Shown: piece by piece, positions 1 to 34,256 of the stretch | How positions within the stretch are numbered: position 1 is the stretch's first letter | How the letters are laid out: each line of letters starts with the position of its first letter | NCBI GenBank assembly: GCA_049590495.1 | Contig: JBAWCX010000161.1 | Location: 1 to 34,256 of the forward strand | Direction of reading: 5' to 3' | From: Candidatus Binatus sp. | GTDB taxonomy: Bacteria; Desulfobacterota; Binatia; Binatales; Binataceae | DNA length: 34,256 bases | The notes under the pieces: model-generated | The model's input: only the letters and a program-made list of their open reading frames with translations | Databases searched by the model: none | Told to the model about the DNA's origin: nothing | Position numbers and translations under genes: made by a program

Positions 1-2079
1 AAGTTGGTTGGCGCGAACCCTCACGCGAAGATCGAAGGCCTCGAGCAACTGCTGGGCAAGGCCAACTATTTCATCGGCAACGATCCGAAAAAATGGCACA
101 CAAACATCCCGACCTACGCTCGGATCCGCTATCGCGATGTTTATCCAGGGATCGACGTAGCTTACTACGGTACAGGTCAAGGCCAACTTGAATACGACTT
201 TATCGTCGCGCCGGGAACGGATCCGAAGGCGATCACCTTTCGTCTTGAAGGCGCGAAAAAGCTGCTGCTGAACGGCGAGAGCGATCTAGTTGCGACGCTC
301 CCGGATGGCGGCCAGCTCGTCCAGCATCTCCCCGCGATCTACCAGGAGCGCGATCGCAAGCGCGAGCAGCTCCAGGGGCGCGTCGTCATGCGTGGCAAGG
401 ATGCTATCGGCTTCGAGTTGGCGAAGTATGATCGCCATCGCGCGATCTACATCGATCCGGGCCTGGTATATTCGACCTACTTGGGCGGGAGCCGGATGGA
501 TATAGGCACGGGGATCGGGGTTGATTCCGAAGGGAACGCTTATGTGACGGGAACCGCTAATTCAGCCGACTTCCCCACCACCTCGGGCGCACTCCAGACC
601 TCCAGCAACGCTATTGCGAACGGCAACTTCACCGCCTTCGTGGCAAAATTAAATCCTTCGTCGTCCGGCGAAGCGTCGCTAGTATACTCAACCTACTTGG
701 GAGGGAGCACGGACGACCAGGGCATGGGCATCGCTGTTGACTCCTCCGGCGATGCTTACGTGACGGGAACGACCCAGTCGACCGACTTTCCAACCACGCC
801 GGGTGCGTTCCAAACCGTCAACAATGGCGCCGGGAGCACCTTCGTAACGAAACTGAATCCCACCGGCTCCTCGCTGCTGTATTCCACTTATTTGGGTGGA
901 TATGAGGGTGGCTTTATTATTTACGCATTAGGCCAGCAGCATGGCATCGCCGCGGACACCTCGGGCGACGCCTGTGTAACGGGCAGCACTCTGGCGATCT
1001 CCAACTCGAGTTGCGCCGGTGACGGGGTCCCCTTCGATTGCTGCACCGGGCCCGGAACCGGCACCTGCATCCCGTTTCCGACCACACCTGGAGCGTACCA
1101 GACGGTTAACAACGCCCCGGGAGGTATTAACGTCTTCATGGCAAAGCTGGATCCGTCCGCATCGGGACCGGCGTCGTTGCTCTATTCGACCTATCTGGGC
1201 GGGAGTGGGGGTGCCGGCGCTGGCGGCATCGCGGTCGATTCCGCCGGCAACGCTTATTTGACGGGAGTAGCTGGAGCTGACTTCCCCATTACTTCAGGCG
1301 CCTTCCAGACCGTGAGCAAGGGCGCGGCGGGCGCCGTCAACTCTTTCGTGGCGAAACTTAATCCGTCGGCGGCGGGCGCCGCATCGCTCGTCTATTCGAC
1401 CTATCTGGGCGGCAGCGGCATCAATTACCCTGGCATAGAAACTATCGGAGACAAGGGCGCTGGCATCGCGGTCGATTCCGCAGGGGTCGCTTATGTAACA
1501 GGCACTACTGTGTCTGTCTCCAACGCAAGTTGCGGCGGCAAAGGAGTTACCAGCTTTGGCTTGTACGAGGAGTGTTGTACCGGGCCGAGAACCGGCACCT
1601 GCATCCCGTTTCCCACCACCGCCGGCGTGTTCCAAGCCGTCAGCAATGGTCATAATGGCGCTCATCTTATCGGAATGCTAACCCAGGCGGGACCGGATGT
1701 GAAGCGCGGGCCTGCACTCACGGCCTACCTAGTTCCAATACAGACGGTCATAAATGACGTGAATCTTACCAACTTTGGACCGGTCACGACGTTGGCTGAG
1801 GCCGAAGAAGCGGTGGGCCCAGATCAAGCGACAATTGCCAAGCAGGAAGCCCAAATGAACGAGGCCATCGCTAACCATCCGGAGGTCCTGAAGATACCGC
1901 ACGTCCTTGGCATGAGCGCGACAGGTACGTTCGACAAACACAACGGGTACACTGGTCCAGAAATTGCCGTCATCGTGGATAAGAAGGAGAACGTTGAAAC
2001 GGTCAAGAAAGCGCTACCGGAAAAGCTGGACGGGTTCCCGGTCCTCGTCAAGCCATTGGACTGGGCAGTTGATATGTAG
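1..2079 (+). CDS. SBBP (beta-propeller) repeat protein, 5'-partial (open to window edge)
   Basis: ORF 4..2079 has no stop back to base 1. It carries at least 7 copies of a ~50-aa unit YSTYLGGS..D.G.GIAVDS.GNAYVTG.T.S.DFPTT.GAFQ, typical of SBBP repeats. Two repeats carry a Cys-rich insert (C..CC..C). Confidence 0.8.
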   Translation, partial: KLVGANPHAKIEGLEQLLGKANYFIGNDPKKWHTNIPTYARIRYRDVYPGIDVAYYGTGQGQLEYDFIVAPGTDPKAITFRLEGAKKLLLNGESDLVATLPDGGQLVQHLPAIYQERDRKREQLQGRVVMRGKDAIGFELAKYDRHRAIYIDPGLVYSTYLGGSRMDIGTGIGVDSEGNAYVTGTANSADFPTTSGALQTSSNAIANGNFTAFVAKLNPSSSGEASLVYSTYLGGSTDDQGMGIAVDSSGDAYVTGTTQSTDFPTTPGAFQTVNNGAGSTFVTKLNPTGSSLLYSTYLGGYEGGFIIYALGQQHGIAADTSGDACVTGSTLAISNSSCAGDGVPFDCCTGPGTGTCIPFPTTPGAYQTVNNAPGGINVFMAKLDPSASGPASLLYSTYLGGSGGAGAGGIAVDSAGNAYLTGVAGADFPITSGAFQTVSKGAAGAVNSFVAKLNPSAAGAASLVYSTYLGGSGINYPGIETIGDKGAGIAVDSAGVAYVTGTTVSVSNASCGGKGVTSFGLYEECCTGPRTGTCIPFPTTAGVFQAVSNGHNGAHLIGMLTQAGPDVKRGPALTAYLVPIQTVINDVNLTNFGPVTTLAEAEEAVGPDQATIAKQEAQMNEAIANHPEVLKIPHVLGMSATGTFDKHNGYTGPEIAVIVDKKENVETVKKALPEKLDGFPVLVKPLDWAVDM

Positions 2080-2419
2080 CTAGTTTCCTGTGCCTGAAGG
2101 CGCGCATCGCGTGAAGCACGCTTATTGTCAAATTGCCGTGCGGGCGGCTTGAAACCGCTATGGATACCATCAAGCCGCGGAAGGACGGCAGGAAGAACTC
2201 GGGTCTCCGGATCGAAGTGCGGGTTTTGGAGCGTGCTGGCTTGATTCGACGCTGTCGAGCGTCACCCAAAGCATAGGCGCCACAGGCGGTTTCATCACCG
2301 GCAGAAGCGGCGCAGCCGGCATAAGCATAAGAAAGATGAGTACCCCGCGGATTCACGGATTTCGTAGAGAGGAGATTTTCAACCGCTGTAATCAGCAGTT
2401 TTCACGTGGGAGCTTCGGA

Positions 2420-3985
2420 ATGAGAATCAGTCGAGTCTTCTTGCTTGCCGCATTAATGATGTGGCCGTCGCCGAAGGCGCGGGCGCAATCGACTGAGATT
2501 GTGCGCCTGCCATTAGCGGGACTTATCGGGAAAATACCCAAACTTGGCTCCATTACGTCATCTCCGTTGCCGCCGTCCAACGGAACAACTACTCAAGCAA
2601 TCCTCGGCGATGGAACACCCGTAGAGATCCGCCACGTGTCGTGGCCCCCTCCTTTGCACGTTATTTCGATGAAGCTGATCGCCCCAGGAGTCGGCTGGGC
2701 ACTCGCAAGTCGTCACCTCTTTTGGACGACTGACAATGGCGCCAACTTGAAGGACATAACACCCCCCAGCAACACTTTCTCCGACGAGCATATATGCGAC
2801 GTATTCTTTCTCGACACTTATCATGTTTGGGTGTTGCTCGCTCAGGGGACTAAAACCGGACCTAAATTCGACGTCGTCTACAGCGCAGACGCAGGAGCGA
2901 CCTGGTCGCGGATGCATGTCAAGCGGGCCGAAGACTACGGGAATCTCTCGCCTGAGGGTCGGATTGCTTTTTCAGATAGCCATCACGGTTGGATGGTTCT
3001 GAACTTAAACACTTCTTCGGCCTTTCATGCAGGCACGCTATTTTTGACATCGGATGGCGGTCGAACTTGGCGGGATTCACCGACCGATCCATCCGGGCAG
3101 GGTCCCATTCTTCCGGTCACTGCGGAGGAAGGTTGGATGGCTGGCGGCGGCGATGATGAAGACCTGCATGTTACATGGGACGGTGCGAAGACGTGGCAGA
3201 CAGTCGCTCTGCCTGCTCCCAAAGAGATAGACCCATCGATTTATCCGACTTCCGATGTGCCCGTATTCGAGGACAACAAGCACGGCTTTGTGGCAGTAAC
3301 TTATACGGGAGGCCACCAATCTGCCGCTGTACTTTTTGCAACCAACGACGGCGGCCGGAGTTGGACGCCGGATCGGATCTTGACGAACCTGGAAGAGGCA
3401 GCTCCAGGCGAGAGATTGCCGTCCGCTGTGGCAGACTCTACCTGGATTACAGCCAGAATCACCAACCGCAAACCCACAGTGAGTGCTATCGGGCCGGGTG
3501 CGAGGTTGCATGCGACTCTCGACCCCGCATCACTTCAATCGGGTTACTTCTCAGTTGATCAACTGAGCTTCGGTAGCGCGACGCAGGGTTGGATTGTAGT
3601 TGGCGATGGCGACTTGCTCTCTACAACGGACGGCGGCGCAACTTGGACCGACATCACTCCCGGACGGAAGTCGGAAGCATTGTTGCCACAACACACCGAG
3701 GCGCGTCACTCGATGAGTGTGATCGCAGCCAAACCGGCTCCGGTAGCGAGCGCGCCTACGGCGTCGTTCGCTCTTAGCTACAGCCAGAGTTTGGGATTGG
3801 ACAAGGGATCCGTCAGCTCGTCCATCCGGATGCTGGAATGGTGGATCTATAGTCCATACTACGATGTAGGATTCTACCCGAACGGATCTGTCAATCGTAA
3901 CCATGATCCGGTCCTGGATTCCACTTGGGTTGCGAAGTGGATTATTACTCGCAGCGTCCTGTACGGCAAACGCTCTTATAAATGA
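2420..3985 (+). CDS. secreted BNR/Asp-box repeat protein (Ycf48/sialidase-like fold) with truncated C-terminal extension
   Basis: Internal ATG at 2420 gives a signal-peptide-like N-terminus, MRISRVFLLAALMMWPSPKARA. Asp-box motifs are SADAGATW, TSDGGRTW, TWDGAKTW, TNDGGRSW and TTDGGATW. The last ~60 aa (MLEWWIYSPYYDVGFYPNG..WVAKW) look like the start of a DUF1906/glycoside-hydrolase-like domain that stops early. Confidence 0.7.
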   Translation: MRISRVFLLAALMMWPSPKARAQSTEIVRLPLAGLIGKIPKLGSITSSPLPPSNGTTTQAILGDGTPVEIRHVSWPPPLHVISMKLIAPGVGWALASRHLFWTTDNGANLKDITPPSNTFSDEHICDVFFLDTYHVWVLLAQGTKTGPKFDVVYSADAGATWSRMHVKRAEDYGNLSPEGRIAFSDSHHGWMVLNLNTSSAFHAGTLFLTSDGGRTWRDSPTDPSGQGPILPVTAEEGWMAGGGDDEDLHVTWDGAKTWQTVALPAPKEIDPSIYPTSDVPVFEDNKHGFVAVTYTGGHQSAAVLFATNDGGRSWTPDRILTNLEEAAPGERLPSAVADSTWITARITNRKPTVSAIGPGARLHATLDPASLQSGYFSVDQLSFGSATQGWIVVGDGDLLSTTDGGATWTDITPGRKSEALLPQHTEARHSMSVIAAKPAPVASAPTASFALSYSQSLGLDKGSVSSSIRMLEWWIYSPYYDVGFYPNGSVNRNHDPVLDSTWVAKWIITRSVLYGKRSYK

Positions 3986-4097
3986 AGGAGATTCCGGCGA
4001 ACTTCTGGCGACTATCCATCGACCTAGCAAAATCGCGCCCGGATAGGTTTTCGCCCGATTCTGCCGATTTACGCCGACCAACGCGCTCTCTGGGTCC

Positions 4098-4120
4098 GCG
4101 CGCGATTGCAAATCGCGCGC
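4098..4120. terminator. perfect 10-bp inverted repeat (GCGCGCGATT gca AATCGCGCGC), possible bidirectional terminator
   Basis: The hairpin was read directly. It lies between the end of the + strand CDS (3985) and the 3' end of minus-strand tRNA-Ala (4175). There is no clean U-tract. Confidence 0.3.
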
Positions 4121-4174
4121 ACACGCGGGCTTTTCGAGCAATTCTCCGAGGTGTCTGAGAATCGAGAGACTGAA

Positions 4175-4250
4175 TGGTGGAGCAGAAGGGAGTTGAACCC
4201 TCGACCCCTACGTTGCGAACGTAGTGCTCTCCCAACTGAGCTACTGCCCC
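4175..4250 (-). tRNA. tRNA-Ala (anticodon CGC), CCA encoded
   Basis: The reverse complement GGGGCAGTAGCTCAGTTGGGAGAGCACTACGTTCGCAACGTAGGGGTCGAGGGTTCAACTCCCTTCTGCTCCACCA folds as a cloverleaf. It has the G3:U70 Ala identity pair, anticodon loop TTCGCAA and T-loop GGTTCAACTCC. Confidence 0.95.
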
Positions 4251-4257
4251 ACCGGCA

Positions 4258-5124
4258 TTATTCTGAGATAACCGACTTCAGGTAGGCTCGCAACCTGTCG
4301 GCCAGGTCGGCGCGTTTCAAGCCGAAGCCGATTTGCGCCGAGATGAACCCCACGCGATCGCCCAAATCATAGCGGACGCCCTCGAACTCGTAGCCGTAAA
4401 TCTTGCGGCGCGCGGTCAGCGCCATCAGCGCGTCGGTCAACTGAATCTCGCCGCCAGCGCCCGGCTTGCCCGCGGCGAGCAATTCGAAAATGTCGGGCGT
4501 CAGCACGTAGCGTCCCATGATTGCGAATTCGCTGGGCGCTTTTTCAGGCGCCGGCTTCTCGACCATCCCGCGAAGTTCGTAAGTGCGGTCGCCCACGGCT
4601 TTCGCATCGACGATGCCGTACTTCGAGATCTCGCTGCGCGCGACCTTGAGCAGCGCGACCACCGGCGCGTCGCGCGTCTCGGCTACGTCGAGGAGCTGGC
4701 GCAGGCACGGCCGCGGGCAATCGAAGATGTCGTCGGGGAGCATCACGGCGAACGGCTCATCGCCGGCCGCTGCGCGCGCTTGCAGCACCGCGTGGCCGAG
4801 GCCGAGCGGCTGCGGCTGTTCGGCGATCGTAATCCGCGCGGGATTGTTGCTGCGCCGGACGAGCTCGAGGATCTCGCGTTTGCCGCGCTCTTCAAGATGA
4901 CGCTCGAGCTCCGCATTCGGCTCGAAGTGATCGACGACGGTGGTCTTGCCGGGGCTGACGACGAGAATTATCTCAGTGACGCCCGACGCGACCGCCTCTT
5001 CCACGACCACCTGGATAGCCGGCGTGTCCACGACCGGCAAAATTTCCTTGGGAATCACTTTCGACGACGGGAGCATCCGCGTGCCCATCCCGGCCGCGAG
5101 AATGACCGCTTTTCTAACTTTCAT
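4258..5124 (-). CDS. galU: UTP--glucose-1-phosphate uridylyltransferase
   Basis: Taken from internal ATG 5124 of ORF 4258..5532. MKVRKAVILAAGMGTRMLPSSKVIPKEILPVVDTPAIQVVVEEA is the GalU N-terminal signature. The longer N-terminal extension overlaps the dksA-like gene and is Arg-rich junk. Confidence 0.9.
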   Translation of the reverse strand: MKVRKAVILAAGMGTRMLPSSKVIPKEILPVVDTPAIQVVVEEAVASGVTEIILVVSPGKTTVVDHFEPNAELERHLEERGKREILELVRRSNNPARITIAEQPQPLGLGHAVLQARAAAGDEPFAVMLPDDIFDCPRPCLRQLLDVAETRDAPVVALLKVARSEISKYGIVDAKAVGDRTYELRGMVEKPAPEKAPSEFAIMGRYVLTPDIFELLAAGKPGAGGEIQLTDALMALTARRKIYGYEFEGVRYDLGDRVGFISAQIGFGLKRADLADRLRAYLKSVISE

Positions 5125-5162
5125 AGCAGCGCGATTTTCCGGTGGTTGGGGGGGAGGAGTGC

Positions 5163-5540
5163 TCAGATCTTCGCCTCGCGCGCTTCCTGTGCGGATTTGC
5201 ATGCGATGCAAAGCGTGGTGACGGGGCGCGCCTTCAGCCGCTCGATGCCGATGTCGCCGCCGCATTCCTCGCATTGCCCGTACGAGCCGTCTTCGATTCG
5301 CGCGACTGCCTCGCCGATTTTGCTGAGCAGCTTGCGCTCGCGATCGCGCATCCGCAGCAGGAAATTGCGATCCGATTCGAGCGCGGCGCGATCGGTCGGG
5401 TCGGCGTAGGCCTCTTCCGACTCGTTGTTCATGGTGCCGACCGCGCGCTCCGATTCCTGGAGAATGTCGCGTTTGCGGCCTTCGAGCAATTTTCGGAAGA
5501 GCTTGAGGTCTCTTTGCCTCACGGTTGAACAATCCGTCAC
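5163..5540 (-). CDS. DksA/TraR family C4-type zinc-finger protein
   Basis: 125 aa with a coiled-coil-like N-terminal part and CEECGGDIGIERLKARPVTTLCIACK (CxxC-17-CxxC). Confidence 0.85.
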   Translation of the reverse strand: MTDCSTVRQRDLKLFRKLLEGRKRDILQESERAVGTMNNESEEAYADPTDRAALESDRNFLLRMRDRERKLLSKIGEAVARIEDGSYGQCEECGGDIGIERLKARPVTTLCIACKSAQEAREAKI

Positions 5541-5592
5541 GAGCCGAGTTTTTGATTCTATAGACGCCCTGCTACCATGTAAAGATTGCGCG

Positions 5593-6774
5593 ATGAAAAC
5601 CGTCTACCTCGATGCGTTCTCCGGCCTCAGCGGCGACATGATCGTCGGCGCAATCCTTGATTGCGGTGCTGATTTCGGCGAATTCGAGCGCGCGATCAAG
5701 TCGATGCCGCTGGCGGGCTATCGGCTCTCGACGCGGCGCAAAACGCTAAGCGGCATTTCGGCGCTCAAGTTCGACGTCGAGGTGACCGAGCCGCAACCCC
5801 AGCGTCACTTCGGCGAGATTCGCGCGCTGATCGATTCGTCTCGGCTCTCGACGACGATGAAGAAGCGTGCAATTTCGATCTTCGAGGTGCTCGCGCAGGC
5901 CGAAGCGAAAATTCACAATACGACGCCCGACCGCGTTCATTTTCACGAAGTCGGCGCGGTCGATTCGATCATCGATATTGCCGGTACGGCCTGGGGACTC
6001 GAGCATCTCGGCGTCGGCGACGTGATCGTGTCGCCGCTGCCGATGGGCAACGGCTTCGCGCGCTCGCAGCACGGCGTCATTCCCGTGCCGGCGCCGGCGA
6101 CGGTCGAGTTGCTTTCGGGATTCCCGCTGAAAATTGGCGACGGCGCGCACGAGATGGTTACGCCGACCGGCGCCGCTGTGCTCCGCGCGCTGGCCCGTCC
6201 CGCGGAAATCCCGCTCAACTTCGAAGTCGAGAAAATCGGCTACGGCGCGGGTGCGCGTGAGCTGGAAGATCGGCCCAACGTGCTGCGGCTGATGCTTGGG
6301 CGCGAGCGCGCGGCGTTCGACAACGACGAGATGATCGAAATCTCCGCGAATATCGACGACCTTAGTCCGCAGATTTACGACCACGTCATGCGTCGGCTGT
6401 TCGAGGCGGGTGCGCGCGACGTGACGCTAACGCCTACGATGATGAAGAAGAGCCGTCCAGCGGTGACGCTGGGCGTGATTGCCGAAGCTGCGCTACGCGA
6501 CACGATAGCCGAGATTATCTTTGCCGAGACCTCGACGATCGGTTTGCGGTTTCATGCGGTCGGGCGGCTGAAATTGTATCGCGAGATTCACGAAGTCGAG
6601 ACGCGATGGGGCAAAGTCCGCGTCAAAATATCGCGCGCGCATGGCCGCGAGCCGGCTACGATTTCGCCGGAGTACGATGACTGCCGGCGAATCGCCGCGG
6701 AACACAAAGTGGCGCTCCGCGTCGTCATAGAAGAAGCGCGCGACGCCGCACGAACGTTAGCATCGCTCTCCTGA
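5593..6774 (+). CDS. larC: nickel-pincer cofactor biosynthesis protein LarC (DUF111 family)
   Basis: Taken from internal ATG 5593. MKTVYLDAFSGLSGDMIVGAILDCGAD matches the LarC/DUF111 N-terminal signature. The product is 393 aa. Confidence 0.85.
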   Translation: MKTVYLDAFSGLSGDMIVGAILDCGADFGEFERAIKSMPLAGYRLSTRRKTLSGISALKFDVEVTEPQPQRHFGEIRALIDSSRLSTTMKKRAISIFEVLAQAEAKIHNTTPDRVHFHEVGAVDSIIDIAGTAWGLEHLGVGDVIVSPLPMGNGFARSQHGVIPVPAPATVELLSGFPLKIGDGAHEMVTPTGAAVLRALARPAEIPLNFEVEKIGYGAGARELEDRPNVLRLMLGRERAAFDNDEMIEISANIDDLSPQIYDHVMRRLFEAGARDVTLTPTMMKKSRPAVTLGVIAEAALRDTIAEIIFAETSTIGLRFHAVGRLKLYREIHEVETRWGKVRVKISRAHGREPATISPEYDDCRRIAAEHKVALRVVIEEARDAARTLASLS

Positions 6775-6779
6775 AAAGA

Positions 6780-7433
6780 ATGACTTCCGAACGCCTGCAT
6801 ATCAACGAAATTTTCTACAGCATCCAGGGCGAATCCACGCACGCGGGCCGTCCATGCGTGTTCGTGCGGCTCACCGGATGCAACCTGCGATGCAAATGGT
6901 GCGACACCGAGTACGCATTCTATGAAGGCCGGCGGATGCCGATTGCGGAAGTCGCCGAAATAATTCGCGGCTACCGATGCGACCTGCTCGAAGTGACCGG
7001 CGGCGAGCCGCTGCTGCAGGAAGGCGTGTATCCGCTGACTCGCGAGATGCTCGAATCAGGCCACACCGTGATGATCGAGACGTCGGGTGCTGCGGACGTA
7101 AGCAAGCTCGACCCGCGCGTCATCAAGATCATGGACCTCAAGTGTCCGGGCAGCGGCGAATGCGAACGAAATCTCTGGAGCAACCTCGACCATCTGACGA
7201 TGCGCGACGAGATCAAGTTCGTCGTCGCGGATCGCGCGGACTACGAATGGGCCAGGGACGCGATCGTTACGCGCGGCCTGGCGACGCGCGCGGGCGCGTT
7301 GTTGCTGAGCCCGGTGTTCGGACAACTGGAGCCGGCCGCGCTCGCGTCGTGGATACTCGAGGATCGATTGCCGGCGCGGATGCAATTGCAGATGCATAAG
7401 CAGATCTGGCCAAGCATCTCCCGCGGGGTGTGA
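6780..7433 (+). CDS. queE: 7-carboxy-7-deazaguanine synthase (radical SAM)
   Basis: INEIFYSIQGESTHAGRPCVFVRLTGCNLRCKWCDTEYAF is the QueE signature with the CxxxCxxC-type radical SAM cluster motif. Confidence 0.9.
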   Translation: MTSERLHINEIFYSIQGESTHAGRPCVFVRLTGCNLRCKWCDTEYAFYEGRRMPIAEVAEIIRGYRCDLLEVTGGEPLLQEGVYPLTREMLESGHTVMIETSGAADVSKLDPRVIKIMDLKCPGSGECERNLWSNLDHLTMRDEIKFVVADRADYEWARDAIVTRGLATRAGALLLSPVFGQLEPAALASWILEDRLPARMQLQMHKQIWPSISRGV

Positions 7434-7468
7434 TCGCACGCACGCACGCAGAGGCAGAATCCTGAATC

Positions 7469-7534
7469 GCGCGCGAGAAACACGCGCGCTGGATAAGGAC
7501 CCTCACCTTGATCCTCTCCCTCGCAGGGAGAGGA
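7469..7534. terminator. two GC-rich hairpins between convergent queE and the NMO gene
   Basis: First hairpin: 7469-7475 GCGCGCG pairs with 7483-7489 CGCGCGC. Second hairpin: 7512-7521 TCCTCTCCCT, loop cgc, 7525-7534 AGGGAGAGGA, a perfect 10 bp. Neither has a U-tract. Confidence 0.4.
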
Positions 7535-7539
7535 GAGAC

Positions 7540-8541
7540 CTAGCGAGTCGGCGCCGCTGAATGCTGCCTTGCTGGATCGCCCGTCATCAAGAGCTGGGCT
7601 CTTTGGAGAGCCGCCTCCGTCTCGCGCAGCAAATCCGCGAACACTTCGGCCGCCGGCTTGATCTCGTGAATCAGTCCCGCGCCCTGTCCGGTCGGCATGA
7701 AGGTGCGATTCGGATCGACGTCGGCGCCGCCGCGTCCCGTGTAGTTCATGACGCCGTTGCGCGACGAAGTCATCGCCTGCTGCGGGAACGGCTGAATCTT
7801 CGACGGATCCTTCTCCCACTCGAGCGCGTACTCGGTGCGGATAACGCGGCAGGTCTTGCCGGTGTACGCGCGCGTGCGCAAAGTGGAATCCTCGTGCGCC
7901 CTTACGATCGCGTCGCGATAGCCGGGCGCCGCCTGCGCCTCGGGCGTCGCGATAAAGCGCGTGCCGATCACGACGCCCTGAGCGCCGACCGTCAGCGCTG
8001 CCGCGATCTGCCGACCGTCGGCGATTCCGCCCGCGGCCAGCACTGGCAGCTTCACCGCGTCGATCATCTGCGGTACTAGCGAGAGCATCCCGATCTCGCC
8101 GGTATGCCCGCCCGCCTCGGTGCCTTGCGCGACGACCACGTCGGCGCCGGCCTCCTCCGACTTGACGCCGTGATGCACCTTGCCGCACATCACGACGATT
8201 TTCATTCCGTTGTCGTGCATCACCTTGACGAATTCCTGGGGCACCGAGAGGCCGGCGACGAACACCTTGATTTTTTCCTCGATCATCACGGGCACGTGCG
8301 GGCGCATCATGTCGGGAATCGGCGCGAGCAAATCGACGGCGAATGGCTTGTCGGTCAGCTCGCGAGTCATCCGGATTTCCTCGCGCAGAGCCTCGGGGCT
8401 AAGCGACGCGGCGCCAATCACGCCAAGTCCGCCGGCGTTGGAGACCGCGGCGACGAGCTTGTGCATCGAGACGCCACCCATCCCGGCGAGCAGAATCGGA
8501 TACTTGATTCCAAAGTAATCGCAAATCGGTGTATGCAGCAT
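7540..8541 (-). CDS. nitronate monooxygenase / FabK-like FMN oxidoreductase
   Basis: YPILLAGMGGVSMHKLVAAVSNAGGLGVIGAA and the later GGIADGRQIAAAL are typical of the NMO (2-nitropropane dioxygenase) family. Confidence 0.85.
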   Translation of the reverse strand: MLHTPICDYFGIKYPILLAGMGGVSMHKLVAAVSNAGGLGVIGAASLSPEALREEIRMTRELTDKPFAVDLLAPIPDMMRPHVPVMIEEKIKVFVAGLSVPQEFVKVMHDNGMKIVVMCGKVHHGVKSEEAGADVVVAQGTEAGGHTGEIGMLSLVPQMIDAVKLPVLAAGGIADGRQIAAALTVGAQGVVIGTRFIATPEAQAAPGYRDAIVRAHEDSTLRTRAYTGKTCRVIRTEYALEWEKDPSKIQPFPQQAMTSSRNGVMNYTGRGGADVDPNRTFMPTGQGAGLIHEIKPAAEVFADLLRETEAALQRAQLLMTGDPARQHSAAPTR

Positions 8542-8669
8542 CGAGACGTTCTCCAGTAGTGAGCCGTCTGTGCGACTGGCTCCTGACTTCTTTAATCAAC
8601 CCAATGCGGCGCAATCAAGTGCGTCTGTGGCCCCGCGCGTTTAGGTGATGCATAATCGCGTTCGCGCGC

Positions 8670-8761
8670 GGAGAGGTGGCCGAGCCCGGTTTAAGGCGCA
8701 CGCCTGGAACGCGTGTAGACTCGAAAGGGTCTCGGGGGTTCGAATCCCCCCCTCTCCGCCA
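8670..8761 (+). tRNA. tRNA-Ser (anticodon GGA), long variable arm, CCA encoded
   Basis: GGAGAGGTGGCCGAGCCCGGTTTAAGGCGCACGCCTGGAACGCGTGTAGACTCGAAAGGGTCTCGGGGGTTCGAATCCCCCCCTCTCCGCCA. It has a 7-bp acceptor stem, anticodon loop CTGGAAC, a long extra arm and T-loop GGTTCGAATCC. Confidence 0.95.
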
Positions 8762-8764
8762 GCC

Positions 8765-8804
8765 AGTCCACGATTTTCGCGTTCTCCGCAGAAGAATCGA
8801 AAAT
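8765..8804 (+). repeat. 40-nt hairpin-containing element immediately 3' of tRNA-Ser (copy 1 of 2)
   Basis: AGTCCACGATTTTCGCGTTCTCCGCAGAAGAATCGAAAAT matches 26195..26234 at 31/40 ungapped. ATTTTCG/CGAAAAT can pair. A looser relative sits next to tRNA-Ala at about 4131-4168. Confidence 0.6.
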
Positions 8805-9743
8805 ACTGCCGCACGTTCGCGAAGTTTGTTCGATTTAAGGGCACCGGAGAATCTCAGATTCGTCCGTCAGCAGCTGATTTATGCTCGATTCTCTCTGTCG
8901 AGAACCGAGCCGGTGCCCTTTAGGCATCGTCTGCGAAAAGAGCGTTCGCCAGAACATCGCTCTTCAGACTCTGCCGGTTTGATATGCAGGAAATCGCGCG
9001 GTGCGCGATCTAATCATCATGAAACCGGCAGTCACCACGCTAGTCGTCACAGTCGCAGTCGCGTTAATCTGTTGCACGGCGGCATCGGACGGATCGAACG
9101 TTCATCGCCGAGCACGGCAGTACAAGCCGGCGAACTTCGACGAGACTTCATCGAGCGGGAACCCTCTCAGTCCGTTAACTCTTGCCAAACACTGCGACAG
9201 GCGGAATGTTTGGATCATGGCGAGGTGCCTCTTCGTGACCGTCGCGCTTATTCGTTCATGTTGCGATGCTTCCAGCATCTGTACCCGAAGACGAAATTCG
9301 TCCCGGGTTGGTACCTGCTTCGTTTCGCGAACAGCTACGGGTTGCTCGGTGGCGGCCCTCGATGGATGGCGACCCAACCGAAACGTAAGGGCGCTGAACC
9401 CACCACTGTCACGGGTGAACTACGAGGATCTCCTGTCCCTACTAAAAATTCCGTTCGTACCAGAATTTGAGTGGGGTGCGAGAATCGCAATCGAATTGAT
9501 GCGCGCAAGTGAGACGGGCGGCGATCTGAACCACAAGCGCCCGACCACTGATCGAGATCGAAAACCCTCCGATGCTTAGATCCTCAGACGACCGCCGTAC
9601 GGGCCGCCGCGCGACGATTATTGAGCAGGAGTCCGGGACGAATCAGGCGGCGAGGCGTTCGTAGCAATTCGGGCGCCTCGTCGCCTCAAGCGCGCGAAGC
9701 CGAGCTACTGTAGGAGCAAGCTGCCGGCTCTCCAGCACTGCGC

Positions 9744-9777
9744 TATAATTGTTGCGGTGGCCGCCGCCGACCGGAGG
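9744..9777 (+). promoter_or_regulatory. candidate -10 box (TATAAT 9744-9749) and Shine-Dalgarno (GGAGG 9773-9777) of the Cys-cluster gene
   Basis: A perfect TATAAT lies 38 nt upstream of ATG 9787, and GGAGG lies 9 nt upstream. The -35 is weak (TGCCGG). Confidence 0.4.
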
Positions 9778-9786
9778 TAGCTCTAA

Positions 9787-10632
9787 ATGGGCGATTCGCC
9801 CCGACTTGGCCGAGACAGCCCTTTCGCCTACACATGCAATAAGTGCATGAGCTGCTGTCACGACGCGCATATCTCGCTGGATCCGTACGAGATCGCGCGG
9901 CTCGCGCGCAATCAGCACCTGACTACCGCGGAATTCATCGCGCGCTTTCTGACCGAAGGCGGAATCGTGCTGCGCAATCGCGAGGACACTTCATGCGTTT
10001 TGCTCGGCGCCGACGGATGCACCGTGTATGACGACCGGCCGCAGCTTTGCCGAACATATCCGCTGAAGCGGTTGCGCGGCCGCGACCGAGACAGGTTTTC
10101 GCAGTTTCTCCCGTTCGCGACATCGACAGGCATTTACGGTAAGGACGGGACGGTTGCCGATTTCCTCAAAAGGCATGACGTCGATGACTTTGATGCCGCC
10201 AATGATCGTTACTTCGATATCGCGCTGCGAATTGCAGCGGTGCTGGGCGAAGCCGTGAAACGCAAGCCTGATCGGTTCGCGACAATACGCTCCATCATCG
10301 AGGAGCGAAGCAAGTCCGGCGGACTACGAGCCGGCGAGATCCCCTCGCTCATCGACGTTGACGCCGTGGTTGCCAACTATTGTCGTGAACACAAACTCGA
10401 GATGCCCGCAATGATTCCCGCCAAGATTGCGATCCACATGCGAGCGATCGAGGAAAAGATCGCGGCAATATCCGCACGGCAAAAACATGAGGGGGCGCAA
10501 AACGCGGATGCGGAAAGCGATTTGCTGGAGATGGCGGCGCTCGCGGGCGCACTAGGTGCGGCGACTGATGCTCGCGTGGTGCTGGCGTTCGTCAACGGCG
10601 TCTTCGGCGAGCGGGATTCGAAGACCAAGTGA
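9787..10632 (+). CDS. YkgJ-family cysteine-cluster (CxxCxxCC) protein
   Basis: FAYTCNKCMSCCHD plus the downstream C..C..C (CVLLGADGCTVYDDRPQLCRTYP) is typical of the zinc/iron-chelating CxxCxxCC family. Confidence 0.75.
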   Translation: MGDSPRLGRDSPFAYTCNKCMSCCHDAHISLDPYEIARLARNQHLTTAEFIARFLTEGGIVLRNREDTSCVLLGADGCTVYDDRPQLCRTYPLKRLRGRDRDRFSQFLPFATSTGIYGKDGTVADFLKRHDVDDFDAANDRYFDIALRIAAVLGEAVKRKPDRFATIRSIIEERSKSGGLRAGEIPSLIDVDAVVANYCREHKLEMPAMIPAKIAIHMRAIEEKIAAISARQKHEGAQNADAESDLLEMAALAGALGAATDARVVLAFVNGVFGERDSKTK

Positions 10633-10643
10633 ACGCAGCCGGC

Positions 10644-12557
10644 TCACCGCTCGAGCTTGCCGGAACCGAACATGACGCGATGCCAAATCTCGGTCGCGAG
10701 CGCCATCCAGACCGGGAATCCGTAATCACCCTCGCCGTTCCGATATGAGCCCATCAGAACTTGGAATCCGGACTTCAGTTTCGCCGCGTCGACCCATCCG
10801 CGTTGGGCGATTTCCAGCTTATCTAACGAGATCAGCGCCGCGTTGTGCTTGACGGATTCGAGGACAGGAGCATTGAAGCCCGCCTTGGTGACTCGCATAC
10901 GCACGGCTTCCGGCAAGATCCCTGTCATCGCGTTGCGAACGATATATCGTTCGTACCCGCCGCGGCGCAATTGATCGTTCGGCAATGCAAACGCGAATTC
11001 GATAAGCCGCCGATCGTTAAACGGCCGCCGCGTATCCTGGCCGATCCTTGCGATAGCCTGCTCCACCATCACGGCAGTTACAGGGAGCTCTGCGTGACGA
11101 AACAGTTCGTAAATCTCGCGGTGCGCGATTCCCCGCACTGGGGACCCTCGTTGCTCCGCGATCAGCCGCTCGTAGAGATCGGTACGGCGCACAAAGTCGG
11201 GCGTGACCCAATCCGGGTATGGCAGACGACCAGGGCGCAATCTCCACCGAGCGAATTCGCGAACGGCCGGCGGCAACAGCGGTATCGCCGCAGTCCTGAG
11301 AAATAACCGCAGCCGACCAGAGTGTGTCATCGACCTGGTTTCCGATTGATCGGCATCGATCCGTACCTGCCGAACCAGGGCAGCTATCCGCAAGGAGCGG
11401 AGCAGGTCGGCGTTGTCGTCGATGCAACCCCCGAACCATTCATCGCCGCCTTCGCCGGTCAGAGTCACGCGGGCACCCTTGCGCCTTCCGAGCCGGCGGA
11501 ACCCGAAGCCAGAGGTCAGATTCGGATAATTCGGAAAATCCCTGAACTGCCGGACCTGGGCGGCGAGATCCACCTCGCTGGAGGGCGTCGACAGCTCAAG
11601 ATTGAGCGCGACAGCGCACTTCGCTCCCACCGCCTTTATATATTCGCTCTCGTCGCACAAGAGTCCCGGGAACACTTGCGAGAACGACTCAAATCGATCG
11701 CATCCGGCCGCTCCCTGCTCTTGAAGAATTCGCGCGACGGATACGATCGACGACGAATCGAGGCCGCCACTCAAGTCCGATGCGACCATCCCCGCGGCGC
11801 GCAATCTGCAGCGGACGGCTTCCGTGAAGATCGAGAGGAAGTGGTTCGCATACTCGTCGTCATTTCGATGACGGATCTCGCGGGCGGGATCGAGGTCGTA
11901 GTAGCGTCGGGTGACGAGCCGGTCGCGGCCAACGATCAGCAGATGCGCGGCAAGGAGCTGGTGGATGGAACGATAGAGAGTCGGTTCGGCGCTGTCGGTC
12001 CGGTTGGCGAGGTATTCGCCGACCACCTCTTCATTCGGCTCGCATGGGACGTCGCAGTGGAAGAGTTGATGCAGCTCGGAGCCGCAGACGAATTTTTTGC
12101 GATCCGCATAGTAGTAGAACGGCTTCATCCCGGTCGGATCGCGCGCGCAGATGAGCGTTCTGGTCTGCGAATCCCAGATGACGATCGCGAAGTCGCCGAT
12201 CAGCTTGACGGCAAACTCTTCGCCCCAGCACTGGTAGCTGCGCAGCACGAGTTCCGCGTCGGTGTTGTTGCGGAGTTCGAGTCCCGCGTCAACCAGTTGC
12301 GGCCGCAAGTCGGTGCCGTTGTCGATTCGGCCGTCGAAGACGAGGCGGTAACGCGCCGCTTCGTCCGACCACGGCTGTTGCTCGTCGATCGCTTCGGGCG
12401 TCGCGTGCAACATGCGCTGGCCGAGCGCGACCGCGCCCTCGGCCCACATTCCTCCGCCGTCCGGCCCTCGATGGTTGACCGCGTCGAGCATCGCGGTGAT
12501 CGTACGGATTTCAACCGGTCGCCCGTCGCGGTTGAATATCGCGCCGATTCCGCTCAA
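10644..12557 (-). CDS. asparagine-synthetase-like lasso peptide cyclase (C protein)
   Basis: 637 aa with an AsnB-type fold. The N-terminus is (M)SGIGAIFNRDG with no Cys2 nucleophile. It has the PP-loop motif DLSGGLDSSSIV. It lies directly downstream of a PqqD/RRE gene. The start is TTG with no obvious SD. Confidence 0.85.
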   Translation of the reverse strand: MSGIGAIFNRDGRPVEIRTITAMLDAVNHRGPDGGGMWAEGAVALGQRMLHATPEAIDEQQPWSDEAARYRLVFDGRIDNGTDLRPQLVDAGLELRNNTDAELVLRSYQCWGEEFAVKLIGDFAIVIWDSQTRTLICARDPTGMKPFYYYADRKKFVCGSELHQLFHCDVPCEPNEEVVGEYLANRTDSAEPTLYRSIHQLLAAHLLIVGRDRLVTRRYYDLDPAREIRHRNDDEYANHFLSIFTEAVRCRLRAAGMVASDLSGGLDSSSIVSVARILQEQGAAGCDRFESFSQVFPGLLCDESEYIKAVGAKCAVALNLELSTPSSEVDLAAQVRQFRDFPNYPNLTSGFGFRRLGRRKGARVTLTGEGGDEWFGGCIDDNADLLRSLRIAALVRQVRIDADQSETRSMTHSGRLRLFLRTAAIPLLPPAVREFARWRLRPGRLPYPDWVTPDFVRRTDLYERLIAEQRGSPVRGIAHREIYELFRHAELPVTAVMVEQAIARIGQDTRRPFNDRRLIEFAFALPNDQLRRGGYERYIVRNAMTGILPEAVRMRVTKAGFNAPVLESVKHNAALISLDKLEIAQRGWVDAAKLKSGFQVLMGSYRNGEGDYGFPVWMALATEIWHRVMFGSGKLER

Positions 12558-12593
12558 CGCGGCGCTCTGGAAAGAGTGCAGGTAACAGAAAAG

Positions 12594-12872
12594 TCATTCG
12601 CCACGCGTAACCCGCAACATCCCCTTCGCAGCCAGTTCGTCCACCAGCTTTTCGAAATCGGCCCTGAGACTCGCCGGCTCCACGTCATATTTGGCGAGCA
12701 AAGAATCGATTACGCGGTCGGATAAACCGTACTCCGCGATCAGTCGCCACATTTCACTGCCGGCACCGGTAAGGCCAAAATAATGTTGGCTGGCGAGATC
12801 GAGCATCAGAACCTCGCCGCCAAATTCGCGCCAGACCACCTCTTCAGAAATCTCGATCTTCACGCGTGCCAC
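12594..12872 (-). CDS. PqqD-family RiPP recognition element (lasso B1 protein)
   Basis: About 90 aa. VVWREFGGEVLMLDLASQHYFGLTGAGSEMWRLI...LVDELAAKGML is the PqqD/RRE pattern. The second GTG at 12863 has the better SD (AAGGTGG, 5 nt upstream), so the true start may be 12863. Confidence 0.85.
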   Translation of the reverse strand: MARVKIEISEEVVWREFGGEVLMLDLASQHYFGLTGAGSEMWRLIAEYGLSDRVIDSLLAKYDVEPASLRADFEKLVDELAAKGMLRVTRGE

Positions 12873-12879
12873 CTTTTAG

Positions 12880-13050
12880 CTAGACCCGCGCGCACCGCCG
12901 GTCAGCCCGACGTACCGCACGGGACCTTACCTCGTAGACGAAAGCTGACGCCTCGCCGGGCCGGACTACTTCCGTCATCGCCCGCTCGAATGCCGAGACT
13001 CGTGGACGGTCGATGAGGTACTGGCGATGCTCGTCAAGGATAAGCGACAA
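12880..13050 (-). pseudogene. 5' fragment (first ~34 codons) of a PRMT-like SAM methyltransferase gene
   Basis: A TTG start with a GAAGG SD encodes LSLILDEHRQYLIDRPRVSAFERAMTEVVRPGE and then unrelated sequence up to a stop. It is 87% identical at DNA level to the 5' end of the methyltransferase pseudogene at 32775. Confidence 0.6.
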
Positions 13051-13069
13051 AATTGCACCTTCATGTCAG
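12953..13069. repeat. left arm of 117-bp inverted repeat (partner 32756..32872)
   Basis: Hand alignment of the reverse complement against 32756..32872 gives 102/117 identical with no gaps. Confidence 0.8.
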
Positions 13070-13204
13070 AGTTTAAATTATGCGACACTGCGGATACAAC
13101 GGCCCGCGCGGACCGCTGTCACTTTGACTCCGTCTCCGCTACCGCAATTTGCGATGTTGGTATTGTCGCCCCGGCGAGTCTAAGCTCGGCATCAAGGATT
13201 CAGG

Positions 13205-14158
13205 ATGCAAGGCAGAGTTCGGCAGCCGGCACAAAAAAAGGCGCAGCAACTGCTGTCCGGATTATCACTCTCTAAAGACGAAATTCGTACTCGACTCGCG
13301 CAAGCCTCGAACCCTTCGTATTGGCGGGCTCTGTACCCTCCATTTTCCGTTCTGGAAAACTCTCCGCCGGTTCCCGACCTTCCCGTCTTCGACGCGTCGA
13401 CGGTCGCTCGCTATGGCAGCAGCCTGGATGAATGGGGCTACTTCCGAACGGACACGCCGATCGTGGATAGCCTTACGGCCTCGCTCCTGGAATGTACCGA
13501 GAGCATGCGCAGAGCTGGGTGGCCGCCGGCGTTCGCGTATGTATACGACCAGCTCTGGACGCTTTGGCGGATTGCGCCGATCACGCAGATTCTCACCGCG
13601 GCTCTAGGCCCAGGTTGCAGGTATATTCCGCACGGCTGGTGCCACTACGTGCAGCCGGTGCGCGGCGCCAGCGGATGGCCGCCGCACATCGACGGCAATC
13701 TGCCGAACCGGATGTCGATTTGGATTCCGCTTACCGACGCCACCATCGACAATGGCTGCATTTACCTGGTGCCGAAGGACTTGAATACCTCGGCGATCGG
13801 ACAGCGGCGCGAATTGCGCAAGGCCAGCAATCTGCAGATGCGCGAACTGCTCCAGCGCGGTCGGGCCATTCCGGCGCCCGCTGGGTCGATTCTCGGTTGG
13901 CAGTTCCGGCTTCTCCATTGGGGTTCGACGGCGCAAGGCCCGGGAAATCCGCGGGTCAGCCTGGTATTCGAATTCATCGCGGCGCACGAAGCGCCCATCA
14001 GGAACGAAGTGCCGCTCTATGAGCCTGCGGGTCCGCTCCCGGACTTGTCGCTCAGACTGAATTCCATCGGGCGCGCCATTCGCCAGTACATGAGGTACGA
14101 GCTGAGAATGCGGCGCTACGCCGAGCTTGCGAAAGAGCTCATGGCTCTAAGGACTTGA
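13205..14158 (+). CDS. phytanoyl-CoA dioxygenase (PhyH) family Fe(II)/2OG oxygenase
   Basis: GWPPHIDG (HxD), a distal His in LLHWGS, and IWIPLTDATIDNGCIYLVP are typical of PhyH. AAGGA SD lies 6 nt before ATG 13205. Confidence 0.75.
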   Translation: MQGRVRQPAQKKAQQLLSGLSLSKDEIRTRLAQASNPSYWRALYPPFSVLENSPPVPDLPVFDASTVARYGSSLDEWGYFRTDTPIVDSLTASLLECTESMRRAGWPPAFAYVYDQLWTLWRIAPITQILTAALGPGCRYIPHGWCHYVQPVRGASGWPPHIDGNLPNRMSIWIPLTDATIDNGCIYLVPKDLNTSAIGQRRELRKASNLQMRELLQRGRAIPAPAGSILGWQFRLLHWGSTAQGPGNPRVSLVFEFIAAHEAPIRNEVPLYEPAGPLPDLSLRLNSIGRAIRQYMRYELRMRRYAELAKELMALRT

Positions 14159-14395
14159 ACCACCGGAGGCTTTGCACGTTTAACCCCTTCCTGCACAAGA
14201 AGTCAGGCACCTGCACAAAGGGCGGGATGAAGCGGGATCTGGCGGGAACCTTGCGCCGAATTGCGGGCGTGAAGCGAAAGCGCACAGTTCAAAAAGTCGG
14301 TGAACTCAGACGCGCGCATCTCACCCGAGGCCATTGCGGAGAGTTCGAAACGACTGCACTCCCGCTACACAGTGAAGTGGTGTTTGCCTACAATC

Positions 14396-14977
14396 TCAGC
14401 CGACGTACCGGCGTATAGTACCGAGGCTTGGCTGCCTATCCATTTTCCAATCCGCACTAGGGCCGTTCTGATCCACGTAGTGCAGTGTCACCTGCGCGGC
14501 ATGTTCACCGGCGAAGGGTTCGCGCCAGTGGGCGCACTCGCACCCGCGATAGAGCAAGCCATCCCCGGGCTCCAACTCGATCGCCGAAGATCCTGCCGGT
14601 CCATTGATCCAGATCGGCCAGGGGCGTCGCGCTTGATAACCCAAGCACAGGGTTATGCTGATTTCACATGCAGGCCGATCTGTGTGCTTTTGAACAGCGT
14701 CGTCTTTGCTGTACATGCGAAAATACGAGAAGGTCGGAAACAGCTTCAAGTCTGTAGCCGACTCGACTTCAGGCAGCAAGTCGCCTAGCAGCTCGTCTAT
14801 GACGAAATCGTTTTTGCCCGCCAAGGCGTTGGGTACCTGGGAATCTCCACCCAGCATCGCGCCGTAGTCGGCCAACTTCCGTACGTACTTGTATAAAAGT
14901 GATAGACGCGGATCGGTCAGCAGCGACCGCCATACCGCATACTTCTGATGCGCGAAAGTATCTGCCAAGGCGGTCAT
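14396..14977 (-). CDS. Fe(II)/2-oxoglutarate-dependent oxygenase
   Basis: 193 aa with VQKHTDRPACEISITLCL (HxD), LEPGDGLLYRG..CAHWREPF (distal His/Arg) and QVTLHYV. It is the last gene of the precursor-kinase operon. Confidence 0.7.
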   Translation of the reverse strand: MTALADTFAHQKYAVWRSLLTDPRLSLLYKYVRKLADYGAMLGGDSQVPNALAGKNDFVIDELLGDLLPEVESATDLKLFPTFSYFRMYSKDDAVQKHTDRPACEISITLCLGYQARRPWPIWINGPAGSSAIELEPGDGLLYRGCECAHWREPFAGEHAAQVTLHYVDQNGPSADWKMDRQPSLGTIRRYVG

Positions 14978-15076
14978 TCGAAATCAATGTATGGTTACTG
15001 TTTTTGACGGTCAAACAGGCTTTATGGAGGTGTCGATTTCTCGGAAATGACGGCCCGAATCATTCCCGGCAAACAC

Positions 15077-16165
15077 TCAGTTCAAGGCCAGGTCGGCGGC
15101 TATGGCGTCGCGGACCAGGCGCAGCTTGGAAAGGTCGTTCGGCAGCGAGAGCAGCGCGGCAGGCACTGAATCCACGATACGTCGAGTGAAATGAAACTCA
15201 CGTTCGAGCATAGCGCGATCCGTGCTGTCCAGCCGGATGCTGTGCTTGACCAGCTTCATGAACGCCGCGTGCAGGGGCAAACGCTCAATCAGCGGCCCGC
15301 TGGTGGCAGCAGCGTCGTCATCGCCTCGCGTCAGAAAATAAATCCGCGCCACCGGAAGAGGCTCGAGCGGAAACGCGGTGCCGAAACTCGACGCCGGCAC
15401 GCGCCGCTTGGCGGTATATTCCGCGACCGGCTCACTATCGCCTCCCGGCTTCAGGAACTGTATCCCGTCGTCTCGAAGCTTGATGCTCGGATGCGACGAC
15501 CACGCCACGACGGCACCGCCTTGTTCATCGATCACCAGACAGTCGTCGGTAAGGAAGTCGCCGCCCCCGGCCGCGAGCTGGGCGGCAATGGTCGATTTGC
15601 CTGCCCCGGAATCTCCTGCGAACACGCAAACACCGGTGGCGTCGGTACGAACGGCGGCGGCATGCTGCACGTAGCGGCCCCGCAAGGCGACTACCGGGGG
15701 AATAACGTGATCGAGCAGGAGCGCCCGAATTATCAGATCCGACGCGGGCTGTCGGCGCGCGACGCACTTGATGTGGCGTCCGCCGCGATCGATCGTGAAA
15801 TCCGCGAATTCGTGGAAGCGGAGAAAATATCCATCGCGCGTCCGCGCCCGCGCTGTCCATGGCAGACCATCAGGCAGGCTCTGCCGCAGAAACCATTGCG
15901 ATGGCTCCGGAACGTCGCCGCTGACATCGCCAAGTTCGATAGCGATAAAATGATCGGAGTCACATGCAACGCCGGAAGGCTCGCCAAGTTCCGGAATCAG
16001 CGTGTCGCTGATCAGGGAGAACCCGCATAGCCGATAACGGTACTTCGGCCCGCTGATTCGATCGGGTCGAAAGGGCACGGCGGATCCACCAGCCTGCGAT
16101 TGTGTTCGACGCGGAGGTTCCTGCGGTGGAGGGTCTACAAAACGAATGGGCCCGTGACTTTTCAA
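15077..16165 (-). CDS. HPr-kinase-like (HprK-related) RiPP kinase
   Basis: It has the P-loop FAGDSGAGKSTIAAQLA followed by FLTDDCLVI, as in the HprK C-terminal domain. Its TTG start overlaps the stop of the precursor ORF. Confidence 0.8.
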   Translation of the reverse strand: MKSHGPIRFVDPPPQEPPRRTQSQAGGSAVPFRPDRISGPKYRYRLCGFSLISDTLIPELGEPSGVACDSDHFIAIELGDVSGDVPEPSQWFLRQSLPDGLPWTARARTRDGYFLRFHEFADFTIDRGGRHIKCVARRQPASDLIIRALLLDHVIPPVVALRGRYVQHAAAVRTDATGVCVFAGDSGAGKSTIAAQLAAGGGDFLTDDCLVIDEQGGAVVAWSSHPSIKLRDDGIQFLKPGGDSEPVAEYTAKRRVPASSFGTAFPLEPLPVARIYFLTRGDDDAAATSGPLIERLPLHAAFMKLVKHSIRLDSTDRAMLEREFHFTRRIVDSVPAALLSLPNDLSKLRLVRDAIAADLALN

Positions 16166-16317
16166 CCCTTCTTCTTGGACCCGGGGGCGTCGGGACCGCT
16201 GATAGATTTCGGGGTGGCAGTGATCTTTGTGACGTTGCCGTAGTCCACCAATGTGGGCGGAACGTACTTCGTCAACTTCTGTTTCTTCTTCGCGTCGGCC
16301 GAGCGATTTTCTTTCAC
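16162..16317 (-). CDS. lasso peptide precursor (A peptide), 51 aa, not in the supplied ORF track
   Basis: GTG 16317 is preceded by AGGAG (16325-16329) at 7 nt. Product: MKENRSADAKKKQKLTKYVPPTLVDYGNVTKITATPKSISGPDAPGSKKKG. The leader has Y-17, P-14, L-12, G-8 and T-2 relative to a cleavage site after Ala34. The stop overlaps the kinase start by 4 nt (TTGA). Confidence 0.75.
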   Translation of the reverse strand: MKENRSADAKKKQKLTKYVPPTLVDYGNVTKITATPKSISGPDAPGSKKKG

Positions 16318-16392
16318 CAGAAAGCTCCTCTCATCGGAACCAGCTTGCAGAGAACCCAGCTCCGTTCATGGGGTTTTCCCCCACCCGACAGA

Positions 16393-16422
16393 ACCCTACC
16401 TGTTGCAACCGTGCCATGTCAA
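16393..16422 (-). promoter_or_regulatory. candidate sigma70-type promoter for the precursor-kinase-oxygenase operon
   Basis: On the minus strand: TTGACA (16422-16417), 18 nt, TAGGGT (16398-16393), about 75 nt upstream of the precursor start. The -10 is weak. Confidence 0.3.
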
Positions 16423-16827
16423 ACGCTTGACTGTGCCGCACGCAACCAATGCCTCCAGCGCCGCTTGACGCGTCTACACCAGCCTAGAAATCGCATGGCG
16501 TTTGCAAGCCGCCCGGGGTTATGGAAGGTTTTGAATCAGCTTTCAAAAAGCGAGACTTTCAGGTCGTTGCGTGTCTCGGACGCGAAACCAGGCAAATTTG
16601 ATGTCCAAAGTACACGCCCTCAATGAACTGCTAGAGCATGCCCGGGGCTCTCCGACAAGGAGCTCAGGTTTCGCGACGAACTTGCAGTAAACCCGGCTAT
16701 TGGCGGCAACTTTGCCCGAAGGTTCCAATTGATTCGTCGCCAGCCATGGCTGAGACGCAACCAGTAGATCGTCAGATTGTTGAAAATTGCGCCAATCAAA
16801 TGAGCAGCCTGCGGCTGAGACTCGCCA

Positions 16828-17484
16828 TCAGGCGTCCTTCAGCCGAATCACGGCGAGATCGTCGAGCAGCCGGTCCATGATCTCGCGGCGCGGCGCGGAC
16901 CACCTATCCGAAATCAGATTTCGGTGCTCGACCGAAAAACGCGCATCGTTTTCGAAAACGTCGACGTGAACGCAGTTGTGATACAAAATCCGGATCTTGT
17001 CCTTGCGGGCTGACTGGAGGACCCGTTCCTTGAAGCGGTTCACGACCGACTTCGCGAATGGATTAAACAGAAAAAACAAGGTGCCGTCCGCCGGAAGATT
17101 TTCGATTCCATCGCCGGCGATGATAGTCACGTTGCGATAACTTCGCAGCCGCACGCGCGTATGAGCCGCAATCTCCGGGTCCAGTTCCAGACCTACGATC
17201 CGATTGGACAGTCCCTTGCCCAGCCACCAATTGATCGCTCGGCCCTTGCCGCAGCCCACCACCACCAGTACGTCGTCCGCGGCGATCGCTTCATTTTTGA
17301 AAATCAGCGACATGGCCAGGTAGGAAATGTTGGCGGTCTTCTCTGCGCCAAGTTCGGGGAATCGGGTAGGGATATCTCCGCGCAGGATTTCTCCAAATCG
17401 CAGATCGTATGCGGCATTCCAGGTCAGCCGCATCAACTGATAGAGCCGGAGCCGGAGTTTGTTCATGCGCGTCTGTGGCGCCAA
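16828..17484 (-). CDS. class I SAM-dependent methyltransferase
   Basis: 218 aa with motif I, VLVVVGCGKGRAINW, then an acidic residue in GLELD, and motif-II-like LFFLFNPF. Confidence 0.75.
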   Translation of the reverse strand: MAPQTRMNKLRLRLYQLMRLTWNAAYDLRFGEILRGDIPTRFPELGAEKTANISYLAMSLIFKNEAIAADDVLVVVGCGKGRAINWWLGKGLSNRIVGLELDPEIAAHTRVRLRSYRNVTIIAGDGIENLPADGTLFFLFNPFAKSVVNRFKERVLQSARKDKIRILYHNCVHVDVFENDARFSVEHRNLISDRWSAPRREIMDRLLDDLAVIRLKDA

Positions 17485-17495
17485 CTACCGCCGTG

Positions 17496-17909
17496 CTATT
17501 CGATCTCGCCCAATACCCAGGCCGCGGTGTCCTCGGGCAGGTCGGGAATCCATTGCATGAACTCTTTGACGCTGTTGCCTACGACCTGGCTGCCGAGATT
17601 TTCCTCTAGCGCCTCGTGAAAGCGGCCCGCGACCCGGCGTGCTGTCGAGCAGACCTTTAAGGTTAGGCGCGATCGGCCGAACCATATCGAGCTTCTGGAT
17701 ATAGCGCGCGAATACCTCGACGTGTCGCGCCTCATACATGGTCTGAGTCGCGGCGTAAAACTTGGCGTCGGTATGCGGCACCGCATTCACAAGTCGTACA
17801 AACTGCGCAGCTCCTCGACCTCGGAACCGTAGTTCCACTGATAGACGACCTTCATCGCGGTCGACAGGTCAGGTTCCCGAGTGGAGGAGATACTGTCGAA
17901 TTGACTCAT
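17496..17909 (-). pseudogene. decayed ferritin-like di-iron (ExxH) protein gene
   Basis: Three pieces lie in three frames. (1) MSQFDSISSTREPDLSTAMKVVYQWNYGSEVEELRSLYDL followed by a stop. (2) QFVRLVNAVPHTDAKFYAATQTMYEARHVEVFARYIQKLDMVRPIAPNLKGLLDS, which carries ExxH. (3) ARRVAGRFHEALEENLGSQVV...WVLGEIE. The total is far shorter than an intact family member would be. Confidence 0.55.
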
Positions 17910-18106
17910 CGGTGTGTTGGTTTCTCCGGCTGCGACAGGGTTATAAGACGTTAGCTCCTGGCCCTTCGGCGGGACAAGCGCGCCCGTAGCACGTTCGCTC
18001 ATTTCCGGAGCAATCCGTCCCCGTCGGTGCACCCTTCGGAACCACTCGCCAGTGTCGGTGGCTGTCGGTATCGAAAACCTGATCCAGGTGACGGGCCAGT
18101 CGAACC

Positions 18107-18336
18107 GTGATACTCGAACGCCCGATGGTCGATTTTCTGATCAAGTTCCTGCTCGTCGTACGATCCAAACTCAAATCGCGGGGGAGACTCGAGGCGGAAA
18201 ATATCATCCTACGTCAGCAGATGATCGTCCCGGGCGGCAAGTCCCAGTTGCGGGTGTGGCCGAGAAACTTCGATCGGCTGATCTTCATGTAGATGTACCG
18301 AACTGTTCCCCTCGATTCTGGATGCGATCACCGTCT
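18107..18336 (+). mobile_element. N-terminal remnant of an rve/integrase-core type IS transposase
   Basis: KSRGRLEAENIILRQQMIV..RNFDRLIFM, then a stop and a frameshift, then FPSILDAITV. This is the conserved N-terminal pattern of the family (..LEAENL.LRQQL.VL.R......DR..F..LYR.FPS.L.A..). Homology ends at about 18336. Confidence 0.6.
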
Positions 18337-18380
18337 TACTACTGACTTCACAACTTCAGGCATCGAGGTCCCGCTCCCAC

Positions 18381-21300
18381 TCAGGAGCCCTTGCCCTTGA
18401 GGGTTACTTTGTGCGGACTGGTCGGGTCGGAGCCGACGGTGCCGGCCAGCGTCGCGGTCTCGGTGACGGACTTGGCCGGCTGGAAGGTTACCGCGACGGT
18501 GCATGACGAGTTGCCCGCAAGCGTCGAGCCGCAGGTGCCGCCAGTGATCTTGAAGACGCCAGCATTGAGGCCGGTGACGGCGCTGTCAATCGACAGGGTC
18601 ATTGGCGACATGTTGGTGACGGTGGCGGTGAGCGTCTTCGACGACGTGCGCGGGACGGTGCCGTAGAGCAGCGACGTCGGCGCGACGGAGACCGGGATGG
18701 TCGCGCCGGTGGCCAGGGCTACATCGTAGGGCCCGAGCGAATCGGGACTGTCGGACACTGACAGCGTCGCCGATTCCGTTCCCAGCGCACCCGGCTTGAA
18801 GGTGACGGCCAGGGTGCACGAGGCCTGGGCCGCAAGCATGGCCGGCGCGACGGGGCAGGTGCTGCCGGTAATCGAGAAGTCGGCGGCGTTGGTCTCGCTG
18901 AAACTCTCGCTCAACGTCACCGGCCGCGACTGATTGTTGGTAACAGTGACATTGTTCGCCGCGCTAGAGCCGAACTTCACACTGCCGAACACCGAAGTGG
19001 TGCTCGAAGTACTCAAGCCGCCGATGCCGGTGCCGGAGAGCGCGACTTTCTGTGGGCTGGTCATGGAGTTGTCGCTGATCGCAAGCGTCGCGCTATGCAC
19101 CCCAAGCGAAGCGGGCGTGAATGCAACGCCAAGCGAGCAGGACTTACGAGGGGCGACCTTTACGGGAATCGCGCCGCAGGTTCCCATCCCGCTTAGCGCA
19201 TATTCACGATCTGACGTCGTCGCGCTCGAGATGATCAGCGGATGGGTCCTACCCTTGTTGGACACCGTCACGGTCTTGGCGGACGTCGCACCTACGGCCA
19301 CATCGCCGAACGCGAGCGAAGAAGCAGCCGACATCGAAGTAGTCGGGGTCGCGGCCGGCGTAGCAGTCATCGTCGTGGTGGCCGTCGTGGTTGCGGTCGC
19401 TGTAGCAGTCGCCGTTGCCGTCTGAGTCGCAGAGGCGGTCGCGGTTGTGGTCGGCGTTGCAGTCGATGTCGTGGTCGCCGTCGAAGTCTGAGTCGCGGTG
19501 GCGGTCGCGGTTATTGTCGGCGTCGAAGTTGCTGTGGCCGTCGCTGTCCGCGTCGAGGTGTTCGTCGACGTGGCAGTCAACGTTGGGGTGGCCGTCACAG
19601 TTGTGGTCGGCGATGCAGTTGATGTAGCGGTCGCAGTTGCCGTCTGAGTCGCCGTGGCGGTCGCCGTCGCCGTCTTTGTCGCGCTGGCGGTCGCGGTTAT
19701 GGTCGGCGTTGTGGTTGACGTGGCCGTCGCGGTCTGCGTCGAGATTATCGTCGCCGTGGTAGTTGGCGTCGCGCTCGATGTCGATGTCGAGGTCGCGGTC
19801 TTTGTCGCGCTGGCGGTCGCGGTCATGGTCGGCGTTGTGGTTGATGTGGCCGTCGCCGTTTGCGTCGAGGTTATCGTCGCCGTGGCAGTTGTCGTTGCTG
19901 TGGCAGTCGGCGTCGCGGTTGATGTAGCGGTGGCGGCCTTAGTCGCAGTTGTGGTCGGCGTCGCAGTTGATGTCGCAGTTGGCGTCGCGGTCGATGTCGA
20001 TGTCGAGGTCGCCGTCGCAGTCTTCGTCGCGCTGGCGGCGGTCGCGGTTGTGGTCGGCGTTGCGGTTGAGGTCGCGGTCGCCGTTGCCGTCTGAGTTGCC
20101 GTGGCGGTCGCCGTCGCCGTGGCAGTTAACGTTGCACTGTTAGTCGGCGACGCCGTCTTTGTCGCGCTGGCGGTCGCAGTCGCGGTCGGCGTTGCGGTTG
20201 ATGTGGCGGTCGCCGTTTGCGTCGAGGTTATCGTCGCCGTGGCAGTGGTCGTTGCTGTGGCAGTCGGCGTTGTGGTTGATGTCGAGGTCGCCGTTGCCGT
20301 CGCAGTCTTCGTCGCGCTGGCGGTCGCAGTTGCGGTCGGCGTTGCGGTTGATGTGGCGGTCGCGGTTGATGTGGCGGTCGCGGTTGTGGTCGGCGTCGCA
20401 GTCGATGTGGCAGTCGCCGTCTGAGTCGCAGTTGCGGTCGCCGTGCGCGTCGCGGTTGATGTCGCGGTCGCAGTGGCGGTCGCCGTGCTCGTGGAAGTGG
20501 ATGTCGGGGTCGGTGTCAATGTCGGGCTGGGATTTGGCGCGCCGGTGTAAGCGGTGGCGAACTTGGTCATGTCGGGGCTGCCCCATCCTGTCACCAGGTC
20601 GAAGCCCGCGCCGGCGGGATATCCCGTCACGCCATTGAAGGTGTTGTTGCCGCTGGTTACATCGATCAGCCCGTTGCCGGCCGCGCCCGCCTTGGCCAGC
20701 GCGTAAGTGGTCGGATTGATGAGACCGACACGCGCGGTGCCGGCTTTTTCGGCGATCACCCGGGTAAAGCCCGCCCATAACGGAGCCGACAGGCTGGTGC
20801 CGCCCCAGCAGCACTGGATAATTGCCTTGCCCGACGAGTCGGCGCCGATGAAGACGCCGGGCGACGACGCGATCATCGAGATATCGGGAATGTCGCGCAT
20901 ACCGTCGTTGAAGGTGCCGGTCTGCCACGACGGCTTCGAAAATATGTTACTGACGCCGCCGCCGCTCGAGTCCCACGCCGTTTCGATTCCGCCGGGCGCA
21001 ACCCCGATCACGCTGGTGTCGTTACCGGAGCTATTGAATTGAGGCGAGAACTGCGTTCCGCCGACGGCGGTGACGTGCGGACTGGCCGCCATCTCGCTCG
21101 GATTCAGGCTGGTGCCGGTTATGCAGCCATTGTCGACCGGATTGTATTGCAGCCCGGCCGCGCCCCAATCGCCCGAGCTTATGAACACCGATTGGCCCTG
21201 CGCCGCTGCTTGCGAAAACAACGTATCCAGTCCGGTGAAAAATGAATTCGTCGAGTTGCAGAAGATAAAACTGATGCTAACCGCGCCGCAGATATTGTCG

Positions 21301-22331
21301 GTGATCGCCGACGAGATCGAGGTGTAGAGGTCCGAGTTGACGTAAACGTGAATCGGCGTCGCCGGCGCTGTTGCGTGCGAGTAGTCGATATCCAGGTTCG
21401 TCTCGGTCTCGTCGCCGGTGGTGCCGGGCGAGGTGCCGGTGGGCAGAACGCGCGTGAGGTTCATCGCGGGGAAACCAAAGTTCGAATCGAACAGCACCGG
21501 CGCCGCATCGAGATAATCCGAGTCCTCGGCCAGCGCCACGCAATCGGGCGACGCGGTGCCGCTGTTGCCCCCAGCTATCAGCGGAGCTTCGTTGTAGAAC
21601 GTCTCGATGTCAAAAGGACCAAAGGCGCTCGATGAACCAGACTTGGCGCCCGGATCGAGCGGCGCACTCTCGTTTTCGTTGGACGGGCTCGGATCGGCCG
21701 TATCAGCAAACGCGAGCACCAGCTCGGTCGGCGAATGAGCGGTCGAGGGACTGATCGGGGGCGTCCGATGAAGTCCCGCGGGCGCGAGCGCGTGCATGTT
21801 GTCCAGTCCCCGGATGTTCGCAATCAGGCCGTCCAGTTCGGCCGGTACCGACGGATCGGATGTGTTCCCGAAATTCGCTCCATCGGTGACAATCTCGGTG
21901 GCAAAGGCCGCCTCGGCGGTCGCGACGTTGCCCTTGACCGCGATCGTTCGCGAGCGGCCATCGACTTTGACGATCGCAAAGCCCGCATCCGCGAGCCACT
22001 TCTTTACTGCCGCGATTTGCGCCGCGGTCGGGCCGAAGCGCTGGTTGAATTCCGTAGCGCTCAGCCAGTGATGGTACTGGGGCGAGTTGGGATCCTGCTG
22101 GGCGGCCAACAACTCCTCGAGCGCAGCCTGGTTGTGCAGGCCCAAAACTATTGTGAGTTCGAGCGGGGCGCTGCCGTCGGCCCGCATCGCTGCCAGATTG
22201 ACGATATCCGCGGGATGGTTCCCGTGAATTTTTGACGGCCCCGCAGCGTAAGACGATCCAGCCAGGGCCATGCCGCCCACCAGCACGCACACCACCGCCA
22301 CGACCCGAAGCGGGACTCGTCCGATTGACAT
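18381..22331 (-). CDS. secreted sedolisin (peptidase S53) with pro-kumamolisin activation domain, ~395-aa Thr/Ala-rich linker and three C-terminal Ig-like (choice-of-anchor-D/HYDIN-like) domains
   Basis: It has a signal peptide (VVAVVCVLVGGMALAGSSYA) and a pro-domain (PLELTIVLGLHNQAALEELLAAQQDPNSPQYHHWLSATEFNQRFGP). S53 motifs are ETNLDIDYSHATAP, FISSGDWGAAG and GGTSLSAPLWAGF. Three ~100-aa repeats follow the pattern FG.V..G...TVTV.N....L......F...G.TC...L....SC...V.F.P...G...A.L. Confidence 0.85.
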   Translation of the reverse strand: MSIGRVPLRVVAVVCVLVGGMALAGSSYAAGPSKIHGNHPADIVNLAAMRADGSAPLELTIVLGLHNQAALEELLAAQQDPNSPQYHHWLSATEFNQRFGPTAAQIAAVKKWLADAGFAIVKVDGRSRTIAVKGNVATAEAAFATEIVTDGANFGNTSDPSVPAELDGLIANIRGLDNMHALAPAGLHRTPPISPSTAHSPTELVLAFADTADPSPSNENESAPLDPGAKSGSSSAFGPFDIETFYNEAPLIAGGNSGTASPDCVALAEDSDYLDAAPVLFDSNFGFPAMNLTRVLPTGTSPGTTGDETETNLDIDYSHATAPATPIHVYVNSDLYTSISSAITDNICGAVSISFIFCNSTNSFFTGLDTLFSQAAAQGQSVFISSGDWGAAGLQYNPVDNGCITGTSLNPSEMAASPHVTAVGGTQFSPQFNSSGNDTSVIGVAPGGIETAWDSSGGGVSNIFSKPSWQTGTFNDGMRDIPDISMIASSPGVFIGADSSGKAIIQCCWGGTSLSAPLWAGFTRVIAEKAGTARVGLINPTTYALAKAGAAGNGLIDVTSGNNTFNGVTGYPAGAGFDLVTGWGSPDMTKFATAYTGAPNPSPTLTPTPTSTSTSTATATATATSTATRTATATATQTATATSTATPTTTATATSTATATSTATPTATATASATKTATATATSTSTTTPTATATTTATATITSTQTATATSTATPTATATASATKTASPTNSATLTATATATATATQTATATATSTATPTTTATAASATKTATATSTSTSTATPTATSTATPTTTATKAATATSTATPTATATTTATATITSTQTATATSTTTPTMTATASATKTATSTSTSSATPTTTATIISTQTATATSTTTPTITATASATKTATATATATQTATATATSTASPTTTVTATPTLTATSTNTSTRTATATATSTPTITATATATQTSTATTTSTATPTTTATASATQTATATATATATTTATTTMTATPAATPTTSMSAASSLAFGDVAVGATSAKTVTVSNKGRTHPLIISSATTSDREYALSGMGTCGAIPVKVAPRKSCSLGVAFTPASLGVHSATLAISDNSMTSPQKVALSGTGIGGLSTSSTTSVFGSVKFGSSAANNVTVTNNQSRPVTLSESFSETNAADFSITGSTCPVAPAMLAAQASCTLAVTFKPGALGTESATLSVSDSPDSLGPYDVALATGATIPVSVAPTSLLYGTVPRTSSKTLTATVTNMSPMTLSIDSAVTGLNAGVFKITGGTCGSTLAGNSSCTVAVTFQPAKSVTETATLAGTVGSDPTSPHKVTLKGKGS
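19340..20525 (-). repeat. in-frame low-complexity coding repeat (Thr/Ala/Ser/Pro, about 395 codons) inside the S53 gene
   Basis: The translation is almost only T, A, S and P with occasional Q, K and I. Longer units recur three times (TTTATATITSTQTATATST.TP..TATASATKTA). The DNA is an imperfect GCN/ACN repeat that creates long artefactual VAVAV ORFs on the other strand. Confidence 0.85.
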
Positions 22332-22440
22332 ATTTTGTTACTAAAGGTTATTACGGAACGAAGCAAGGTCTGAAGCGAAGATTCGTCTAATTGTTCATAT
22401 TTTGTTACTAAACGGTATTACGAAGCGAAGCAAGCGGCAG
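22329..22440 (-). repeat. tandem duplication (67-bp period) of the promoter-plus-start-codon module of the S53 gene
   Basis: On the minus strand both units read CTTGCTTCG..CGTAATA.C..TTTAGTAACAAAATATG, which is TTGCTT, 17 nt, TAGTAA, 6 nt, ATG. The proximal ATG (22331) starts the S53 ORF. The distal ATG (22398) opens only MNN-stop. Confidence 0.7.
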
Positions 22441-22469
22441 GCGGGCTCAATTTGACCGAATCTATGGTC

Positions 22470-22830
22470 TTTTGGCCGTTTGTCAGCGCTTGGGCGGCTG
22501 GCGCCGGCCACAATCATTTGCGGCGGGACGAGGTACCAGGGCGGTGATGGCTCACCGTCATCGGGCACGCGAAGGGCAACTTGTGGAGCGTCGCCTTCTT
22601 TCGGAGCGAATCGATTCTGCTCTAAAGCTACTGGATCATGGTCGTGATGGACGTCTTCACCCGCATCATCGGTTTTGGCGTCGCCGCGGCGAGTCTCGAC
22701 CGTTCTGTTGTCTGCCGGATGTTCAATCGCGCGATCGCGAAGCAGACGCCGCGGCAATACCTCTCCTCAGATCACGATCCATTGCTTCGCTTTCATCGGG
22801 ATCGCCGCAGCATTAGCTGGGGCGATCCCG
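22470..22830 (+). mobile_element. central (integrase-core) remnant of an IS transposase, with in-frame stop
   Basis: The translation is WLTVIGHAKGNLWSVAFFRSESILL(stop)SYWIMVVMDVFTRIIGFGVAAASLDRSVVCRMFNRAIAKQTPRQYLSSDHDPLLRFHR. This is the conserved ..SLWS.DLFRCES..LRS.WVLVVMD.FTRRIIGFGV..DG..CRMFN.AI...P.YLSSD.DPL..FH.W pattern. It is in the same orientation as the remnant at 18107. Confidence 0.7.
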
Positions 22831-22897
22831 CTATGCGCTGATGTCGCGGTGATGTACCGGAATTGCTGACCCTCTCTAACGGCGCCGCGTAACGGAC

Positions 22898-23329
22898 CTA
22901 GCAACCATGCTTCGCGGTGACAGAGGTGCAAAACGGGTCTACTTGGTCGCCCGAGTTCGCACTCACTGCGGCAGCGCCAGACTCACTAGCTGCCTCGCAG
23001 TCCGACTCAAATCCATATGGGCCGTAGCCATGGAATTTTCCATTGATAGCCTGCTCCAGAAAAAACACAGTGGTGCTGGGGGGGGCGCAATCTGCAGCAC
23101 ATTGGTATACCACGACTTGGCCCCCCGCCTCAGACGCGGTTGTGCACGCTGATAGCGTCGAAAACACGGTCGAAGTGGTCAGCTCGACGCTCGTAGCGGT
23201 CCCGATCTCAGTCAAGTAGAAATAGCCCACTGTTGATCCGCCTCCCGACGAATGACCCGCGAGCGCGCCCGGCGCATTGGCGAGAAACAAGGCGGTCATG
23301 GCAACGATGGTTGTGGTCAGTTTTCTCAT
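22898..23329 (-). CDS. small secreted Cys-containing hypothetical protein
   Basis: 143 aa with a clear signal peptide (MRKLTTTIVAMTALFLANAPGALA) and 6 Cys in the mature part. I recognise no family. Confidence 0.55.
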   Translation of the reverse strand: MRKLTTTIVAMTALFLANAPGALAGHSSGGGSTVGYFYLTEIGTATSVELTTSTVFSTLSACTTASEAGGQVVVYQCAADCAPPSTTVFFLEQAINGKFHGYGPYGFESDCEAASESGAAAVSANSGDQVDPFCTSVTAKHGC

Positions 23330-23584
23330 TTTATAACTCCTATACTCCTGCTCGGCTCACTTTCGACTTTCTTCCATCCGCGAATCCCGCGTACGTTCGC
23401 AGCCTGGTAGGCCGAAACCGCGCGCGGGATCCGCGGCGGCGGTTGAAAATTCAACAACGGAACGATTAAAAAGACGACCGGTTGGAACTCGACCGAACTC
23501 CAGTGCTTTTACGATGCCGAAAAGCGCGTCAATTGAGGTTTTCCAAGGCTGCGACAAGATTGCCTCATCTGTGTCAACCTCAAC

Positions 23585-23745
23585 CCCACCTAGACGACCT
23601 TAGCATTCACAGATGAGTTACTATTAGTCTACGTACTCTCTTCCGTCAATAGTGGGTATCCACACACTATTAGTAGAGAATCTATTTAGTATGTAGTAAA
23701 ACCTTACTACATGATAGTTACTTGATACTTATAGTATCAGCGCGA
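23585..23745. other. AT-rich island packed with TAGTA/TACTA-based palindromes
   Basis: GC is far below the window average. ACTATTAGT occurs twice (23620-23628 and 23666-23674). GTAGTAA-aacc-TTACTAC is at 23693-23710. GATACT-tat-AGTATC is at 23724-23738. Confidence 0.6.
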
Positions 23746-23746
23746 T

Positions 23747-23830
23747 GCCTGTGGCTTGTGGCTGCTCGTGGCCGGCATGCTTACGCAAGTCGGCGGGCTT
23801 CACCACCGCTACGAACGCCTTGCCGCCTGA
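23747..23830 (+). mobile_element. possible C-terminal remnant of an rve-type transposase
   Basis: The 28 codons end in ..LTQVGGLHHRYERLAA-stop. The GGLHH.Y.R.A ending is typical of many integrase-core transposases. No upstream part is attached. Confidence 0.4.
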
Positions 23831-24308
23831 TCCGCTTACGAAGGATGCGCGATCTCCAACGGTCGCCCTGTGGCGGTCCACGGCTTCGCGCTTAAAATCC
23901 TCATGGTGAACCGCAACTGCCCAGAGCGATCGGGGATGATCGGCGCCCGACTCAGCTCGTGCGCTTCATCCCACCCTACACGCCGCAGACCAGAATCTCA
24001 CATGAGATGGAGTTTTGCGCAGCCACAGCGTTCTTCTTGTCCCATGTGTATACCATGCTCACGACTTCAATCGGGCGCTGCTCGATGCCTTTGATCGTGT
24101 CGGGAGCCGGGACGGACTGCAGGATTCGCAGCGCTTACCGCAGCGACCGTCCGGTACACTTGGAGCGGACCATCTGCAGTGCGATGATGACCTGATGCAT
24201 TGGGGAGGCGAGTTGCTGCACATCACTTTGGACCGCATGCGTCGGCACTTATGAAGCGCTCTCCAAAGGGCGGATTGATGGCGGCGCGGGTCCGAATCAC
24301 GATTCAAA

Positions 24309-26006
24309 ATGGAAATTCCGGCTGAAGCGGGACCATCACTTTTGGTCCCGGAGGCGCCAGACCTCCGACAAAACGGCGGAAGGCTGCCGCTTGGGCCGTT
24401 TCTCGCGTTGACTCTTCTTGTTCCTGCGGCGATCGTCATCGGCAATTTCGTCATTGGCGTACGGACACCCATCACTCTCGGGCCTGAAGACGACATGGTG
24501 CAAATCGATCGGGTGTGGCGTTTTGTTCAGAGCTACCATGTTGGGACTGACTTCCACGACCCGCATGGATTTGGCCCTTTTCAAGTTGCGGCCATCCTAT
24601 GGCGCCTGCTTGGACCGCACTATTACGTCCTGCGCGCGTCAGCCGATCTCTTTGCACTCGTCATTGTTCTTTGCAGCTGCGTAGTCGCGATGCGGCAGCT
24701 GCGCCACGCGCCAGGCCTTGCCGGGCTCTTTTGCATAACAGTTGCCTTCGAAGCGTCTGGCCCATCGATCTATGGATGGCTCCATGATTTCGGCATGTGT
24801 CTTTTTCATGACCGGCTGCTCATGTCCGCTTTGTCGGTCTTGTTCCTGCAGAGCTTCGCAAACGATTTGGATTCGCGGCGCGAGCGCGATTGTATCGATC
24901 TATTCACCGCCGCGTTCCTCCTGAACGTACTCTTCCTGGTGAAAATATCCGGTTTGGTCCTAGGACTCGCTGTCGTGGTGGGAGGATATATCGTTCGCGG
25001 CCGCTTCTCGCGAAGTCTCGCCAACATCGCTCTGGTATTGCTGTTTCTCGGTGTGATGGTGGCGACCGATTTTGTCATCACTGGAACCAGACTCTCCCCT
25101 GTCATCCAAGAGTATTGGCTGGCTGCTCAAGCCAGAGTGGGATCCTATTCGGTTCTTGATGCCCTGTGGTTCGCCTCTTTATTCCCGGTCTTTGGCGTAG
25201 TCGTGCTGATGGTTCTCTATGCAGTCTCGCGGCCGGGCAGCGGCGAGAATTTATGGCGCTGCTTCTTCATCGTCGCATTCTTTTGGGTGTGTCAAGTCGC
25301 GCTCAACATGAGCAACAGTTCCGCGCCCGCTCTCCTGTTTCTCGCCCCCGCCGCCGCCATTGCTGTGGTGACCTGGACAGACACATCCGACACAGAGCTC
25401 TTTTCGAGACATTTGTGGAGCAATTTTCATCCCCGAAGACTGCACGAAATTTCTGTCATTGAAGCAATCCCGCTGCTGATTGTTGCGCTGGTCCTCGCGC
25501 CGGAGGCACTAACATCACTCAGAGCCGTTAAGCTGGATTATTCAATCCCATCGGGGACCGTTAAGCCCATCGCAGTAACGGCGAACAAGGGAATCACGTT
25601 CGAAGTATTTCCAAAAGATCCGGACGTTATAGGCTTCGCGCTTTCCATAAATCGTTCAATTCAAGCAATTGAGGGTCTCGGTGCAAGCCGAGACGTGATC
25701 GCAAATCTGGATTTCATGAATCCTTTTCCAGCGTTGTTACTCAGTCAGTCCCCTAAGGGCGTGTCGGTCTATTGGGATTTTGGCAACAACGTACCCGTCG
25801 GTTACAAACCCGGTTGGCAAGAGATCATAGGCGACGCATGCATCGTTACCGAGCCGAAGCACGGGGTAGAGGCGGGATATTATTCCAAGCCTCTGATCGA
25901 TGCCGTCCAACCGCATCTCACGAGCGCATTCACACTCGTCTATGAAGATGAATTGTGGAGGATTTGGAAAAATAGCCGTTGTGCCTCCCGAAAACCTTAT
26001 CCGTGA
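24309..26006 (+). CDS. polytopic integral membrane protein with C-terminal soluble domain (possible GT-C-fold glycosyltransferase)
   Basis: 565 aa with many long hydrophobic segments. An acidic EDD sits in the first predicted loop (TLGPEDDMVQIDRVW). The last ~190 aa are hydrophilic. The family assignment is tentative. Confidence 0.55.
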   Translation: MEIPAEAGPSLLVPEAPDLRQNGGRLPLGPFLALTLLVPAAIVIGNFVIGVRTPITLGPEDDMVQIDRVWRFVQSYHVGTDFHDPHGFGPFQVAAILWRLLGPHYYVLRASADLFALVIVLCSCVVAMRQLRHAPGLAGLFCITVAFEASGPSIYGWLHDFGMCLFHDRLLMSALSVLFLQSFANDLDSRRERDCIDLFTAAFLLNVLFLVKISGLVLGLAVVVGGYIVRGRFSRSLANIALVLLFLGVMVATDFVITGTRLSPVIQEYWLAAQARVGSYSVLDALWFASLFPVFGVVVLMVLYAVSRPGSGENLWRCFFIVAFFWVCQVALNMSNSSAPALLFLAPAAAIAVVTWTDTSDTELFSRHLWSNFHPRRLHEISVIEAIPLLIVALVLAPEALTSLRAVKLDYSIPSGTVKPIAVTANKGITFEVFPKDPDVIGFALSINRSIQAIEGLGASRDVIANLDFMNPFPALLLSQSPKGVSVYWDFGNNVPVGYKPGWQEIIGDACIVTEPKHGVEAGYYSKPLIDAVQPHLTSAFTLVYEDELWRIWKNSRCASRKPYP

Positions 26007-26194
26007 TGACGCGCGGGGTAGCATATGGTGATGAAGCGGCCGATGGTCGCGCCTTTGACTCAACTGCTGGATACTATCCGGTAACGGCCACGTTGAGCGG
26101 CTCATCGGATCGATTCGGCGCGAAAGCCCCCCATCAATCTGTGGGTCGCAAAATCACCATGGGAAACTTTAGAAACCCTCGCGCTACCGGGGAT

Positions 26195-26234
26195 AGTCCC
26201 CGATTTTCGCGCTCTCTCTGCAAAAATCGAAAAC
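26195..26234 (+). repeat. 40-nt element, copy 2 (partner 8765..8804 next to tRNA-Ser)
   Basis: AGTCCCCGATTTTCGCGCTCTCTCTGCAAAAATCGAAAAC matches the partner at 31/40 and conserves the same TTTTCG/CGAAAA pairing. Confidence 0.6.
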
Positions 26235-26348
26235 GGTAACCAGGAATTGTATTGTTGCGCGTGCAAGTGATAGGGCATGAGCTTGGGACTGCCAGTCCCC
26301 CGGTATTTGGAGTAACCCATCCAGATGAGAGTCGAGCGCAGTCAAAAC

Positions 26349-27359
26349 ATGCTTGTCACGCTGACACGAACGGGTATTTCAACCCACACCACGCCATCGC
26401 GATTGCACTTAGCCCGTGAGCATTTCGATCAACACAACTATCTGCGGATACCAGGTTTCATCGAACCCGCGATGCTCAGGGTGATTCAGCTTTCTCTGCA
26501 CAACGCTGCGTTCAAAATAAGAGAGAACGAGGTCGGGCGCGATCTAACGCTTGCGGACAACCCGTTGACCAATGTCTTTAAAATCCTGATGAACGATCCG
26601 AAGCTGTTCCGACTGATTCGACGGGTGACCGGGAGCGGTCCCATTGGATGCTTTGCTGGCAGGTTGTACCAGATGGTCGCGCGGCAGGGGCTAGCGTTCA
26701 CCTGGCACGATGACATGCTCAACGATCGAAAGGTCGCGATCTCGATCAACCTGAGTGACGCAGGCTACCGCGGCGGCACGCTGCAGATTCGCGATACCTC
26801 CCGCGGCGTGCGCGAGGATGTTCCGAACCTGGGTTTTGGCGACGCAATCATCTTCCGCGTTGCCGAGCATCTCGAACACCGCGTCACCCCGGTCGTAGGA
26901 AGAATTCCGAAGACCGCCGTTACCGGATGGTTCTGCTCGCGACCTAGATACTCCACGATTCATCGCGAGATGGTCGCCTTGTCCGAGTCAGCGATCGCTG
27001 TGCGCGCCGTCCGGAAACACGAGAGTCTCGCGTTGCCCAAACCAGACGACACAGTCAAACTCCCGAGCGCCGTCGTTTCTCAAACCTCGGGGCGCGAGAC
27101 GTTTGTAGCAAACATTGGCACCGCGATGTGCTACGGCTTGAATCAAACCGGCAGCCGGGTCTGGGAGCTCCTGGCACAAGGCTACGGGATGCGCACGATT
27201 GCAGGTACCATCGCAAGAGAATACGGGGTCCCGCGCCGCGAAGTGGAACATGACGTCCTCGCGCTGGCCCATCAGCTCGCACAACGCGATCTGATCAAGG
27301 TAGTTCGCAACACTGCCCCGCGACGAGTACGCATGATAGCAGGGGCGGCCAGCCGCTAG
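26349..27359 (+). CDS. fusion protein: prolyl-4-hydroxylase-like 2OG-Fe(II) oxygenase + C-terminal PqqD/RRE domain (array copy 1)
   Basis: N-terminal domain: FTWHDDMLNDRKVAISINLSDAGYRGGTLQI...GDAIIFRVAEHLEHRVTPV..R.T..GWF (HxD...H, P4H-like). C-terminal domain: ETFVANIGTAMCYGLNQTGSRVWELLAQGYGMRTIAGTIAREYGVPRREVEHDVLALAHQLAQRDLIKVV, a PqqD pattern. The start is taken at MLVTLTR by homology with the paralog; the ORF opens at 26325. Confidence 0.8.
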   Translation: MLVTLTRTGISTHTTPSRLHLAREHFDQHNYLRIPGFIEPAMLRVIQLSLHNAAFKIRENEVGRDLTLADNPLTNVFKILMNDPKLFRLIRRVTGSGPIGCFAGRLYQMVARQGLAFTWHDDMLNDRKVAISINLSDAGYRGGTLQIRDTSRGVREDVPNLGFGDAIIFRVAEHLEHRVTPVVGRIPKTAVTGWFCSRPRYSTIHREMVALSESAIAVRAVRKHESLALPKPDDTVKLPSAVVSQTSGRETFVANIGTAMCYGLNQTGSRVWELLAQGYGMRTIAGTIAREYGVPRREVEHDVLALAHQLAQRDLIKVVRNTAPRRVRMIAGAASR

Positions 27360-27366
27360 ACAAGCG

Positions 27367-27399
27367 ATGCTTGCCAAACTGACACGAATCGGTACTTCT
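27367..27399 (+). pseudogene. 5' stump (11 codons, MLAKLTRIGTS) of array copy 2 of the oxygenase-RRE gene
   Basis: The junction ..gcgATGCTTGCCAAACTGACACGAATCGGTAC aligns with the starts of copy 1 (ATGCTTGTCACGCTGACACGAACGGGTAT) and copy 3 (ATGCTTGCCACGCTTACACGACTTGGGAT). Homology stops about 15 nt before the stop codon of the membrane-protein gene. Confidence 0.7.
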
Positions 27400-27413
27400 T
27401 GCTCCGGTGCAGG

Positions 27414-29090
27414 CTACTTCAGCTCCCATGCTGAGGTGGTGGGTCCAAATTCGGGAGTCAGATCCTGGACCTTGTGATAGTGTGCGTGCAGATAGTCGCG
27501 GACTGGTTGAATGTGATCGCTTGAAGCGCCGCAAAGTGACTCGTCAAGGTCACCATTCCACAAGATAAATCGCGGCGCGTGAAGCTCGAGGTCGCGAAGC
27601 ACGTCGTCGACCTGTTCCGGGCGGGTGAACTCGCATGGCGTCAGCCACCAGACCTTGGTGGGATTCCTAAGACCCAGCCAAAAGTAAAGATTGCTGCCGA
27701 GCGCCTGAAACACGTAGTCACCCTGATGAGTTCGCGCGGCGAACCATTGAAGCTGGGAAAGCGGGTCGTCAACCGAGAGCGCGATGCGCCCGCTCGGGGT
27801 TTCGATGGAGTAATACCAGTTACGCTGCGACGCGCGAATGTCGGAAACCATTGCGAGTACCGCAATCACCGTCAGGATTCGTATGACAATCACTCCCAGC
27901 TTCGTTTCGATACTCCATACTGCGACCAGGAACGCAGGGAGCGAAACTACTGCGATCCTCCAGTAGCCCGCCGAATTGACGATCGACGCGAACATCGCCG
28001 CGCCGACGAAGTTCAGTAGAACTATGCGGCGCCAGGTATCCCCGCGCGACGATTCAGGCGAGGGCTTGAACCAGATTGCTGACACAATGTAGACCCACGG
28101 GACAAGCAACCCCAATATCAGGTCGCGAACCAAGTGAAAGTCGCGATGCATCGCGCTCGATACGATTTCGATCAATACGTAGTTCGACCATCCGGCGCCC
28201 AACCCCTCACTCCAATATTTGAGGGGGAAGACTATAGTTGAATTGAAGAATGCTGTCGGGCCGGCTAGCCACGAAAAGTAAGCTACACACGCGGCGACGA
28301 TAATCGCGGTGGGAGTGAGGAAGCTCGCGCATTCTTTAATGAGAGTGGTTGTGTCTCTCCCGTCTTTCCAAGCCTCCCAGACCAGAAAACCGAGAACTCC
28401 GACCGTGGCGAACGCACCATGGTGCTGCGCGAAACATGTCGCCACGCCGATGAGTGCTCCCGCAACAAGAAGGCGCGAGCGCGATCGCTCACGGGCCAGG
28501 ATTGCGATCGCAAGCACAATCGTGAGAGCGGCGTACCAGTGCGGCGACGCGTCCAGGTACGTACGATACGCGGCGAACAGAAACAGAAATCCGGAAAATA
28601 TCGCGGCCTCACGCGACATCAACATGCCGCCAAGCCAAACTGCGGCCGCGAACAAACCTAGCCCCAGTACTACTAGGCAGGCATTGGGTATCCATGCCCG
28701 CGCGCCGAATCGGTCGATTAGAAATGCGTAGAGGTAATCGATGCCCGGCAGGTAGTACTCAAAGAAGTCGCGGTAGATTACCTGTCCCGACGAGAGCCTG
28801 GCTGCGGACGCTAGGAATATCTGGTCATCGTAACCACGCGCCATCGGAATTGCGGGCCGAACGAATAGATTGAGAACCAGGTAGGCCGCTGCAAATAGAA
28901 ATGCGGCGAGTAGTCCCCAGCGGCGGCGCCCGAAGAATCGCGTCGAACTTCGGGACTCGGCGTTCATTGTCGCTCCGCTTCGATGCAAATGATTGAAGCG
29001 CCTCACGCGTGTCGGCGGCCAACCTTTCACATTTATCGCAGTTGAACAATGCGGAACCGCTGCCCGCTGGTTGGACTCGGCTCGCGACAT
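27414..29090 (-). CDS. GT-C-fold (ArnT/PMT-like) membrane glycosyltransferase candidate
   Basis: Many TM segments. An acidic motif sits in the first loop (ARGYDDQIFLASAARLSSGQVIYRDF), as in lipid-linked-sugar transferases. There is a C-terminal soluble domain. The likely true start is ATG 28967 (MNAESRSS..RRRWGLLAAFLFAAAYL). Confidence 0.65.
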   Translation of the reverse strand: MSRAESNQRAAVPHCSTAINVKGWPPTRVRRFNHLHRSGATMNAESRSSTRFFGRRRWGLLAAFLFAAAYLVLNLFVRPAIPMARGYDDQIFLASAARLSSGQVIYRDFFEYYLPGIDYLYAFLIDRFGARAWIPNACLVVLGLGLFAAAVWLGGMLMSREAAIFSGFLFLFAAYRTYLDASPHWYAALTIVLAIAILARERSRSRLLVAGALIGVATCFAQHHGAFATVGVLGFLVWEAWKDGRDTTTLIKECASFLTPTAIIVAACVAYFSWLAGPTAFFNSTIVFPLKYWSEGLGAGWSNYVLIEIVSSAMHRDFHLVRDLILGLLVPWVYIVSAIWFKPSPESSRGDTWRRIVLLNFVGAAMFASIVNSAGYWRIAVVSLPAFLVAVWSIETKLGVIVIRILTVIAVLAMVSDIRASQRNWYYSIETPSGRIALSVDDPLSQLQWFAARTHQGDYVFQALGSNLYFWLGLRNPTKVWWLTPCEFTRPEQVDDVLRDLELHAPRFILWNGDLDESLCGASSDHIQPVRDYLHAHYHKVQDLTPEFGPTTSAWELK

Positions 29091-29117
29091 TTACAAGCGC
29101 AAACCAGTAGACTAAAA

Positions 29118-29201
29118 TTCGCACAACACGATCTGGTCAAAGTAGTTCGCAACACTGCCCTGCAAAAAATCTGTACGATATCTGCGTCGGCCTGCAGCTA
29201 A
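29118..29201 (+). pseudogene. 3' stump (27 codons + stop) of array copy 2 of the oxygenase-RRE gene
   Basis: It encodes FAQHDLVKVVRNTALQKICTISASACS-stop, against LAQRDLIKVVRNTAPRRVRMIAGAASR-stop at the end of copy 1. The following spacer and the ATGCTTGCC start of copy 3 are also colinear with the copy1/copy2 junction. Confidence 0.75.
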
Positions 29202-29208
29202 CCAACAG

Positions 29209-30180
29209 ATGCTTGCCACGCTTACACGACTTGGGATTTCATCTGACGTCACGCCATCCCAATTGCGCGCGGCCCGTGAGCATTTCGACCAGCACAACTA
29301 TCTGCGAATGCGAGGCTTCATCGATCCCGGCCTCTTCCGCGTGATTCAGCGGTACCTCCGCGGCGCGGTGTTCGAAAGACAATTCTGGAACAGTGGGCAC
29401 GATCTCACGATCTCGAATAGCCCCCTGGCCGATGTCGTCCACGTTCTGATGAACGATCCAAAATTGCTCCGGCTAGTTGGGCAAGCCACGGGATGCGGTC
29501 CAATCGCATCCTTTAAGGGCCGCATTTACCGAATGGTCGCGCGCAAGGGACTGAGGTTCGATTGGCACCCTGACATAAAAAACGATCGGAAAGCCGCGAT
29601 CTCCGTCAACTTGAGCGACGCGGAATATGGCGGCGGGACCCTCGAAATTCGCGACAATTCCAGCGGCGTACGCGAGGTAGTTCCGAACCTCGGGCCGGGC
29701 GACGCGGTAATTTTCCGTGTCGCAGAGCATCTCGAGCACCGTGTCACCCGAGTGACGGGGAAGGTTCCGAAAACCGCCATCGCCGGATTCTTCTGCTCAC
29801 GACCACGGTACCGTTCAGTACATCGGGAGTTGGTGGCCCGGTCCGAATCCGCTATCGCTGCAGGTGCCGGCCGAAAAAAGCGGCTCGCGTTTCCCTCACC
29901 AAATGACGTCGTGAAAATCTCGGCCGCAGTCATATCTCAAACCGCACGGCGCGAGACCTTTGTGGCGAACGTCGCAACCGCAATGTGTTACGGCCTGAAT
30001 CAAACCGGCGGCCGAATTTGGGAACTCTTCGCCGAGGGCCTCGCGATGCGCTCGGTAGCAGACACCATCGCACGCGAGAATGGCGCGCCGCGTCGCGACG
30101 TCGAGCGGGACGTCCTCGCACTCGCCCGCCAACTCGCGCAACGTGATCTGATCAAGGTAGTTCGCGCCCAGTTAGATTAG
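29209..30180 (+). CDS. fusion protein: prolyl-4-hydroxylase-like 2OG-Fe(II) oxygenase + C-terminal PqqD/RRE domain (array copy 3)
   Basis: 323 aa and colinear with copy 1. It has FDWHPDIKNDRKAAISVNLSDAEYGGGTLEI, HLEHRVTRV, and the RRE part ETFVANVATAMCYGLNQTGGRIWELFAEGLAMRSVADTIARENGAPRRDVERDVLALARQLAQRDLIKVV. Confidence 0.8.
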   Translation: MLATLTRLGISSDVTPSQLRAAREHFDQHNYLRMRGFIDPGLFRVIQRYLRGAVFERQFWNSGHDLTISNSPLADVVHVLMNDPKLLRLVGQATGCGPIASFKGRIYRMVARKGLRFDWHPDIKNDRKAAISVNLSDAEYGGGTLEIRDNSSGVREVVPNLGPGDAVIFRVAEHLEHRVTRVTGKVPKTAIAGFFCSRPRYRSVHRELVARSESAIAAGAGRKKRLAFPSPNDVVKISAAVISQTARRETFVANVATAMCYGLNQTGGRIWELFAEGLAMRSVADTIARENGAPRRDVERDVLALARQLAQRDLIKVVRAQLD

Positions 30181-30374
30181 ATTGCCACGGATCTTGATCG
30201 GACTGTCCTGGCCTTGTCTGGTAGTTCCGACATGTCACCTTGTTGACGAATGCCAGCGAATCGGAAGGCAGGTCGACGGCATCGTGACGCAAGGTTGGCA
30301 ATGAATACCGGGCTTGTATAACGTGATTCCCGAAAAGTCTTGCCCGACGTCACGCGCTGTGCGCGACGATTGAA

Positions 30375-31571
30375 ATGAATTCTCCCGTATCACGGACGCC
30401 TGACACCGAGCGCGAGCTGTTGCTGCGATGCTGCGCGGCGTCCGGGCCGATGACGGATCGCGCCGCGATGGGGGAGTGCGCCGGGCGCCGCGTCGATTGG
30501 GATCGATTTCTCGCGCTGGCCGATCGTAACCGCGTCACGCCAATGGTGGGCGCGCGTCTCGGCGCCGAAGGCATTGCCAATCCTCCTCCATACGTCGCCC
30601 GCGCGCTCCGGTTCAGCTACGAGATCAACGCACTGCGAAACAACTATCGCGCCGGCTGCGTAACGGAAATCGTCGATTCCTTTGCGGCCGGCGCCGTCCC
30701 CGCGATTGCGATCAAGGGTCCGGCGCTTGCGATTGCTGCGTACGGTGACGTGGCAATGCGGGTGTTCGACGACCTGGATTTCATGGTGCGGCTTGCGGAT
30801 CTGCGGCGTGCGGCCAAGGCGCTGGAGCGAGTCGCCTACGCGTCGGCAGTCTATCGGCCCGAGGTTGTCGAAAGCGGATTTTTTCCCGACACGTCGCTCG
30901 ACTTCTCACGCGAGGACAGCGTCGTGGACCTCCATTGGGCGTTGTCACCTGGATACTTCCCGTTTGCTCCCGAAGGCGAGCAAGTTTGGAATCGTACCGT
31001 CGAGATCGAGCTGCTCGGCAGGCGCGTCCGCGTGCTCGGTCCCGCCGACTCGATTCTGTTTCAGGCCTGCCATGGCTCCAAGCACGGCTGGATGACGCTC
31101 TCCCAGATCTGCGACTTCGCCCACCTGCTCGCGACCGCCACGACCGTCAACTGGACCAGCCTTCTCGACGACGCCCGGCGGACGCAAAGCCTTAGAATGG
31201 TCCTGCTCGCGGTGCACTTGACGCATTCGCTCGAGCTTTGCGAGGTGCCCGCCGAATTGCTCGACGCTGCCCGCCGCGATTCGCACATCGCGTCGCTCAG
31301 CCGGCGCGTTACGCAGGGTATTTTCGATTCGAGGCGTGCGGTTAAGTTGGACGATTGGTCGATAGCACTCGGAACCATCGAATCGATGCGCGGCCGCGCC
31401 AGATACATCGTGCACCGCATGATTACCCCCAAGATGAGCGACCGCGCGCTGATGCCCTTGCCGCGCGCGCTATACCCGCTGTACTACCTGGCGCGTCCGC
31501 TGCTAGTGGCGATCAAGCATCGCCAACGGATGTTTGGCAAACGCGAGACTGCTGGGCTGCCGCGGATTTGA
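30375..31571 (+). CDS. uncharacterised nucleotidyltransferase family protein (NTP_transf_5 / PF14907-like) of the kind found in kinase-containing lasso clusters
   Basis: 398 aa with DWDRFLALADRNRVTPMV, AIKGPALAIAAYGDVAMRVFDDLDFMVRLADL and VVDLHWAL, the pattern of this family. Confidence 0.7.
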   Translation: MNSPVSRTPDTERELLLRCCAASGPMTDRAAMGECAGRRVDWDRFLALADRNRVTPMVGARLGAEGIANPPPYVARALRFSYEINALRNNYRAGCVTEIVDSFAAGAVPAIAIKGPALAIAAYGDVAMRVFDDLDFMVRLADLRRAAKALERVAYASAVYRPEVVESGFFPDTSLDFSREDSVVDLHWALSPGYFPFAPEGEQVWNRTVEIELLGRRVRVLGPADSILFQACHGSKHGWMTLSQICDFAHLLATATTVNWTSLLDDARRTQSLRMVLLAVHLTHSLELCEVPAELLDAARRDSHIASLSRRVTQGIFDSRRAVKLDDWSIALGTIESMRGRARYIVHRMITPKMSDRALMPLPRALYPLYYLARPLLVAIKHRQRMFGKRETAGLPRI

Positions 31572-31891
31572 AGATGTGCGGCTACTATTCAAGTGGCGGC
31601 TTTTGGATCAGCGCTTCGGCCACTTCCAGGAACTTCCCAGCCTTGAGCTCGCGTCGATGGTGGATTCGGATCGATTTCGCTACATGACGAAGTCGCTGGC
31701 TCAAGGTCGGCAGCAATCCCGCCGGTTGGCCCGGGAAAAGCTCATCTCTTACGTGAGGCCGGGGCACGACACCCCTGCTGACAAACTCGGATCCGATGCT
31801 GATGCGCGGCCCCGACGGCTGATGACACTTCGAGCCCCAATGAATCATCTGAGGATCCCAGCCAAGGACTGAGCGGGCCGCCGCCGGCAGA

Positions 31892-32043
31892 GCCATGCAT
31901 GAGTGCAACAGTTCCAGACGAAAGCTTCGAGACGACGCGATGCAGTCCTAGTTCCCGGATGCGATAGCGAGCCGGTCGCGGCGTACACCACTAAACGACG
32001 CATCCGAGCTTCGAGTTTCGGAGCCGAGTTTCCACTCGAGCCT
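31892..32043 (+). pseudogene. remnant of a second HprK-like kinase gene (frameshifted, stop-containing)
   Basis: One frame reads AMHECNSSRRKLRDDAMQS-stop. The next frame reads VPGCDSEPVAAYTTKRRIRASSFGAEFPLEP. Compare SSHPSIKLRDDGIQFLKPGGDSEPVAEYTAKRRVPASSFGTAFPLEP in the intact kinase (15077..16165). A weaker resemblance (LLTNSDPMLMRGPDG vs FLTDDCLVIDEQGG) may extend it back to about 31770. Confidence 0.6.
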
Positions 32044-32076
32044 GGCCGTCATCGATGCCGGTTTCCACTTCAATGC

Positions 32077-32601
32077 TCAGGGATTTTCAACTGGAACTCG
32101 CTCGATACCATCAGGCTTCCCAACACAATGATCAGCGACGGGCATCGGTGCGTAGCTTCGATGTTCACCTTCGCCGGTAACAATTCTGTCGCCACATTCA
32201 AGCCATGCATGACCGGTCAGAGCATCAGCTGAATTTTTTGCGACTCCCAGTCGGATTTGGCTGCTGACGCCGCGACGCGCGAGCATCTCGCGCCCGGCGA
32301 TCGCTCTCACGAGGCAATTCTTAGCAGTCGGTACGATACGGCCGGCCGTCTCGACCGCCCAGCCGATTCTTGCAGCATCCGTATCGGCAAACACCGCCTC
32401 AGTCTGGCGCGCCACGGGTTGCAGAATTTTGCGGATCGGAACGAACATCACCGTAATTCGGGCCTTGATGACCGAGATTATGGCCGATGCGAGCAGCCAG
32501 CGATCAGGCGCCGCCAGCTTGAAGAATTTACGCAACCGCGTTTGCATGAGGAGACCTGTCATTGACCTTAGACGTACTAGGTCATCAGTGGCAACTCCCA
32601 T
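32077..32601 (-). CDS. lasso peptide B2 protein (transglutaminase-core-like Cys protease, leader peptidase)
   Basis: AKNCLVRAIAGREMLARRGVSSQIRLGVAKNSADALTGHAWLECGDRIV is the Cys...His...Asp core pattern of stand-alone B2 proteins, preceded by a hydrophobic helix. An alternative start at ATG 32562 has a better SD. Confidence 0.8.
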   Translation of the reverse strand: MGVATDDLVRLRSMTGLLMQTRLRKFFKLAAPDRWLLASAIISVIKARITVMFVPIRKILQPVARQTEAVFADTDAARIGWAVETAGRIVPTAKNCLVRAIAGREMLARRGVSSQIRLGVAKNSADALTGHAWLECGDRIVTGEGEHRSYAPMPVADHCVGKPDGIERVPVENP

Positions 32602-32755
32602 TGTATCGAGAGCGTCACGGATTTAGACTAGCACACTGTTCGAGGGGGAACCCAATTTTTGGGCAACCGCCGACCGCGAGTTGGGGTGCAAACGGCTACT
32701 AATTCCAGATCGTACCCAAGCCCCGCGGCGTTCGGTGAAGCCGTGCACGTGACGC

Positions 32756-32872
32756 CTGGCGTGAAGGTATAATTTTGTCGCTTATCCTTGACGAGCATCG
32801 CGAATACCTGAACAACCGTCCACGAGTTTCGGCATTCGAGCGGGCGATTTCCGAAGTAGTCAGGCCTGGCGA
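32756..32872. repeat. right arm of 117-bp inverted repeat (partner 12953..13069)
   Basis: See the left arm. It covers the SD (GAAGG), the TTG start at 32775 and the first ~33 codons of the methyltransferase gene. Confidence 0.8.
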
Positions 32873-33422
32873 CGTGCTCCTTGACTCGGGATCGGGCACC
32901 GGGATACCAGAGCTCTTCGCGCTGAAAGCCCTCGCGTCGCGTGTCTAAGCGATAGACGCCAGCGGACTCACGCAGCTGGAGCGCGAAATCTTCGCGGCTA
33001 ACGGATACGCGGATCGCGCGGTTTGCATTAAAGGGTTATCAACTCGCGTCAAGCTGCCGGAGAAAGTAAACGTCATCATCGGCGACTTGATCGGGCGCTT
33101 CGGGATTGACGGTGGACTAGTCGAGTATTTCGCCTACGCGCGCCATCGGATGGCGCAGCCCGACGTGCGCCCGGTTCCATCCAGGGTTGATCTGTATATT
33201 GCCCCGGTCGAAGCACCACAGACCTGCCGGAAGTTGATTTCTGGAAAACGTCTCCCGCGGGCCGGCGAGATCCGCATCTTTACCCGGACCGAGTCGCCAC
33301 CATGCACCGCGGTCGGCGGATCAACCGGAAAGAATACCCGTGTAGCTCTCTCCTTGAGCCGCCGGACACGGAAGCAGCGCGGTGCCTCACTCCGCGATCG
33401 CGCTGGGCGAAGCGTAGAGTAA
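32775..33422 (+). pseudogene. PRMT-like class I SAM methyltransferase gene with in-frame TAA (32946-32948) and degenerate 3' part
   Basis: A single frame encodes LSLILDEHREYLNNRPRVSAFERAISEVVRPGDVLLDSGSGTGIPELFALKALASRV(stop)AIDASGLTQLEREIFAANGYADRAVCIKGLSTRVKLPEKVNVIIGDLIGRFGIDGGLVEYF... This gives the H..ML.D..R...Y..AI motif, motif I (LD.G.GTGI) and post-I/II motifs. Resemblance fades after about 33250. Confidence 0.6.
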
Positions 33423-33582
33423 TTCTTCGAACATTCAGGGTGGGTCGTTGTTGACCAGGGCGCCTAAGCCCAACCTCTACCGTCGCTATCTGCGCAGCCG
33501 CGGATCGCTGGAGCTGGGCTGCATAGGAATGACCCGGGTGTTCAGCGTCTTCGCCCGACCGCTCCTCGGCATACTCGCTGTG

Positions 33583-34092
33583 AGCGAACTCCATGGCTTG
33601 ATTGCGAAGAAAAGTCCGCCACGATGGTCCCGGCCGTCGGCTTCGTGGAGGCATGTAGCGCGACACGGTGGCTTCGGAGACGCTGAAACCGAGCATCAGA
33701 AGTTCACCGTGGATCCGTGGCGCACCCCACAGAAAGTTGTCGCCGGCCATCCGTGCGATCAGATGACGGACGTCCCTGGAAACCCGCGGACGCCCACCGC
33801 GCCAGCGACCCCGAGATCGATATCGCCAAAGCGTCGACCAGCCGTCACGACGCCAGCGCAAGACCGTCTCGGGCTGGACGATGATCAGGCTCTCGCGCCA
33901 TTGGGGCCACCAACGCGAGAACAAAATCCAAAAAAGCCGATCCCAACGGCGAAAGCACGGGCGACGAGTTCCGCTGCGCTCCAGCACTGCAATTTGATGG
34001 CGCAGGGCGATCCACTCCAACAGCAACGCGGTGAGAGTTCGAGGTTCGCCGTTTGGTACCTCCGCGAGTGATTCGCTTGTCGGCATCCTCAC
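33583..34092 (-). mobile_element. 5' half of an rve/integrase-core IS transposase gene, truncated before the catalytic core
   Basis: ..ALRHQIAVLERSGTRRPCFRRWDRLFWILFSRWWPQWRESLIIVQPETVLRWRRDGW..RGGRPRVSRDVRHLIARMAGDNFLWGAPRIHGELLMLGFSVSEATVSRYMP...PSWRTFLRNQAMEFA is the conserved N-terminal half. The rest of ORF 33280..34092 is unrelated Arg-rich sequence. Confidence 0.7.
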
Positions 34093-34256
34093 GCACCGCA
34101 GGTTATCGCCAGTCCATCCAAACCACCAACGAATTCGCGCGGATCAAGTTGTGAGGAACCACAGGTCAACCGTTAGTGATTCAGATTGCCGCCCTTCTCG
34201 TTTGAGCGCATCAATTCCCGCACCCGCTCGAGTTCCGGTTCGGATAGAGTTTTTAG

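Follow-up and report, generated by a model that had tools for sequence, protein, structure and literature searches.

Does the short open reading frame (ORF) that precedes a kinase-like gene in a contig of Candidatus Binatus sp. encode a lasso-peptide precursor, and, if so, what would its product be? The window analyzed here comprises positions 1-34,256 of contig JBAWCX010000161.1. As the preliminary description pointed out, this ORF was missing from the list of ORFs supplied with the sequence, because it is shorter than the 60 aa set as the minimum for that list.

Precursor gene and leader

Re-reading and translation of the minus strand confirmed an AGGAG element (16329-16325), a 7-nt spacer, a GTG start codon (16317-16315) and a TGA stop codon (16164-16162), the translation being V/MKENRSADAKKKQKLTKYVPPTLVDYGNVTKITATPKSISGPDAPGSKKKG. 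The earlier assignment of this ORF to the lasso type is backed by a match of 20.0 bits to NF033521, the NCBIfam lasso-leader model (curated cut-off 19), and by homologues of the C, B1 and B2 proteins encoded in the window (Table 1). The margin of the NF033521 match above its cut-off is 1 bit. One relative of the precursor, P0010, is labeled as a hypothetical protein in its NCBI record.

Residues Tyr18, Pro21, Leu23, Gly27 and Thr33 match Y..P.L...G.....T. exactly and, with cleavage after Ala34, occupy the places previously assigned to them in the leader signature YxxPxLxxxGxxxxxTx. YxxPxL then lies at about -17 to -12, the interval that it spans in kinase-associated lasso leaders (PMC10368454), and Thr lies at -2. 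A six-frame scan of the window gave a single occurrence of the motif, in the precursor, and no further precursor was found there. Shuffled windows yielded 0.03-0.06 matches, and at most 0.003 when Asp or Glu at core position 7-9 was also required. None of the 21 aligned sequences departs from Tyr18, Pro21 and Thr33, and Leu23 is found in at least 90%; across the 20 close relatives (61-86% identity) Gly27, Lys37 and Asp43 are likewise invariant.

A search of related genomes and metagenomes for small ORFs upstream of kinase homologues, as suggested in the preliminary description, found the precursor at every one examined: directly upstream of the kinase in 8/8 GTDB species representatives, likewise in every metagenome locus read (L001-L007), and also where the kinases are 54% and 36% identical. 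C, B1 and B2 accompany it in every sufficiently long relative locus. Variable sites in the precursor gene are distributed 9/5/22 over the three codon positions, and no other gene in the cluster has a dN/dS as low as that of the precursor (0.02-0.10). This is a genuine gene under constraint, with the leader signature present, homologues of the pathway enzymes in the window and conserved synteny; judged from its sequence, it almost certainly encodes a lasso-peptide precursor. The family has been found only in uncultured Binataceae soil bacteria (candidate phylum Binatota), and we found no literature on lasso peptides in Binatota.

An overlapping antisense ORF (16102..16626, plus strand) was rejected as a true gene for want of conservation: the stretch free of stops covers 47 codons in the closest relative, and the frame is interrupted by stops in L011 and L014. 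Neither a sigma-70-like promoter nor a convincing terminator was found around the precursor gene, and the fold of the precursor-kinase spacer was no better than that of shuffled sequences (z = 0.37), giving no sign of a regulatory hairpin.

Table 1. Positions of the precursor gene and of associated features in the window.
Feature	Position	Strand	Remarks
Precursor gene (A)	16162..16317	-	51 codons + TGA; leader, residues 1-34 (16216-16317); predicted core, residues 35-51, TPKSISGPDAPGSKKKG (16165-16215)
Shine-Dalgarno AGGAG	16325..16329	-	7 nt before GTG start; same place in 11/12 aligned loci
HprK/PEPCK-fold P-loop kinase, 333 aa	15077..16078	-	weak Pfam Hpr_kinase_C and TIGR04355 matches; AF2 and Foldseek; probable start GTG 16078, by alignment and gene callers
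B1, PqqD-type RiPP recognition element (RRE)	12594..12872	-	PF05402, 51 bits (cut-off 23.4); partial matches to NF033536 and NF033530
C, asparagine-synthetase-like lasso cyclase	10644..12557	-	Asn_synthase and GATase domains; NF033535 best NCBIfam match
B2, transglutaminase-like leader peptidase	32077..32601	-	NF033537, 82 bits (cut-off 33); PF13471
193-aa protein	14396..14977	-	no Pfam match; HxD...H-like motif seen by eye
PhyH-family Fe(II)/2OG oxygenase	13205..14158	+	adjoins kinase in all relatives
Stub at usual site of PRMT/PrmA-like methyltransferase gene (in many relatives also of B2)	12953..13187	-	blastn against L001, L004, L007, L013; tblastn synteny
Class I methyltransferase-like protein (MT218), 218 aa	16828..17484	-	syntenic upstream of precursor in several relatives
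2OG-Fe(II) oxygenase + PqqD-type RRE fusion, copy a	26325..27359	+	94% aa identity to L011 gene beside that genome's cluster
2OG-Fe(II) oxygenase + PqqD-type RRE fusion, copy b	29209..30180	+	66% identical to copy a
NTP_transf_5 nucleotidyltransferase-like protein	30375..31571	+	also in clusters of L004, L007, L011, L022
Second PhyH paralogue (PhyH2), fragment	31606..31914	-	103 aa of about 315; in relatives just upstream of precursor
PRMT/PrmA-like methyltransferase gene, 5' fragment	32775..33257	+	161 of 381 aa; ends beside IS-like ORF
IS-like ORF	33280..34092	-	beside PRMT/PrmA-like fragment

Kinase and other pathway genes

The longest ORF of the kinase (15077..16165) opens at TTG 16165-16163 and overlaps the precursor stop by 4 nt, from which translational coupling had been deduced. 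The overlap exists in the sequence, but the coupling was not upheld, since in 10 of the 12 aligned loci the kinase begins at an ATG that follows the precursor stop by about 100-150 nt. At the position of this ancestral ATG both the window and L008, its closest relative, have CCG, and a start codon lies 11 codons farther upstream, ATG in L008 and GTG (16078) in the window. Gene callers predict a kinase of 333 aa on both contigs. The start is most likely GTG 16078; TTG 16165 and the coupling were rejected because the aligned loci and the gene callers favor the later codon, and the 4-nt overlap is explained by a lineage-specific deletion of about 40 nt. Matches to the kinase sequence are weak (Pfam E 1e-3, TIGR04355 E 1e-8), and its comparison with PDB sequences gave nothing useful. 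With the AF2 model (pLDDT 89), Foldseek retrieved PEPCK (E 7e-9) and HprK/P (E 1e-5), and the Walker A motif is GDSGAGKST; the fold, as modeled, is clearly of the HprK/PEPCK type.

B1 and C are encoded on the precursor's strand, 3.3-5.7 kb downstream, and C scores 410.8 bits against NF033535 (lasso isopeptide cyclase), below the cut-off of 525. The gene proposed earlier as B2, the window's only one, does encode a B2 homologue, but it lies 15.8 kb from the precursor, outside the contiguous cluster, and belongs to a second, partial cluster remnant that has been displaced. Relatives carry B2 inside the cluster, between the PhyH gene and the PRMT-like gene in L004, L007, L011-L015 and L022. Three PqqD-type RREs are encoded in the window. 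The 193-aa protein is the product of the family's most conserved tailoring gene (90-96% aa identity across species); it had no useful match among PDB sequences, and might tentatively be regarded as an oxygenase. Genes of the NTP_transf_5 type adjoin kinases in phosphorylated lasso clusters, with PsmN and BsfN as precedents (PMC9266682, PMC10368454). Signs of erosion in the window are the deletion of the PRMT-like gene, the truncation of PhyH2, the IS-like ORF and the loss of the ancestral kinase ATG.

Predicted core and ring; C-terminus

Cleavage after Ala34 and a Thr1-Asp9 ring, as in the preliminary description, is the best-supported register. Asp43, the only acidic residue of the core, stands at position 9 and is invariant in all 27 distinct sequences; known lasso rings comprise 7-9 residues. 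Position 3 (Lys37) is also invariant in these 27 sequences, position 6 is always Ser or Thr, and residue -1 and the core region follow the same pattern in 28 sequences. Six distant relatives obtained by a profile search retain the leader end ...K(I/L)T-x. When they are read in the Ala34-type register, their position 1 is N, N, G, N, G and T, and Asp is at position 9, 9, 8, 8, 8 and 8, so that two of the six have the classical Gly1-Asp8; moving the core start by two residues toward the C-terminus would leave rings of 6-7 residues.

Position 1 is T in 20, A in five, K in one and D in one of the 27 distinct cores. A variable position 1 together with an invariant Lys at position 3 is an unusual pattern for a ring-forming residue and counts against the Thr1 reading. 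With Thr35 as its first residue, the core departs from the set Gly, Ala, Ser and Cys, to which characterized lasso peptides had been said to be confined. That rule is outdated: Asn1, Phe1 and Glu1 lasso peptides have been characterized, and in a large-scale analysis Pro was the only residue not predicted for position 1 (PMC12670498, PMC13632552). A classical small residue is no longer seen as defining lasso peptides, and Thr as the first core residue is unusual, not revolutionary; our limited literature search found no characterized Thr1 lasso peptide. The tail APGSKKKG contains neither an aromatic residue nor Arg, and the product might be unthreaded because, for a 9-residue ring, the tail's only possible plug is Lys.

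The 8-aa, Lys-rich tail without a plug was described correctly for the window copy but does not represent the family, since 24 of the 27 distinct close cores end in xCL; precursors of the L004 and L011 type, for example, have the C-terminus ...KKGSCL. The short tail is a derived truncation of the family form, in which xCL was lost through the deletion of about 40 nt, common to the window and L008. An xCL ending is found at all ten loci that have the PRMT-like methyltransferase gene and at none of the four that lack it, and at the usual place of this gene about 1 kb is deleted in the window. In L006, a second lineage, xCL disappeared in a separate event that followed loss of the same methyltransferase; this looks like adaptation to methyltransferase loss, not random decay. 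We found no literature linking PhyH, PRMT-like enzymes or a C-terminal Cys-Leu with lasso peptides.

Proposed pathway, its alternatives and known systems

Retaining from the preliminary description the precursor, its conservation and the Thr1-Asp9 register, but not the coupling, the general form of the tail, the position-1 rule or the placement of B2, we consider it likely that the ORF is the precursor (A) of a Binataceae lasso-type RiPP pathway, in which the place of cleavage, the size of the ring, the threading and every tailoring step are inferred. The 34-residue leader, with YxxPxL at -17 to -12 and the invariant Thr at -2, would be bound by the PqqD-type B1 and probably also by the two RRE-fused 2OG oxygenases. 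The B2 cysteine protease would cleave after Ala34, and cyclase C would then join Thr35, through its alpha-amine, with the Asp43 side chain; the 9-residue macrolactam so formed (T-P-K-S-I-S-G-P-D) would be followed by the tail APGSKKKG. The HprK/PEPCK-fold kinase would most likely phosphorylate the linear precursor on a Ser or Thr, with core position 6 as the favored guess by analogy with BsfK on core Ser3, and the PhyH/2OG oxygenases and the nucleotidyltransferase-like protein may add further decorations. The window copy would be a derived variant, the deletion having taken xCL and the PRMT-like methyltransferase, its constant partner, having been deleted as well.

The same lasso precursor could instead have its core start at Lys37, with Thr35 at -2 and a 7-residue ring (K-S-I-S-G-P-D). 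This ring would be inside the known range and, being so small, easier for the tail to plug with its small residues or Lys; moreover, Lys37 and Asp43 do not vary, whereas residue 35 does, and the Tyr-to-Thr spacing of lasso leaders is not absolutely fixed, being shorter in the paeninodin leader. We nevertheless regard a Lys37 start as unlikely. Thr33 is invariant, while seven of the 27 sequences have Ala, Lys or Asp at residue 35, which would thus make a poor key recognition residue at -2; an equal shift gives 6-residue rings, outside the known range, in four of the six distant relatives; and an N-terminal Lys is no more canonical than Thr. The shift would also move YxxPxL to -19 to -14, compared with the reported -17 to -12 (PMC10368454).

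The window might also hold a decaying relic, that is, a true lasso-precursor homologue in a lineage whose pathway is no longer productive. The precursor has lost a functional C-terminus with xCL, and the kinase has CCG in place of its ancestral ATG. Deletion has removed the PRMT-like gene, B2 has moved away from the cluster, truncated copies of PhyH2 and of a second PRMT gene lie next to the IS-like ORF, and several cluster genes show elevated dN/dS (0.45-0.93) when the window is compared with L008, although from small counts. Yet C, B1, B2, the kinase, PhyH, the 193-aa protein and MT218 are all intact ORFs, the kinase has a replacement start, and the truncated precursor allele occurs on 17 contigs (in L008 as a one-residue variant) with three synonymous changes against one non-synonymous; these observations, together with the apparently adaptive loss of xCL in L006, make decay quite improbable. 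We give very little credence to a leader that serves only RRE-dependent tailoring of a linear or otherwise cross-linked peptide, which the three RREs and the score of C under its cut-off might suggest, because C, B1 and B2 accompany the precursor wherever a relative locus is long enough and the invariant Asp suits a ring of 8-9 residues in close and distant relatives. Conservation and the distribution of variable sites over the codon positions exclude chance as the origin of the ORF.

The precursor family leaves the understanding of lasso biosynthesis unchanged; it adds a conserved family from a phylum without cultured representatives and a concrete candidate for a predicted Thr1 macrolactam, and the comparative data point to two candidates, a PRMT-like methyltransferase tied to a C-terminal Cys-Leu and a cyclase that would accept T, A, K or D at position 1. 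A bolder reading, which we offer as a speculation that is rather doubtful as a whole, is that of an undescribed, heavily tailored Binatota lasso lineage in which a naturally promiscuous cyclase has let the ring residue, normally Thr, drift among T, A, K and D, with internal phosphorylation, RRE-bearing 2OG oxygenases and a wider superfamily defined by a C-terminal Cys-Leu on which the PRMT/PrmA-like methyltransferase acts, the window still making a product. If so, Cys-Leu methylation would be a lasso modification not yet described, and the window a natural double knock-out, devoid of xCL and methyltransferase, that still yields product.

Among known systems, the phosphorylated lasso peptide of Bradymonas sediminis (BsfA/BsfK; PMC10368454) shares split B1 and B2, C, an HprK-type kinase (likened by type) and a nucleotidyltransferase-like gene, as well as YxxPxL at -17 to -12 and a precursor whose last residue is not Ser. 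BsfK modifies core Ser3, and B1 also assists the tailoring step (PMC10368454). BsfA differs in having Ile at -2 and a Gly1-Asp8 ring, where the window precursor has Thr and a predicted Thr1-Asp9, and the bsf cluster has no counterpart of PhyH, of the RRE-fused 2OG oxygenases or of the family's PRMT-like methyltransferase; the window, moreover, showed no ABC transporter. The paeninodin/pseudomycoidin type (PadeK, ThcoK, SyanK, PsmK/PsmN; PMC9266682) likewise has an HprK-like kinase in the cluster, acting on the linear precursor, with an NTP_transf_5-type gene and split B1/B2. These kinases, however, modify a strictly conserved C-terminal Ser, in place of which the window peptide has Gly and 24 of the 27 distinct relatives have Leu. 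Since the precursor lacks a C-terminal Ser, phosphorylation would have to be internal, which is possible by analogy with BsfA. Metanodin (Asn1; PMC12670498) and palassoptides A1/A2 (Phe1 and Glu1; PMC13632552) also have ring-forming residues other than Gly, Ala, Ser and Cys; those products were made and analyzed, whereas the first residue of the window peptide is predicted from Thr(-2) and ring size. The occurrence of T, A, K and D at position 1 within the family suggests a tolerant cyclase, such as PalC of the palassoptides (PMC13632552). Finally, canucin, whose Fe/2OG hydroxylase CanE is aided by CanB1 (PMC9266682), resembles the proposed pathway in the RRE-dependent Fe/2OG tailoring of a linear lasso precursor, but in the window the RRE is fused to two oxygenases and there are up to four oxygenase-like genes.

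Identity and conservation of the precursor gene

A lasso-peptide precursor ORF had been proposed on the minus strand in the preliminary description, and direct reading and translation of the window bore this out: AGGAG (16329-16325) is followed by a 7-nt spacer, GTG (16317), 51 codons and TGA (16164-16162), encoding MKENRSADAKKKQKLTKYVPPTLVDYGNVTKITATPKSISGPDAPGSKKKG. The leader pattern Y..P.L...G.....T. matched once across the six frames of the window, compared with 0.03-0.06 matches in shuffled windows (at most 0.003 when core positions 7-9 also had to include an acidic residue), indicating that the feature is not a chance occurrence. The product also matched NCBIfam NF033521 ('lasso RiPP family leader peptide-containing protein') over residues 18-33 at 20.0 bits, against a curated cut-off of 19. 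Searching 5.8 billion proteins by word index returned 20 relatives at 61-86% identity, one of them in a Candidatus Binatus MAG, and Y18, V19, P21, V24-G27, V29-T33, K37, D43, K50 and G51 are invariant among the aligned relatives. Between Y18 and D43, variable sites in 12 loci numbered 9, 5 and 22 at codon positions 1, 2 and 3, and dN/dS for the precursor (0.02-0.10) was the lowest among the cluster genes. An antisense 174-aa ORF over the precursor was dropped as a candidate gene because it is not conserved.

The ORF had been expected to recur upstream of kinase homologues, and it does. A kinase-alignment scan of one genome per GTDB species gave eight loci, all from Binataceae or 'uncultured delta proteobacterium' MAGs, each carrying the small ORF immediately before its kinase; the same was found in seven metagenome loci and upstream of two divergent kinases (L022, 54% identical; L021, 36% identical). 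The kinase itself is weakly HprK-like by sequence, and its AlphaFold model (pLDDT 89) is structurally similar to PEP carboxykinases (E 7e-9) and to HprK/P (E 1e-5, TM 0.55-0.61 on target). These data show that the small gene is under constraint and encodes a lasso leader, that B1, B2, C and a kinase have homologues here, and that synteny is conserved; the gene is a genuine lasso-type precursor of a known kind. Among the data searched the family was seen only in Binataceae, and it was not found in any paper.

Features of the window, with the main cluster in its own order
Feature	Position	Strand	Description
MT218	16828-17484	-	218-aa methyltransferase-like protein, first in cluster order
Precursor	16162-16317	-	51 codons
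Kinase	15077-16078	-	HprK/PEPCK fold; probable GTG start
193-aa protein	14396-14977	-	No Pfam or PDB sequence match
PhyH oxygenase		+	Opposite strand to cluster
PRMT-like stub	12953-13187		Remains of deleted gene
B1	12594-12872	-	PqqD-type RRE
C	10644-12557	-	Asn-synthetase-like cyclase
CxxCxxCC protein		-	
Second partial cluster remnant	26325-33261		Compared with L011:1-9126; 2OG-PqqD, membrane protein, 2OG-PqqD, NTP_transf_5, PhyH2 fragment, B2, PRMT fragment
2OG-Fe(II) oxygenase	26325-27359	+	C-terminal PqqD-type RRE
2OG-Fe(II) oxygenase	29209-30180	+	C-terminal PqqD-type RRE
Membrane protein	24309-26006	+	~560 aa, multi-pass
Membrane protein	27414-29090	-	~560 aa, multi-pass
B2	32077-32601	-	Only B2 in window; NF033537, 82 bits
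270-aa ORF	33280-34092	-	No Pfam match
Sedolisin	18381-22331	-	1316-aa secreted protease (S53, pro-kumamolisin)
Nucleotidyltransferase ORF	4258-5532	-	
LarC-type gene	5425-6774	+	Nickel insertion; longest ORF
Radical-SAM gene	within 4258-7433		Small protein; follows LarC-type gene

Core start and ring size

Placing T33 at -2 yields the core TPKSISGPDAPGSKKKG, whose ninth residue is Asp. Across the 27 distinct close sequences, position 1 was T in 20, A in five, K in one and D in one, whereas positions 3, 6 and 9 were invariably K, S or T, and D, respectively. That K37 is invariant while residue 35 varies would favor a core beginning at K37 and closing a 7-residue ring, which we considered. However, such a register places a non-conserved residue at -2 and, in distant relatives, gives 6-residue rings in four of six, outside the known range of 7-9; moreover, YxxPxL is reported to span -17 to -12 in kinase-associated lasso leaders, matching the T33 register (PMC10368454). 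These six relatives (P0032-P0037), found by searching 1.84 billion representatives with a profile, settled the question: all retain the leader end K(I/L)T-x, and in the T33 register their cores begin with N, N, G, N, G and T and carry Asp at 9, 9, 8, 8, 8 and 8, two of them showing the classical Gly1-Asp8 arrangement (GTKSVSAD... and GANTVGND...). The Thr1-Asp9 register is very probably correct, provided that processing of the peptide occurs.

A Thr1 core is a reasonable call but less exceptional than had been claimed. Position 1 is mostly Gly or Ala, yet among characterised peptides metanodin has Asn1 and the palassoptides have Phe1 and Glu1, and large-scale precursor analysis found all residues but Pro (PMC12670498, PMC13632552). 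Since non-classical residues are already in the literature, Thr1 is uncommon rather than rule-breaking, and a limited literature search found no characterised Thr1 lasso peptide. The drift among T, A, K and D suggests a position-1-tolerant cyclase. The distant kinase-linked precursor at L021:4346-4504, MDDRTTKSPSEKSRKLRPYQAPRLVSFGQVELLTK/TGGNTTTDEDARKKVAG, likewise reads as Thr1, with Asp8, when the canonical register is applied; it could also be read in a register that starts at Gly.

A truncated tail in a rearranged locus

The 8-residue tail is a truncation: x-Cys-Leu (xCL) is the ending in 24 of the 27 close sequences and in each of the six distant relatives, despite their otherwise unrelated cores. 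This terminus was lost in two independent events. In L006 the cause is an in-frame TGA; in the window (near 16162-16170) and its closest relative, L008, it is a shared ~40-nt deletion that took out the final three codons of the precursor together with its stop and some of the spacer. TTG 16165, which opens the longest kinase ORF, does overlap the precursor stop as described, but the translational coupling read from this overlap did not survive comparison: the kinase starts at an ATG ~100-150 nt past the precursor stop in 10 of 12 aligned loci, and the overlap is a by-product of the deletion. CCG replaces the ancestral ATG in the window (16046-16048) and in L008, and a replacement start lies 11 codons upstream (GTG 16076-16078 in the window, ATG in L008); gene callers give a 333-aa kinase for each of the two contigs (P0038, P0094), and the kinase is unlikely to start at TTG 16165.

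Nor do B1, B2 and C form one contiguous cluster. In L004, L007, L011-L015 and L022 the genes run in the order kinase, PhyH, B2, PRMT/PrmA-like (PRMT-like) methyltransferase, B1 and C; the window cluster has lost the PRMT-like gene, and B2 lies with a 161-aa methyltransferase fragment in a separate remnant at 32.0-33.3 kb, beside an IS-like ORF and adjoined by a truncated second PhyH. An NTP_transf_5 gene, a pair of 2OG-oxygenase-PqqD fusions and genes for two large membrane proteins also lie next to B2. Proteins of this second region are 91-94% identical to their L011 counterparts, compared with 72-83% for the main-cluster kinase, PhyH, B1 and C, the 193-aa protein (93%) being the exception. 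By these identities the window holds one nearly complete cluster and the remnant of a differently related one, a pattern that suggests either two copies of the cluster with separate ancestries or recombination. The precursor gene seen here is a shortened derivative, and its locus has been rearranged.

Several neighbouring genes merit description. The 193-aa protein is 90-96% identical across species in which other cluster proteins are 70-83% identical, and its position and orientation vary between loci; its HTD...H pattern suggests a small Fe/2OG oxygenase. The RRE-fused oxygenases are 66% identical paralogues, so that with B1 the window encodes three RREs, which could read the same leader. 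The membrane proteins flanking them lack Pfam matches, may be glycosyltransferase- or export-related, and one is conserved beside the cluster in L011. The 270-aa ORF abuts the PRMT-fragment break point and resembles, on visual inspection, the N-terminal portion of an IS transposase or integrase. The sedolisin combines a ~400-residue Thr/Ala/Ser/Pro low-complexity linker (ATATST-type repeats) with Ig-like (ASH/Cep192-type) domains at its C-terminus; its repeat region and that of L008 are of unequal length. Finally, the nucleotidyltransferase and LarC-type ORFs overlap by ~100 nt, and the genes in this region probably start short of their longest ORFs.

Proposed maturation

The PRMT-like gene and a precursor CL occur together in 10 of 10 distinct Binataceae loci (L001, L004, L007, L009, L011-L015, L022) and are absent together from the window, L008, L006 and the distant L021. 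In addition, distant loci L017-L020 have the gene with CL, and no kinase or PhyH adjoins the precursor on the available sequence. The comparison suggests that the PRMT-like methyltransferase acts on the C-terminal Cys-Leu, a role on which nothing was found in the literature; since three distant cores contain no Lys or Arg, it probably does not act on these residues.

In the pathway we propose, B1 would bind the leader YxxPxL, B2 would cut after A34 and C would form the Thr35-Asp43 lactam, while the oxygenases may hydroxylate Pro, Lys or Asp residues; for a ring of nine residues, the window tail lacks a bulky plug. The kinase would phosphorylate the linear precursor internally, core position 6 being a guess. 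The analogy chosen for such internal phosphorylation is BsfK, which acts on Ser3 (PMC10368454), rather than the C-terminal-Ser kinases (PMC9266682).

Follow-up and report, generated by a model that had tools for sequence, protein, structure and literature searches.

Two oxygenase–RRE fusion genes at a lasso peptide locus of “Candidatus Binatus” sp.: candidate leader-guided tailoring enzymes

Among characterised systems, the nearest counterpart is the CanE/CanB1 pair of the canucin A pathway from Streptomyces canus, in which CanE hydroxylates the linear precursor rather than the folded lasso, with strong stimulation by CanB1, and leaves a beta-hydroxy-Asp at the C-terminus (PMC9266682). Accessory kinases and nucleotidyltransferases are described in reviews of paeninodin/pseudomycoidin-type lasso clusters and of co-localised LPP RiPPs, where oxygenase–RRE fusions are not mentioned. 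Passages of PMC12710340 give YxxP as the recognition sequence of lasso leaders and, as a general RiPP principle, have a fused RRE pass the substrate, bound by its leader, to the catalytic domain; the fusions named in the survey passages are with carbamoyltransferase, glycosyltransferase, Memo-like and DUF59 partners, with no mention of a 2OG-FeII_Oxy_3 fusion. The initial annotation knew of no characterised RRE-fused hydroxylase of the prolyl 4-hydroxylase (P4H) type in lasso biosynthesis, and our literature search likewise found no published account of an oxygenase–RRE fusion.

Here we describe two such fusion genes in the window, the whole 34,256-nucleotide stretch of contig JBAWCX010000161.1 that was analysed (Table 1). 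Compared by description rather than by sequence, the locus resembles the canucin system in its probable Fe(II)/2-oxoglutarate (2OG) tailoring of a lasso peptide with the aid of an RRE. The RRE of the can system is a free-standing protein that B2 also uses, whereas that of the window is covalently fused and additional to a stand-alone B1, and it occurs in several paralogs (up to five in related clusters). A kinase adjoining the precursor and an NTP_transf_5 protein are common to the window and the paeninodin/pseudomycoidin-type and LPP systems; those systems belong to Bacillota, however, while the window cluster, of Binatia origin, has PHD-like, PhyH and GT-C genes in addition.

Table 1. Features of the window discussed in the text
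Feature	Position	Strand	Length	Remarks
Lasso cyclase C	10644..12557	-		Pfam Asn_synthase with GATase domains
Stand-alone B1 (PqqD/RRE)	12594..12872	-	92 aa	Pfam PqqD, E 1.8e-13
PhyH-family Fe/2OG dioxygenase (further cluster oxygenase)	13205..14158	+		Pfam PhyH; conserved in L011 and L105
HPr-kinase-like protein	15077..16165	-		Directly downstream of precursor; weak Pfam Hpr_kinase_C match
Lasso precursor	16162..16317	-	51 aa	Leader MKENRSADAKKKQKLTKYVPPTLVDYGNVTKITA, core TPKSISGPDAPGSKKKG; from ORF list
Oxygenase–RRE copy 1	26349..27359	+	336 aa	Pfam 2OG-FeII_Oxy_3 plus PqqD; invariant triad
Copy 1, oxygenase part	26349-26963	+	~aa 1-205	Followed by helical linker
Copy 1, triad codons	26706-26708; 26712-26714; 26877-26879	+		H120; D122; H177
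Copy 1, RRE	27054-27308	+	~aa 236-320
5' stump of further copy	27367..27398	+		MLAKLTRIGTS (ATG CTT GCC AAA CTG ACA CGA...); direct repeat D7
mem2, GT-C-fold glycosyltransferase-like membrane protein	27414..29090	-	558 aa	AF2, Foldseek
3' stump of further copy	29118..29201	+		FAQHDLVKVVRNTALQKICTISASACS plus stop; direct repeat D7
Oxygenase–RRE copy 2	29209..30180	+	323 aa	Architecture as in copy 1
Copy 2, triad codons	29566-29568; 29572-29574; 29737-29739	+		H120; D122; H177
Copy 2, RRE	~29911-30165	+
NTP_transf_5 nucleotidyltransferase-like protein	30375..31571	+		Pfam E 1.2e-53
Leader peptidase B2, transglutaminase-like	32077..32601	-		NCBIfam lasso_biosyn_B2, Pfam Transglut_core3

A rearranged lasso cluster

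The lasso setting proposed earlier was borne out by a precursor with a YxxPxL leader motif and by C, B1 and B2, all within the window. The cluster is split: C, B1, the kinase-like gene and the precursor lie at 10.6-16.3 kb, and B2 (82 bits against a lasso_biosyn_B2 cut-off of 33) lies at 32 kb, 20 kb away from them. Orthologs of the precursor, whose leader motif reads Y-x-x-P-x-L-x3-G-x5-T-x, were found in loci L010, L011 and L105. Its core holds three Pro and one Asp as first counted, but four Lys rather than three; the single Asp is likely the ring-forming residue. C has homologs in the lasso clusters of L011, L105, L022 and L024, the same four loci in which orthologs of the kinase-like gene adjoin the precursor. 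The NTP_transf_5 gene begins 195 nt downstream of copy 2; it recurs in the clusters of L010, L011, L020 and L022 and is fused to the oxygenase domain in L109/L110.

Domains of the two paralogs

As the initial annotation held, the products of copies 1 and 2 are colinear paralogs, with 67% identity over 320 aa (BLASTP, E 8e-161); the start it chose for copy 1, the ATG at 26349, agrees better with the family alignment than 26325 does. Both exceed the Pfam gathering cut-offs for 2OG-FeII_Oxy_3 (aa 112-195; 42.4 and 37.3 bits against 27) and PqqD (aa 252-316; 48.4 and 39.1 bits against 23.4). The predicted HxD...H triad is intact: across an alignment of 19 family members, W119-H120-x-D122 and H177-R178 do not vary, and K/R188-T189 is conserved. 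The (V/A)AIS(I/V)NLSDA.Y.GGTL.I strand noted previously is present in both copies. Ratios of dN/dS of 0.15 (copy 1 against its L011 ortholog) and 0.29 (copy 2 against its L010 ortholog) indicate purifying selection on both genes.

Consistently with the proposed P4H-like fold, the AF2 model of copy 1 (pLDDT 82.7, pTM 0.80) predicts the N-terminal half to be an Fe(II)/2OG oxygenase domain with the double-stranded beta-helix of the PHD/P4H type. Its top Foldseek matches are Tpa1/OGFOD1, the P4H of Pseudomonas putida (PPHD) and human PHD2 (probability 1.00, TM 0.6-0.73 on target, with values up to 0.73 for the P. putida enzyme), which have the beta-helix and the HxD...H triad in common with it at only 15-22% sequence identity. 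Those enzymes lack an RRE and act on folded proteins (Rps23, EF-Tu and HIF), in contrast to the RRE-fused copies 1 and 2. A profile search of the PDB returned no sequence-level relative of known substrate for the oxygenase half. With no close characterised relative to guide the assignment, and with a triad and fold that indicate only an Fe/2OG oxygenase, the enzymes might act on the lasso precursor by desaturation, cross-linking, decarboxylation or epimerisation instead of hydroxylation; macrocyclisation and backbone cleavage by RiPP 2OG enzymes appear in parts of PMC12636437 and in the reference list of PMC12710340. We regard such chemistry as quite improbable, given that an HxD motif (not the HxG/A of halogenases) on a PHD/P4H-like fold is mostly tied to hydroxylation and that hydroxylation is the activity of the sole lasso Fe/2OG enzyme characterised (PMC9266682).

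The C-terminal part had been assigned to PqqD/RRE, and beyond its Pfam match its best PDB hit in a profile search is TbiB1 (5v1u, E 2.7e-16), followed by three other lasso B1 chains. Identity is 33-35% to TbiB1 and 26-28% to the stand-alone B1 of the window, and the domain falls under the NCBIfam lasso_PqqD cut-off (37 against 80 bits). Judged from sequence, this half is an RRE of the lasso B1 type with TbiB1 as its nearest solved relative. It has the PqqD-type winged-helix fold in common with TbiB1 (5v1u/5v1v) and TfuB1 (6jx3), and the cognate YxxPxL is found in the window's precursor; here, however, the RRE makes up the C-terminal portion of an enzyme 320-340 aa long.

Fusions are accompanied by a stand-alone B1 in the window, L022, L024 and L107. 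Given that B2 lies near the fusion genes and far from B1, the fused RRE could be imagined to stand in for B1 as chaperone of the B2 peptidase, with the oxygenase domain regulatory or inactive. This is highly improbable: the stand-alone B1 adjoins C in the window and in every related cluster, the oxygenase domain has an invariant triad and is under purifying selection, and the same clusters also hold oxygenase-only relatives that lack an RRE.

Remains of an older array

The two copies had been described as a tandem array with the stump of a third. Stumps of an older head-to-tail array are indeed present, but the intact copies are not adjacent, being separated by the opposite-strand mem2 gene, and the remnant consists of two pieces. 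The 5' piece begins 7 nt past the copy 1 stop and the 3' piece ends 7 nt ahead of the copy 2 ATG; their alignment scores, against the start of copy 2 and the 3' end of copy 1, respectively, were reached by 0/2000 shuffles each. A 5' stump also follows the ox1 gene of L011. The possible fourth stump after 30180 was not significant, its score being reached by 306/2000 shuffles.

The mem2 gene sits where the lost middle copy was. Its AF2 model (pLDDT 80.5, pTM 0.82) gave STT3/PglB/AglB, AftA and ALG9 as top Foldseek matches; the family has 22 members, with PMT_2 annotated on the most distant one.

Homologs and the likely substrate

In the lasso clusters of three unrelated lineages, oxygenase–RRE genes are located between B1 and C, and the survey for the same fusion near lasso genes suggested by the initial annotation recovered tandem arrays of 3-5 copies in distant relatives. 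The cluster of L022 (Melainabacteria) comprises B1, TPR, five oxygenase–RRE genes, C, A, kinase, NTP_transf_5 and ABC transporter, while L107/L108 read B1-B2-B1'-TPR, oxygenase plus oxygenase–RRE, two further oxygenase–RRE genes, oxygenase and C. In L024 the oxygenase domain is fused to a lasso-type kinase. The close relative L011 holds ox1-mem2-NTP5-PhyH-ox193-A-kinase-PhyH-B2-B1-C within 11 kb. This enzyme type is recurrent and uncharacterised, and lasso tailoring is supported because relatives from other phyla carry 3-5 tandem copies adjoining lasso C.

The link is not universal, because most Binatia-type homologs with long flanks lie far from lasso genes: none was found within 10 kb in L001, L003, L004, L006, L014-L016, L018, L019, L021, L025, L026 and L028, or near a 42%-identical relative behind a TldD/PmbA pair. 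The chromosome OY970324.1 carries its fusion gene at 4.17 Mb, with the orthologous lasso cluster at 0.61-0.64 Mb, a distance given as about 1 Mb. These genes raise the prospect that the family serves another peptide or protein, for example together with the GT-C glycosyltransferase, or a second RiPP pathway, with lasso proximity incidental. Orphan copies are divergently paired with a mem2 homolog upstream in L006 and L028, a GT87/MptA-like protein follows the fusion gene in L001, and an RRE/kinase/NTP-transferase pathway can adjoin a lasso cluster yet make a separate RiPP (PMC13381572). Still, we consider this reading rather unlikely. Motif scans found no second precursor-like ORF with the leader motif in the window or near orphan genes; lasso B1 proteins are the closest relatives of the RRE; OY970324.1 has a lasso cluster besides its orphan copy; and a single MAG carries both a cluster-linked (L011) and an orphan (L018) copy.

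We therefore favour, as reasonably probable, the reading that the product of each fusion gene is an accessory tailoring enzyme in a lasso pathway of the kinase/nucleotidyltransferase type, and both enzymes probably oxidise the lasso precursor. From the arrays beside lasso C, and despite the unlinked Binatia homologs, leader-guided oxidation of the linear precursor appears likely. The C-terminal RRE would bind the YxxPxL motif in the leader, following the same delivery principle as the RRE fusions in the passages of PMC12710340, and would keep the linear core close to the Fe(II)/2OG centre, which may hydroxylate or otherwise oxidise a core side chain ahead of leader removal by B1/B2 and ring closure by C.

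Lys or Pro are the leading candidate targets in the window. The “prolyl” label of the fold is not transferable, because the core of L022, GTRSRGKETTRRSA, contains no proline although that cluster has five oxygenase–RRE genes; prolyl specificity is accordingly not supported. Between the paralogs the RRE is more similar (74% identity, dN 0.149) than the oxygenase domain (64%, dN 0.254), and this greater catalytic-domain divergence would fit different target positions, so that the paralogs may be site-specific.

Two oxygenase-RRE fusion proteins

The window encodes two intact proteins, ox-RRE copies 1 and 2, in which a PHD/P4H-like Fe(II)/2OG oxygenase domain is followed by a PqqD-type RRE, a leader-binding domain. 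The initial annotation took them for colinear paralogs, and the two products do align end to end (67% identity, E 8e-161). Both halves of each protein exceed the Pfam gathering thresholds, with 2OG-FeII_Oxy_3 at aa 112 to 195 (42.4 and 37.3 bits versus a cut-off of 27) and PqqD at aa 252 to 316 (48.4 and 39.1 bits versus 23.4). The facial triad read from the sequence (H120, D122, H177) was borne out by an alignment of 19 ox-RRE members (42 to 93% identity), in which W119-H120-x-D122 and H177-R178 are invariant (19/19, including both copies), as are many RRE positions. K/R188-T189 is conserved in the same alignment; by its alignment position, the basic K/R188 (H177+11) is a candidate ligand of the 2OG C5-carboxylate, which is expected ~10 residues after the distal His. 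A start of copy 1 at 26349 is favored over the upstream ATG at 26325 because the N-terminus of the family reads MLAxLTR.

AlphaFold2 prediction from the family alignment (pLDDT 82.7, pTM 0.80) resolved the anticipated two-domain architecture, with a beta-rich N-terminal domain, a long helix (201 to 219), and a C-terminal winged-helix RRE made of three strands (242 to 247, 250 to 255, 261 to 264) and three helices (266 to 276, 281 to 292, 296 to 312). The N-terminal domain is predicted by this model to be a double-stranded beta-helix of the PHD/P4H-like Fe(II)/2OG oxygenase type. Its Foldseek matches in the PDB (probability 1.00) are Tpa1/OGFOD1, Pseudomonas putida prolyl-4-hydroxylase (PPHD; TM up to 0.73 on the target), PHD2, and PiuC, which resemble it in fold but share only 15 to 22% sequence identity. 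Among solved structures, a search of the PDB with the family profile of the oxygenase half returned only EctD (E 0.039), too weak a match to be informative. For the RRE half, the corresponding search placed TbiB1 first (E 2.7e-16), followed by 9x90_B, TfuB1, and 9x8z_B, with PqqD itself ranking behind; by profile search, lasso B1 proteins are thus the nearest relatives of the fused RREs, which are 33 to 35% identical to TbiB1 and 26 to 28% identical to the window's own B1. No specific NCBIfam family for ox-RRE was found, only matches to lasso_PqqD (NF033536; 37.0 and 31.6 bits) under its cut-off of 80, the models having been made for stand-alone chaperones.

Both intact copies are under purifying selection, with dN/dS values of 0.15 (copy 1 versus its counterpart in L011) and 0.29 (copy 2 versus its counterpart in L010), the two loci being close relatives of the window. 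Between copies 1 and 2, the RRE (dN 0.149, 74% identity) has diverged less than the oxygenase domain (dN 0.254, 64% identity).

Features of the window and of comparison loci
Feature	Locus	Position	Strand	Remarks
Cyclase C	window	10644..12557	-	Asn_synthase
B1, stand-alone RRE	window	12594..12872	-	PqqD
PhyH-family dioxygenase	window	13205-14158	+	conserved in L011 and L105
193-aa protein (ox193, shorthand label only)	window	14396-14977	-	no Pfam match; H-T-D motif; conserved in L011
HPr-kinase-like gene	window	15077..16165	-	first piece of lasso cluster
Lasso precursor (A)	window	16162..16317	-	directly upstream of kinase-like gene; sole precursor-like ORF in window
mem1, multi-pass membrane protein, 565 aa	window	24309-26006	+	343 nt upstream of copy 1; 95% in L010
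ox-RRE copy 1	window	26349..27359	+	intact ORF
5' stump	window	27367-27398		ATGCTTGCCAAACTGACACGA..., with start codon; 7 nt past copy 1 stop; beats 2000/2000 shuffles
mem2, GT-C-fold glycosyltransferase-like, 558 aa	window	27414..29090	-	between copies 1 and 2
3' stump	window	29118-29201		encodes FAQHDLVKVVRNTALQKICTISASACS*; ends 7 nt ahead of copy 2 ATG; beats 2000/2000 shuffles
ox-RRE copy 2	window	29209..30180	+	intact ORF
B2, leader peptidase	window	32077..32601	-	NF033537, 82 bits vs cut-off 33
HPr-kinase-like-oxygenase fusion	L024	9182-10616
NTP_transf_5-oxygenase fusion	L109	1886-3817
Oxygenase fused to second oxygenase + RRE	L107	6043-7680

A split lasso cluster and stumps of a probable older array

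The lasso cluster of the window lies in two pieces, split over 22 kb. The first spans 10.6 to 16.3 kb; the second is B2, 20 kb off, past copy 2 and an NTP_transf_5 (NTP5) gene. The precursor leader contains K-Y-V-P-P-T-L-V-D-Y-G-N-V-T-K-I-T-A, corresponding to YxxPxLx3Gx5Tx, and the leader/core junction reads ...KITA/TPKSISGPD. Leader motif, Thr at -2, an acidic residue in the core 7 to 9 range, C, B1, and B2 are all present, and judging from the sequence of the core, TPKSISGPDAPGSKKKG, D9 is likely the ring-forming residue. A search with a loosened leader motif found no second precursor near the oxygenase genes. The precursors of the window and L010 end in ...GSKKKG, without the C-terminal Ser-Cys-Leu tail of those of L011, L105, and L024 (Acidobacteriota). 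The 193-aa protein may be a further small oxygenase.

In L011, from a related MAG, the order copy 1-mem2-NTP5-PhyH-ox193-A-kinase-PhyH-B2-B1-C is contained within 11 kb, while L010 has the layout of the window at ~95% identity. The window and L010 therefore show, in rearranged form, a compact cluster in which ox-RRE was already present. Two pairs of inverted repeats connect the two pieces and mark the event that broke up the cluster, either a rearrangement or a duplication followed by reciprocal loss. One pair (12953-13069 and 32756-32872, 87%) represents the N-terminal part of a gene for a PRMT-like methyltransferase; this gene is intact in L105, where it lies between B2 and B1, and in L024, where it comes after the precursor. 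The other pair (15359-15448 and 31954-32043, 79%) represents part of the kinase-like gene. The right end of the window carries a transposase-like fragment (33280-34092, - strand) with weak IS481/IS3 matches, and a 54-nt inverted repeat (80%; 9493-9546 and 34164-34217) joins 9.5 kb to 34.2 kb; either may be a relic of mobile elements whose activity led to the rearrangement. Between the cluster halves, a sedolisin-type protease of 1316 aa (18381-22331, - strand) combines a Pro-kumamolisin activation domain, a ~440-aa linker of Thr/Ala/Ser/Pro repeats (50 copies, overlapping), and Ig-like domains at its C-terminus.

The oxygenase genes had been described as a tandem array with the stump of a third copy and possibly of a fourth. 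Copies 1 and 2 are 1.85 kb apart and are now parted by the opposite-strand mem2 gene, but probable traces of an older head-to-tail array persist. Significant remnants exist as two separate pieces, a 5' stump, also found behind copy 1 in L011, and a 3' stump, rather than as one. As these stumps flank the mem2 gene, we infer an older head-to-tail array with 7-nt spacers, in which the body of one copy was lost to mem2; alternatively, a copy-copy junction was duplicated around the mem2 gene. The postulated fourth stump, right after 30180, is indistinguishable from chance: when it was aligned locally, as DNA, with the 5' end of each copy, 306/2000 shuffles reached its score. The matching stretch is frame-broken in L010.

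Relatives inside and outside lasso clusters

A word-indexed search gave 64 clusters, nearly all with both domains, the named ones belonging to Candidatus Binatus (phylum Binatota). An exhaustive profile search gave 463 representatives (50% identity, E <= 1e-30); among the best 150 of these, judged by lengths and matched ranges, ~60 are full-length fusions and the remainder are mostly oxygenase-only proteins of ~205 to 240 aa. A metagenome scan yielded mostly stand-alone PqqD genes and ~11 matches to the oxygenase or the full-length fusion (L025 to L035); the five metagenomic relatives whose flanks extend over several kb are all either orphans or partners of mem2.

The survey for the fusion beside lasso genes that the initial annotation had proposed gave a divided answer. 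Genes for ox-RRE or its oxygenase are linked to lasso genes in the window, L010, L011, L020, L022, L023, L024, and L107/L108. The cases embedded in lasso clusters are L022, L107/L108, L023, L024, and L109/L110. In L022 (Melainabacteria), B1 and a TPR protein precede a run of five ox-RRE genes, after which come C, a precursor (core GTRSRGKETTRRSA), a kinase, an NTP_transf_5-methyltransferase, and an ABC exporter. In L107/L108, B1-B2-B1'-TPR is followed by a 545-aa oxygenase + ox-RRE protein, two ox-RRE genes, an oxygenase gene, and then C. In L023, C comes after the oxygenase domain; L024 shows B2-B1-C-A, a methyltransferase, and the kinase-oxygenase fusion; and L109/L110 carry a PRMT-like methyltransferase, the NTP_transf_5-oxygenase fusion, and an oxygenase gene. 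The varied fusions indicate domain shuffling within the lasso accessory gene set.

On the other side of the survey, ox-RRE lies more than 10 kb from any lasso gene in at least 13 loci of the Binatia type. The complete chromosome OY970324.1 has ox-RRE at 4.17 Mb and the orthologous lasso cluster (A, kinase, PhyH, B2, methyltransferase, B1, C) at 0.61 to 0.64 Mb, and a single MAG holds one copy that is linked to the cluster (L011) and another that is an orphan (L018). In L007 (6495-10699) and L008 (3567-7771), a 42%-identical ox-RRE directly follows a TldD/PmbA-like protease pair on contigs with no lasso genes, which suggests that the family is used in a different peptide pathway there. The ox-RRE family may serve another substrate, perhaps jointly with the GT-C protein; this explanation stays alive because a recent paper shows that pathways of the RRE/kinase/NTP-transferase kind can co-localize with lasso clusters and yet form RiPP systems of their own (PMC13381572).

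Proposed function and membrane-protein neighbors

In the mechanism that we propose, the fused RRE would read the leader motif that is also read by B1 (YxxPxL, present in the precursor leader, is the putative ligand of the fused RRE) and would present the linear core to the PHD-like Fe/2OG center. Oxidation of the core, most likely hydroxylation, would come before leader removal and ring closure; alternatively, ox-RRE may perform a chemistry other than hydroxylation. With a built-in leader reader, copies would be able to work at a distance from the cluster. Among tested systems, the nearest precedent by described activity is CanE of the canucin A pathway, a beta-hydroxylase of Asp. As a review describes it, CanE hydroxylates the linear canucin precursor and not the folded lasso, and CanB1 in trans stimulates it strongly (PMC9266682). 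CanE relies on a separate B1, whereas ox-RRE has its leader reader fused to it and forms arrays with as many as five paralogs; the fusion would make a CanE-CanB1-type partnership permanent. A mere replacement of B1 by the fused RRE is unlikely, given the conserved triad and the constant presence of a stand-alone B1; as the sole B1, the fused RRE is ruled out by the stand-alone B1 of the window.

Both the tailoring of lasso precursors by Fe/2OG enzymes and the fusion of RREs are known principles. In the reviews consulted, CanE is the sole Fe/2OG lasso hydroxylase. The literature searched describes neither the fusion of a PHD-fold oxygenase with a lasso-type RRE nor tandem arrays of such proteins, in line with the initial annotation, which named no characterized RRE-fused P4H-type hydroxylase in lasso biosynthesis.

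That the RRE is better conserved than the catalytic domain, and that arrays of three to five paralogs recur, would agree with a model of "one leader, several sites." The residues P2, K3, P8, P11, and K15/K16 are common to the Binatia cores. The L022 core has no Pro and five basic residues, though its cluster has five ox-RRE copies, each retaining HxD...H (5/5, read from translations). This proline-free core argues against a family-wide prolyl target, for which fold resemblance is the sole support, and among the candidate types Pro, Lys, and Arg, only Lys occurs in all four cores. We therefore do not adopt "prolyl hydroxylase" as a functional label. If the mechanism is true, the family would offer portable, leader-addressed C-H oxidation catalysts for peptide engineering, and its arrays would be a natural test case for the evolution of site selectivity after duplication.

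The mem2 protein has a GT-C fold by its confident structural model (pLDDT 80.5), whose best structural matches are the oligosaccharyltransferases STT3, PglB, and AglB, followed by AftA and ALG9. Its sequence family is tiny, and PMT_2 is detected only in the most distant members. GT-C-type proteins recur beside ox-RRE, even without lasso genes nearby: mem2 homologs lie divergently upstream of orphan ox-RRE genes in L006 (8159-9730) and L028 (6391-7809), and a GT87/MptA-like protein follows ox-RRE in L001 (11048-12508). This pairing hints at hydroxylation followed by glycosylation. A fuller scenario, which we consider improbable, has arrays of RRE-fused hydroxylases placing several OH groups on the lasso precursor, GT-C enzymes then O-glycosylating these outside the cytoplasm, and paralogs, by virtue of their own leader reader, also acting as satellite tailoring genes up to ~1 Mb from the cluster. 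If true, bacteria would have, in a RiPP, an equivalent of the Hyl/Hyp glycosylation known from collagen or extensin. The family points to heavily oxidized, possibly glycosylated lasso peptides in uncultured Binatota, Melainabacteria, and Acidobacteriota, and tailoring genes far from core genes can escape cluster-based genome mining.

The mem1 protein has no Pfam match and was rejected as a member of the mem2 family, to which its profile similarity is not significant (probability 5%). Two large membrane-protein ORFs follow the kinase-oxygenase fusion in L024 and are GT87-like as judged by eye only. The L024 fusion copy itself has a frameshift.

Follow-up and report, generated by a model that had tools for sequence, protein, structure and literature searches.

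The window analysed here, i.e. the whole stretch of 34,256 nucleotides from Candidatus Binatus sp. (contig JBAWCX010000161.1), carries two genes for fusion proteins of a 2OG-Fe(II) oxygenase and a PqqD-like RiPP recognition element (RRE), and between them lies a membrane-protein gene that is read in the opposite direction. How did this gene come to stand within a row of oxygenase genes, and does the arrangement represent a cassette-type replacement of a middle gene copy, as was proposed in an earlier note on this DNA?

The two complete oxygenase-RRE genes

The upstream gene (copy 1, 26349..27359, plus strand; Pfam PF13640 and PF05402) has an alternative ATG start at 26325 and a long C-terminal tail (...VVRNTAPRRVRMIAGAASR), and 64 homologues of it were found in the databases. 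The downstream gene (copy 3, 29209..30180, plus strand) ends in a short tail, ..VVRAQLD. The 2OG-FeII_Oxy_3 and PqqD domains are present in both copies, which share 67% identity at the protein level and 72% at the DNA level. The dN/dS values are 0.15-0.25 for copy 1, calculated against the related loci L013 and L014, and 0.28 for copy 3, calculated against L013. In a neighbour-joining (NJ) tree copy 1 belongs to clade 1, and copy 3 falls into a clade with the oxygenase-RRE genes of L027 and L033, i.e. with genes that have a divergently oriented GT-C glycosyltransferase gene as their neighbour. Judging from the tree, the two copies are ancient paralogues of different clades and not recent tandem duplicates.

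Remnants of a third gene

The segments on the two sides of the membrane-protein gene form a gapless direct repeat of 122 bp (27277-27398 and 29119-29240; 76% identity, self-BLAST E value 1.2e-18) that encloses 1720 bp with a single minus-strand gene. Each unit of the repeat begins with the last 27 codons and the stop codon of an oxygenase-RRE gene and continues across a 7-nt spacer into the following one, of which it includes the first 10 codons. On the left side the stop codon of copy 1 (27357-27359) is followed by the spacer (27360..27366) and by an ATG at 27367, from which homology to the head of the gene extends until 27398. On the right side homology restarts at 29119 (at 29116 if compared with copy 3) and runs, colinear and without gaps, via the stop codon at 29199-29201 and a spacer of the same length (29202..29208) into copy 3. 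Identity in the 15 nt outside either end of the repeat is only 20-27%, so the breakpoints are sharp. The earlier note had placed the restart of the array directly behind copy 1, the loss of homology at about 27399 and its colinear resumption at 29118; alignment of copies 1 and 3 to the two stumps confirms all of this and places the similarity well above chance.

The left remnant (stump A, 27367..27398, plus strand) comprises 10.7 codons, MLAKLTRIGTS. Compared with the heads of the complete genes it shows 81% identity to copy 1 and 77-78% to copy 3; from the latter it differs at 7 of 31 sites. It is kept in both L013 and L014. Its frame can be extended as a 36-residue ORF into the antisense strand of the 3' end of the membrane-protein gene; the possibility that this ORF is a precursor peptide was considered and dropped for want of support.

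The right remnant (stump B, 29119..29201, plus strand) comprises the last 27 codons and the stop codon (..AQHDLVKVVRNTALQKICTISASACS*), with a copy 1-type tail. Alignment with 27277-27359 gives 78% identity, in frame and without gaps, and the stop codon is at the identical position. The differences are unevenly distributed: 3 fall into the first 42 nt, the block that encodes the conserved end of the RRE, and 16 into the last 41 nt, which encode the variable tail. This heterogeneity (binomial P 0.002, Fisher 0.0006, 83 nt in total) could be mimicked by gene conversion, as the 42-nt block is 94% identical between copies 1 and 3. Among all the homologues read, the VVRNTA tail is limited to copy 1 and its orthologue P0028. 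The tail of copy 1 is conserved among orthologues (PRRVR in P0028, P0031, P0042 and P0038), which suggests that stump B diverged within a gene under selection. The pattern of divergence fits a formerly coding paralogue better than a simple duplication of the junction.

Taken together, the comparisons support the view that the stumps are true remnants of a third oxygenase-RRE gene whose interior of about 0.9 kb is gone, as the earlier note had suggested. That note had also held that a shared arrangement in relatives, with functional stumps, would speak against remnants. The arrangement is indeed shared by L013, but the stumps look non-functional, since stump B was lost in L014 and differences accrue at about the synonymous rate, and the remnant interpretation survives.

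The enclosed glycosyltransferase gene

The minus-strand open reading frame described in the earlier note (27414..29090) exists, but the gene itself is shorter. Its start is probably at 28967: gene callers and homologues place it at M42 of the long ORF, the upstream extension to 29090 is not conserved, and L014 differs from the window upstream of 28990. The resulting gene (27414..28967, minus strand; P0001) encodes a protein of 517 amino acids, the closest homologues of which are 44-48% identical. A dN/dS of 0.21-0.31 indicates that it is under purifying selection.

Pfam and NCBIfam searches gave no direct family match for the protein, the gathering score of PF13231 was not reached, and a sequence-profile search of the PDB found no match. 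Profile-profile comparison with hhalign aligned it to PF13231-bearing (PMT_2) proteins with 99.8% probability and an E value of 9e-30. The AF2 model (pLDDT 82.8, pTM 0.86) consists of helices in residues 3-382 followed by an alpha/beta domain in residues 384-517. The top 20 Foldseek matches of this model in the PDB are all GT-C enzymes (E values 9e-7 to 4e-4, probability 1.00), among them ArnT 5f15 (TM scores 0.61/0.59), STT3, PglB, AglB, AftA and ALG9. In 18 family members D47 is nearly invariant, and within the YRDFF motif Y65, D67 and F68 are invariant and R66 is nearly so. The model places these residues between helix 1 (3-34) and the helix at 92-116, i.e. in the first extracytoplasmic loop. 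The polytopic ArnT/PMT-like protein with an acidic first-loop motif that was recognised earlier is thus supported by hhalign, AF2 and Foldseek, and we consider the protein a genuine member of the GT-C superfamily, ArnT/PMT_2-like and a predicted enzyme. Paralogy with the other large membrane protein nearby (24309-26006) was considered as well and rejected, as BLASTP gave no match and hhalign a probability of only 4%.

The gene does not fill the inserted segment completely. Between the end of the stump A homology and the GT-C stop codon there are 15 nt (27399..27413) whose identity to their copy 3 counterpart, 27%, is at chance level, and upstream of the gene there are about 150 bp of non-homologous DNA (28968..29118), so that the description of the gene as having almost no flanking DNA does not hold. 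The upstream part resembles neither the oxygenase-RRE genes nor the corresponding intergenic region of L033, for which the score is at the level of shuffled sequences. It also shares no sequence with the upstream regions of eight GT-C homologues that were compared as a possible donor context. A promoter scan found a sigma70-like hexamer pair on its plus strand (TTTACA-17-TAAAAT, 29090-29118) that faces copy 3.

Distribution, age and deletions

The same arrangement was found in L013, a MAG contig from another project (CAWDXY010000003) that is colinear with the window and 96% identical to it. In L014 (94% identity) copy 1, stump A and the GT-C gene are present. The dS values between the lineages are 0.05-0.17. 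Moreover, single contigs from independent soil-metagenome runs and studies cross both junctions with at most 2 differences, and the stretch is held in 20 public metagenome runs, soil or other, as far as Logan contigs represent them, from which rare variants could escape. Since both junctions are spanned by single contigs of independent metagenomes and by the L013 contig, they are not assembly artefacts. The arrangement itself is old: it had arisen before at least three related Binatia-like MAG lineages separated, and it has been fixed since.

The locus is demonstrably prone to deletion when its sequences are compared, as L012, L013, L014 and the window each have a different deletion of 0.4-4 kb. 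In window coordinates, the sequence from 28991 to about 30283 is missing from L014, that of about 27366-31470 from L012 and that of 31757-32128 from L013, and about 4 kb of L014 are in turn absent from the window; the breakpoints fall inside genes. By parsimony we infer that L014 lost stump B and copy 3 by deletion, rather than that its ancestors never had them.

An uninterrupted three-copy array was looked for in related genomes, as had been proposed earlier, and was absent from the 10 genome loci, the 7 metagenome loci and the contexts of the database hits. In more distant relatives the oxygenase-RRE gene is a singleton, often among housekeeping genes. L029 has two tandem oxygenase-only genes and was set aside as a relative of the array because of its distance (about 41% identity).

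The lasso-type neighbourhood and the GT-C family elsewhere

Downstream of copy 3 there is a nucleotidyltransferase gene that belongs to the lasso-type accessory context (NTP_transf_5, 30375..31571, plus strand; Pfam PF14907, E value 1e-53). It is followed on the minus strand by two incomplete genes, one PhyH-like and truncated (31585-31908), the other HPr-kinase-like and reduced to 122 nt (31921-32042), and by a lasso peptide B2 leader peptidase gene (32077..32601; NCBIfam NF033537, 82 bits, the cutoff being 33; Pfam PF13471). The two incomplete genes are full length in L012 and L014, which points to further decay of the same locus. Domain searches placed an Asn-synthetase-like cyclase (Asn_synthase) at 10644-12557 and a PqqD at 12594-12872. 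In other words, B2 peptidase, RRE (PqqD as well as the fused RREs) and cyclase, the set by which a lasso system is recognised, all occur in the window. Small ORFs were listed near 12.9-13.1 kb and 32.6-32.9 kb, none of which was identified as a precursor peptide, and a literature search on lasso peptides of Binatota returned nothing. At the edges of the wider locus there are a weak rve-like fragment (22638-22841) and, as judged from its sequence, a transposase-like ORF (33280-34092).

Homologues of the GT-C gene were searched for in other contexts. In L027 and L033 they are divergent from an adjoining oxygenase-RRE gene of the copy 3 clade, the pair, GT-C(-)/oxygenase-RRE(+), being separated by a 270-bp intergenic region, and in L030 a homologue adjoins lasso B2 and cyclase genes. 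The remaining family members are found in stable, unrelated chromosomal contexts whose flanks are not shared. Because two further, distant lineages also have the GT-C gene next to oxygenase-RRE or lasso genes, these neighbourhoods characterise the family as a recurrent cluster partner rather than a stray cargo or an unrelated intruder. As a by-product of the analysis we thus obtained an uncharacterised GT-C family without a Pfam model, whose members in three independent lineages adjoin oxygenase-RRE or lasso genes.

A proposed history of the rearrangement and its alternatives

The arrangement can be explained as follows. The ancestral locus, part of a lasso-type RiPP accessory locus with frequent kilobase-scale deletions, would have consisted of at least three oxygenase-RRE genes arranged head to tail, each link being formed by a stop codon, a 7-nt spacer and an ATG. 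A middle gene with a copy 1-type tail would have lost about 0.9 kb of its interior, leaving 32 nt of the head and 83 nt of the tail, and a segment of 1.72 kb, i.e. an oppositely oriented functional GT-C gene together with about 150 bp of upstream DNA of its own, would have taken its place. The event was presumably an illegitimate recombination and not a site-specific one. Most likely the segment was inserted into the middle copy and deletions then trimmed the result; alternatively, the locus may have undergone first a local duplication and then a deletion. Given the deletion-prone nature of the locus, either path is enough to explain what is seen, and the order of events given here is a reconstruction. 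We give this account as a whole a probability of roughly 0.6. What speaks against it is that no intact three-copy array was found and that the distant relatives examined carry a singleton, and the divergent pair in L027 and L033 hints that the adjacency of GT-C and copy 3 may be ancestral, which would need a more complex path.

This hint can be extended to a history in which nothing was imported. In the ancestor the GT-C gene would have formed a divergent pair with copy 3, or with an oxygenase gene farther upstream, as in L027 and L033. A local tandem duplication would have spanned the GT-C gene, the intergenic region, an oxygenase gene and the beginning of the gene behind it, and deletions would then have eliminated the surplus GT-C gene and the body of one oxygenase gene. 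The existence of such a pair with an oxygenase of the copy 3 clade agrees with it, as do a GT-C tree compatible with co-divergence, an insert GC content equal to that of the flanks and the frequency of deletions at the locus. However, at least three events are required, neither a second GT-C gene nor its intergenic region is detectable upstream of copy 1, the intergenic regions of the window and L033 are not homologous, the window GT-C is not specifically sister to that of L033, and the copy 3-clade genes of L019, L022 and L034 have no GT-C neighbour. We consider this course of events unlikely, although it is the best placed of the alternatives.

A middle gene need never have existed if the GT-C segment entered the head of copy 3 in a two-copy array and duplicated a junction stretch of about 122 bp. 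Possible routes to this are the Campbell-type integration of a circular DNA with homology to the junction and template switching during replication. Formally the structure is just such a 122-bp direct repeat around an insert with full genes on either side, the tail of stump B is uniquely copy 1-like, both spacers are 7 nt long, and a three-copy array was seen nowhere. The divergence of the repeat is, however, far from uniform: it amounts to 7% for the conserved block but reaches 39% for the tail and 23% for the head. If the event was recent enough for 7%, then the tail and head have diverged too far, the copy 1 tail being conserved in orthologues, and if it was old enough for 39%, the conserved block is too similar for a non-coding stump. 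In addition, the longest identical run between the repeats, about 19 nt, is a poor substrate for homologous integration. Such an insertion therefore seems quite improbable.

It is highly improbable that a site-specific or transpositional insertion brought in the GT-C gene as a mobile cassette, be it integron-like or the cargo of a transposon. A single gene with short flanks in opposite orientation has the appearance of one, and the rve-like and transposase-like sequences at the edges of the wider locus could be brought in its favour. Yet repeat searches at 27399 and 29118 found neither terminal inverted repeats nor a target-site duplication nor other short terminal repeats, the boundary regions fold no better than shuffled sequences and form no attC-like structure, a terminator scan at the boundaries gave nothing, and no integrase or transposase is encoded within 5 kb (24-33 kb scanned by ORFs and Pfam). 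The GC profile of the insert matches its flanks, i.e. there is no foreign signature, and the other family members share no common flanks in their stable contexts. Nor has the 1.72 kb segment, with identical ends, so far turned up at unrelated sites of other genomes. The absence of a transposase and of obvious terminal repeats, noted earlier from the sequence, was thus borne out, and the cassette-type replacement proposed alongside it was not, the more so as about 150 bp of upstream DNA were carried along. Finally, an assembly chimera or chance similarity, conceivable in a metagenome-derived source with paralogous repeats, can practically be dismissed in view of the junction-spanning contigs of independent studies, the 20 metagenome runs, the colinear L013 contig and a repeat E value of 1e-18.

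The arrangement is thus an old, ordinary rearrangement scar and not a new type of gene cassette, and it cautions that a "clean" gene replacement is no proof of a cassette mechanism. The scar illustrates the part that duplication, insertion and frequent deletion play in remodelling the RiPP accessory loci of uncultured Binatia-like soil bacteria.

Comparison with known systems

Like the ArnT/PMT_2 enzymes of the GT-C class (PF13231; ArnT 5f15, PglB 5ogl, STT3 6s7t), the window protein is polytopic with about 13 helices. It has a long first extracytoplasmic loop with two short helices and conserved acidic residues as well as a C-terminal soluble alpha/beta domain, and its TM score to ArnT is about 0.6. 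Unlike them, it has no direct Pfam or NCBIfam match and only 8-13% identity to the solved structures, and a subset of its family adjoins RiPP (oxygenase-RRE or lasso) genes. We know of no previous description of GT-C enzymes beside RiPP genes.

We infer that the GT-C enzyme may be functionally tied to the oxygenase-RRE/lasso system. A role as its partner, in peptide glycosylation or in self-immunity of the envelope, is a doubtful proposal at present. In the first case a lipid-linked sugar would serve as donor for the glycosylation of a hydroxylated, exported peptide on the outer side of the membrane; in the second the enzyme would modify the envelope of the producer, an ArnT-like self-protection. 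If the partner role is true, the placement of the GT-C gene inside the oxygenase array was selected, and if it is glycosylation, this would be the first GT-C-type tailoring step of any RiPP pathway. The family is in any case a testable lead to a membrane-bound glycosylation or immunity step tied to hydroxylated lasso-type peptides.

Tailoring genes of lasso peptides include the Fe/2OG hydroxylase CanE, homologues of HPr kinase and the nucleotidyltransferase PsmN, and such enzymes hydroxylate, phosphorylate and glycosylate the peptides (PMC8498205). Like these clusters, the window has a B2 peptidase, an Asn-synthase-like cyclase, PqqD, an HPr-kinase-like gene, NTP_transf_5 and 2OG oxygenases. 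The differences are that the oxygenase of the window is fused to its own PqqD/RRE and was once present in multiple paralogous copies, that no precursor peptide was identified in the window, and that the oxygenase-RRE genes of relatives are often singletons among housekeeping genes.

As to the rearrangement, the locus resembles the remnants that illegitimate recombination leaves in decaying or remodelled biosynthetic clusters. The head and the tail of a paralogue surround unrelated DNA that has no signatures of mobile elements, and neighbouring lineages have other deletions with breakpoints inside genes. It differs from typical remnants of this kind in its unusual tidiness: both neighbouring paralogues and the incoming GT-C gene are intact, with purifying selection acting on all three, and the incoming gene is associated with this type of cluster elsewhere.

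The oxygenase-RRE array

Two intact plus-strand genes for a 2OG-Fe(II) oxygenase fused to a PqqD-like RiPP recognition element (oxygenase-RRE) were found by ORF listing and Pfam (PF13640 and PF05402), i.e. copy 1 at 26349-27359 (alternative ATG at 26325) and copy 3 at 29209-30180; both also give weak lasso-PqqD matches in NCBIfam. The copies share 67% protein and 72% DNA identity, and since their dS is about 0.95 and they fall into different clades of a neighbour-joining tree of 48 homologues, they are not young duplicates.

The ATG of a further copy follows at 27367, 7 nt past the copy 1 stop, and homology to the head of the gene continues up to 27398 (stump A). From 29119 the homology is found again (stump B): 27 codons lead up to a stop placed as in the intact copies, and after a 7-nt spacer copy 3 begins. 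Self-BLAST detects this as a gapless direct repeat of 122 nt (27277-27398 versus 29119-29240, 76% identity, E 1.2e-18), which bears out the earlier note's description of an array that restarts after copy 1, breaks off and resumes colinearly before copy 3. Identity drops to only 20-27% in the 15 nt beyond each repeat end, so the breakpoints are sharp, and aligning the stumps with the copies places them at 27398 and 29119. Between the repeats lie 1720 bp with a single long ORF (27414-29090), on the minus strand.

The inserted GT-C gene

For the protein encoded between the stumps, neither Pfam nor NCBIfam gave a match. There are 19 clear homologues (26-48% identity), weaker matches extend to PF13231 (PMT_2) proteins, and when the family profile was compared with that of these PMT_2 proteins the probability was 99.8% (E 9e-30, 487 columns). 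The AlphaFold2 model (pLDDT 82.8) places about 13 helices in the membrane, two short helices within a long first loop and an alpha/beta domain at the C-terminus. The model's top Foldseek matches in the PDB are all GT-C enzymes: STT3, ArnT (5f15, TM 0.61/0.59), AglB, PglB, AftA and ALG9. Profile, model and fold matches together identify the product as a predicted GT-C enzyme, so that its earlier description as "GT-C-like" was correct. In an alignment of 18 sequences, Y65, D67 and F68 of the first loop (YRDFF motif) are invariant, and D47 and R66 nearly so. The dN/dS of the gene (0.21-0.31 versus two relatives) is like that of copy 1 (0.15-0.25) and copy 3 (0.28), which argues that the gene is functional.

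Gene callers place the start at an internal Met (27414-28967, 517 aa), close to the 510-545 aa of most homologues in the same alignment, and L014, a related locus, ceases to match the window upstream of 28990. The gene thus has flanks of its own within the segment, about 150 bp upstream and 15 bp downstream, rather than almost no flanking DNA as had been proposed. A sigma70-like hexamer pair (TTTACA-17-TAAAAT, 10/12, plus strand, 29090-29118) falls exactly on the right edge of the insert and is oriented towards stump B and copy 3; going by its match to the consensus, this putative promoter could drive copy 3 after the interruption of the operon.

The family has three paralogues in one locus (L010, 1526-5208 and 9866-11076). 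Its neighbours are repeatedly PF00884 sulfatase-family genes (L005, L035; within 7 kb in L004) or H+-pyrophosphatase (L004, L031), which hints at a general role in envelope modification. Immediately before copy 1 is the gene of another large polytopic membrane protein (565 aa, 24309-26006, plus strand), for which Pfam and NCBIfam give no family; its N-terminal loop, ..TPITLGPEDDMVQIDRVWRF.., bears a loose resemblance to the GT-C first loop, but hhalign gave only 4%, and we rejected it as a GT-C relative.

The locus in relatives

The arrangement of L013 (96% DNA identity) is identical to that of the window, including both stumps, and L014 (94%) retains copy 1, stump A and the GT-C gene. Since these lineages are separated from the window by dS 0.05-0.17, the replacement predates their split. 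The earlier note regarded a shared arrangement as a test of whether the stumps are remnants; L013 matches, yet comparison with L013 and L014 gave no sign of functional constraint on the stumps, which differ at about the synonymous rate (3/114 versus L013, 2/31 versus L014), and L014 has dispensed with stump B.

L014 lacks the region from 28991 to ~30283 (GT-C upstream region, stump B and copy 3) and joins on to the NTP_transf_5 gene. In L012 (92.6%) the end of copy 1 is fused directly to the final ~100 bp of NTP_transf_5, i.e. ~27366-31470 is missing, and L013 is without 31757-32128. The window itself lacks ~4 kb kept by L014, which leaves a truncated PhyH-like gene (31585-31908; full length in L012 and L014, 234 aa, PF05721) and a 122-nt HPr-kinase-like fragment (31921-32042; 79% identical to 15359-15481, 91% to L014). 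As these deletions differ among the four, the locus is one that readily loses DNA on the kb scale, with breakpoints that fall within genes.

In relatives further away (57-73% protein identity) the oxygenase-RRE gene is single, in some amid housekeeping genes, and the search for an uninterrupted three-copy array found none among the relatives' loci examined. In two MAGs (L021, 10001-10953; L022, 10001-20920) the gene is seemingly frameshifted, with two tblastn segments; the database proteins P0070 and P0078 lack the RRE, and in L022 the NTP_transf_5 and B2 genes lie 7-9 kb from the oxygenase-RRE gene.

Origin of the arrangement

GT-C homologues occur in varied chromosomal contexts, as a search for the gene elsewhere revealed: beside H+-PPase (L004, L031), sulfatase-family and GT2 genes (L005, L035) or unrelated genes (L008). 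Two further, independent lineages have it beside systems of the kind seen here: in L027/L033 a 44%-identical homologue and an oxygenase-RRE gene of the copy 3 clade are divergent neighbours 270 bp apart, and in L030 a 42%-identical one abuts lasso B2 and cyclase genes. Adjacency to oxygenase-RRE or lasso genes in 3 of about 9 independent contexts seems far above chance, and on this ground the GT-C gene is a recurrent partner of such clusters and not stray cargo.

The reading we favour is that the GT-C segment inserted into the middle oxygenase-RRE copy and that trimming deletions followed, every step by illegitimate recombination. A path of local duplication and deletion that began with an ancestral GT-C/oxygenase pair must be taken seriously as a rival. 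The window gene is not the specific sister of the L033 gene in the GT-C tree and the intergenic regions are unrelated, so the adjacency to copy 3 would be either ancestral or independently acquired.

It could also be argued that a two-copy array, without any third gene, received an insertion which brought about a 122-bp duplication of the junction. Against this stands the divergence of the stumps, albeit on a small sample (42 + 41 nt). Stump B differs from copy 1 at 3/42 nt in the conserved RRE end and at 16/41 in the variable tail (binomial P 0.002, Fisher 0.0006), and stump A from the head of copy 3 at 7/31. A neutral duplicate with 7% divergence is too young for 39% in the adjacent tail, and in one old enough for 39%, 93% identity in a non-coding stump would be unexpected. 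The tail of copy 1 is itself conserved, PRRVR being common to distant orthologues; "VVRNTA" is confined to copy 1, its orthologue P0028 and stump B. The uneven divergence thus suggests that stump B mostly evolved inside a gene under selection, i.e. that a third paralogue, with a 3' end akin to that of copy 1, existed. As a second caveat, copies 1 and 3, too, share 94% identity over the 42-nt block, which makes gene conversion conceivable. On balance the stumps and the divergence pattern bear out a middle gene that was gutted, with the GT-C gene in its place.

The RRE-end block (..AQRDLIKVVR, ~32-42 nt; 27277-27308, 29119-29150, 30134-30165) is 93-94% identical in DNA among copy 1, stump B and copy 3, in contrast to the 72% overall identity and dS of ~0.95 of copies 1 and 3; local gene conversion or nucleotide-level constraint could account for this.

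Nothing points to a mobile element: neither end of the segment (27399, 29118) has terminal repeats, inverted or direct, folding of the boundary regions gave no structure above shuffled controls, the ORF listing and Pfam show no integrase or transposase near the insert, and segment and flanks do not differ in GC, so that the reported lack of transposase and repeats stands and a cassette-type mechanism is not needed. An assembly artefact is ruled out, as single contigs of independent soil metagenomes cross both junctions with at most 2 differences, the stretch is present in 20 public metagenome runs (soil or other), and the window is matched colinearly by L013, a contig from the MAG of a different project.

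The lasso-type cluster and its surroundings

The gene assignments reveal a lasso-type cluster in two parts, with a cyclase (10644-12557), PqqD (12594-12872), B2 peptidase (32077-32601), PhyH, an HPr-kinase-like gene and NTP_transf_5. In the window and L013 the parts are inverted (window 10644-17484 and 24309-32900), with an S53 peptidase gene and IS remnants between them. The S53 peptidase (sedolisin/kumamolisin-type, 1316 aa, 18381-22331, minus strand) contains degenerate repeats rich in Thr and Ala over ~1.2 kb (19340-20530), and at its C-terminus Ig-like/ASH domains. The second part is flanked by a weak rve integrase-core fragment (22638-22841, plus strand, Pfam E 0.015) and a transposase-like ORF (33280-34092, minus strand) with an HTH-like motif seen by eye (..APRIHGELLMLGFSVSEATVSRYM..) and no Pfam hit. 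A 117-nt inverted repeat (12953-13069 versus 32756-32872, 87% identity) encodes in both copies the N-terminus of a methyltransferase-like ORF (MSLILDEHR.YL..RPRVSAFERA...VVRPG), seemingly truncated in each.

In L014 (10001-21008) the cluster is contiguous: oxygenase-RRE, GT-C, NTP_transf_5, PhyH-like, orf, HprK-like, PhyH, B2 and cyclase. Its HprK-like and PhyH genes are 75-77% identical to those of the window and their neighbours 91-94%, which suggests mosaic recombination.

Conclusions

The observation in the earlier note is confirmed and its replacement interpretation partly supported. The event is old, the locus deletion-prone and the gene belongs to the wider repertoire of the cluster; no new cassette mechanism is called for. 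As a rearrangement the case is ordinary. We know of no earlier description of a GT-C enzyme tied to lasso-type or oxygenase-RRE clusters, and the association is a modest new lead. The enzyme might glycosylate the peptide on the membrane's outer side, or it might modify the envelope as self-protection, in analogy to ArnT. Tailoring of lasso peptides by a hydroxylase, a kinase and a nucleotidyltransferase is documented (PMC8498205).
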